The notes under the pieces were generated by a model that had not been told where the DNA came from, made no database searches, and saw nothing but the letters and a program-made list of their open reading frames with translations. A stretch of DNA of 60,290 bases, filler included, from Dugesia japonica (lineage: Eukaryota): assembly GCA_001938525.1 (NCBI GenBank). It is 5 parts of 5 records of this genome, joined end to end, with 100 filler letters (N's around TTAATTAATTAA, not from the genome) between each part and the next. Parts side by side here need not be neighbours in the genome. Positions count along the whole stretch, not along the records: positions 21,590 to 31,663 come from MQRL01615725.1; 4 more parts are not named here. One strand, given 5' to 3'. Below are positions 1 to 60,290 of the stretch, one piece after another (positions within the stretch are counted from its first letter, which is position 1; each line of letters opens with the position of its first letter). The position numbers were made by a program, and so were the translations under genes.

Positions 1-931
1 ATTAACTCTCAAAATTTTTTAATTAAATCGAAAAGTCTTTTAGATATTTAATTTTTAGTTGTATTTTGATATAACTTTCATATATTAGAGATTTTTAAAA
101 TTTTATTCGATTATAATTTTTATATATATTAAAAATTTTTAAATTTTTTTTAAAATTTTTTACTTTAGTGTTGTAATTTATGTTATATTCAAAAGGCAAA
201 ATTTTCAAACTTTTAAAATCTATTAAAATAAAAAATTTAAAATTTAATTAATTAATTTAATTATCTAGGATTTACAATTAGATTTATTACTAGCATAATT
301 ATCGAACTTAACAATTGATAACCATTTTAAGTTTCAATAGATTAAAAAGATATTCTTAATTTTTTTATTATAGACTTACAATTTCGTATAAAGTCTTAAT
401 AATGGATTAACTATTGTGAAAAATTTGGAAATTCAATTAATAAAAATTAGTAAAATTAGTAAAAAAATGATAAATATATTATTTTGACTATCTCAATACA
501 AAATAAGAATTGGAATATTTTATTATTTTTTTTCACTTACAATAGAAATATAATAAATATATATTAAAAATATTAAAAACACATCAAAAATGAAATTTTG
601 ACATGTTGATAATTATTGTGGATTAACAAAATTTATAAAATGACTTTTATCGAATATTATTTAATTGGTTATTTTCTTTACTATTAATAATGCTATTTAT
701 TGTTTATATCTTTATTTTTTTATTATTGTCTTAACTTCTTAATATTCTGAGACACAAATAAGTCCATGTCTAATTATAGAATTTATTCCTAGAATCTATT
801 AGACTTTTTGGAGCACATTATTAAGAAAAAATTAATTATTTATTTGATTATTATTTTAGCAAAATTTTCTAAATATTAATAAGCAATATATTATAGACGG
901 ATGAAAAAAAATTCTAGTATTACCATATATA

Positions 932-2100
932 CAGGGTAATACAAAATTAGGTGCATAGCAATTATTACTGTTATAAATATTAAATTAATAAAATCTGTGT
1001 TTGTTTAAATATTAAAAGTTTGTTAGTTTTTTTGAAATTATGAATTTTTTCAAAATTTATTTTAGATAATCAAAGATTAATTAAAGTGGTTANTTAAGCA
1101 ATATTGGAGGGCAATGAACGATAAAATGATTATGCAGAAATGAGCTAAGGAATTTGAAACGCCTCCATCATCGAAATTTGCAATCGACAGATAGCGAGAC
1201 AAATTTAATTAAACAGAATTAAAATCTAATTAGCAAAATAGTGGTCTACCAGTAACTGTTACCACCCTTGCAAATAAAATAATTGTTTCGGAAGCATTTA
1301 ACCGAAGCCGATGAAACCTTTGGGTTTGAAGAAGTATCACCAAAAATTACACCATTGATTATTAGATGATGATCAAGATTACCGTTTACAATTCTCTATG
1401 GAAATTTTGAATGAAGAAAAAGACGAAATAACATCATACAAACATTTCTTGGTCTGACAGAGCAAATTTAACCTTTCAGACACTGTTAGTAGGTATGTAA
1501 CAGATTATGAACAGTTGAATTAACCTGGGATTACAGATTTGTCAGATATATTTGTTAAGGGATTTTTGGACCTTTCTTTTATCATACAATTGTTACACAT
1601 GGTCTGTATTTCAACCTCTAAAGAGAAACGCAATTCCACAATTACGACTGAAGCATGGTAATGAAAATTTCTATTTCCAAAAAGTTGGAGCTTCTTTTTA
1701 ATATGTTGCAGCAATCCGTAAATTTCTTGAAGACGAAATACTTCACAGGTGGAAAAGGAACAGTTGAATGGCAAACATGGTCAACTAATCTAATTCAATG
1801 AACGTTTTCCTTTGAGGTATTATCAAAAGTAAAGTGTTTTTAAGAGGACTACTCACTGTTAATGACATAATTATATTTATAAGATAATCATGTAAAGAAA
1901 TGAAGAACTTTTTGCAAAAGTGTGCCTGAGTGTAGAAAAAGCGTACAAGTCTGTGTCAATAATTAAAGCTATAAATTTGCGCACCTCAAAGACTTTATAA
2001 TATTAGATTTATTGTTTTATCACTATAAATCTATATTGTAATTTAATAAAGCTATTTTCTAGAGTAAATATTACTATATACCTACCTTTGCACTTACTTG
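932..2100 (+). mobile_element. Decayed Tc1/mariner-superfamily transposon (maT/DD37D-like)
   Basis: TA-CAGGGTAATACAAAATTAGG left end with a degenerate inverted copy at about 2050-2100. Frameshifted transposase remnants at about 1140-1950: HTH EFETPPSSKFAIDR*RDKFN, SGLPVTVTT, a WSD-like segment (WSDE-type), GIFGPFF and FYFQKVGA (FQQDGA-type). Confidence 0.7.
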
Positions 2101-2399
2101 TTCGCAACGTAATTAATTAATCATAACTTTGGAATTAGTCAACCTGTGTTAATCAAAGTTTTTTTTAGTAATTTAAATTTAAATTAAAAGATCGTTGAAA
2201 AATAGTTTCTTTCTACTTCAAATAAAAATTTTAAAAAATTGATCATTTTTAATTTCTGTACATTAATTATTTTCGTTTTAATTATTAGTTTTTTAACGTG
2301 GATAATGTTATAGAAGTTGTACAATCAAATGACGTGATATTAACAACTTAAGAAGAGGATAATGTAGAAGAAATAGAAGAAAATTTGGAATTTTTAAAC

Positions 2400-2953
2400 T
2401 AATTCGGATATTATATTTTACAAAAATTATTACTCACAAAATGTATGGAGAGTAAGAGCTGTTGTGAAAGAATGAAATAGTATAGAAGAACCAACTTGAT
2501 TGCTTTACGTGGGAGATGTAATATTTGGTACGAAGCTGGTATACGTAGAGAGGATAAATAAAAAGCTAAAATAATCAATTCAAAATGCAAAAATTGTAAA
2601 GAATTTGTTTGTCCAATGAATAGCAAATTGAACAAATTGTATTGATAAAAAAGCATCCTCTCAATGAAAATGATTTATTTATTTTATATTAGTAAATATA
2701 GCATGAACATCGAATGTTAAAGTAGATATTGCTTCTAAGTGAGCTTTTTAGGTTTTTTTACAGCTAACAGTTACGTAACTACTTTTTTTCATCATTTCCA
2801 TTGTATTATTTATTAAAAATGAACAGAAAACTTACTCCAGAATTTATTTATTTGTTATAATAAGTCATTAAAACAACAATATAAGATGTGGACATTTTTG
2901 GTCCACATTTAGTCATCCTCGGAAGAATTTTTTCTTAGTCATCGTAGGGTTAA
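2400..2953 (+). mobile_element. piggyBac transposon 3' remnant
   Basis: Cys-rich C-terminal domain RGRCNIW...SKCKNCKEFVCPMNS at about 2505-2640; terminus ...AGGG at 2949 followed by TTAA at 2950-2953. Confidence 0.65.
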
Positions 2954-5492
2954 TAATTTTTTAATAATTAATTGTCATCGATTGTTAATGAAATAATCAG
3001 TAATCATTTGTTAAAATCAAAATCTTTACCCAAGTGACAAAAATTTATTATCTAGTCCACCAAAATGAAGATTGGACTTCTGATAATAATTTATTAATTT
3101 TAAAGAATGAATTTGGCGTTGAAAATTAATTCAAATAATAGAAAACATATCCATAAGTTTATAGATGACTTTATTAAAACATTACCTGATTATTATTACT
3201 AGGGAAATAAAATTAACTATTTGATTAGCAACTAAATAATTGCCGATTTTTTAAAACAAAAAAAAATAGAATTTTATTTAATTATAAATTGATCATCTTA
3301 AGCATTTTTCTTACAGTATCAAAATTCTACATTTATAAAATTCGTGGGTTTAATCGGCATAAATCTTAGTCAAATCAGACTTGACATCATTATCATTAAA
3401 TTTGTATCATTCAAAACGTCAGGATTATATAAAGGGTATAACTTGGTCTTGTTCCATAAATTAAGTATTTTTTGCTCACCAAGTTTCTTTAAATGCTGTT
3501 CTATACATATATGTTTGACTTACCTACAATCTTGCGCTTTGAGCTATGACGATCTATATCGATTATTATATTAATTTGAACATAATAAACTTTTGCTAGA
3601 CAACTAGAGTGTTGCTCATCTTTCAGCAAAACAACCCTAAAACAAAATTCAAGGAAACAATTTTGACAGAATCATTCAATTTAACTTTTTTCACAATATA
3701 CAGTAAATAATTCTTTCAGAGATTGTGATACATGGAAACTATTTTCGTTTTGTTTTTCTATGTTACAACATACAACAAAGTATTTTTAATATGTTTCAAA
3801 CAAAAATATCAAATATCAAGTAACAAACTCCAAACACCAAATATATTACTGAAATTACTGGAAAAGGTTCAAGCACGTTTAAATTACGTAAACATGATTC
3901 AATTACTAGTATAAATCCAAAATTACTCAGTTATTAACCCAATATATTGTGAAAATTCGATGCAAATATATTGCAATAAAATTTAATTGAATGTAATCAA
4001 TTTTCACGAAAATCAATTATTTAAAATATCATTGTTTATCATTTCTATTCTATATTGTTAAATGCTATTTTTGTGTATTATATTGTTTATCAACCATATT
4101 ACTAGACAAAATAAATGATTTAGATACAATAAGTACAAAAAATGAATTTGATTTAAATGCTATCATAAATAAAAGATTTCTCTATTATAAAAGACAAAAT
4201 AATATCGACGATATATGTTATCACTATATTTTATACAAAATTACACTATCTATGTAATATTTTTATAGACACATTTTTCTACTTTAACATTATAAATAAA
4301 CTAGAATAATTCCAAAGATTACATTACTTATAAATTATAAGTAGCTAAATAAATATAATTTGTTTCTTGAATTAAAAAATTATTAGTTCAATTAATTTGT
4401 AATGTCAAACGACGGAATTACTCTGACAGACAATTTTGTAAATCAGAAAAAATATTTTTTTTAATTAATTTGTTAAAATTTGTTTTAAAAGTAAATATAA
4501 AGTTCATCCTACAAATATTTATAGAACTTAAAAGATCAAAATCAAAAAATATATTAAATTTTTTATTAATTTAAATATTTTAAAAAGAAATAATTAAACA
4601 GTCTAAAGTAATATAATAGGAATGAAAGGTCGAAATAATGACACATGTTAGCTTATATTGAGAACCTTACTATTAAAAAAGTTGACCGGACCATTATTCT
4701 TAATTTGAATTGATCAACATCAGGGACGTTAAGTTGTATTATATTTTATACATTTATATTTTATATATATTTGCATCTTATGTTATTTGAAAAGTTCAAT
4801 TTAATTATTATAATTTGTTACAATATAATTTTGCAACAGGGAAAAATTTACATTAAACCCAACAAATTATTTAATCAAAAAAAATCATGTTTTATTAAAC
4901 AGCATAAAACACAAAGATNNNNNNNNNNNNNNNNNNNNNNNNNNNNNNNNNNNNNNNNNNNNNNNNNNNNNNNNNNNNNNNNNNNNNNNNNNNNNNNNNN
5001 NNNNNATTGTGTTCAGTACAATTTTTCTTTGTTGTCGTTTATACGACAAATAATTAAATAAAATTCAAAAAAATCTTCATTAGATCTGCTGATTTTAGAA
5101 TAAAATTTGAATTCCATTCATACACTAAATAACTTTGGGATACAATTATATGTATGTCATGCATGATGTGTTTAATGACGTAATTATTATTATTCTTATT
5201 ATTTCAGAAATAAAGAATGACAAGTATAAAATAGAAATTTGTTGACAGTATTAAATTAGACATTTTTAGATATTTGATATCATCATCAATAACAGTTTCG
5301 AGCGAGCTGTTTTATGAAAAACTAACTACCTGTTTTAATGCACAACTTTGACATACATACACACTAACGAAAAATTGACACACAGCAATTTAATTAACAT
5401 ACATTTCATCGTTGTTTTTTTTTTAATTGTGATATTTCTTTTGTAATAATTATTGAATATTTTTCTTTTCTTTCATTAAATAAAAAATAATT

Positions 5493-8400
5493 ATGGAACT
5501 TAAGGACCGTAATTCTACTGTAAAAGACCTAGCCGACGGTGAATGTGATTCCATGGATAAAATTAATAGTAAAAATGATTTCGAAAAACTTGATTCATCG
5601 ATTAATTCAACTGATCATCATCAAACGGCACAAATGAATGAGGTAATTTTAGTAAATTAATTTCTCTTTAAAATTTTAACAAATCGTAATTCATTGATTA
5701 TTAATAGTAATAAAATTTTCATTTCTGATTTCAGTTTGATAATATTAATGAAAACGACAGTTTACTATTTGATTCAAGGATTTCGAGAAAAAACTCAAGA
5801 AAAAGATCGAATATAACCCGAATAAGATATAAGAAAATTGAAACAAAGCTTGCAAATGAAATTGTCAATGAAATCTCAAAATCGAAAATCGATTATGAAA
5901 CTAGTGAGAATAAATCAACAATCAATGAGAATAATTTTTTAGATTTTAATGATTTACAAAATAAAAATACTGAATATTTAATGGATAATCTGAAAACAGA
6001 AGAAATCATTTCTAATTCACCAGTCGATATTAGCCATAAAGATTTAGTGGGAAATGAACAAGAAAATAATGATATATTTTTGGATAAATTTCAAGTAATA
6101 GAAAGTGAAATTACCGACAAAACCTGTTGTCAAATAAACGATATATTAATTGAAGAAAACACAATAAAATCCATTAATTACAATGACGAATTAACAAAAG
6201 ATGACAACAATTTGTCAATAGAAAATATTAATGAACATTTGAATAGTGATAAAATTGATGTTTCGAGTTCTCATGAAACTATCGATAAAAATATTTATCA
6301 AATCATAAATTCTTCTATTGATAATAATGATGATGATAATGACGATGATGTTGTCAGTTCGAATTTTGATAACGAATCAAAATCAATCGAACAATCTGAA
6401 TCGAAAATGGAATTATTACAATCTGAAATTAATGATAAACCTTTATCAAATACAAATTTAGAATTGAAGTCAGTTACAACTGAATTTTCTAATTCTTATA
6501 ATAACTCAAATAGCAATATTCGTTCAAATAATAAAACGAATTTATTAAATGAATTGAAATTCTTGGCAAATTTATCATCAGATCTCAGTAATAATTCAAA
6601 CAAAATTAATCAAACTTTCGATTCATTAAAAGATAATAAGATTGAAATTAANNNNNNNNNNNNNNATGATTTGATTAATATAAAACCACAGAAATCAAAT
6701 ATATTTAAATTACCAGACAACGTTATTGATGAATTGAAATTGAAATTAGAAAATGAAAAGAAAAAGCTCACAATTACCGATAGTTGTTGTAAAGAAGAAA
6801 TTTTACCACTTAAAGAAAATACAGAAAATCTATCAATAAAATCTGATTTCAGTCGTAAAGGATCATTTGTTTTTAACAATAATAATACGAAAAAAAATCC
6901 AAACAAAGATTCTTTAATTTCATCCCGGAAACCGATTAACGAAAATTTGAAAAAATATTTCGAAAACATTGAAAATTCAAATTCTATTTCAACAACAAAA
7001 ACGAATTTTATTTATAAATACAAATATTCAGTGGAAATGGAAGCAATTAAAAAAGAGAAATGTAATAAAGAAAATGTTAGCGTAAAATCTTTACAAAAAA
7101 ACGAAGAGAAAACAGTTAGAAAATCAATAGAAATAAATTTGGAGAAAAAACTTGATGAAACAGATTGTCAATTAAAACAAACAAAAGAATTATGTAATAA
7201 AATAGAAATGAAAAATAATTCTGAAAACCAAAAAGAATTTTCGGGGAATAATCAAAAATCGGGTTGGAATTCGAAACCGTTTTCAAATTCAGTTGCCAAT
7301 TTACATTTAAACAATTCCAAAACCGTTACTCAGATTTTTCTACCGCAAAATATTGAAAAGAAATCAGAAATTTTTATAAAACATAAATCGATTATGCCGG
7401 TTTGCGATCCGAAGAATGAAATTGTTAAACAGCCAACCGGGAATGTGTCAATCAAAGTTACAGACAAATTTATGAGAAGAAAAAGAGATGTTAAAAATAA
7501 ATTACCATGGACTCTAGACACAGAAGAACAAGATCTTGTAAAGAGACAACCATATCTCTTAAAGCGATTAAATAGAGCTAATAAGTGCATGGTTAATAAT
7601 GTAAGACTGACATGTTTTTTTTATTAAAGCAGCTGGATTTTATTGCTTCTGCTTTACTGCTTTTGCTTTACACATATTTTTCTAGCTATGCATAAATTAC
7701 AATTTACACGCTTTTTATTTTATTATTATTTACAATGATAATTTATTTAAATTTTATATTATGTTTTATTTAAATAATTTAGGATCACACAGACTCCTTA
7801 TCAAATGGTTACACGAATAAGATTTCTACTACTGGTAAATTAAAAAAAACACTAATTCTCAATCATATCTGAATTATTATCTACTTTATTTACAGACCGC
7901 ACAAGTAAAAGTATTACATTTGCTGACACTCCACAATATTTCAAATTAAACATGGCCGATGAAGTTCCTGAAAATGAAATTCCAAATTTAGCATCAATTC
8001 AACAGAATCGTATCAATCAAAATGAAAAGTATTTCGATCCGGTCGCTTTAAATCTTTGCCAGAAGAAAATTGTCACATTTGAGACTTTGGTGTTCCAGTT
8101 AATTCACGAAAACCCCAATGTTAAAACTGATTTTGATAAAGCCCGAGCGGTTTTTACTTGGTTGACAAATAAAAATGCTACAGAAGCGCATTTTGATTAT
8201 ATTAATGAAAAGAAAGATTATAAAATCGATGAAACCGAAGCTCCTGATGTTTATTTGCATGGTTTATGTACCGGCCAATATACATACGCTCAATTTTTCC
8301 AGTTACTATGCAGATTTGCTGGTATTCGTTGTAAATTATTGCGCGGATACGCTAAAGGCAATGATTTTAAGCCCGGTATGAAATTAGAAGGTGGTAAAGC

Positions 8401-8870
8401 AGCTCAACATGCCTGGAATTCTGTGGAAATAAATGGGATTTGGTATCTTTGTGATACTCATTGGACAGCAAGGCGACTTGCAGGCCGAAACAACAATCAA
8501 GGAAAATCCAATTCTGCTAAATTAGATTTATTCTACTTTCTCATTCATCCTGATGACATGAAATATTCGCATTTTCCATTCGATAAATCATGGCAACTAG
8601 TTTCAAATCCAATTTCTTTAGAGGTTTGTTAAAAAAATTATAAATAATTTTGCAATTTTATCTGTTGATTTTTAGACTTTCGAGAAATTAGCGATAGTCA
8701 AACCAGCATTTTTCCGATTTGAATTATCATTTTACAACCAATTCGAAGCAATCATTAAAACAAATAACGATATCAAAATAGAATTACGATTTCCTACTAA
8801 TGAAACATTAGAAAAATTAACATTTACATATACTTTACAAATAGAAGGAAAAACAGCCGATTCATTTAAA
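5493..8870 (+). CDS. Hillarin / kyphoscoliosis peptidase (KY)-like transglutaminase-domain protein, 5' part of a multi-exon gene
   Basis: In-frame exons with GT-AG introns: 5493-5642, 5735-7600, 7783-7834, 7896-8623, 8676-8870. TGc motifs KARAVFTWL, YAQFFQLLCRFAGIRCKLLRGYAKG, HAWNSV, WYLCDTHW, FYFLIHP, HFP...WQL. Downstream exons are not seen before the contig join at 10116. Confidence 0.88.
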
Positions 8871-10025
8871 GTAAGAAAATGATTTGTAAGATATTGATAA
8901 TTGTATTAAATATTTTCATTGAACTGCAACGCAAAATTAGCATCTGTTTTATCCGAGATAATTATTTTACTTGTACGAAGGTATGCTTCGTTCAACAATT
9001 AAAGTAGTTTACCAGCAGTCAGCTGATTTATTTTTTCTGAAATCTCATCATTAAATTATTTAATCTCCTGGCGGATTATTTTGAAAAAAAAACCTATAAA
9101 ACAAATCATCTGTAATGATTGATTAATAGATTCATTTTTACAATTTTTAAAACAAAAACAATAAAATATTTTTTATTCGTCAATTTCAGAAAATTCATAA
9201 TCATCAATATCCAAATCAATTATTGTCGTAATCGATTAATTATTTTGAGACATAATATCGCAATAATAAGTTTACAATGTTTCGTAAAAAGATTTCTCCA
9301 AAGTCCAGTAAAAATCTAAAGTGGGGAATTATTATTTGAGCTTGTTTTTTATTTGATCAAATAAGGAAACAGGAAATTAGAAGGGTTTAATTGCAGAAAT
9401 TAAAATTTAAAAATTATATCCATAAAATATAATTTTTCAAAACTAAACAAACACACAAATTAAACCTTACCTTTTAAAAATAGCGAATTTATTTAGGGTT
9501 TACTGCAAATAATAAAAGGTAGTTGTTTAACTACTTAATTGGTGATTTTACATTAATAATTATTCATGTTTAGAGCCGTACCTAAAAACTTTTTTCGCAA
9601 AAGGCAAAAGAATAATTTAAATAAATAACCTTTAAATAAATAAATAATTAAATAAATAACTTAATTTAATTCTGTCAAAATAAAAATTTTATTCTATTTT
9701 CAATGACTCCGGATTTTACTGATTCATTATGCTTCAATTTTAATCTAAAAAATAGAAATTTAAAATTACAATTCATAGTAAGTTTTTGTTCCATGATTGG
9801 CAGTTGAAAAGTATTATTTTAGATATAATCTTTTTACTAATTCTATTAAAAACACTTTTTAAAACAAGAGCTCATATGTAACAAAAATATGAAATTAACG
9901 ATAAAATCCACACATTATAAAAATAAAAAATATGGCATATCATATGGTGGAACCAGGAAATTTCATGATTCTCACAATTAATTTTTTCCTAGAAGAAAAT
10001 TAATTTGATTTAAAACATATTTAAA

Positions 10026-10115
10026 TAATAAAATAAATTTATTAATAAAATAAAATAAAATAAAATAAAATAAAATAAAATAAAATAAAATAAAATAAAA
10101 TAAAATAAAATAAAA
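10026..10115 (+). repeat. (TAAAA)n microsatellite at contig end
   Basis: Pentamer run ending at the N spacer. Confidence 0.95.
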
Positions 10116-10215
10116 NNNNNNNNNNNNNNNNNNNNNNNNNNNNNNNNNNNNNNNNNNNNTTAATTAATTAANNNNNNNNNNNNNNNNNNNNNNNNNNNNN
10201 NNNNNNNNNNNNNNN
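10116..10215. other. Artificial contig spacer
   Basis: 44 N + TTAATTAATTAA (stops in all six frames) + 44 N, identical to three other spacers. Confidence 0.95.
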
Positions 10216-10979
10216 TTTATAATGTAACCAGATATTTTGTTTTCTTTAGTATTTTATCAAAATTTTAAAAAAAATATGACAAATAAAAAAAACTAAAGAA
10301 AAAATTTAAAAATGAATATTTTTAATAAAAAAAAATTTTACAAAAAAAAATTTAAATATTTAAAAAAAAAAAATAATAATAAAAACAAAAAATTACATTT
10401 AAAAAGAAATAAAAATAATGTTACCACTCCTTGCTCATTGGACGTATCCACGACAGCGTGCCTCCATTGAAATTGATCCGGATTCATNTTTATTTTAATT
10501 CGAAAAAAAACAATGAAATGAGAATTGGTTTATTATCATTCATATTATTAATCATTCATATTATATTATCATTGATTCGTCCTTAATTTTTTAAGATGTT
10601 TCATGCGTGTGTAGGGAAAAAAAGTTCAGTTAGAATGCAAGTTTACCAAAGACTTAAATAAGTCACGTAAACTTAAATAGAAAAAAAAATTTTAAAAAAA
10701 TACAAAAAAAAATATTTTTTTTAAAAATAAAAGTTTATTTAAAAAATAAATTTATTTAATCAAAAAAAAAATATTAAAACAAAAAAAATTTATTTAAACA
10801 AAAAAATTTATTTAATTAAAAAAATCTTTAATTAAACAAACAAAAAAAATTCTTAAACCAAGAAAAAATATTAAAAACAATAAAAAAAAATAAAAACAAA
10901 AAAAAATATTAAAACAAAAAAAACGATTAAAACAAAAAAATTCTTTTTCAAACAAAATTTTTAAAGTTATGTCTTTCGG

Positions 10980-11441
10980 TGAGAGGGGGAGGGGGTATGT
11001 CTTTGTTCTGACATAGAAAAATTTTCGGAAAAAGTATGAGTCATCAAAAAATCCAAAATGGCCGGAGGGTAGGGGTAGGGGAGGTTAGGGGGAGGGGATG
11101 GTAGGGGAGGGGTAAAATTTCTTAGTTCTGACATATAAATATTTTTGAAAAAAACGTATGACTTATCACAAAAAATCCAAAATCATTGGAGGGGGGATAG
11201 GGGGAGGGGTATGGGAGGAGAGAGGTAGGGGTATCTAAATTTCTTTGTTCTGACATAGAAATATTTTTTGAAAAAAATTATGAGTCATCAAAAAGTGGGC
11301 GTGACCAAAAAAAATGAGTGGAGAAAAGATTAAAACGTGGGCGTGGCGAAAAGATAAAAANNNNNNNNNNNNNNNNNNNNNNNNNNNNGGAGGGTACCCT
11401 CCTTGAGTGGCCCCGGTATGATGCGCTCATATCTATCTACT
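10980..11441 (+). mobile_element. Polinton-type terminal inverted repeat (solo right end) with about 120-bp G-rich subrepeats
   Basis: Ends GCGCTCATATCTATCTACT, nearly identical to the TIR end GAGCTCACATCTACCTACT at 41569. Three units TTCTGACATA...TGAGTCA start at 11006, 11126 and 11248, separated by GGGGAGGGG tracts. Confidence 0.65.
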
Positions 11442-12361
11442 TTAATGGTCTTATATTCAATGAAAAAACCAATTGTTTTATGATAAAACCCACATTTTCT
11501 TGTTAAGACTGATATATTCATGATACAATTTCTGTATTCCATTTAACCTATATTTGTATGATAAAACCTTTTTTTCCATGATAAATTCTCTAAAGATCCA
11601 GTATTTTCATGACAAATCCAATACTTAATTAAATCTCCACAGAAATTTTATTCAACCAAAGTAGAATTTTGAACCAACATATATTGATTCTTCCAATGAA
11701 AATTAAACAATAGACAATGAATATAATATAAACAGTTTCATTGTTTCTATTTAAATACAAATGAATTTAGAAAGAAATCTTTCATATTTAAAGCTAATAT
11801 TTAACTAATATTTATTGAGATCTCATCATTTCTTTTAGCATTTGAAAAAAATTTTCTATTATTAGTTTGAGGACTACAAACTCGCATTTTTCACATAACC
11901 AAATTCCTCTTTCTTTGTTATTGTTATAAACTTTGAATACAGATTTAATATCTATTCCAAAACAATCATAGACTTTGATCTAATATTTTACTGAATTCCA
12001 GTTTTCTGCTAGTTTCTTTAGATTTCTAAAATTGCTTTCCAAAATGGTTTTTATAATTTCTATAAAATTAATTAGTTTGTTAATTAAAAAAACCATATTT
12101 TTCTCTTAGGGATACAGAAATTCATCGTCTTCAGAATCAACATACTAATTTTCATCATCTCATTTCTCTTCAAAATCGAAATATTCTCTTTTGCTATTAT
12201 AAGACTATGATTTTGTTTCCATTACATTACCAATTTGTTTGATCATTATTCTTATAAATATATATAATTCGATTTACCTTATAGTTTCTAGAAATTATTA
12301 TAATAAGTTTAATTGTTTTAATACAGTGTTTGCATGAAATGAAAAACTTTCAAATTTATAT

Positions 12362-12362
12362 A

Positions 12363-12421
<59 letters not shown>

Positions 12422-12471
12422 NNNNNNNNNNNNNNNNNNNNNNNNNNNNNNNNNNNNNNNNNNNNNNNNNN

Positions 12472-12521
<50 letters not shown>
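12362..12521 (+). repeat. (AAT)n microsatellite with internal gap
   Basis: Trinucleotide run that explains the poly-I and poly-N ORFs. Confidence 0.95.
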
Positions 12522-12526
<5 letters not shown>

Positions 12527-12616
12527 TAATAATTACAATAATTATTACTAAATCTTTTTCAAACACATATTACTCTTCAATATACTCTTCTTATCATTAC
12601 ACATACACTCATTGTT

Positions 12617-12934
12617 TTTAAAGGTTTGATAAACTTAATACAGCTGATGCTGTTGGTAGTAATGTTGTTATAAATTCAATATCTTGTTCATACAAAACCT
12701 TCTTCATTAATTTTTTATTCTTAGTATTTACAATAGTTAATAATGTCTATTTATGTTTTATCTATGTCTTTGTTCTCTCTTCGCTTAAAATTACATCACC
12801 ACGAACAGTATTTATAATAATCTCGAGCAAATCATCTATAACAAATGATGGAAATGATAGCAAAATTTTTATTCTCAATATAGTTGTTGATTTTATAAAT
12901 GCTTTAAAAATGAAAGACTTCTTTCTAAATTCAT
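12617..12934 (-). pseudogene. Polinton conserved small ORF (QxGGF family), decayed
   Basis: LLSFPSFVIDDLLEIIINTVRGDVIL...KNKKLMKKVLYEQDIEFITTLLP, paralogous to 28618-28935 and 38285-38520. Confidence 0.7.
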
Positions 12935-13924
12935 TTGTATTTAAAAAGAAAAAATAAAATTGTTTATATTATATTCAGTGTCTATTGTTTAATATTCCTC
13001 AAAGAAATCACTTGCTTTTTATATTTTTAAAATTATTTTTTAGTTATTTATTAGATTTGCCTGATGTGCCCTTATTTATCTACATTTAGCTATATTTATC
13101 TATGTTTACCTTATTTAGCTATATTTATCTATATTTACCTTATTTAGCTATATTGTCTCTATTTTCTATTGTGTCTTAGTAAATATTTTAACTTCATATT
13201 TTTATAGACCTTACTCACTTATCTTTAAAATGTGTCATATATTGATAAAAGACAATAAGACTGAGTGAGACCTAGTATGATATGCTTTTTATTTAAAATA
13301 ATATTATTATTTCAGTATGTTTTCATCATCTGTTTAGCCGTCTGCTTCTTTGCTTGCTCCTTGGCTTCCTGCTTGCTCAAAGGTTTTATGGGTTTCTTTT
13401 TGTTTTAAATACATTATTTTCAGAAATATTGTTAAAGAATAATAGTTCAACATAGACAATACTGATCTTCTCATTAGAAATATTAGTTTCAATAGATAAA
13501 GTTATAGTTTTATCAGTAAAGCATTGGGTTTGTCATGAAAATACTGGATCTTTAGAGAATTTATCATGGAAAAAATGGTTTTATCATAAAAATATAGGTT
13601 AAATGGAATACAGAAATTTTATCATGAATATATTGGTCTTAAGAAGAAAATGTGGGTTTTATAATGAAACAATTGGTTTTATCGTTGAATATAAGACCAT
13701 TAAATTAGATTTTTCATAACACTACATTAGGATGTAATGATATTTTTAACATTTTGACCAATACTGTGGCTAGAAACTAATTTTTTTTCAAATATTTCTC
13801 ATTTAAATTAGGTTTCGCTTCAGTAAGTTTCTTTGCTTTTAGTCAAAAAAATTGATAAGTAAGGACAAGAGTGAGAATGATAAAATTTTTTAATACTCGT
13901 GAGTTTTAATCTGAGATTTTGTAG

Positions 13925-14190
13925 AAGTCGGTAAGGATTTTATTAAATTACACAGTAGTCGATAAAAGTTTTATGAAATTACACAGTAGTCGATAAAAGA
14001 TTTTTGAAGTTGCGTAGTAGTCGATAATTCTTTCAAAATCCTTTGTAAATGGATTTGAAAATTAATCTAAAAGTGACTAGAAGTTTCTAAATATTTTTAT
14101 GAAATTGCACGGTAATTCATAAAAATTGTCTGAAATTGAATTTTAAAGAAGTCACAAATTATTTTATGAAATTTTCATGAAGTTTCCAAA
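13925..14190 (+). repeat. Degenerate minisatellite of about 29 bp
   Basis: Repeated TTTTATGAAATTACACAGTAGTCGATAAAA-like units. Confidence 0.65.
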
Positions 14191-17100
14191 ATGAATGAAT
14201 AATATGCTTTATTACATACATAGTTTGAGTTTATTGCATGTACATGATGAGTACAATACAAGTTTGAGAATAGTGAAATACGAATGCTACCTACATGACA
14301 TTCTAATATTACTCAAGGAAAGGAATACATGAAAATTATGGATTCTAATACTGAAAAGTTTCATGACCCTCTAATTCATTTATATAATTACTTAGTAAAA
14401 CATTGATTTCAAATTTAAATATTCTCCACATAGAGTACTGAGTATTAATAATTCAATTTTATATATTTTTGTTTATCAGTTTAAACCTATTCAGGTACAC
14501 TTCAAATTTATTAACCCATCGATCACTTATTTAATGGTTTAATTTATTCATCGCTTGTTTCATATAGTCAGCTCTAAAGTTTACAGTTTACTTTGAAAGC
14601 AATAACCGGTTATTTATTCACATATCTTAACCTTAATAAAGAAAATTCTTTTGAAATTAGACTTCTATTGTGTGAATTCACCTATTAATTGTATACTTGT
14701 AACATATATTTTATTCAATAATTAAAATTCCAACCAATAATTCATTAACCTATCATTAACCATTCAAATCAATTAATTTATTCATTTAAATATTTTCATT
14801 AATTACTTAGTTAAATCTCCACAGAAATTTTATTCAACCAAAGTAGAATTTAGAACCAACATAAATATAATTATAAATTCAACTTTAACATTGATATATC
14901 CTAATTGAAAATAAAAGTGATCCTTATTTATTTTAGTATTTACTGAATGTGAAAACATAAATTGTAAAGGTGTTTCATCTTTATAATTGTTAAGGTTTAA
15001 ATTTGAGAAAATTGTCTTAATAATAAGCATCTATTTATGAAAAAGCTTAAATTTCCACTTCTTATTTAAAATGTCAAAAATTATTGTATTTTACACTTAA
15101 AATTTAAGTTTTAGGTACTTTCCTGATAATTATTTGAAAATTATTAAATCCATTAAATTTTCAATAAATATTTACAAATTATTTCCATATTTCAATACTG
15201 AATAAATTTGCTATTATAATTTTAATTTAACCATAAAAATGTATACATAAAATCTAATTGATTTTCAAAATTACCTTGTAAAATTTATTCAAAACATAAT
15301 TCAATTTACCAATAAAAGCATAGTTTTAATCAAATTACACATTGAAAATTAATAAATTCATCATACTTAATTTATTCAATCAATTATAGGAGATATTTTC
15401 AATAAATAATTACAAATATTTCAAATATATATATACTTAATAAAATATTCCTATTGTAAATTAAACTTTTATTAAATTAATCAAAATAACAAGTACAAAT
15501 ATAGAACAGGTTAAATAATTAAATATTAATTAAACAGTACATTTACTACTAGTAAGAAACCTGTATTTATTAAGATCATTGATGGCTGAAATACAGTGCA
15601 CTGTTATCAGAACACTGAAATCTAGTGCACTGTAATAAGAACACTGTGATCGGAGCTTTGATAACTTAGTACTAGTGAGGTGTGGAAAAACTAAGAAGTA
15701 AGATAAAAGAATAATGAAGAGTCAATTATCAACCAAATTCATTTAAAACCATCTAGAAATAGACTGAATCGAGTAAATTAATAAACTATTTTCTGTTCCT
15801 TATGGGCTCCCAAATTAAGTACGTATTTTTTCACTATAATTTTTTATCTACAAAGTTTGATGACTTTAGGTTAAGATATTTAGAATCAGTGAAAACATCT
15901 ATGTCAAAAAGATGTTTTTATTATAAATTTTGAAATAATTTTGATATTTTCGAATAAGGTTACCGAATCCGAGAGGACAGATGTACATATTCGTTGGGAA
16001 GCATTTTTCCGAAACAATATTTAATCTTGGCACAGTCACATTGTTCTTTTGTTATGTACACAGAGAAAATGGAAAACACACATTCAAAATTTGAGATTTT
16101 TTCACTACAAAACCACATTTATTTCATCGAGGTTTAAATTTGGCGAATTATGGTTAACATGAGGAAAAATTATTTTTTATGTAGAGATTCAATAAAACTC
16201 TAACAAATAAAATATACAAGCATTTTACTCAAGTTAGAAATCAAAAATGGATGAATAATTTATCACAATAGATTCTAAATGATAACAATAGAACTGTTCA
16301 TCTTTCAATTAAAATTACTCTATAAGAAACCAGTAATGAACCTAAAAGGATTAAAGAAAAAATAAATAATCACAACCATTCAAATGATTATTGGATCGTA
16401 GGGTTTGGGAAAACCAACCTTAAATACGCAAGCATGCGCACATCCGTATACAAAAAGAAAAAGTAAACACAACATACAAATACACAAAAATGACTTACAA
16501 AAATACACAAGCATAGACAAATACAAATCAATTGTCGATCAAAATTCAATCTACAATTCAAAAATCGATATTCAGATCAACCAATATTCGATATTCGAAC
16601 CTATCAATCAAGCCAGAGATCAATATCCAAGACTAATTCCTCAGAAATTTTATCAATTATTTTATTCTGCTTTCATTGCGTTATTTTATTCAGTTGACAT
16701 TAGGTTATTTCAAGAACACATTATTTTTATAATGTTTTACGATATTTTATCAACACATTATTTTATTATGTTATTTATTCTATTTTATGTTATTAGCATT
16801 ATGTCATTTTTATGGAATTATTATTTATATTATTTTTATGTCTAATCAATAATCGGTATTGAATTATTATCAATTCTTTTTGGAATTTAATTGTAACCGG
16901 ATATTTCGATTATTGAGACTGTATTTCAATTTTGTTCATGCGAATTTATTTAAATATAATTGTAAATAATATAATTTTTTGGAAAATTTAAATATTATAA
17001 AAGGATGTACATATCCTGTCAAAATAGTATAAATACAGTAGAAATTTTAAAACTGATCATCCCATTTTTAAGATGTAGAACAATTTGAATCTTCTCCGGA

Positions 17101-17499
17101 TTAACAACTAAAAGAAAAATATTAACGTGCAAAATTATTATTGTTTTGATGGGATAAAGTGTACCATTGTACTAAATTAATATACATTTATTTGAAAAGG
17201 TCAATCTTGAATTTATTATATAAGAGCTACTAAAAAGCATATTTATAAATATCATTTTATCTATATTGAACATATTAAGGTAAATAAGGAGAATATATAA
17301 CTTTAATATATTGGGAATATTTTAATATAAAAACAAAATATTGAATGTTGGTCACGTCATAAGATCGGTTATACTGAAGCAACTGATCCGATAAAAAAGT
17401 TGTAGAGTGCTGGAGTTATCATAAAACATGACATTTAATTTGAAATTGTCCAAATAAAAAAGCAACAAAATGTTTTGGCTGTAGCTATATTAGCAGGTT

Positions 17500-18280
17500 A
17501 TGTCAAGAAGTGAGGTGTCAACGATGTGTTAAGGCTAGACATAAGAGAGGAGAGTGCTACACAAATTTGAAAAGGAAAATAACAAGTGAGAAATTTACGA
17601 CTGCAGAAAGATCAAGAAACCAATATAATTGAGTACATTTAATTGATATAATCGATTAAAGATGAAGATGTCAGTTCAAACGATATATATGAGGAAGTTT
17701 ATGAGAGTGATTCCGAAAGGCAGTACCCAAAAGTCTGGGCTTCACCAGTAGAGAAGTTGGTTGGAGCCATTAATTGATAATTGAAGTTAGTCATTATCCT
17801 CCAGGGGTCAAAAAGTGGAATGATATCGGAAAAGGTATAGAAAAGGTATACAGGTTCTTAAAGAGGGAAAATTTTGCGGATGATATAAAAGTAGAATGAT
17901 TTGGAACAGTTGAAGCAGAACAGAAAACAAATATTTTGTAGAATAAATTATAAGGCAGACCAAGTGTTACGATATCAATTCAAGGAAATAAATTCTGATG
18001 TCTATTAGATAAGGAGGCTCAAATTGACGTGATGGGTTTGAGTTATTTTAAGAAATTACGAGAATAACATTTAAAAATGAATGATGAAAGATTGCGTTGT
18101 GCAAATAATAGTAAACTTGAAATTGTTGAAAAAGTAAGAACTGAATTGATAATTGATGAGATTTGCAAAGAAATTACATTTAGGTTGCTGAAAGTGTGAC
18201 ACCAGATCTTATAGGAGGAATAAATATGCAGAAGACTTTTGGATTTCAACTTATTCAAAGGGTTTATAGAAAAACGGATG
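17500..18280 (+). mobile_element. Ty3/Gypsy gag-protease fragment, decayed
   Basis: ISIQGNKF*CLLDKEAQIDVM and RLRCANNSKLEIV parallel the protease at 59939-60226 (RIQGRYIDCLLNTSAKINVM...LKCANNSRMNI). Confidence 0.65.
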
Positions 18281-18794
18281 AAAAAGTTAAAAGTTACATT
18301 TCTAAACAAAATAATAATATTAAAAATGAGTGATGATAAAGGTATCTTACAATACCATATATTAAATTTTCTAAAAACCTTTGGAATCAATACAACTATT
18401 AATTTTGATTTTCTTACAATAGCAAAACATTTAAATTTGAATATTGAAGTTTTAATGAGTAATGAGCTACGAAAATATCCCAAAGAGATTTGTTCAGGTT
18501 TCAACTTTTGATAACTTCGTCAGGTTGATATTCTTTTATAATTATCAAACCTATAAACAAAAAGAAAGTCATTGGGTTGCTTTGGATATTCCAAAAAAAT
18601 TTTGTTAAAAATAAAATATACTCTAAAAAAAATCTTTCTTACTAATAGTACTTTAGGCAATGTATAGCTAACTTTTAATTTTAAGACGATTGGTAATAGT
18701 TTCAAGTCCATATCTAAAAAAAAATCTTTAAACTTAAATTCAAATTCAAATATTTTATTAATCAGATCATATTTTTCAAAAGATAATTACAGAA

Positions 18795-18991
18795 CATTGC
18801 GACGCATACTTGCGCGCATCTTTTCCACTTTTCAAAACATTAATAGCATACACACATTGACCTTGAGTTACTTTTTAAAAACATTTTCAAAAAAAAATTT
18901 GTCAAAAAAAATTTTGTCGCAAAAAAAATTTGACGAAAAATTTTTTTCTGGCTGGGGGGGGGGTGCGGCAGTGCGGACATATCTCACTACT
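18795..18991 (+). mobile_element. Polinton-type TIR end (solo)
   Basis: G-run followed by GGACATATCTCACTACT; same CATATCT..CTACT terminus as 11441 and 41569. Confidence 0.55.
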
Positions 18992-19337
18992 CACATGGTT
19001 CTCTTAGAGTTAGTTTAATTAAAATGCGAATTACTGAATATAGTAAATTGATTAAGGAACTTGAAACAGAAAAAATTAAACTATTTTTATTTCATTGTAT
19101 AGCTCTAGAAGATGATGTTTTAACTGATCAAGAAATTATAACAAGTAAAGAAATAAATGAAGAATTGAATCCTTAGCTTCAAACTAGTAAAAAAGAACCC
19201 TACAGAGCAATTAAATGAACAATTAAAAGCTATCACTACACTCTAAACCACTTTCAAGAAAATGAGCAAAAATAATTAAATTATCACATTAGAAAATTAC
19301 CTTTGTAAAGACAAATATCATTTCTAAATATAATAAA

Positions 19338-20155
19338 ATGACTTTCAAGTGTCAATATTATGGAATTGAGTTTAATGTCAAAGCTTATGCTGCTCACAAA
19401 TTGAAAGCTCTTGTTGGAATCCAATTTATTATCCAATGTATTGTTCAGAGTGTAAAATGAAATTTATTGATCAATACTAGGCAAATACTCATTTCAATAG
19501 AGAAGCTCATGAAAAACAAGTAGAAAAGAATAAACAAAAAAGAAAACAAGAAACAATTGAATTTTTAAAGATTTACCCTACTGTAAATAGTTTTATCCAA
19601 TTGTCGAGAACGAAGAAATTAGAAACTTGTTTAAAGATTATTCAAAATATACAAGTTTAATTGACTAGAAAATTAGATATACAAAGAAGTTCAGAACTTC
19701 CTGAAGTTTACAACAAAGAAGAATATCTTGAAGAAAACTTTATAGGAATGGAAAATTATTCGAAAGAAATTTTTTCTCTAGCAATGATTTATCAGAACAA
19801 GTTTAAAAAGTACAAGATTCAACTTTAATGTCACGTCGAATTGGAAAAGAATTATTCTGAAAATGCAAATAAAAATGTACATTTCAATTTCACATAGAAT
19901 CAATTAAAATTACAAGATAAAAGCAAAATAGAAGAAACAGTTGCTAAATTATTATTGATTTAGAATCTCAAATATATAAAAAGGAATTGGATGTTTCTGG
20001 TTGCATCTTTGATTGTTTGAGTTGGATTAAAATTGTAATGTCTAGATACAAATCAAGAGCTGGCTCTTCTTATTCAGAGTTACCCAGAAAATTTCAAAGA
20101 AGTGGATTAATTAATATTAAAAACAAAGATAAAAAATGTTTCTAAAGCTGTATGG
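19338..20155 (+). pseudogene. polB: Polinton pPolB N-terminal region (zinc fingers + OTU-like segment), decayed
   Basis: MTFKCQY... and YCSECKMKF...THFNREAHEK zinc fingers; SGCIFDCLSWIKIVMSRYKSRAGSSYSELPRK...INIKNKDKKCF matches the Polinton pPolB N-terminal GSGW...GSSYxxLP...INxxNxDxxCF signature. Confidence 0.75.
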
Positions 20156-21489
20156 AAGTTTTCCCATCAGCTTTGTGGAAGAAATTGAGAATATAGTTGA
20201 GTTACTGATGACATACAACGATAATGAAGAAATGAGGCCAGAACTTCTTATGCATTGTTGTAATACCGAGGAAATTAAGAAAAATGTGGCAATCTAAAAC
20301 ATAATAGATTCAAACGGCATTATTACGCTTTTACGAAGGGTTCATATAATTAAGGATAAAGAGTCAATAAATGCTATCCCTCTCAGTTACAGAGGATCCC
20401 TAATAAACAAAAACCAACAATACAATAATTACAAACGACAAGAGGATTGCCAGACAAGCAGAAATTCAGGGCTGATGGACAACAAACAAAAAGAGATATA
20501 ATGTTACGGTGACAATTAGTTGGGGCATATAAGAAAAAACTCCCCATTGACACTCATAAGAAAATGTTTCGGATGCGGATCGACCGAGCACATAAGACGT
20601 TTTTGCACGAAGATAAAATTCCTAAAGTGTAAACTTAATGGACATCGAGCAAATGAATGTAGAATGTCAGATGGAAGAATTCAATAGATAAAAAGACATG
20701 CCGAGTATGATAGAGGAAAATGGGATGGTAAAAGAGGGTCAAACAATAAAAGGTTGATACAGAACGATACATCAAGACGAAAAAACGGGCGAATTATCAT
20801 AGACGCAGTCAATAACGAATCACCTAAAAGAGAAATCTACAAATACGATGATGACGAGAGATCGTGAAGAGAATACAACGAAAAAAGGCACCCAAATGAG
20901 AGGGCTCCGTTAGAAGACGAAATTATAGGAGTCTTATACTAAATAATTTAGAAAGTGTTACTTGCAATGGAGGCCGCGTGGTGAGTACCGTAAGGGCAGT
21001 GTAAAAGAAAATTGAAGTTAAATGAGAAACAGCGAGGATAGAAATCAAGAAGCAGAAAAATTGACAGTTAAAGAATGGAAAGGAAAACATATTTTTTATG
21101 ATAGAATGCAAGGTAGGCCCAGTATTTAGATAGAAATTCAAGATAAGCTATTTGATTGTTTGTTGGACACATGAGCAAAAATTAACGTGATGAGTGACAG
21201 AGTTCTTAGGGAACTGGGTAATATAGTTATACAGAAAACAGATGTAAAATTACGATGTGCTTACAATACGATACTGGAAACGCTAGGACAGGTGGTGATA
21301 AACACAAGTATTGGACAACAAAGAGAAATGAAAATAGCAAAACAAGCATGTCCAGACATAATAGGATGAATTGAACTACAACAGAAATTTGGCCTTGAGT
21401 TACAAAAAAGATCAAGCGAAGAGAATGAGACACACATTGGTGTTTTAGAAACAAAATTTGGAAGAGTCATATTGGACGATGAACGGGAG
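20156..21489 (+). mobile_element. Ty3/Gypsy gag (CCHC knuckles) and protease, decayed
   Basis: CFGCGSTEHIRRFC plus two degenerate flanking knuckles at about 20500-20665; protease FDCLLDT*AKINVMS at about 21150-21195. Confidence 0.8.
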
Positions 21490-21589
21490 NNNNNNNNNNN
21501 NNNNNNNNNNNNNNNNNNNNNNNNNNNNNNNNNTTAATTAATTAANNNNNNNNNNNNNNNNNNNNNNNNNNNNNNNNNNNNNNNNNNNN
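21490..21589. other. Artificial contig spacer
   Basis: 44 N + TTAATTAATTAA + 44 N. Confidence 0.95.
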
Positions 21590-22089
21590 AAAGAAAAACA
21601 ACCCACGATAACTCATATTTTGTGCGCGTTTGCAACTACCCTTGTGGTGAAAACCATCCATCCAAAGTCATAAGTCCTTTAGACAATATATAGACCAAAT
21701 ATTTGTCCGACAAGAAATAAATCTTCAAAATCAAGATCTCCAGCTACTCCTCCTCGTTTTTAAAGGCTTTTACACACACACACACAAAACCACACACAAA
21801 CACAACTTGACCTACTTTTTAAAAAGCACCTTAACAACCCAAACACAAAGAAAATTTAAAATTTGAAAATACACTCACTGAAATTCAGGGTAGAAAAAAA
21901 ACTAATCATATCAAAAAAAAATTTGATATGATCAAAACTTTTTTGATCCCAAAAATCTTAGAAAAAAAATCGATCACAAAAATCAATATTAAAAAACGCA
22001 GCTTAAGCGTAATGTATTTCCGAGCCCCCCGGGGGAAGGGGGACTCAATAACTGCTTAAAAATATTTTTGCCCGAATTTTGGCTAGAAG

Positions 22090-23390
22090 TATAGAAGAAA
22101 TAAAATCATTACGGAAACGGACAGGACATTATGCCATGCTGGATTTCAGAAAAAGTACGATTTTATGAAACAAAAATATTATATGGAAATCTTTAAAGAA
22201 TTTGTGAAGAAAATTATTCAGAATATGTCATGAAAAAAAAGTTTATACAATGAAAACGAAAAAGGAATGCCTAAAATGATCATCTAATGAACAATTTAAA
22301 TTTATTTACATAGATTTTTGCGGACCATTTAAATTGACAAACACAGGGAAAAAGTATATATTTGCAATTATTGATCAGTATAGCAAATATATTTTTACTA
22401 AAAGCAGTAAAATATCATTATGATAAAACTTTAATCAAGATTCTAAGTGAATTTTATAATTACAATTATTGTGAGAATAATTGTTGGACTTAACCATTGA
22501 TCGCATTTGAGATTTCATTAAAATAAGAAAAAGCTTCGATCAAAATAAAATTTGAACCTTTTTACAAATAAATTTTATTTTGATCGAAGCTTTTTCTTAT
22601 TTTAATGAAATTCTAAGTGACTGTTGGTTATTGAAGATTGGTTCACAAAGATCGATTCATGTTGACCATGGAAGATGTTTTTTATTATCGAATTTTAAAG
22701 ATTTAGCAAAGAAATTTAATTTTAAAATAGAATATTCTAGTCTATAACACCATCAAGCAAATGGTCAAATTGAACGGCAATTTCAAACGATTAGAGATTG
22801 AATATATTGCTGTGTGGAAAATAAATTATTCAAAAATTGGGAAGAATGTTTATCTCAAATAGAATTTACTATGAATTCTACAATTCCTAAAATTACTAAA
22901 ATAAGTCCTGTAGAAATGATTTTGGAAAAAGGCTAAGTATAGATAAATTTGAAAGCTGGGATAAATTTCAAAACAATGAGGATATATCGAATCAAATGCA
23001 CAATAATACAGAAAGGAGTTTTAAAATTGGTGACAAAGTTTGGAGTAAAATTGATGTTAGAAATAAACAAGAAAAACGATATGATGGTCCATACACCATA
23101 ATTGATAAGCTACACAATAGCAGCTAAAAAATTAAGAAAATTGATGGTACCGAAATTTATCGAATTATTGAATGGCTTATGCCATATCGGACAGGGGAAA
23201 TGTGAGTAGGATATATTTCTGATAATTAAATATTGATTTGACCCGTATGTATGTTGCGATTGATGTGACCTGTATGAATATTGTTAATTATATAATATAT
23301 TTTTCGAATCATTGCATCAATTATATTCCCCATATTTACAGTTAGTGTGTAATTGACACTTTTTATTATAAAAAAATTTTTTAATTTGTA
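22090..23390 (+). mobile_element. Ty3/Gypsy integrase, polypurine tract and start of 3' LTR, decayed
   Basis: IYIDFCGPF, YIFAIIDQYSKY, IHVDHG, HHQANGQIERQF, YDGPYTI; PPT ACAGGGGAAA at 23191-23200 followed by TG. Confidence 0.82.
22451..22609. mobile_element. Penelope pseudo-LTR-derived hairpin insertion with 11-bp target-site duplication
   Basis: ATTCTAAGTGA repeated at 22440-22450 and 22610-22620; removing the insert restores integrase reading KILSDCWLLK; internal palindrome; same family as 31596-31663, 32665-32856 and 33150-33300. Confidence 0.75.
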
Positions 23391-23394
23391 TTTA

Positions 23395-24335
23395 GTTCTT
23401 GATACTAACATAATACATTGGAGATTACTTCGGTTGTATTTACAAGTTGGTGTTGAAGTGACTAAAATTCATAGGGCTGTAAAATTTGACCAAGACTATA
23501 TCTTTAAGACATATGTAAATGAAATCTCTGCATTAAGATCTGAAAGCAAAAATGAGTTAGATAAAAATTATTATAAACTACTCAATAATATTCTTTATGG
23601 TAAGACTGTTAAAAATCTTAAAAAGAGGACAAATCTCCGTCTCTGTAACTCTGATAAAAAGTTAGTGACGTATACATCCAAACCAAGTTTTAGGAAAACA
23701 TTTAAAATTGATAAGGATCTGATTGCTGTTNNNNNNNNNNNNNNNNNNNNNNNNNNNNNNNNNNNNAGTTATATTGGACAATCTGTACTTGATTTATCTA
23801 AGCTTAGGATGTATCAGCTTCAGTATATAGATTTACAAAAATAGCTTCTTTTTAGACGTTAAAGATATTAAATTAGAGAAATTATTATACTTAATGGTTC
23901 AAGATAATCTTTTTGAAACATCAAATTATGCTAAAAATTATACACGTTTTAATAATGACTTGAATTCTGTTGTAGAGAAATTTAAAGACGAGTCTAAAGG
24001 CATAAGGTATAAGGAATGGATTTTTATGAGACCAAAATGTTACAGTCTTCTAAGCGAAAAACCTCTATGATGGCTAAGGGTGTAACATTAAAAGGTACTA
24101 ACATAAATCATCAGTCATACCTTGATTGTAATAATAATAATAAAAGGTCTCAGTAAATCAATTTAGAATTTTGACAAAAGACCATACAATAAATAGTTCA
24201 AATAATTCAAAAATAGCATTAACAAACACAGGCCATAAACAAGTATGGTTAAAACAGAATTAAAGTTTACCATACGGACATTGTGATATACCACCTTGTA
24301 TGGAAGACGAATCAAAATCAAATCAGACATTGTAA
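23395..24335 (+). pseudogene. polB: Polinton protein-primed family B DNA polymerase, C-terminal half
   Basis: YYKLLNNILYGKT (motif B), YIGQSVLDLSKLRMY, KFKDES, FMRPKCYS, AKGV, LPYGH; stops, frameshifts and loss of the YxDTDS motif. Confidence 0.9.
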
Positions 24336-24528
24336 AAGTAAATATTTGTTATTTATTAAATTAATTTGTTCTGTATTTTTAAACAGTTCAATAATCAAAC
24401 AATAGACAGATTCATCAGATTTTTATTAAATAAATTTTTTACTTTGTAAAAATGATTTATTAAGTTATTAAGTTATTATAGTTATTATAAATTATTAAGT
24501 TTTTATAGTGTGTTTTTATTATTTCTAA

Positions 24529-25849
24529 TGATAATAGGGATCCCCAAATAAAGAACTTGTTTCTCTATAACATTTTATGTATAAAAATTGTTGATTTTAA
24601 GTTAATATATTTGTAATTAGTATAAAATGTCCAGTTGAATAGTATAAATTTCGATAGGTTTTGAAGTACTTTTGATATTTTCTAAAAATGTTATCAACTC
24701 CTGGAGCGCTAATATCCTAATTTATTTCACCAAGTATTAACTTTGGCGATTTTAGGTTAGCATATTTGAGAGAAATATTTTTTCCAAAAGATTTTATTTG
24801 TGAAAAATGATCGCCGTAAAATTCTCAACAGTTTGGTTTAAAAATCTTTGAAATCTGAGATATAGAACATCTTTTTTCAAAGTTTAGACTATTCACCTAG
24901 ACTCCCATAAAAAAGTCATTCAAAAAAGTTTAGATTTTTCATATTATTTAAACATGGACGGTTTGCCAGGATTTCTGTAAATAATTCCCATAAAAATTTT
25001 CCCACTTAAAAAGCCTAAAAATCCTTTCCAAACTAAATACACAAGAAAAATTAAACACAACACTACCATGTAAAAAGTCTAAAAAAAGTTTCCCAACTAA
25101 ATACACAGGAAAGATTAAACACCAGTTGATCCTATTACATAAAACTTCATCGATGAAATTAATTTTATGACATAAATTGTGTGTAAAAACTTTTCCCAAC
25201 TAAATACACAGGAAAAATACACAACAACTGCTTATGGAGAAGAAATTGAGTTTATAACCTGTAGAATATCAAATAGAGCCGTTGCATTAACTGACAACAT
25301 TTTTGAAGATGGGATAAACCAATAGAAAATAACAATAAAAAGTGAACTAGTCTCCAGTTGGATGTTGAACCGAATACTAGAAATTTTTGAAAAAATATGT
25401 TCTATATCTCAGATTTCAAAACGTTTTATACCAAACTCCTGAAAATTTACGGCGATCATTTCTCACAAATAAAAAATCTTTCGAAAACATTTACCTTCTC
25501 AAATATGTCAGCAAAGTGTCTTTACGATAAAGAAGTTTTCGCTGATTCTAAATACGTTAACCTAAATCGCCAAAGTTAATACTTGATTAAATAAATAAAG
25601 TTTTGTCGTGAAAAAATCTCAAAATTCAGAGTTTAGTGCTCAGACTTATGCGCGTAGATAACAGCTATCGACTCAACTTTGGTATCATTTTCCTCAGGAT
25701 GAAAAAGTCACTGTTCAAATTTAAAATATCGTCTCAGGAAAAATGCTTTTAGGTAAAAACTTTATACCAATCACAAATATATTAACCTAAAATCCAAACT
25801 TTATACATAAAAAGTTATAGAGAAAAAACGAGTACTTTATCTATTATAA
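24529..25849. mobile_element. Foldback/MITE-like element with long inverted arms
   Basis: About 24529-24890 is the reverse complement (with indels) of about 25378-25849; the spacer has direct repeats TTTCCCAACTAAATACACAGGAAA near 25024, 25089 and 25192; another partial copy lies at about 15810-15960. Confidence 0.75.
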
Positions 25850-25970
25850 TTCAAATTCATTTAATTTAATTTAAATAATTGAATTTTTAAATAATTTCAA
25901 CAAGAATTTTCTAGAATCAACTGTTTAAACCTATCAATGTATTTTACTAATACACACTTGTTCTAAAACC

Positions 25971-25978
25971 TATATAAA
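25971..25978 (+). promoter_or_regulatory. TATA box of Polinton ORF
   Basis: TATATAAA 33 bp before ATG 26012, conserved in the second copy (37994-38001). Confidence 0.55.
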
Positions 25979-26011
25979 GTGAATCTTGAATTCATTATTC
26001 ATTATTTTAAA

Positions 26012-26365
26012 ATGAAGATAACTGAAACTCTTACCACGGAAAATTCTTCTACACTAGTATTCGAGTGTGAAAACTCAAGAAATTACTTGAAACATGAGAG
26101 GTTTTTCTTTAAGAGAACAATCAATTAATATTGTGTTTACGACTTATACAAATATGAAATCAGTGACAATGATCAAAAGACTCTTAATGAACTATTTGTA
26201 AGAATCAATGAACGCATGAAAATTGAAGATGCAACTTTATTAAATCTAAAGAAAGTAATGTTCAAGAAAGTAAATTAAAGATTGCAGTTGAAATTATTGG
26301 ATACAAGAAATTCGAAGACATAGTAAAACCAATATGAAAAATTACATCAACTCAAAGGATTGAAT
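26012..26365 (+). pseudogene. Polinton accessory ORF of unknown function, decayed
   Basis: MKITETLTTENSSTLVFECENSRNYLKHERFFFKRTIN*Y...IAVEIIGYKKFEDIVKPI; the N-terminus is duplicated at about 38035-38150 next to a TIR. Confidence 0.6.
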
Positions 26366-26459
26366 TAAAAATTATTTAATAAATATTAGTATAAATAAAC
26401 GACTTATCTTATTAATTTCTACTTAATTAATTTTATTAATTTTATAAATCAAAAAAAGT

Positions 26460-27256
26460 TTAAAACAGTAAATTTTCTTTTTAATTCAATCCCATATTAC
26501 TCGATGTTCCATTGATTGTTCTGTATGACATTTGGCAACTGAAATTATAATATTAAAATAGATTATTAAAGCAACAAAAATAATTAAAGTATTTGGATCT
26601 CTTTCCATTTTGTGTTCATGTTGCTGTCTTAATGCAATTGATAATGACTTCAGTTTTATATTAATTTGAGCTTGATTTATTGATTATGGAATTGAGTAAC
26701 TTAAATCATCATTGTATTATTTGATTAATGATTCTTTTGCGTTCTTATAATACTCATTTGTAACCGTTGACAAATCGAGAATATAACATTTAACCTAATT
26801 ATCCATTAGAAATTTCATATTTTCCAATGAATCTGGATTATATTTCAGTTTATCTATTAATTCTATTCTTCTGAGTATTACAAAACTATCGAAAAATTGA
26901 ATTTGAATAAGAGCTTGTAGACCGCTTTGTAATGTTTCTTCTAATTTATGATAATAAAGTATAATTTCATTGTTTGATATTTCCTCCATTGCATTGATAA
27001 ATGGGTCAAAAGAAAATGAATTTGCCAGATTATTGGCAACATCAACTTTACATTGGTTGAGATAATCTTCATAATTCAACGATAAACAACCTTTAGTCTC
27101 TGAAATAATTTTTGTAATAAAAGTTCTTCCATGCCATTTTATGAAAGATATCATGAATTCATAATCATTATCATCTTCAATAACAACATCTTGATTAAAT
27201 AGTTCTATTTCTTTCAACATTTCTTTTTGTTTTTCTGACAGAATTACATCATCCAT
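26460..27256 (-). pseudogene. Polinton ORF of about 265 aa, predicted mostly helical, unknown function
   Basis: ORF 26795-27286 (likely start MDD at 27256) continues in the same frame through four stops to about 26460. Confidence 0.6.
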
Positions 27257-27259
27257 TTT

Positions 27260-27742
27260 TGAAAAGTGTACAATGCTTACAATCACTTAATTTTAAAACG
27301 GTATTTAAATTATTAATTAAATTAATTAATTNNNNNNNNNNNNNNNNNNNNNNNNNNNNNNNNNNNNNNNNNNNNNNNNNNNNNNNNNNNNNNNNNNNNN
27401 NNNNNNNNNNNNNNNNNNNNNNTTTTGAAATTCTTAATCCTGGAAATATTTCTGGTTCATATACACATTTGATTACTTTGGATAATTCATATAAATGAAT
27501 CATAGTTCCCAAATCATGGACAAATGTCAGTGATTGTAGTTGAATATTCTGGATATATTACTTTAAATCCTTTGGTCTTATTAGTTTCTTCAACCCATGA
27601 TTCTACAACTTCCTGATTGAAAGAAAACAAGGGTATACTTATCTGCTTTTTCTACTACTTGAGTAGGTTTTTCACTCGGAAATTTCATTTTTCTGGTAAC
27701 TTCTTAATCAAAGTTTCCTCTGTAATTAATATTTGCAATCAT
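27260..27742 (-). pseudogene. TATA-binding protein (TBP)-like gene within the Polinton
   Basis: Repeat 1 MIANINYRG...KYTLVFFQSGSCRIMG resembles TBP TALIFSSGKMVCTG. Repeat 2 IQLQSLTFVHDLGTMIHLYELSKVIKCVYEPEIFPGLRISK resembles IQNMVGSCDVKFPIRLEGL...YEPELFPGLIYR. Intronless, with stops, one frameshift and an N gap over the C-terminal part. Confidence 0.75.
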
Positions 27743-27832
27743 TATTTATGAATAATTCATTTTCAAAGTGGTATTTATACCTGTATAAACAATATTAATT
27801 CAATTGATACGTTTAAACAAGCATAAATTATA
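27743..27832. promoter_or_regulatory. Putative bidirectional promoter with back-to-back TATA boxes
   Basis: TATAAA on the minus strand at 27774-27779 and on the plus strand at 27784-27789, between divergent ATGs at 27742 (-) and 27833 (+). Confidence 0.5.
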
Positions 27833-28370
27833 ATGGAATTAAGAAATGATGCTTTATATCAAATTTTTGGACCTAGTGGTAGTGTTAAAACGTTGTTTGT
27901 ATGTAAATTATTGAAATCCAACTTATTAAAATCAAAGTTCAATAAAATATATTGGCATAGAGATGCAGATGAGGAGCATGGAATGACTCAATCAGCATTT
28001 TGTTATTTAAAACTGACCATAATTAATGGATTTAATGACAATTGAAGCAAGAGATTGAAAACAGGTGATGTCATTGTTGTTTATGATTTGTATCAAGAAG
28101 CTAATAAAGAAAGGAATTTTAATACTTTATTCACAAAAATATCAAGACATTGTGGTGTTACTGTATTCAATACACAAAATCTATTCCATCAAGGTGACGA
28201 TCATTAAAACCGTAATTTAAATGTTCAATATTTGGTTATATTTGAAACTCCAAGAGACCAAACTGTTGCTGAATTTCTAGCAAGACAAGCGTATCCAAAT
28301 AATCAACAATTTATATTGAATTCATTTAAAGATGCAACAGTAGTGCCTCATGGATATATTTTTCTGGATA
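27833..28370 (+). pseudogene. A32-like genome packaging ATPase (Polinton)
   Basis: Walker A GPSGSVKT, Walker B-like VIVVYDL, LFTKISRH, TQNLF, NLNVQYLVIFETPRD, HGYIFLD; stops and a frameshift. Confidence 0.88.
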
Positions 28371-28617
28371 TATTTTATCAAATCGATAAAGAATGCAATA
28401 AAAAAGTCAATAAAGAGAACAATAAAGAAGTCAATAAAGAAGTCGATGAAGAGACAATCAAGAATGCATTCAAAAAATGTGAACAAGGATCAAACAATGA
28501 ATGTGAAAAAGAAAAAACTAAAGAAAAAGTCAAAGAAGAATGAAAAAATAAAGATTTAATCCACTGGTAAATGGTTTAAGCTATAAACAATCTAATCATG
28601 TGTTAATAATTAATATT

Positions 28618-28935
28618 ATGGCATTTTAACGAAGACCTCCCTTATTTAAAATTATTTTTAAAGGCTCCACAAGAGTCTACAATGACAATGTTACAGTCAT
28701 TTCCAAAGTTTGTTATTGATGATTGATTAGAAATAGTTGTAAATATTGTTCGAGGAAATGTATTTCTCAACAACGATAAAAAACTTATTTTACAACATCA
28801 TAAAAAGCCGTTCCTTTCAATTGTTAAAACTAAGAAGAAAAAATGGGAAAAATAATCTATAAACAAAAGGGTGGATTCATTGCTGCATTATTACNAATAG
28901 CATTAGCAGCATTAGGATTAACAAATTTATTATAA
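28618..28935 (+). pseudogene. Polinton conserved small ORF with QxGGF motif
   Basis: FPKFVIDD*LEIVVNIVRGNVFL...HKK...IYKQKGGFIAALLxIALAALGL. Confidence 0.75.
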
Positions 28936-28938
28936 ACA

Positions 28939-29347
28939 ATAGTTAATTTAGAGTCATTATCACGAATTTATTTGACATTTATCTCAAACTGTTGTATTGG
29001 AAGCAATATAAACAGACAAAAAAAGTCCAGCAGGATTCAAATAAGTGGAAAAGTTATGGAAACGACAATAAGCTCAAAAGGCGAGAGAAAACAGTGGTTA
29101 TCGAACCAGTTAGCGTACAGTCTCAACAAGCCAATTTTGAAAAGATTCCCAACAAGACCGTATAAAACCTATGGAATTGATGACTTAAGACAAATGGATT
29201 TGATGTAAATGATTCCATATTCAATAATTTATAAAAGGTACAAGTATATTTTAACATGTATCGATGTTTTCAGTAAATTTGCAAGAGCTATACCTATAAA
29301 ATCAAAATAATCTATCGAAATGGAAACTGCAATCAAGATAATGTTTA
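28939..29347 (+). pseudogene. Polinton retroviral-like (rve) integrase, N-terminal part
   Basis: KQWLSNQLAYSLNKP...RQMDLM*M...YKYILTCIDVFSKFARAIPIKSK; truncated by an internal deletion. Confidence 0.88.
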
Positions 29348-29349
29348 AG

Positions 29350-29410
29350 AATTTAATTATATTCAGCTCTGGCGCTAAACCTCATTTAACATTACACTTT
29401 AGGAAAATAA
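29350..29410 (+). pseudogene. Minor capsid protein (penton) C-terminal remnant
   Basis: NLIIFSSGAKPHLTLHFRK matches the typical Polinton penton C-terminus (...LHFRK) and sits at the expected position. Confidence 0.6.
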
Positions 29411-29605
29411 ATGTTTAATCCTGATATAATATCATTATATAGCACTAGTCTAGCTAGTGGAGAATTACCATACTTTGTAAGAAAACAGTATGGATCTGGA
29501 TGGTTGCAAACAATTGGTCGATTTGCTTAACCTATTCTTAAACATAGTGGTGCAATTGACATGAAAACAGCACAAGATGTAATAAATAATAATGCAAATA
29601 TTTGA
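29411..29605 (+). pseudogene. Polinton amphipathic-helix ORF (cupiennin-like / pVI analogue)
   Basis: LPYFVRKQYGSGWLQTIGRFA*PILK...KTAQDV; QxGxG followed by an amphipathic helix, immediately upstream of MCP. Confidence 0.7.
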
Positions 29606-29608
29606 CTA

Positions 29609-30820
29609 ATGATTTGTGGGAAAACAGAATTGTGCATTTTTGATCGTCCATCTCCTCAAGAGGTTATTAAATATGGAGTATTTGAAGATGTGTTTCTAAT
29701 TAATAATATTTCTGAAAGTACAAATGATGGATCACTAACTGAATATTTGGATTTGAATGATACTATTTTGTATGTAAAAGTGAAGGTAGTAGATAAGAAT
29801 GGTAAATAATTGGAAGCAAAAGCCGATGTAATACTTGCGAACTTCATATTGCATAGTCTATTCAAGGATGTAATTCTTCAATTAAATAATATTAAAGTTG
29901 AAGGTGGAAATGAAACNTATGTACCTAAAGCATTGGTTGAGACTACTTTGAATTATAATTGAGATACAAAGGATGTTTATCTTAACGCCATGGGATATGG
30001 AAATGATTATTTTAGACAATCAAGCATTAGATCATCAAAGCCGTGGTCTCTGAATAAACCTCTACGTTTAGATGTTATTTCTCAACCAAAATATCTTATT
30101 CCAGGTGTCAATGCTCACATTCAATTGAAAAGATCAAAGTCAAAAATGTGTCTAGAATCCAAACTTGATGAATCAAAATATAAATTATTGGATGCAAAAT
30201 TATTGATTAGAAGAGTTCGAGTGGATTCATCAGTACTAACAGCTCATCAAATTGGATTAACCAAACAAAANNNNNNNNNNNNNNNNNNNNNNNNNNNNNN
30301 NNNNNNNNNNNNNNNNNNNNNNNNNNNNNGTAAAGACAGTTCATAATTTTATAAGGAGCAAATCTTTGGAGATCGTAGATTACCAACTTTTATTTTGGTT
30401 ACATTTCAAGACGAAGAACGATATAAAAGTAGTTATCAAATACAAAGTTCACTTTTCGGTAATTTCAATGTTAAATCTTTGACATTGTCTAAGAATGCGG
30501 ATTTCAGAGACTTACACGCAAGATTTTAAAAATAATGATTATAGTACATCATATATGCAATCGATAGTTGGAAATATGGGATATCTAAACAAGAATATGA
30601 ATTGTGGAATAACACTAGAAGATTTAAAAATCAAATATCCATTTTTCACTTTTGTCCTTCTCCAGACTTTGATATAAATCAGAGTCAATTACCGATGTAG
30701 TGTAACCTTAAGTTGAACATCAAATTCGATTCTNCATTAGTGGCACCAGCACATATAATAATTTACGGGATATTTGAAAACGAGATTCAAATTACTGCCA
30801 ATAGACAAATATTGCTTTGA
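29609..30820 (+). pseudogene. Polinton major capsid protein (double jelly-roll)
   Basis: KTELCIFD, YLDLNDTILYVKVKV, NFILHSLFKDV, LDVISQPKYLIPGV, LLIRRVRV, RLPTFILV, YPFFTF, IIIYGIFENEIQITANRQI; several stops and frameshifts. Confidence 0.9.
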
Positions 30821-30910
30821 TCAATCAGCTTTGGTTTAAACAATCTCATTGGTATAAAAAATTTAAGATAATGAAGTAAGTTTTGATAATACAAATAATT
30901 TATTTATTTA

Positions 30911-31075
30911 ATTAGTTCAATGCAGATCGATACAATCGGAAAAAATGGTCAAAATCATATTGGTTAGGAGTATTTTCATTAGACAAGATTCCATATATTC
31001 CAGTCAATAGAGCCCTAGTAGTCAACACACAGAGCTCAAACTTCGCAGGTGAACATTGGTTATCTCAACTATCGT
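30911..31075 (+). pseudogene. Adenain-like cysteine protease, N-terminal part
   Basis: WLGVFSLDKIP...LVVNTQSSNFAGEHWLS includes the catalytic His; truncated. Confidence 0.82.
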
Positions 31076-31663
31076 GTTTATCCAAGTCTATTATTTACAA
31101 TAAAATACAGTACCAGAAATTACTTTCTACGAATTAAAGTCCACTTTGCTTACTATGATTACGAAAACAATATAGCGGATGAAGAAATATTCTGGAAAAG
31201 TATCAAATATGCTGAAAAAATCAAAATGGTTGATGGAAGGTTTGTATTGAATAAATGTATTAAATAAACAACGTGCTACTTATTTAATTTGTAATTCTTA
31301 CTGTGTAAGTTTTATGATGAATATTTTTATTGTTGAGTTTTATTGTAATTTTTATGGTAAATCAAATTTTTAATGTAAATTTAAGTTTTTATTGCAAAGT
31401 TTTAGTCTATTGAATTCTTTAATTAATTAAAATAATTTAATTTTAATTAAGTAAAATTATTTAGAAATAAATCTTTGGTGACGAAATAAAAATTTAAATA
31501 ATATATGAGCCTAGTAAGTATAAATTATTTAAATATTAATTAAATTATTATTATCAAGAAACGATACGAAAAATGTTTTTGTTTTATCGTTTCAATTTTA
31601 TAATTACAATTATTGTGAGAATAATTGTTGGACTTAACCATTGATCGCATTTGAGATTTCATT

Positions 31664-31763
31664 NNNNNNNNNNNNNNNNNNNNNNNNNNNNNNNNNNNNN
31701 NNNNNNNTTAATTAATTAANNNNNNNNNNNNNNNNNNNNNNNNNNNNNNNNNNNNNNNNNNNN
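31664..31763. other. Artificial contig spacer
   Basis: 44 N + TTAATTAATTAA + 44 N. Confidence 0.95.
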
Positions 31764-32335
31764 CACATAAAGCTCAGAGATTTCCGAATAATCAATGTTT
31801 AACTTCAGCAGCTAAGGTTTTTTAGTGTTTATGAGGAAATAATTTTTATTTAATCATTTTGAGCCAATTGAAATTGAGTTAATTCTGGATAAAGATTTTT
31901 AAAATACTATTCAATAATCATTTCTCTTATTAAGTATANNNNNNNNNNGTAAAATAAAAAATGTCTAACAATATGAATTCTGATTTGCAAAATGAATTAA
32001 CAATTGAAGATTTACCTAACAGTGTCCACCACAGTTGTATGACGCAAACCATATGTATCTTTGCAATTTCCTTTTTTTTCTTGTTGTAAAAGGGGATTAA
32101 AAAAGGGGATAAAAAATTGTAAAAGGGGATCCACTTAACAAAAAAGTTAAGAAACACTACTTTAAGTCATAAATTTGTTCCATCGTGTGAACATTTACTA
32201 CTTTTTCGGTGACAAAGAATATTCGAAAAAACAACCTGTTTTATTAATTGGAATGTAAAATTATATAAAAGGGCAAATATAAAATATAAAAATTAACATT
32301 TTATTCTCATTCTTTTAAATAAGCAATTACACAAC

Positions 32336-32451
32336 AGGGTTTCTCACATAAATTAAACAATAAAATAATACATATGACGCAAACCATATGTAAGTAACTC
32401 ACATTTTTTTCAGCACAATCCCTCTCGCGGTCCCTAGTTTGGGAACCACTG
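32336..32451. mobile_element. Small hAT-type MITE
   Basis: Ends CAGGGTTTCTCA... and ...TTTGGGAACCACTG (CAGTGGTTCCCAAA-type TIR). Confidence 0.45.
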
Positions 32452-32737
32452 AGCTAGAAGGTCATGTATAGATATTAGCACGGACCTAGAAGCAAAATAT
32501 GAAATGGTTAGGAGTTTGGAAGGATAAATTCCATTAAGAAACGAGCACAAAAGTCAAAAAAATTACACNNNNNNNNNNNNNNNNNNNNNNNNNNNNNNNN
32601 NNGTGAAGATTAGAGTTTGTAAACCATTGAATAAATCAAAAAGTCCACGGTTGATGGCGCCAGCCATAATTGTTGGACGTAACCATTGATCGTTAAAATA
32701 ACAGTTTCGATCAAAATTTTTTTGTTATTTTGTGATT

Positions 32738-32772
32738 AATTCGATATTTCGACTTTGTCTGCGTCAGGAATT
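32738..32772 (-). ncRNA. Minimal type I hammerhead ribozyme motif (Penelope pLTR), one core substitution
   Basis: AATTC-CTGACGC-A-GAC-AAA-GTC-GAAA-TA-TC-GAATT. Confidence 0.6.
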
Positions 32773-32803
32773 CCTGACGAAGACAAAGTCGAAATACCGA
32801 ATT
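32769..32803 (+). ncRNA. Minimal type I hammerhead ribozyme motif (Penelope pLTR), one core substitution
   Basis: AATTC-CTGACGA-A-GAC-AAA-GTC-GAAA-TA-CC-GAATT. Confidence 0.6.
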
Positions 32804-33149
32804 AATCTCAAAAAACCAACAAAACAAAAAATTTTGATCGAAGCTTTTATTTTAAATGAAAGATTAGGGTTGTTAAAACTTATTTTGGTAACGGAAATTA
32901 GTTCGCGAGCCACAGTTCGCATTTTTCCGCATTTGCATCATTTCCACAATTACTCTAAAATAAAAACCGAAGTTTATTGTACGCTGAAAATGTTATCAGT
33001 GTTTCGATTTCGACTATTTAAAGAGGGATGTTTTTATTTCTATTGGACGAAATAGTTAATTTATGTGAGAAACTCTAATAAAATTTTAAAAAATAATTTG
33101 GCTACACTTATTACGCAATTATCTAGTGAACTATTTATTGAAGGAATTA

Positions 33150-33570
33150 AATATATTTTACAATTACTAGAATTATTGTGGGACTTAAGAATTTGTTGGA
33201 CTTAAATATTGATCGCATAAGAGATCTCATTAAATTAAAAGCTTCCATCAAAATGATGTTTTTTATTATATTTTTTATAATTTTTTGCCTTCTTCAGGAT
33301 TTAACGTTTTGATTTATTCCAGGTTTATTATAATAATAGAAAATTTTTGGAATTTATTTTGTTATTGAATTTTATTGGGTTAATTTATTTTAAATTACGT
33401 TGATTTTAGGTTTATCTTCTTTAAATAGTAATTATTCATGTTTCCTCCTGTTAAGTGTGGTAATAAAGCTTGTTCCTAGTGTTTCCCATGTTATATGATG
33501 TTGTTCTGGTGAAATATTATGTTTGTGTTGAAAGTGTTTCTTTTTACTTGATGTGTTTATTTTTATTATT
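33150..33570 (-). mobile_element. Penelope-like element 3' end with pseudo-LTR
   Basis: KHFQHKHNISPEQHHITWETL...RRKHE*LLFKEDKPKIN resembles a GIY-YIG C-terminus, followed by degenerate CTGAAGAAGGC and the shared pLTR sequence. Confidence 0.6.
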
Positions 33571-33793
33571 GATTAGTATTATTTATTATAATTATTTTTG
33601 ATTATTATCATTGATTATAATTATTATTATTGATTATTATCGTTGATTATAATCTTTATTATTGATTATTATCATTGCCAATATTATTATTATTGATTAT
33701 TATCATTGATTATAATCATTATTATTGATTTTTATCATTACCAATATTATTATTGATTATTATCATTGCCAATATTATCATTGATTATTATTA
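33568..33793 (+). repeat. ATT/GATT-rich minisatellite
   Basis: Repeated ATTATTGATTATTATCATTG units. Confidence 0.85.
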
Positions 33794-34024
33794 AAGAATG
33801 AAAACCACTCCGAAATAATCAATAAAAGTTATTATTATTCAAAAAAGTTAATTTTTAATTAATCAAAATTAATAATAATAATTTTTAAATTTTTAATTTA
33901 TTGAATACATTAACTAAAAATCTATTAAGATTCCTAATTCATAACACTATAATCATAATTTTTAAATTTTTATTATCAATTGATATTTTTTTAAGAAACT
34001 AGATAGATACAAATGTAAACTAAC

Positions 34025-34263
34025 CCATCAATGAGCGGTTTAGCTATGGTATTGAAAATCTCTTCTTGTTTTGATAAGATATTGAATACATAATCGTAAG
34101 TAAATGCTTTGTCTTTACCAATATAAATCTGAGGTTCATTAGGAGTGACGCTGGCACATATTTGATTCATTTGCATTCGTTCTCTTGAATTTTGCGGACG
34201 AATTCTAACAGCTACTTTTACGCTTGCATCGGATGATTCATTACTTTCACTACCAACTGTCAT
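34025..34263 (-). CDS. KIF21: Kinesin-4 family motor KIF21, first coding exon
   Basis: SVKVAVRIRPQ...ICASVTPNEPQIYIGKDKAFTYDYVF...KPLIDG closely matches the KIF21A/B N-terminus; GTTAGT donor at 34024; probable 5' UTR intron at 34294-34436; later exons not seen. Confidence 0.9.
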
Positions 34264-34699
34264 TTTGGGAAATTTATATTTCCAATTTAAAAGCTAAGAA
34301 TAAAATGAATCAAAAATAATTTTAACTTATTTATTAGACAATTAAATTTATTTAAATAGAAAATTATTTTATCAATTTTTTTTACTTAAACAGATAAGAA
34401 AATAATATGACGGTTGCTTAATATCAAAAAGCTTACCAAATAATTAATGCTAAACTACTAATTTTAATGAAATTAATTAACATTTATTCCATTTGAGCAT
34501 AATTAAATTAGAAATTAAAATAATCATTGGCTTATAGTTTATTTGATATTAATTCAAACAATCAACAAATGATTATTATCATTTATCATATTTTCATTTA
34601 AAACCAAATATAAAATACTCATTAATTATTGATTTAAAACGTTATTTTTATACTGAAACTATAAAAAACAATTTTTTAAAAATAAATGATAAGTGAATT

Positions 34700-37495
34700 T
34701 TTAATCTTATTAAGAGAAATATGCAGAAATATATGAGAGTCAATATTTTATAATTGATGGAAAAATTGATGAAAAATTAAGTTAAATGCTTTTTATAAGT
34801 ATTCCTTGATATTTAATGAATATTCTAATATTTTGCGGTTAATTTTTTTCACTTAAAGTTTAGTATTTGCCATATAGATTTTTTCTTCTTTAATCTTACT
34901 AGCGCCTATTGTATCTAAAGCTTTATTGATATATTCCTTAATTTTCAGAAAACGACTAACCATTTGAATCAGGAAATTCCATCGCATTTTGAAGTCCATG
35001 GGCAGATATAGATGTATATTTTCTGTTTGTTTGACAATTTTTTTAAAAATTCTATTTCTTAAATTGAAACACTTGGCCTATATCTCGATGAATTCTGACA
35101 TGAAATTTATGATCTAGGTCGAAAATGAGTAAGTTAAAATTTGAATCATGATAAAAATTACTTTCATTCTCATTTTAATCTTCCTTAGTATCAGTATTAC
35201 TAAAGAATTTGTTTTCTTCTGGGTTATTTTCAGCTACTTTTATCTGCCCTGAATGTGACAGATAAAACTGAATAGTAGCTTTAAGTAGTTTTTTTTGTAT
35301 TTTACCTTAGATTCAGAAGCGTTGAGTTGAAGCAACGATATCACAGTACAAATCAATTAAAAATTCATGCATTTCCCTTTCTTAGAAACTCCAAATATTT
35401 TTCAGAGTTATAAAACCTTTTAATAGGAATCACGTCAAGAAAATATGATTTATGAATGGAATAAAGCATGAAATTCATATATAATCTTACAATATAGGCA
35501 GTCCATTCATCAATTTTCATGCTGAATTTAAAACCACCTTTTTACAAGATTTGCAATTCTTTCTGGACTTCAAAAATTTTTTCTGATAGAAATCCATAAA
35601 TTTTTTGTTACACAAAAAGTTGTTTTACTTTTTGGCATATTTACGTTTTGATTTCTTTCAATACTTATTATTGCTTCACATTTAAAAATAGTCACAAAAA
35701 AATCTCATCCATTGCGTTGCATTTTGTGAGAATTTAATTTTAAGTTTCTCTTTTAACAATATGCAAAGTATTATTTCCGCAAGGTTTAAATTTTCAAGTT
35801 GATGTTCTATTTCTAGTTTCACCAGGAAAATTTTCCTTTTTGAATATTGTTGGGGTTTTATCTATGTGGGTCGATTTTTTAATAATTATGTCTAGGGGGA
35901 TTGGCTTAATAAAACCCTGCCAAGAATTTAATCTGGTGTCCAAAGATCCAGATCTTCGGAATGGAGCCGTTGACTCGAAATCTGAGTACAGACTCGCACT
36001 CCTTTGGTTTGGGTCCAAATTTCATATTACTCGCTTGATTTACATATCATACTTATTACTTATCAGTCATTAGTTTATTAATCTTCAGCTTATAACTCGT
36101 TTATTAGATTTCATTTTATAAATTATTGAGGTCCTAATTAATTAAAATCTTTTCGCATTAACGGTTAAACATTTTAAACCGAGTTTGCTTAATTACTACT
36201 TTCATGTTAAAAATCAATACCTTATGTTTTTACTATTATAAGGAATAAAAGAATTCAACGAGTGAAAAAATATATTCTTAATTTTACTGTTACTGGTACA
36301 TATATTTAACAATTATAATAAGCAAACAACTAACATGACTGAATCCCGATCAGGAGCAAGCACATAGGAATTATTGGATTTATCATGACCACCAATTGCG
36401 TAACAATTAACCATTAACTTGGATCCCCATCTTCATAACGAGACTGATTATTATGGGTTCCAGAACTTCTATAATCCATCAAGTCGGAAATCGTTGCACC
36501 ATGAATCAAAGAGTAAAATTAATCACCTTTCGTGATAATTGAATATTTTCCGGTCAAACTCGATATTTTTCCTGATAAAGATTGATTTTTGGTGAAATTT
36601 TCATCGGTATTTATACCGGTTTCTCTTCACACCCCCATTTCGTTTATTGGTTATTTGGAATCGTACGACTTTTCTGACGTTTCCATTGGCTTGAACGTCA
36701 TGTGAGCTCTTTTTATTGTTGATACTTTTGGACTTCGAATCTATTGATCAACCTTCAAACCCCTGTATCTTTTTTCTGAGACTCCTAACGATTTTTTAAC
36801 TCAGATTTTCAAGATTTCCGATTCTTTCTTGACCAGAATCATTTTAATTGCTAATTTTTTTTACTATGGGAAGTCGTTGTTTTTGCCATTTTTCATTAAA
36901 CAATTATTTTTCTTTTAAAAATAATTTATTTTAAATTGTTCAATTTATTTTATTTAAATAAATAAATTAATTATTTCATTTTCCTCCAAAATATTAATTT
37001 GTTGTTCATTTCTTTGTCTTCCTGATTAACTTTAATTTAATTTCGCTGTTTTCTTTTGCTAATTAATGCTTTTTTGTTTATTTTTTGTGAGATAATAATC
37101 CATTTTCTTCGACCTTCTTTCTTTTAGTTAATGAATTACTTTTATTTGTTATCAATTGTCCTTTTTTTGGTATTTTTTCAACATTTCCTTCTCTTTGTAC
37201 GAACCATCTCTCCTTCTTTAGTTCCGTAAACACGGTCTTTTTCTTCAATTATTCCTTTCTGTAACTGATTTTACTCCTTCTGTTGTTTGTATTCTTCGTT
37301 TTCTTTCTTATGACATTCTTTCGAATTTCAGGGGTACCTAATTGCTGGTTTATTTTTCAATCTCAAGTGTTTCACAACAACAATATTGATGCCATATATT
37401 TTTAAATGGTTCATCATTGTAGTGATTGTTCCATCACTACATTAATCTGTCCACAATTATTACATTTGGATTTGAATTTTCTTTCTAGCGCTTAG
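34700..37495 (-). mobile_element. Decayed hAT transposase interrupted by an insert of about 1.5 kb
   Basis: BED-finger remnant KSKCNNCG...GTITTMMNHLK at about 37385-37480; core KFSMKIDEWT at about 35500, DIVAST, DFKMRWNFLIQMVSRFLKIK at about 34940-35000. Confidence 0.7.
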
Positions 37496-38526
37496 TATTG
37501 TAAAGTTGGTAGATATGAGTCTTCTTGGACTTACCCGCCCAGGGGGAATAATTTTCTAATTTTTAATTTAATTTTATATCTTTACCAATATAATATCTAG
37601 AAAGCACTCTGTGACACTTTCAAATTTTATATGATTTTTAAAATTTTTAAATTAAATCTCAGTTAAGAAGCCGGTGAGCATTCTAGTACATTTTTTAATT
37701 TCAATTTATTTTTAAAATTTTAAAATAAAATTTTTAAAATTTAAACCCAGAGAGCTGAAATCTACATACTCTGAGACACATTTTTTAAATTTTAAATTTT
37801 TATTTATATCTAGTAAAAAAACTGGACAGCACTATGATACAATCAATTTAAAACAATATTAAATATAAATAGAATAAAGTTAATTGAATTTATTTTCAAT
37901 GAATTAATTGTTTAAATTTCAAATAAAATGTGTTGGAATCATTTATTTTACTATATCAATAGCATTTATTAATACACACTTGTTTTTAAAACCTATATAA
38001 ACAGAAAATTCAATTCATTATTCATTATTTCAACTGAAAATAATAGAAACTCTTACCTATGAAAATGCATCTAAACTAATATTCAAGTGTGAAAAACCAA
38101 GAAATTACTAAAAGTATAATATGGTTTTCTTTAGGAGAACAATTAATTATTCTTTTCAAGTAATATTTGTGAACAAAGGATCATCAAAGATTGTGAATAA
38201 TAAGAAGAAAAACCAAAGAAGAATGCAAAGATAAAGACTTAATCAATCGGTAGATGGTTCAAGCTCTAAGCAATATAACAATATATGACAAAGTCTTCCT
38301 TATTTACAAGTATTCCTCAAGTCACCACAAGAGTCTACAATTAAAATGTTACTGTCATTTTCAAAGTTTGTTATTGATGATTTATTAGGAATTATTGTAA
38401 ATATTGTTCGAGAAAATGTAATTCTCAACCAAGATAAAAAGCTTATTTCACAACTTCATAAGAATAAGAAGTTAATGAGAAAAACAATCTATAAAAACAT
38501 TAAGATTACGAACTTTATTATAAACA

Positions 38527-38840
38527 ATGGATAATTTAGAGTCATTATCACGAATTTAGCTTAAATTTATCTTAAATTGTTGTAATTGCAACAATATGAA
38601 CAGATACAAAAAATCCAGCAGAGTTCAAATGATTCGAAAAGTTACGGAAAGCAACAAAGCAATTTAAAAAGCGAGACAAAAAAGTGGTTATCGAACCAGT
38701 TAGTATACAGTCTAAACAAGTCAATGTTGAAAAGATTCTCAACAAAATTGTATAAAACATATGGGATTGATGATGGGATTGGATTTGATGGAAATGATTC
38801 TTTTTTTAAGAATATATAAAGGTTAGAAGTATATTTTAAA
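38527..38840 (+). pseudogene. Polinton integrase N-terminal remnant
   Basis: KKWLSNQLVYSLNKSMLKRFSTKLYKTYGIDD, homologous to 28939-29347. Confidence 0.8.
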
Positions 38841-38859
38841 ATATATATATTTAAAAGCG

Positions 38860-38998
38860 TAAGACTTTTATGATTTTTCATTAAAAAGTTCCAGACTTTG
38901 AAAATTTTTTAAAGAAAAGTTCCAGGCTTTTATGTTTTTATGAAGAAAAGTTCCATGCTTTGAGATTTTATGAAGAAAAGTTCCAGACTTTTATGATT
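38860..38998 (+). repeat. Tandem repeat of about 29 bp inside Polinton copy 2
   Basis: Four to five AAGAAAAGTTCCAGACTTTTATGATTTTTATG-like units. Confidence 0.8.
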
Positions 38999-39208
38999 AC
39001 CATACTTTGTAGGAAAACAGTATGGATCAGAATAGTTACAAACAATTGGTTGATTTGCTTTACCCATTCTTTAACGAATTTGTGCAATTGGCATGAAAAT
39101 AATAAAGCAAAAAGTTTACTATCACTCAAAACAACTGTATTAAATGAATTCAACGACTTTATGTATTCAGATGAACTTTCAAAAAAGATGTAAAATCATA
39201 TTTGACCA

Positions 39209-41190
39209 ATGATTTCTGGAAAAACTGAATTGTGCATTTTTGATCATCCATCCCTTCAAGGTGCTATTGAATATAAAGTATTTGAAGATGTGTTTCTAAT
39301 GAATAATATTTCTGAAAGTACAAATGATGTAGAGTTTTTTATAAATGGATTTCAGACTAAATGTTTGGATTTGAATGATACTCTGTTCAAGTAAAAGTTG
39401 TTGACAAAAATGGAAAGGACTTGGAAGAAAAGTCTAATGTGATACCTCTTAATTTGGTGTTGCATACTCTATATAAAGATGTGATTCTTCTTTTTCGAAC
39501 TTTGCTGATGATAGAATGGAAGTAGATTTTAACTTCTGGAATTGATATGCTTTCATTTATGCCATCATCGAGAAGATCAGTGCTGTCCTCATCATCAGAA
39601 CCATCACTATTATCATCTTCCTCACTGCAATAATTATCATCAAATTTATTTTTCTCTTTCGAACTACTGCTTAAAATTTGAACTGTTTTGGCCAGTTTTT
39701 CATACAATACTTCCTGAACAGCCAAATGAATTGCATGTAAATAGCAAATTTAATGTTCAGTAGGAATCAATTTTCCAAACTTACTATGTTCCATCAGTAA
39801 CAGAGCAAATGATACTACCTGTGGTGTTTAACCCAAATTCTTCCACTTTTTCAGTCTCAACTGCTTTACTGCAGGAAGAGACCCAGATATTCTCCTGAGC
39901 CCAAGATTCCAGTGTTTATTTTTTCGATGAAAATTGAAATTGATGAATCTTCGATATTTTTAAGGAAGTGTATTCATTTAGTGTAACTGAAAAACGTTGG
40001 CCACTTGACACTATAGAAATGAAATTGTCTTTAAGTTTATTCTTCACAAAACAAGCAAACGTTTTTACTAATTGAATAGCTTGCTTTTAGTTTTTTGGAA
40101 AATCATAACCTTTTCCAGACATTGCTTATCAAATAAATGAACTTTTAATTATTGCAAGGAAACTAACTCCGTCAAATGATGTCAGTTATGAACCTCTTCC
40201 ACTGATTCTTTTTAAAAAAAAGGTTAGATTTTTGGAATCCTTGCTACTCCAGAAATTTTTGTTGTTTCTTTTGCCTTTTTTTGTTTGATTTTTCATGTGT
40301 GTTTTGTAAGTGATATCACATTCCAGCTGAAGAACCTGTAAAGTGGATTTTTGTACCACATAGAGTGCAAGTAATATTGCCTCCCCTTGAATCTTTTATA
40401 AAATATTTCCAAATCTCTGCCATTTTAAAATTAATCAATATAATTTTATTAATGCTTGAAATCAATAAAAAAAATATTTTTTTCCAAATTTTCCATCATA
40501 ATTTATTAATGAAATGGTAAAAATATTTTTTCCGATTTACTGGTAAATAATCAGTAAAAGCTCAATCCTAGACATAATGCAATGTGTTATGAAAAAGATG
40601 ATTTTAGAAAAACAATCATTAAAACATCAAAACGATGGTCTTTTTGTGGTCCTTTACATTTAGATTTTATGAGTCAACCAAAATAACTTATTCCAGCTGT
40701 AAGTGATTGTATTCGATTGAAAATATCAAACCCCAGAATAAGTTAGGAATCACAAATTGATGAATAAAAATATAAATTATTGGATCCATAATTAATGGTT
40801 AGAAAAGTTTGATTAGAACAGCTCATTAAATTGGATTAACCAAACATAATGCTATTTATCCTATATGAACCAATGAAATTGTATCATATGCAATTAGTAA
40901 AGACAGTTCATCGTTTTATAAGGAACAAATCTTTGGCGACCGTAGATTGCCAAGCTTTATTCTAGTTAGATTTCAAGATGAAGAAAGATATAAAAGAAGC
41001 TACAAAATACGAAGCTCACTTTTCGATAATGTTAATGTTAAATCAATACCTTTATCGAAAATGGTGAATACAGAGAAACCTATACTCAATACTTTAGAAA
41101 TGATGATTATAGTACATCATATATGCAATCTATTGTTAGAAACAAAAATATGAATTATTGAATAACACTTGAAGAGTTTAAGACCAAATA
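39209..41190 (+). pseudogene. Polinton major capsid protein copy 2, split by a hAT insertion
   Basis: MISGKTELCIFDHP...LHTLYKDVIL at 39209-39490; resumes at about 40571 with CGPLHLDFMSQPK, NAIYP, IFGDRRLPSFILV. Confidence 0.85.
39491..40570 (-). mobile_element. 3'-truncated hAT transposon with BED finger
   Basis: TAGGATTGAG terminus at 40570; MAEIWKYF...CTLC...HLQNTH BED finger from 40422; RFSVTLNEYTS, VTDG, CYLHAIHLAV (CxxH), acidic insert, IISKVRK. Confidence 0.85.
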
Positions 41191-44100
41191 TATACTAGTT
41201 GGTTCATCTACATCTATCCAGGGTTTAAATTTTAAAATTTTAATTTTCAAAAAATTTAAAATAAATTTAAATTAAAACTATTGTAGAAGACTATTGTCGA
41301 AAATTTGAACTTTTTTTACAAATAAATTTTGTTTTGTTTTGATCGAAACCTTATCTTATTTTAATGAAATCTTAAATTAAAACATGTCCCAGAGGGCTTA
41401 CCAGCTTTTTTACTGAGATTTAATTGAAAAAATTTAAAAATAAAATAAAAATAAAAAGTGTCCCAGTGTACTCATCAGGTTTTTTATTGGTAAAAATTTA
41501 AAATTAAATTAAAAATGAAAAATAATTTCCACTAGGGAGTATGTCCCAGAGAGCTCACATCTACCTACTATATATTACTGTATATATACCTACTGTATAT
41601 TACCAAACTGAATATATTTAGTTGACATTTCTGATGACTATTTATTAATTAAGTTCAAATATAAGTTATTTTAAAACACGTGCGTAACATCAATAAATTT
41701 AAACTCAAGTATTATAAAGTATTGTAAAAAAAGTACAATTAAATATTTATTGAAAATAAAATTTTAGCACTGGCAAAATATTTATGTATATTATGAGTTC
41801 TTACAAATATATCAATTTATTTTTATCAAGATAGAAAAACCAAAATGTTAACAGCTATTTTACGTTAGCTAATTTCATTTTTATTCTCTTTCCTCTCTTC
41901 CCAATAACTTTAATCTCTCAATTTTTTTACACTATTTTTTGATTTTTTTCTTATTTCTAATTCCCAAATTGGTCAAACCAAAAGTTAAAATGTACTTTTT
42001 CTATTCTGCTTCAGCACTCTGTATATATTTTATGTACTCATGATAAAACCAATTTAATGATTTTGTTTTGTTGTTTCTTCTAAAATTGTGTTTAATATGT
42101 ATATCTATAATACCTAATTTATAATTTAATCATTTTTTTATTATAAAAAAACTAGAAATAAGTAAAAAAAACCATTATTCGGTTTATTAGTTAAATTTAA
42201 AGTCTCGCAAGTCTCCATAAATTGTTTATTGATTATTGCAAGTCTTTTCTTAAAAATAAAAATATGAAATAACAATTCACAAATTTCAAACAAATAATCT
42301 GAGAAATTTTAATAAAATATTTTTCAAAAATATTGGTTTTTTAAAATCAAAAAAAATATTTTTAAATCTCATTTTAGAAAAAAAATTTTTAAAATTTTAT
42401 AATTTAACACCATGTAAAATTTGAACTTTAATTTAAAATACCTTTGTTTTACATGTATATTTATTTATTTTTCAACCTTATAATTTTTAAAATTTTCAAG
42501 ATAACCAATCTTAATATTAAATATAAAAATTAAAAAATCTCAGAAATCCGAAATTCATGAATCGATACTCACACGGTTAATCGAAAATTGATTTTAAAAA
42601 ATTCTACGATTAACTAGTTAATCGATAATCGGTTTGGATAGTCTAATTAGGTTAGGATCTGTGTAAGAAAATATCTTTCAAATAATTATTTCCCAATTTA
42701 TCTTGTTAACTATCAATTAGTACAATTAAACTTGATAGTTAAAAATGGCAAATTTACGAGTGCAACATGTTTATTTACTATCACACACGGATTCATAAAT
42801 CAGTACTGTTAATGAATCTTTAAAAATTCATAACTAAAATATCACAGAAAAATTTTTCCAATTCATTCCAAACTACTAACAATCATGATAAAATTCTTTC
42901 AATCGCACTCTAATTTTATGTTTCATTTTACAGCCGAAGTTCTATTTCGTCTTTATAAAAGTTTTATATTAACTCAATCTAATTAAAATTCTCTAGAATT
43001 CACGTATAACATCATTTCTAAATATTTTGTAGTATTTTTAACTATACAAGTTTTTATTATTTTATTATTTAAAATTGGAATGTGTAAAATTCATTTAAGA
43101 ATTAGATTCATATTAAATCACAAGTGAATTATCTCTTGAAAGAGCTGAATATCACAATTAAAATAGCTTCTAAACCCATGAATGCATGAAACCTAAAATA
43201 TCTTAATCGAGGTACTCAAGTTGATTTAAGCAACCCAATATTACCTTGCAGATGTTTATATCTTTCTTCAAATTTAGTTCAGACGAAACCAATAATAAAC
43301 TCGCCAATCATTTAGAGTGCTTTCTCAAGAGTTTAAATAACCGATCATTTAAATATGTTGGTGTTTATAAGAACAGATACAAATTTATAAAATGTTCTGT
43401 CTCCAAATCTCGTTTTAGTTTAATTGACTAGATCCCAAATATATCATTAGCGATCCAACATCGTTAATCGAGTTCTGTCAATAACCAAAGGGTGGTTAAG
43501 TGAATCAATGAAGATCGCTCAATAGATAAACTTTTAACCTTTGTTGCAATTGGATTAAAAACTTGAATTGTAAATTTATTCTCTAATTTATCCTTTTGAA
43601 TTGTCTTTAGATTCTTTTCCAGCTAAATCTTCAAAATTTTCTAATAACAATATCAAATTCCTTTTGATTATTATTTCAATTTTCCCTTTAATTTTCGATT
43701 AATGATATTCTATTTTTAGCAATTAAGTCAATAAGATTTCTTAATAGTTTTATCATATCTTACATCGTAAACTAATTTCACTATTCAGTTAATTTTATTT
43801 TATAATTTAATTTATGTAACTTGGTGTTTGAGAAAATTATATAAACTTGATCTTGTTATTTTCTGTAAGATTATTTGCATCTCATTAATTATCAAGTTGT
43901 TTTACGCTGGTTTGAATTCATTACCAATGATTAATTCATAGTATCACAAATTAAAAATAAATAAGTGAAGAACAAAATATTTTTGTTAATTTTACAATGT
44001 TAACCAGAATAATTTTTGTTTATTGTGAAAATTACAATTTGTATAATTATTCACTTTTTTAAAATTTTTAACCATTGATCTTTTAATGAAAAAATAAAAT

Positions 44101-44299
44101 ATTTTCAAAATTACGTAAATAAACTAAGGCTTAGATCAAAAAAGTTTCAAAAAAATGCGTTTTTTCAAAATTTTTATTAAAGTTACAAAAACTTATTCAA
44201 AAAAACGTTTTTATTTTTTTCAAAATTTTTGTTTCTATCTTCTTTAGGAGTTGTGATTGATTTTTTTCAATTTGAAGGTTAATATCAATTTTTTAAAAA

Positions 44300-45430
44300 T
44301 TAAAATTTTTATCTTGATTTTGATTAGATAATATTACTAAAAATTATATTAATATCTGGTTTAAATTTTTTGATTAAAATTTCTTTGTGTTTTTTATATG
44401 GAGTGCTGATATATAGTAGGAATCTATTATTTTCCATTTTATAATATTGTAGTCAGCATGAATATTATGANNNNNNATGAAATGTTTATAATACTTCACT
44501 CTCATTCTGTTTGATATGTTCTTTGATTCTAGTTTTGATTGTTCTAAAGGTTTCGCCTATGTATGATTTATTGCATACGGTACAAGTAATTTCATGAGTT
44601 ACATTTTTTTATTATTCCATTTCTTCGTTAGATGATAATCTTTCCTCTTTGATAATCCCGATTTTTTATCTGGTAGGTATGTTGCTGCTCCATGGTAATA
44701 TCAATCCGATGTGAAATGGTTTTATGTATAGTTTGCTAGTCAGCATTCGATTAAGTTATTTCCGTATAAGTGTGTCAAGAAAAGGTGTTTGGCAATCTAT
44801 TGCTTCTTCTAATATAAATTGGATGTTACTGTTGATATTACTGACTATATTAAGAATATTTTCTGAGGTAGTATTGGTAATGAAGTAGATGTCATCTATG
44901 TTTCTTAACCAAAGTTTGATTTCATTATTTGCTTTATGAATGATTTCTTTTTCAGGGTGATCCATGTAAATAATGGCTAATATTGGGGATTAGTTATTTC
45001 TTTAATTAGTTAATTAGTTAAATCTTTCTTCTGTTTATATAACTAATTGTAATATATATAATAACGTCTGAGGTGAGACAAAAAGTTATTAATGACTTAA
45101 AATCATTTTTTGTAATTTCTGAAATTTCCGCACAGATTCTATTTTCATGGTAAAATTTGCTCATAATATCTATAACATTATCTGCTCCATTGATTGGTAT
45201 AGAATCATATAGATTTGTAACGTCTGATGTTCAAAAAATGCCATCTTTGTTCTAGTGGTATTTTTTTAAAGTTTCGATAAATTCCTGGCTGTTCTTTAGC
45301 TGTGCTGGAATGAGATTTAATAGTGGTTTTAATATGTCTGCCATCAATTTGCATAAAGAGGTGAAGAGTGTATCTGTAGCATTGACAATGGGTGTGCCTT
45401 TTAAAGTTGTTTTATGGTATTTGGGAAGGC
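44300..45430 (-). mobile_element. Penelope-like retroelement RT + GIY-YIG endonuclease, decayed
   Basis: SDVTNLYDSIP, SPILAIIYM, WLRNIDDIYF, PFLDTLI, CTVCNKSYIGETFRTIKTRIKEH. Confidence 0.85.
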
Positions 45431-45663
45431 AACATTGAATAGCTTGTAATTAAGAATGATTTAGTGATTAATTAGAAAAACTCTAGTAACTTTAACACTC
45501 ATAATGATTTTCAAAACACAACTGTTAGATTTTAGTAGGATGTAGGTTCTAATTGATTCCAATTAATTTTATTCGGCCTGTACGTAATTATTTTTGTTTA
45601 CTTATTTAAATAAATTTTATAATAAATATTAATATATGAACTAAGAGAAAACGTTAGTTTTAA

Positions 45664-45763
45664 NNNNNNNNNNNNNNNNNNNNNNNNNNNNNNNNNNNNN
45701 NNNNNNNTTAATTAATTAANNNNNNNNNNNNNNNNNNNNNNNNNNNNNNNNNNNNNNNNNNNN
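45664..45763. other. Artificial contig spacer
   Basis: 44 N + TTAATTAATTAA + 44 N. Confidence 0.95.
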
Positions 45764-46119
45764 AACAGGTGAACTTGTGAAAAAGTTGTGTACATGCATT
45801 TAATAAGTAAACGAAAGAAAAGAAAATTGCTACTTGTATTAGAAATGTATATGAAAATTCAATAAACGTTAGGTAAATCAAATGAAATGTAAGTTAACAA
45901 AATCATAATCAAAATAATCAACAATATAATATGAGAATCTAAAAATTTGATGAATTAATTTAGAACAGGAATTCTCCACCGCATATAAAATCTTTAATTA
46001 TATGCGAACTTCTTTATATTTATTACATAGTTTTACAACTTTAAAGGCATTGTTATTCATTTATAAATAGCAATAATATTGCATAAAACTGAGAAAACCG
46101 AGCATTTGCACACTCTGCA

Positions 46120-46300
46120 AAAATTGTGGTCGCTCGTCGCAAGAATCGATTGATTCAGTTTAAATTCAATTTAAATGAAATGGGTGTGATGCCACATACA
46201 TTGGAGAGACTGTCCGTCATCTCTGTACAAGGGTTCAAGAGCATATTAAAATTAAAAAACAATTATATATTTGGAAAAAACATCTTTGATTTTATTGGTA
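46120..46300 (+). mobile_element. Penelope GIY-YIG fragment
   Basis: GCDATYIGETVRHLCTRVQEHI. Confidence 0.7.
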
Positions 46301-46486
46301 ACATTAATAAAATATTATTATATAAATTAATTTTTTATTGAAAAGTTGTTAAAAAATTTAAAAAATTAAAAATTTTATTTAAAAAATTAAGAATTATAGC
46401 CGTCTTATATTCAATAATAATAATACTANNNNNNNNNNNNNNNNNNNNNNNNNNNNNNNNNNNNNNNNNNNNNNNNNNNNNNNNNA

Positions 46487-49400
46487 CAATTCCAATCATT
46501 GATGTGATGTCAATCTTAATGTTTTCAGACATAGGGTTTATTGTTACTGTGTTTATCTCTTCTCCGTTTGCATATTTGATAGCTAGTAAACAGACATCCC
46601 ATAATTTATAGATGGTTCTTAATAAGAAATATAAAGTTATATAAGTTTATTGAATTATATATAATGTGTATAACATTAATATTAAAATGATTTCAACATA
46701 AATTAATCATTTTACAAAATAAATTAATCTTTTTTCGAAATATGAAGGCATTTACTACTCGGGTATCATAAAAGAACCATACGAATAAAATTTTCATTGG
46801 TAGGCCTTATTTTTTTATTTAATTTAAATATTAAATTAAATAAATAAATCATAAAAGTAACTAAAATATGAAACAAATTTTTATTTTGTAAAATGATTAA
46901 TTTATGTTGAAATCGTTGTATTATCAAAATAAAGCTGCATTTTGTAAAATAAATTTTAAAATAAATATATAAAAACTAAATTTCATTAAATCTATGTTTT
47001 TGCAATATACATATTATATATTTACAGTGCTACGTCTAAACACGGCAATCCGTGAAAATCATCAGAAAATTCAACACTGTAAAGTCGATTACGCAGACCT
47101 TCTTCATATTCCTTTCTCCAAAGGTTTTGAGTTTTCTACATTTATTCTAAATTTTTTAATATTAATTAAAAAATGTAACCATGGGCTCTGTAAATGTCAT
47201 TAGATTTGTAATTAGTGTTGCCATTCCAGGTGCAAGACAATTATAAGCCATTAATCCCAATCTGAGTTCATCCAAACAAACAATAACATCAGTATTATAT
47301 TTATTCCACCTTGGAAACATTTTTAATAAAATCTAAAATTAAAATTGAGATAAATTTTATTTTCATCTTTTAATATTTCTAAAATCAATTCCTGNCGAAG
47401 ACAAAGTCGAAATATAGAGTTATTATCAAAAACAAAAAAACATACTATACTATAATATAAAACATATAAGTGTAATATAATGAAATGTTTAATTTCAATT
47501 AGTTATTTAAAATGAATTTATCAAGTATTTTAAATCCCTATGTAATATTAATATTAGAAATTTAATCTATTATGTAATCAATACACACAGCAAACGTGTC
47601 ATTTGTCATATTACATAATCATACTCATAACATTTAGTATTACAATACACAATTACCATGTTATATAATAACTATTATTATCATTATTAATCTTTAATCT
47701 TAAATTTTGTTTTTCATCTAAAGAGTTGTTATACTTATTATTAAAAACAAAAGACTAAATAGTTCTTAACTTATTATTAACATATATATAATCAATAAAA
47801 ACAAAATAACAAATATGTAACAACATTTATTTGAGCATATAAATACAAAATCACAAATAATCATCATGTCGTCTTCTTCTTTTTATTCTTCATTTTCTTC
47901 TTGCTCTTTACAATCAAAGGTCATTAAACATAGCAAATATATTTATTATTTAATTATTGATTTTATAATGACCATAAGCCATAATAGTATTTCTTTCACT
48001 CCAAAAGCGCTTATCATGAAGGCATGACAATACGTGTTTGTTACTTTTTATTGTGTAAACCTGGTGATTTATCGCCCGAAAGCTAGTCTGCATAACTTTG
48101 TTTTGTTGCTGTTCTTTGTCTTCATCTATATTGTATGCATTTAAATGGTTTTGATGATTGATATCTGTTTGTTTTAAACTGATTCATTTTGCTTTCATTA
48201 TCATACTAGAATCTTCTTTCTTCAAACTACAACATTTTGGCCTTAGAAATACCCATTCAGTATACCTTTCACCTACTCATTCGTCTTTAAACAATCCAAT
48301 TTTACTGGCCATATTTCTGGAATTGAGTGGATGATCTTTTAGATGATTGCTTGTATCCAGTAGACCATCAAATTTCATTTGGGATAAGAGTTGGTTTTTA
48401 TCTACCCGGGTACACGATAAGAAAAGACTATCTGTATCTTCAGCAATTATATCAATTTCGAAACCAAATTTATTTCGGTATTTTTCAAGTTCTTCATATT
48501 GAAGTCTATACATTCGCAATTTACTCAAATCTAGAACCACGTGGCTAATATAACTCGGTTTATCGAGACAAATAGTATCTTCCTCTTATAGTACAGCCTT
48601 GAATCCGTCTGCAATATCTATTGTTTGCTTAAATGTAACTTTACTGGTGTAAGTTTCAAAGTTCTTCTCAGTCTTACATAGACGGAGATCCATACACTTG
48701 TTTAAATTCTCAACAAAATTACCCTATACCGCATTATTTAATAGTTTGTAGAAATCCTTTTCAAATTTGCACTTTAAATTTGCTCTTCTCACTGAATTTG
48801 CATTAAACTAATTGGCAAATATTTCCGTTTGTTTGAATTGAATTATTCTATATACTGCAGTTACATGAACCTTAAGCATTATATATAATTCTAACAATCG
48901 TCAATATACGATATAATGTCGTTTTGGTTCATATGTCATCAAGAACTTCTTAACTTTCTATCCTGGTTGAAATTTGTGTTCTGGAGCCAAAGGTANNNNN
49001 NNNNNNNNNNNNNNATGTTCGTTCGGTATTTCGAGATTAATTTTAAGCAGGTATCCGATTTCATTATTGTTATTGATGAACATCTTTTGGTAAGTTTCTT
49101 CTATCTGATCTTCTGATATGAATTCTAAATCTCTATATGGTAAAGGCTCTGTTAAGGCCCAACTATATAGGTTTTTAATATCAATGTAAAGTAGTGAGGT
49201 ATTCCCATCTGCCTGGACATAATGTTTGTTCACAATATTCATTCCTCCACGAATTCCTAACTCAAATAGACGATAGATTTCCGTATCTTGGAGTAATTCT
49301 ATTGACCTATCAATCAATTTGAGAGCACTTGACCAGCTCAATCCTGGTAATGAAACAAATCGTAGTGGCTCCAATCCATGATTTTTAAGTGTGTTTTTAC

Positions 49401-51205
49401 GAAATGTTTGGAATACATTGAGTAACAAGTATATATCTAGCTTCATATAGTACATCATATATTCCAACAAGTTATTGCTTCCCGATTCTATCTATGTCGA
49501 CCTTGCGATTTCATATTCTTCACTTGTTATTTTTTACCATTGTGTTTTTAACTCAGTTTGATTTATGAGCATTTCATATGAAGTAGCAAATTTGTATGGA
49601 AATATACCCTTGTATTGTTGCCCATATGAAAATTCAGCTTTTAAGGGTTTTTGCCAATGTTTATAAACTAGAACTGAGAAACATGAATGAATCGATAAAT
49701 CGTATCGTAATGTTTTCCATTATGTGCAAACATTGCTAAAACCTTTTCAGTTGTCTGTGCGATTTGATTGAGATTCCAATGTGGAAATTTGTTGAGCGCA
49801 TATTTGAGGTCAAGTATGATTGAAGAAGTGATAAAAACAATATTTATTTAATAAAATTTTCTTGGTTTTAAAAGATTGTTTTAATATTGAGTTAATGCAA
49901 AAAAACTGTAATGAAAAACTGATATATTCAGTGAATTGTTTGACTCTAAAAAATAAGTTAGAATTCTTTTATTTTATAAATACCATTCGTGGATCACTTT
50001 ATTAATGAAACATTTAGTTCATTTCTTGAAAAAATAGTGTTGAGATATTTTTTCAAATGTCTATTAGCCACTGGGCACACTGACCTTCAAGATAAAACTC
50101 TAATTTTTCTGATAACATTTATTTAACAAAATTAATTGGATTCTGATATATTGGATTGCTAAAATTTTCGAAATAATTGCTAAACCATTATGACCATACT
50201 TTACGAACAAAATATTATAAAAGGAATACAAAATTTACAGAAGTTATAATAATAAAAATTAACAATTATATTACAATGAAATTACCAGAATTTTTTGAAA
50301 TACAAAAATTTCCCCAAAAATTAAAATATTATATCATAAAAAATACACATTAAAATAACATGTAAATAAATATGAACAATTTATTTTAAAACATTCTTTT
50401 TTATAAAGTCAAAAAACATTTGCAATTTTTCTAAAAAAATTAATGAACGCCATTTCATAAAATATTTATTTACTTCAATTAATTTTGACGGAATAACCGT
50501 CATCATCAGGCAATTAATGATTATTAAAACAAACTATTTATAAAGTTTAAAATGATTATATAATTTCAATTATGCAATCTCAATACATAATCAATAAAAT
50601 AATTTTAAGAGCGATGTTTAATCTGTCAATTGAATATTAATTTGAGGATTTAATTCTCTTCTTTTTTATTTTAATATTTTCTTGCAATATCTATTATTGA
50701 TAAATTACTATTTTAGTTGTTATAACTTATTAAATATTATTTAAATAATATCAAAAATATATCATTAAATATACTTTATTGGAATATAAATGAAGTTGTA
50801 CAATTGTTCTAATACGCTCTTGTTGCGCTTTCAAAGAAATCGCTGTCATAATATTTTCGCTGTCATCATCATTAATTTTATTGGTATATGGTAAAGACAG
50901 AATAAAAATCATTTTTGATTTATTTAATTTTACTCTCTCCATATCAGCAATATTTTGTATGGATCCAACGAGGTACATTATTGTAGATGAAAATTTTTTA
51001 AGATAAAGGCTGAGAATACGATCGCAAGGCTCACTAGTATATTAAATTAACATAGAATTATTGTATATTTATAAATATTAATTTATACTTGTGCATAATA
51101 ATAATTTTCATATTTCGAAACCGTTTTCTTGTTCGTTTGTTAATGAAAACTTTGAGAAAAATTTTTATAGTTGAATTAATAAACTGCCCAGTAACTATCA
51201 TATGC
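46487..51205 (-). CDS. slo: Divergent Slo/BK-family potassium channel alpha subunit, RCK1 exons (partial gene)
   Basis: Phase-compatible GT-AG exons 51205-51089 (HMIVTGQ...IIIMHN), 51033-50775 (YLVGSIQNIADMERVK...ENIMTAISLK...RTIVQL...NK), 47332-47180 (WNKYNTDVIVCLDELRLGLMAYNCLAPGMATLITNL), 47135-47026 (WRKEYEEG...SDDFHGL) and 46617-46487 (LLAIKY...INP, runs into an N gap), colinear with Slo1 RCK1. Confidence 0.88.
47387..47421 (+). ncRNA. Minimal hammerhead ribozyme motif with apparently intact core
   Basis: AATTC-CTGnCGA-A-GAC-AAA-GTC-GAAA-TA-TA-GAGTT; stem I AAUUC/GAGUU; one base is N. Confidence 0.6.
47950..49790 (-). pseudogene. polB: Polinton pPolB, decayed, inside a Slo intron
   Basis: IRFIDS, YMKLDIYLL, SLPGLSW, GIRGG, LLYIDIKNLYSWAL (motif A), FYKLLNNAV (motif B), LDLSKLRMY, AEDTDSLF (motif C), IGLFKDE, FLRPKC, MAYGHY. 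Confidence 0.92.
50473..50516 (-). ncRNA. Degenerate hammerhead motif of a second Penelope family
   Basis: CTGATGA-T-GACGG-TTATT-CCGTC-AAAA: 5-bp stem II but G12 changed to A. Confidence 0.4.
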
Positions 51206-51999
51206 CTAAATGGTAAAATAATAAAAAAACTTTTTCTGAGATTTTATTTTATGAAATGACAGAAATGAATATGAATCAAAATTAAACTATTTTAAGTGTA
51301 ATTTTTACTAATGGGTACCTGATACTCTTGAACTATTTACAATGGTGAAAGCGCGCTTATATGAAATATTTAAAAATTTTCTTTTTCATTATAAGTTTTT
51401 CTATTTTGTTTATTTANTATTTTGTTTAAATATTATAAATAAATCCTCTTTATAACATAAAACGCAAACTTGTTATAATAAATAGATTTTTATCGAAGAT
51501 TTTAAAAACGGATTTTTCTTTATTTTATAATTAATAAACAAATTTAAAAATTATCTGATAAAAATAAAAAAAATTGTTAGATTTTATAAATATAAAAATT
51601 TTTAAAGTTATAAATACTTCTGTTTCTATTTTAAATATATACTATACTTATTTTGAAACCAGTACATAAATAGTTTTAAACTACCGCAACGTAGTTTTGA
51701 ATTCTATAAGAAAATTGTATTGAATATTTTCTGTGCTTTAAATGTTTTATAATATTATAAATATAAAAATTATAAATTCTTTACAAAATTAAAAACCGAC
51801 ATCAATAGAATAAATAATGTATTTTATATATTTTTTCTAGTATCCAAATTGAAAAAATAAGGTAATTGAAATGTTTAAATTAAAAAACAATGTTTTGATA
51901 TTGTGATGAATTTGGATTTCTATTGTAGTTAGAATCTGATAAATTTGCCATCTTCTGTAAGACATAATCAATTGAGTATCCTATGACTGTTTTTAATGT

Positions 52000-54600
52000 T
52001 TTGAACCTGAATGCGTATGTAACTAAGGGCTTAGAATATTTATTAAATATATATTATAACGTCAATTCGTATTATTCAAACAACGTTATTTTGAATTTCC
52101 ATAACTCTCACCTACATCAAAACNTTTTCCATCTTTTTAGCCATTATATTCTGGTTTTCAAATTATTTGAAAACTTGATTTCTGCAGATACAAACCTCAT
52201 TATCTGGCGTGACCCTTCATATAGCAAACCGTTTTTCTTTTGTTTGTGCAGTTCCACTCGGACTAATACTCTTTAAAGTTTCTTTGTCGTCGCTTATCTT
52301 TCTCGACATTTTCCATTTTTTGCACCACCTCTAAATTCTGTTTTATTTTCTCTTTTCTATCTGTCCTTTCTTTTGAGAGCGCTTCCACTTTGGTAATGCA
52401 GATTTATCTTTCGACCAAATACGATTTTGAATGGAGAAAACTTTGTTGAATCTTGTATTTTAGCATTAATACTAAATTCTACTCTCGGTAATAATGTCTT
52501 CCAATATTTCTCATTACATTTCCCTTTTATTGATATCGTAATCATGTCCCTTACTGTTTGGATCATCCGTTCTACAAAACCAGTCGACAGGTGTTGATAC
52601 GGGGAACTAAATTCCTGTATAATTTCAAATTTTCATAGCNTTTTGCCATCAGTTGACTTTTAAACACTTTACCGCTGTCCGTCAGAATAGATTTAGATTT
52701 ACCAAACGGTAAATCCATTTATTCAAGATTTTCATAAAAATAAGTCTTTTCATCCATTTTTGAAACTACAGATAAGCTGACTAGTTTGCTAAAACGATCA
52801 ATAATAACCACCATATATTTCTTTCCAGGCGTGGTCTGTTCCATATAAACTATATCCACTATACTTTGTTCTAAAAGATTTTGTTTTGCACTTTTTATTA
52901 CTTTCATTTTGGCACACATCGCGCATTTATTAATATTTTTATTTATTAATACTTTATTAATATTTATTAAATAATATACTTATATTTATTAATAATTTAT
53001 TTTTATTTTAATACTGTAGTATTACATAATTTGTCCTTTAACGCATTGAAACTATTCTGGTATGCTTCTGTTCAAACTAATGGTTTGTTGCAACCAGAAG
53101 TTGCTTCATATAAAGAAGCTGCTATCTTTGCATAATCTTTTATTAAACGCCTGTAATTGTTTGTTAGTTTGAGAAACGAATGAAGTTTTAAAGAACATTC
53201 TGGAACTATTGCATTCTTAATCTCCTTAATCTTAACTTCATTAGTATGTATACCTTATGCATTCACTGTATATACTAAAACCAACACTTCCTTCTGATAA
53301 AACTTACATTTCTCCAGGTTTATTTTGATTCCTGAGTATCTGATCCTGTAAAAGACTTTCTCTAACAATTTTTCATGATCCTCTAAAAGTTTTCCGTACA
53401 CCAGAATATCGTCCAGATATATAATAANTCCTTTAAAATTAATCCCTCTAATAACTCGTGCATTAACATTTGAAATGTGGCCGATGCTGTAGCTAGTCCA
53501 AAGGCATTTTGTTAAATCCGAATTCATCTTCCTTTGTACTAAAAGCAGTGACATCCCTTGACTTTTCTGCTAACTCTACTTGACCCAGATCATTAGATGA
53601 AAATATTTTCGAGTCAGATAAACAATCTAATAATAACTTAATGTCTAGCGTTGGAAAAGGCACTTTTTCTGTCCTCTAATCTACGAACATTTTTATCGAG
53701 CCGTCCGTTTTACCCACAATCNNNNNNNNNNNNNNNNNNNNNNNNNNNNNNNNNNNNNNNNNNNNNNNNNNNNNNNNNNNNNNNNNNNNATCTTCAATTT
53801 TCGTTTCTAAATGAATTGGCTATTTTTTAAGGTACTGTATTAATGGATCTCCTTTAACTTTTATTTTATGTATTACTTTTCTCGTATGTCCAATATCAAA
53901 CTTTGAAGCCATGAATATCTCACCAAAATTCTTGATCAACTGAATACTTTTTCTGTTATCAATTCATTTAAACAACTTGAACGCATTATCTTTTCTATCA
54001 TAACATATAAGATCAGAATGTGTTATCTACTGACTTTCATTTTGGATGTTATTTATTTCTGTTTATTTTCACTCCAAACCTTACACAAATTTGAATAAAA
54101 TTTCAAATAATATCTGTAAGGGAAGAGATTTCTAGCAAGAACAGACAACAGAACGTTAGTCTTTCTAAACAACACAAAAAATCCAATCAGTCCACAGTTC
54201 TAGACGTGGATGGCAAATTTTGAAGAGTATGATTTAGAACTCAAGTATAGAAAAGGCGAAGAACATTGTATCAATAACGCATATTAATTTGGGGTGGATC
54301 TGTCTAAATATGATGAATTTAATTTTCCTGACTTTCTTGTTCTTCTGTATACTTAATTCTGCTATAACCAATGGTTTTTTTCCACCTTTATTAAATGCTC
54401 CATTTAATCTGATATTTTACATCAACAACAACGGTATTTTAATTTTAATTTAATAATTTTTACTCATGACTGTCGCCAAAGCTCCTGAATCCCACAACAT
54501 CTCTAACTTTTCTCCATTAATACNNNNNNNNNNNCACTTTCGTCAATCTGCTTTGTCAAACATCTCTCCTCTTTATTCATCATTTTGATTTATTCTATAT
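52000..54600 (-). mobile_element. Ty3/Gypsy element, decayed and rearranged
   Basis: Protease MLWDSGA at about 54495, RT IYLDDILVY/KINLEKC at 53255-53554, integrase MVVIIDRFSK, YQHLSTGFVERMIQTVR, FSPF. Confidence 0.85.
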
Positions 54601-55632
54601 TTTTCTATACTGACTCCATCAACAAAATGTAAGCAATGGAGTTGTTCTGGTTTTTCACCATTACTACACCATGATTTGTCACATTCTTATTGTCTTCTTT
54701 TGAATTGTTTAATACACAAAAAATACACAAAAGTTTAGTGTTCTTTCTATTAGATTAACCCTATAAAATGAATATAGATTAAATAAATAAAAATTATATA
54801 GATTTCTTGTTATGTTAGCATTTTGGTACGAGTAAATAAATTAAGTTAGTTTTGTTGTCAAAGAGCTTTCAGCAAATACAGTTGATATAAGGAAATTTTT
54901 ATTGCATTTTAAAAATATTTTATCTTGAAAAGTAAGATATAAAAAATTAGATTTAACAACTTTTATTTTAGGCTAAAGAACCTGGATGAAGAATTAAATA
55001 TAAAATCAGAATTTACTATGAAATAATAAAAAAAATAAAATTTTGAGTATTATTCTGAAGATGACATCATAAAAAGTTATATATAACAGAATTTTTCAAT
55101 CAAATGATTTTCAAAGCCAGGCAGGTTATGTAAGAACATATTAAATAACTCGAAAACCTTTACATATCTCCAATTAATTTAGTACATTTCGTAAATTAGA
55201 TAGGAATTCTATAAAAAAATGTACAATTGATCGACATAAGACTTTAAAGAAAGTATCTGTAAAGTACGGTCAGCGAGCTGAATACCGCCCACTGCGTGAT
55301 TTTATCCGGCCCAAATTCAAAACGTTATTATAAGTTATAAGTCATTTTTGACTTATTTTATGTAATATTAATTTTCAGGTCCGTGGCCACGACTAAGTTG
55401 CACAAGCCTTCTTTAAAGGTAAAATTCTATTTTGGATAATGAAAATTTAATTGCATAATGTACAATCAATATAAATGTTAACATTTGAGTTTTAGAATAA
55501 AAGTGATGAAAACTATNNNNNNNNNNNNNNNNNNNNNNNNNNNNNNNNNNNNNNNNNNNNNNNNNNNNNNNNAAAAAACAAAAAGCCAATAATATTTTTA
55601 ATTCTCTTGATCCTAGCTTGTTTGACTATCGT

Positions 55633-55849
55633 CAGGGCTGGCCCTAGAGTCGAGCCAGTTAGGCCATGGCTCGGAGCGCACGGTAAATTGTGGGACTAAA
55701 TATATGCGAAAAAATTAAATCAAACCTTCACAAGATATTAGGGCGACATGAGANTTATATTTTTTTAATAGTAAATTAAAATTATGGTATGTACATAAAA
55801 ACAATTTAAAACCTTGGCCTAGGGCGCGTCAAATTCCCAGACTGGGTCT
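55633..55849. mobile_element. hAT-type MITE
   Basis: CAGGGCTGGCCCTAG left end and a degenerate inverted right end; local GC-rich island. Confidence 0.5.
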
Positions 55850-55854
55850 GGCTG

Positions 55855-56035
55855 CAGTAATCATAAATGCATCAGAGGAATGAAGTTTTTCAAAACTATT
55901 GTTGATTAAAATATATTTGAGATCAACAACAAAACAAGAGTAACTTAGCAACTTAACTATTTTAGTAATAGAATTAGAAGAAGTCCGTAATTTAAATCAG
56001 GAAGATATTTTAAGCTCTTTGGCAGAAATAAGTAT
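55855..56035 (+). pseudogene. hAT C-terminal dimerisation domain fragment
   Basis: NASEE*SFSKLLLIKIYLRSTTKQE*LSNLTILVIE. Confidence 0.8.
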
Positions 56036-56394
56036 ACACAATATATTTTGTTCCATAATACATTTTGAAATCAATTTTTTTATAGTCCTAATATTTTTAT
56101 TATATATTAAAAATTATAATTAATGAATGTAAAAAAATATAATTCATATAATTACATTGCCGTGATTTCAGTATAAATATAAAGTCTGGCCCGTTAACAC
56201 ACGGTAGTCTGGGTCCAAGATTTACATACTCTCTGAAAACTCTATTAAGTGCAAAGAATTTATTTATAAAATGAAATTTCAAATCTTCGAATCTTCCAAA
56301 AACTGTTTTTAAAAGCTGAATATTTAAACAAAGTTTTTAAATATTTTTGTTGGGGTACATTTGTAACACACAAAACACAGCATGCACAACACGC

Positions 56395-56522
56395 AAACAT
56401 AACATCACANCACCTCAATCAATCCTCTATCAGTTCATCAAACACAATTCGATCATCCAAACATAACATCACATCACCTCAATCAATCCTCAATCAGTCC
56501 ATCAAACACAATTCGATCATCC
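56395..56522 (+). repeat. 64-bp tandem duplication in an LTR-like segment
   Basis: Two near-identical units start at 56395 and 56459. Confidence 0.9.
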
Positions 56523-57329
56523 AGCCTCAAGCAGACCTTTAAGATGTCAATCCAAATATTGATTGTAGACATTTATATTGCAATCATTTATTTAATGACA
56601 TTTATATTCCAATTATTTATTTAATGACATTATTTATTTTAATTATTTTATATTTATAAATTGTACAGTGTTTCAACTATTTTTAGTTTTATGCTGAAAT
56701 TTATTGATTTTCTTTATTAGTGGTGAAAAATTTTCTCAATAATGTTAAGTTCATCTGAATTTATTTTTGAACAATATTTTTGTAAACAATGAACAATAAT
56801 TGTGTAGTAGTTCATAAGAATTTATTTTGAACAATAATTTTTTTATGAACAATAATTGTATAGTAGCTAGTGGGTGTATGAAACCCACTAACGTAAAAAT
56901 CAGTATAATACTGATTAGTTTTAGTAGTTAGCCAGACAATTTTTTTGCAGAGACTATAACCTCTTCCGGCAGCAGTCCTCTGTCAAAGTAAATTATTGCG
57001 CTATGACTACTACGTGTATTCAAAATAAATCTTAAAAGGTGAATTGTTTATTTATTTATATAAGAGACGGTTACAATATATTACCCTATTTATACGTTTC
57101 GATTAAAATATCTGTTGTATAGTACTGTATTGACATACCAAAGAGAAATCAACATTTATAAAATAATACACACATTATCATANNNTACACACATTATCAT
57201 ACAATAATTTAATAGTCGAACCATAAAATCTCTTTGTTGAGATTATTAAATACCCAACATTTTAAAAAATTCTTGAAATCTTTTATAACATTTTCTTTTT
57301 TAAACTTTGAATTGCTATTTTCAATTTTT

Positions 57330-58006
57330 AATCCTTAAATATTTTTTAAATTTCTAGCTCTTTTCCATTTGCATTTTGTATACGATATCTTCTCTCATGT
57401 ACCTTCTCCGTGATCTTGTATGGGCCAGCGTATCTTTCATTATCTTTTGTTCTAGTTTTTAGTTTTATCAATACTTTGTCTCGCACTCGGAATTGTATTT
57501 TTGTAGGTATTTCTTTTATCGACCCTTTGTCATCTCTTTGGCTTTCGAACCATTGTTCTCTGTGAATTTTCCTACAGAATACTAATTCTGCTGGTGATAT
57601 TCTCAATGTCTTTTAACTTGCCTCATGCATTCGATCTCCGGTATCTTGTTACTCCAATCCTTTCTTTTATCTTCCTATGCGGCTCCATTAATAAAGTCTC
57701 TGATTGTGCGGAATTGACTCTCTATAATCCCGTTTGCATTGTGACGGTATGGACTTGAAAAATGTACTTCTATATTCATCAATTTCATCAGATTCTTGAA
57801 GTTTTTTGATTCAAATGTTTTACCAATGTCCACGTGAACTTCTCGTGGTTCTCCAAATCTGAGGATCCATTTTTCTATTATCACTTTTTTAATCGTCGCA
57901 TCATCTTGCTTGCTTATTGCCGTTAGGCTTACATATCGTCTGTATTGGTCTATTATTTCACATATATATCTTTGTTTGTTCACAGCCTCTCAAAAAGGCC
58001 CACATA

Positions 58007-58047
<41 letters not shown>

Positions 58048-60290
58048 TTTCAAGTGCACAATTCCCGCTTAATTTAACTGTTGTCTCTTTTATTGCCACA
58101 GTATTAACTTTGTTCTTTTGACACGCTTTACACTGTCTTATCATTTCTGTGATTGTCTTCTTCAATTCTTTTATGTTGTAGATGCAGATTATATAGCTGA
58201 TCATTTTTTTTGTTCCTGCATGTATTAACGATGTATGTATTTCTTTGATCATTGATATTCTTTTCTCTTTTGGAATCCAAATTTTCCCATCACTTGTTTT
58301 CACTATAATACTTTCGACTCTATATTTTGAATCCTTTCTTTCTTGAATATCTCGTTTGATTATTTTGATTTCCTCTATTCTCTCTTGCCATTTGCATCTC
58401 TCTATCTTTATCATCAAGATATCTTCATCTTCCATATCTTTGTTCTATTTGACATTGAGTGCCCGTTCCACATTTCATTCTTGAGAGCATATCTGCGTTT
58501 GTGTGTTTCTCGCCTTGTCTATATATTAGTTTCATGTCTAGACTGCTAAGNTAATTCATCAATGTATGGAACTGGGGTGTTATCGGTGTGTTCGTCTTTT
58601 TAATGAATACGATGACTTGTGATCTGCGCTCGTTATGAATTTTTTTTCATGTAAATAATGTTTAAAGTGGTTGCAGAAGTAGTAGATTGCTAGTAATTTT
58701 TTCCGTGTAATACAGTAACCCTTTTCATGTGATGTCATTGCATGTGAGCTGTAAGTAAAAACCTTTTCTCTTTCATAATCATCATTTTATGATAGGACCG
58801 CTCCTATTGCGCCGAAGCTGGAGTCAATATCGAAGATAAATGTCTTCTTTATATCAGGGAATCCTAGAATAGGTGCTTCTGTCAGTGCTTATTTCATTTC
58901 TGCGAAAGCTTTCTCATATCCATCTGACCATATTAGCTTGGTCCTGTTGCTTTCACATAATTCTTCTAGGGCTCTTAATTTCTTTGAATAATTCTTGACG
59001 AATCTTCTGTAATAATTACATATTTCAAGGAAGCTTCTCAGGCTCTTTACGCATTTGTTTTTCTCAAAATTCTTGATAGCTTCGATTTTCATTGGATCTG
59101 TTCGAATTCCTTCTTTATCTATTATGTGACCAAGAAATTTTACTTCTGTGCATAATAGGTGACATTTTTCTGGATTCACTCGCCACCCTGCCATTTGGAT
59201 TCGCTCTAATACCTTACCCAGAGTTATATAATGCTCTTTTAGTCTTTCAGAAAATATAATTATGTCATCCATATACACCATTGCTCCATCTAGACTGTCC
59301 AATACTTTTGTCATTAGTTCTTGGAATGTTCCTGGGGATGCTGCTATGCTAAATGGCATTCTTGTGAAGCAATATTGACCATTTTTTGTCGAAAAGGCTG
59401 TTTTCTCTTGCGACTCTTTTTCTAACGGTACCTGGTAATACGCGTTTCCAAGTCTATGGTTTTGAAACATTTGGCCCCATACAAATTGTCTAACATTTCT
59501 TCCACGTTTGGCATTGGAAAGGCCTGACATTTCGTAACTGTGTTTAGTTTACTGAAGTCCAAGCAAAGTCCTAAATCCTTTCTGTCTTCCTTCCAGATGC
59601 ATATCAGTGGGCTGTTCAATTGCCAATTAAAGTTTCTTATAATATTAGTGTCCGCTAAATTTTTTATGACCGTATCTATTTTTTCTTCTAGATTCATGGG
59701 TTGTCTCCAAGGCTTCGTATTTATTGGATTACCCTTTGTCACTATCTTGTGTTCTGCCAACTTTGTGCATCCTATATCCCAGTTATCTGCCATGAATACT
59801 CCTAAATGTTGTACTATTATCTTTTTCAGTTTCTCATTTCGTTTTGTCATCAAAATTTTTAAAGCCCTCATTTCTCTTTCAGCATCCTCAATTTTACAGC
59901 CAAACCTTGCGTTTATGTTGTAGATTCACTGTTCATCCTCATNATCCTTTGTTTCTTTCTTGCATGTTTATTTCTCTAACAAGGTTTGGACTCATTTTTT
60001 CCCCTACTATGAATTGTACTGTTTTCTTACTGTTTCCGATCTTCACGTCTACATATATCTTGCCCGCAATGTTCATTCTGCTATTATTTGCGCATTTTAA
60101 CACGTCATCAATTCCTATCAGCTCTACATTTGTCATACTTCTAAATATATTTAGGCTCATCACGTTTATTTTTGCACTTGTGTTCAAAAGGCAGTCAATA
60201 TATCTTCCTTGAATTCTAACTTCCACAATGAACCTTGCATTCTATCATAATTTATTTGTACTTGTTCATTCTCTTCTAATACCATTATTC
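57330..60290 (-). mobile_element. Ty3/Gypsy pol (PR-RT-RH-IN), decayed
   Basis: Protease 59939-60226; RT LCLDFSKLN, FTRMPF, VYMDDIIIF, FLGHII (frameshift near 59440); RNase H about 58480-58880; integrase HHCC, IIDQY, HVDIG, NGIIESQF, YAGPY. Confidence 0.93.

Follow-up and report, generated by a model that had tools for sequence, protein, structure and literature searches.

A TBP-like gene of Polinton/adintovirus elements and a variant TATA box upstream of their virion and packaging genes

In the stretch of Dugesia japonica DNA analysed here (the window, 60,290 nucleotides long, filler included), the minus strand holds a dead copy of a short gene that is conserved in Polintons/adintoviruses and has a product resembling the TATA-binding protein (TBP). 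The gene belongs to this family of elements and is under purifying selection in them. The sequences compared suggest to us that the intact protein probably acts as the late-gene factor of the element itself, through the box YATAAACR (TATAAACA/CATAAACA). We also lean, a little less firmly, to the broader proposal that one wide Polinton/adintovirus clade runs a two-stage programme with a single protein of 150 residues, in which host TBP would give rise to the viral TBP and this in turn would serve all virion genes via YATAAACR, TFIIB and Pol II.

The decayed copy and its neighbours in the window

The TBP-like gene and the ATPase beside it are placed in the part of the window that corresponds to MQRL01615725.1 (positions 21,590 to 31,663). 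The gene starts with the ATG at 27742 of the minus strand, and its reading continues in two frames: the first piece, TLVFFQSGSCRIMG, ends at 27593, where a frameshift occurs, and is followed in the other frame by IQLQSLTFVHDL...YEPEIFPGL. These are the minus-strand peptides that were quoted in an earlier note on this DNA, and they are borne out when read in this way. The end of the gene, which had been put at 27260, has to be moved, since the natural end judged from the intact relative P0002 lies near 27294. Besides the frameshift near 27593 the copy has in-frame stops at 27706 and 27560; it is intronless and broken, and cannot make the protein. Three further apparent stops were discarded, as they arise where the alignment runs on in the wrong frame at the frameshift. 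The second repeat has about 30 unread codons (N), and for this reason the second FxxG motif of the window copy was not visible in the earlier reading. The two pieces are nevertheless close to P0002, with 41/50 and 50/58 identical residues (82-86%), and match the profile of the family with E values of 2e-20 and 3e-19.

The genes encoding the protein-primed DNA polymerase (pPolB), the rve integrase, the packaging ATPase, the protease and the major capsid protein (MCP) are all found in the window as decayed pieces (Table 1). The order ATPase-c4-integrase-(penton)-c21-MCP-protease is that of the intact loci L004, L039, L049 and L102, as far as each of them extends, and the Polinton hallmark genes are intact, in varying sets, in L004, L053, L054, L060 and L102. 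The family assignment of the ATPase comes from a Pox_A32 match on L004, and that of the major capsid protein from a weak Capsid_N match on L053. In-frame stops are also present in the ATPase, MCP, PolB and integrase pieces, in agreement with the earlier remark that the TBP-like gene is decayed to a similar degree as the viral genes. The minor capsid gene, which is located by c21 in intact relatives and was found in 12 of 80 related loci, gave no match in the window copy. For the gene directly downstream of the TBP-like gene five relatives were found; no Pfam family was matched, and an Atlas search returned no usable match.

The TBP-like gene and the packaging ATPase are arranged head-to-head. 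The spacer up to the ATPase start codon (27833) measures 90 bp, as had been stated before, and contains both boxes, the variant one directed toward the ATPase and a canonical TATA toward the TBP-like gene. The window is AT-rich, and a kinesin-like exon in it marks the host as a eukaryote; the resemblance of the elements to adintoviruses would point to an animal. A search of its 17-45 kb region for terminal inverted repeats or a target duplication gave no convincing pair, the longest candidate around the element being mostly N.

Table 1. Features of the Polinton remnant that contains the TBP-like gene (positions in the window)
Feature	Position	Strand	Remarks
Protein-primed PolB, C-terminal fragment	23410..24290	+	Pfam DNA_pol_B_2, E 3.8e-7
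Decayed gene without assigned function, directly downstream of the TBP-like gene	26585..27256	-	79% to P0190 over 222 residues
Decayed short Polinton TBP-like gene	27294..27742	-	Minus-strand reading; alignment to intact relative P0002
Canonical TATA box TATAAATA	27772..27779	-	37 nt upstream of the TBP-like start codon; putative host-TBP promoter
Variant box TATAAACA	27784..27791	+	49 nt upstream of the ATPase start codon; putative late promoter element
A32/FtsK-like packaging ATPase, decayed (aligned part)	27833..28369	+	62.6% to L009 ATPase, E 6e-70
Variant box at 28582 and conserved small gene c4, next after the ATPase in these elements	28582..28825	+	
Variant boxes at 28931 and 29007 and rve integrase fragment	28931..29358	+	
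Conserved small gene c21, upstream of the major capsid gene	29414..29602	+	Alignment to intact relatives
Decayed major capsid protein gene	29606..30814	+	41% to L004, E 1e-95
Adenain-type protease gene fragment	30940..31098	+	Peptidase_C5 on relative L039

Relatives of the gene, predicted fold and DNA-facing residues

When residues 52-107 of one frame were used as the query, one of two candidate proteins was returned. This protein, P0002, is natural and intact, has 153 aa and passes the Pfam TBP family (PF00352) with 45.7 bits against a curated cut-off of 22.9, a score that the broken C-terminal piece of the window copy does not reach by itself (16.7 bits, E 0.0066). The TBP-like proteins of L004, L039, L053, L102 and L103 also pass the curated score. 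Moreover, P0002 matches 35 distinct PDB sequences, all of them TBP or TBP fusions. A word search with P0002 yielded 43 relatives among 71 candidates, and a profile built from 35 relatives found 64 representatives of a 50% library at E<=1e-30, or 795 at E<=1e-10, where ordinary TBPs are included.

Metagenomes yielded 431 candidates; 154 of them encode a relative, of which the best 80 were analysed. A Polinton hallmark gene is present in 38 of the best 80 loci (20 of the 23 among those of at least 4 kb), and 69 of the best 80 have either a hallmark or an accessory family that is seen beside hallmarks elsewhere. An Atlas search with a 45-aa piece gave unnamed clusters only. No member of the family was found in IMG/VR (0/29 candidates), where L001 is a conventional giant-virus-type TBP only, and ATPase, MCP or single PolB queries had no matches there.

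The window's own organism contains further copies. Three of its runs in Logan gave 6,457-6,952 contigs per run at 80% identity or above on a 2.1-kb stretch, which show that many divergent copies are present and give no copy number. Some of these contigs, differing in about 15% of their letters (about 85% identity), span the TBP gene, the spacer and the ATPase, which means that the genes are linked in other copies as well. Logan contigs of a second organism also have the TBP-like family. Instead of the small lineage that had been supposed, it is a wide clade of elements that carries the gene, and the intact relatives that were sought next to ATPase or capsid genes do exist among Polinton genes. 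The head-to-head layout with the ATPase recurs in L002 and L047 with one ORF in between, and the position of the TBP-like gene within the element varies between loci.

The dN/dS values of the TBP-like gene range from 0.10 to 0.24 with a median of 0.17 (15 disjoint pairs from 73 ORFs), which indicates purifying selection; the value for the ATPase is 0.08 (3 pairs). TBP distances track those of the ATPase (rho 0.64, 19 loci) and of the integrase (rho 0.74, 11 loci), and two of the seven supported TBP splits disagree with the ATPase tree. In a quick, unrooted tree of 88 of the 233 rows, with no TRF2 sequence in the set, 74 family rows stand on one side of a branch with support 100 and 14 eukaryotic, archaeal and giant-virus-type TBPs on the other. 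As its root is not fixed, this tree does not determine the donor of the gene.

The structure of P0002 was predicted by AlphaFold2 with 35 rows (pLDDT 94.2, pTM 0.81). Foldseek searches of the PDB gave 44 matches at E<=0.001, and all listed ones are TBP, with a best E of 3e-9, TM by query of 0.61-0.75 and identities of 20-26%; the next fold appears at E 0.012. Among viral proteins, matches were obtained with TBPs of large DNA viruses and, at weak scores, with the herpesvirus mimics (U58, E 7e-4; BcRF1, E 4e-3). The intact product is predicted to keep the saddle of two repeats known from cellular TBP, and the TBP fold proposed in the earlier note is in this sense recovered. That note had recognised both half-repeats. 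This is correct for the second, which is complete in the P0002 model, and only partly so for the first: in the short subgroup, to which the window copy belongs, the strands are kept while the stirrup loop and most of both helices are reduced, leaving a five-residue first helix, no second helix and no stirrup phenylalanine. A longer subgroup (L054, L060) keeps both first-repeat helices. In cellular TBP the missing first-repeat helix binds TFIIA and Brf1, and the short subgroup may therefore use a recruitment that differs from the textbook route. With about 145-180 aa, no N-terminal tail and the low identities given above, the family is also, as had been noticed, shorter and much more divergent than cellular TBP.

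Residues were counted in 219 family rows, 36 of which come from hallmark-bearing loci, and compared with 14 conventional TBPs. Yeast numbers in the second repeat follow from residues 93-128, which match 183-219 of 1rm1; the remaining TBP positions, placed on alignment columns, bear what we take to be their yeast numbers. In this alignment the DNA-facing residues of the family are uniformly changed. The substitutions are V122R (211/213 rows), T124M (215/216), N159S/T (216/217), V161T/S (216/217), L205N (217/218) and I194R (172/219), together with V71N (160/194) and V203C (164/218), and no Phe is found in the family at the stirrup position F99. Retained from cellular TBP are N69, Q158, both FxxGK turns, F116 (212/212), F207 (217/217), F190 and P191, as well as the stirrup glutamates E186 (206/219) and E188 (216/219), which in TBP contact TFIIB (PMC10005294). 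The face is therefore not a canonical one, with three of the four intercalating phenylalanines kept and six DNA-face positions changed. I194, V203 and L205 are positions that alter specificity in yeast TBPm3 (PMC1636458). Judged by these counts, the face looks like one of changed specificity under strong constraint rather than one in decay.

The variant box, its proposed reader and viral parallels

When 6-mers were counted without bias in 247 dereplicated upstream regions of 100 nt, ATAAAC occurred in 126 of them, against 17.6 expected from dinucleotide shuffles. The box has the consensus (T/C)ATAAAC(A/G), i.e. YATAAACR. It is one-directional (106 sense vs 4 antisense among 266) and peaks 30-59 nt upstream of the ATG, with about 40 nt being typical and 21 of 71 boxes falling outside 30-60 nt. 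Most of the genes for the ATPase (22/24), MCP (8/9), PLA2X (10/13), c4 (13/16), integrase (10/15) and penton (6/11) are preceded by it, as are two of the five protease genes, and it is rare elsewhere (zinc-finger 0/10, c10 0/5, c12 1/8). When the 34 TBP-bearing loci are pooled, the box stands before 65 of 83 virion or packaging genes and on the opposite strand before none. It is absent before the TBP-like gene itself (0/50). Canonical TATA-like words were found upstream of 28 of these 50 genes, such words being frequent by chance in AT-rich sequence (19.8/56 expected).

TBP-like genes without a canonical TATA in L003, L011, L017, L021, L046, L051, L052 and L058 share TTGTTT(T/A)A about 40-60 nt upstream and TCATAATT just before the ATG, which could represent a second promoter class.

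For comparison, PolB, integrase or ATPase served to retrieve 24 control loci irrespective of TBP, with L096 repeating L082. Two of them have a gene of the family (E 1e-50), and in these two the box precedes 8 of 9 virion or packaging genes; the remaining control loci showed no TBP-like ORF even at relaxed cut-offs. Among the TBP-less controls, whose contigs are partial and more distant, the box was found before 0 of 41 virion or packaging genes (19 informative loci); when all genes are counted it precedes 3 of 230, and another 3 have it on the other strand. The nearest TBP-less loci, L104 and L105, have it before 0 of 18 genes. The TBP-bearing loci form one group on the ATPase tree and all TBP-less loci fall outside it, so that gene and box provide one evolutionary contrast and not many.

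In four RNA runs labelled as the same species, 68-2,304 reads fall on 4.9 kb; they lie on both strands and most are less than 90% alike. Read ends did not accumulate behind the box and gave no position for a start site there, and these runs are uninformative on viral expression.

We hypothesize that host TBP would transcribe the viral TBP gene early, from the canonical TATA, and that the viral TBP would then bind the variant box upstream of the virion and packaging genes and recruit host TFIIB and Pol II, leading to the particle proteins. The N-terminal repeat of TBP contacts the 3' half of the box (PMC1636458), and the C at position 7 would accordingly face the most altered half of the viral protein. 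A dedicated TBP that redirects host Pol II to late virion promoters had already been suggested in the earlier note, and the presence of the box before virion genes only in TBP-bearing elements lends this circumstantial support. Counting against such a late-gene factor is the fact that host TBP can use TATAAAC weakly: TATAAACG keeps 27% activity in plant protoplasts (PMC10005294, Table 4). One of the PDB matches of Foldseek, 1qn3, is wild-type TBP on the C(-25) TATA variant. Patikoglou et al. are said to have found in 1999 that TBP binds TATAAAC through a Hoogsteen pair. EBV BcRF1 binds TATA and TATT alike in vitro (PMC4893493), and a viral TBP therefore need not carry the specificity alone.

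The earlier note had also considered a decoy, which seems to us rather unlikely. The viral protein would then bind host TFIIB or TBP regulators, or block promoters as a competitor, and host TBP would read the box as a weak TATA. The retained stirrup glutamates and the tolerance of host TBP for TATAAAC would suit this, as would the loss of one phenylalanine, which is shared with TRF2, a protein that does not bind TATA (PMC10005294). However, a decoy would have no need of near-invariant new polar residues on the DNA face. Nor would it account for the lack of the box in TBP-less elements and before the TBP gene.

We give a comparably small chance to the box being read by another factor, either a host Forkhead-type protein or another conserved protein of the element, for instance that of c4 or c2, with the TBP-like protein being a cofactor or acting elsewhere. 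ATAAACA resembles a Forkhead site, and several conserved genes without assigned function travel with the clade. Moreover, six proteins are required for late transcription in herpesviruses (PMC4893493). The box is nevertheless one-directional, and GTAAACA is rare (7 sense vs 93 for ATAAACA) while ATAAACG is common (27), for which reasons a TATA-like element fits better than an orientation-free enhancer site.

A role of the box in polyadenylation or termination of the upstream gene, unrelated to the TBP-like protein, is very improbable. Of 224 occurrences, 31 are close to a gene end and have no annotated start downstream, and 69 are close to both; 64, however, precede a start without an annotated gene end nearby, and the spacer that holds the window box is divergent and has no gene upstream of the box on the same strand. 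Furthermore, ATAAAC directly follows a T or C in 126 of 142 cases, and there is no enrichment of AATAAA (41 sense vs 56 antisense). Finally, a processed host TBP pseudogene that landed in a Polinton, which the intronless and broken window copy might have suggested, is refuted by intact relatives under purifying selection amid Polinton genes, by the thousands of contigs per run, some bridging both genes, and by the well-supported branch apart from cellular TBPs.

The late-gene factor proposed here recalls the TBP mimics of beta/gamma-herpesviruses (EBV BcRF1, KSHV ORF24, HCMV UL87), which serve a TATT late box (PMC4893493). Both cases concern a nuclear virus without its own RNA polymerase that has a TBP-like protein and a variant TATA before structural genes (PMC4893493). 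The herpesvirus mimics, however, are domains of proteins of 550-1000 aa, work in a six-protein complex and read TATT, whereas the Polinton protein is stand-alone, has 150 aa and goes with the box YATAAACR. Among the neighbour genes scanned there is no Pfam family of an ORF24/UL87-type large protein or of the five partner genes. The Polinton TBP and its box can at most be likened to the herpesvirus late system, of which they are not a member, and the resemblance would be one of convergence.

Viral TBP-fold proteins are also present in large DNA viruses (NCLDV, nimaviruses, mirusviruses). Unlike the Polinton family, L001 and the four conventional-looking divergent TBPs fall together with the cellular ones. 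NCLDVs, in addition, bring their own RNA polymerase.

The earlier note knew of no description of TBP in Polintons. This stands in so far as we found no title or abstract opening on the TBP-like family or the box in the Polinton/Maverick/adintovirus literature searched, a body from which subscription journals are mostly missing. It has to be qualified by the label 'TBP' printed in the legend of Fig. 5 of Starrett et al. 2021 for MELD viruses with adintovirus-like PolB (PMC8502044; bioRxiv 10.1101/697771). The legend thus concerns an element that is broadly comparable and has a gene with similarity to TATA-binding proteins, but the label is only an abbreviation, in a section on non-animal datasets, and does not by itself establish sameness with the Polinton family. 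In the portions of that publication available to us, the text on the animal adintovirus maps (Supplementary Fig. S2) has no TBP label, the supplement part mentions neither TBP nor TATA, and no promoter motif is described (PMC8502044).

The gene and its box bear on how animal Polintons/adintoviruses express their capsid genes, and on whether this happens without help. A TBP dedicated to a box of its own would be a concrete switch, consisting of one small protein and an 8-bp site, and the protein would be a natural altered-specificity TBP, changed at the positions of yeast TBPm3. It would also be a third independent case of viruses re-inventing late transcription around the TBP fold, and the box may be useful as an annotation marker for virion genes in these elements. 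If the proposal is true, protein and box would make up the smallest orthogonal TBP-promoter pair known, and would be evidence that these 'transposons' pass through a late phase of particle making which they control themselves and for which no helper virus is needed.

Other genes of the elements and of the window

Several accessory genes were identified in TBP-bearing elements. These include genes encoding a leucine-rich-repeat protein, KilA-N, RING fingers and C2H2 fingers (L025 1918-3327, L054 7145-8002, L049 1710-2168 and L053 13315-13893). In c3, a neighbour of the TBP-like gene (L004 1788-2135, L013, L021, L023), the region upstream resembles a short GT-AG intron (CAAGTA...TTTAG), and this gene may be spliced.

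Four of the 46 element loci scanned contain a tRNA gene: L050 (3449-3523, Ile), L054 (5518-5589, Cys), L060 (10601-10684, Asp) and L104 (9486-9561, Met). The one in L050 is placed between the TBP-like gene and the ATPase. L102-L105 are Polinton contigs within four bacterial metagenome-assembled genomes, probably as a result of binning contamination; L102 is a near-complete TBP-bearing element.

The window also holds other Polinton remains. A second, more decayed copy of the element family lies at 37877-41191 and is 72-78% identical, in pieces, to 25853-30638. It contains c4, integrase, c21 and capsid fragments, with variant boxes at 37996 and 38519, and has no TBP-like gene or ATPase left. Further Polinton debris consists of a longer PolB fragment at 47965-49705 (minus strand) and of a lone c4 gene at 12654-12908 (minus strand), for which a variant box is found at 12968. 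In window coordinates, the remnant with the TBP-like gene and the second copy are separated by a host kinesin motor exon (33994-34293, minus strand; Pfam E 7e-5).
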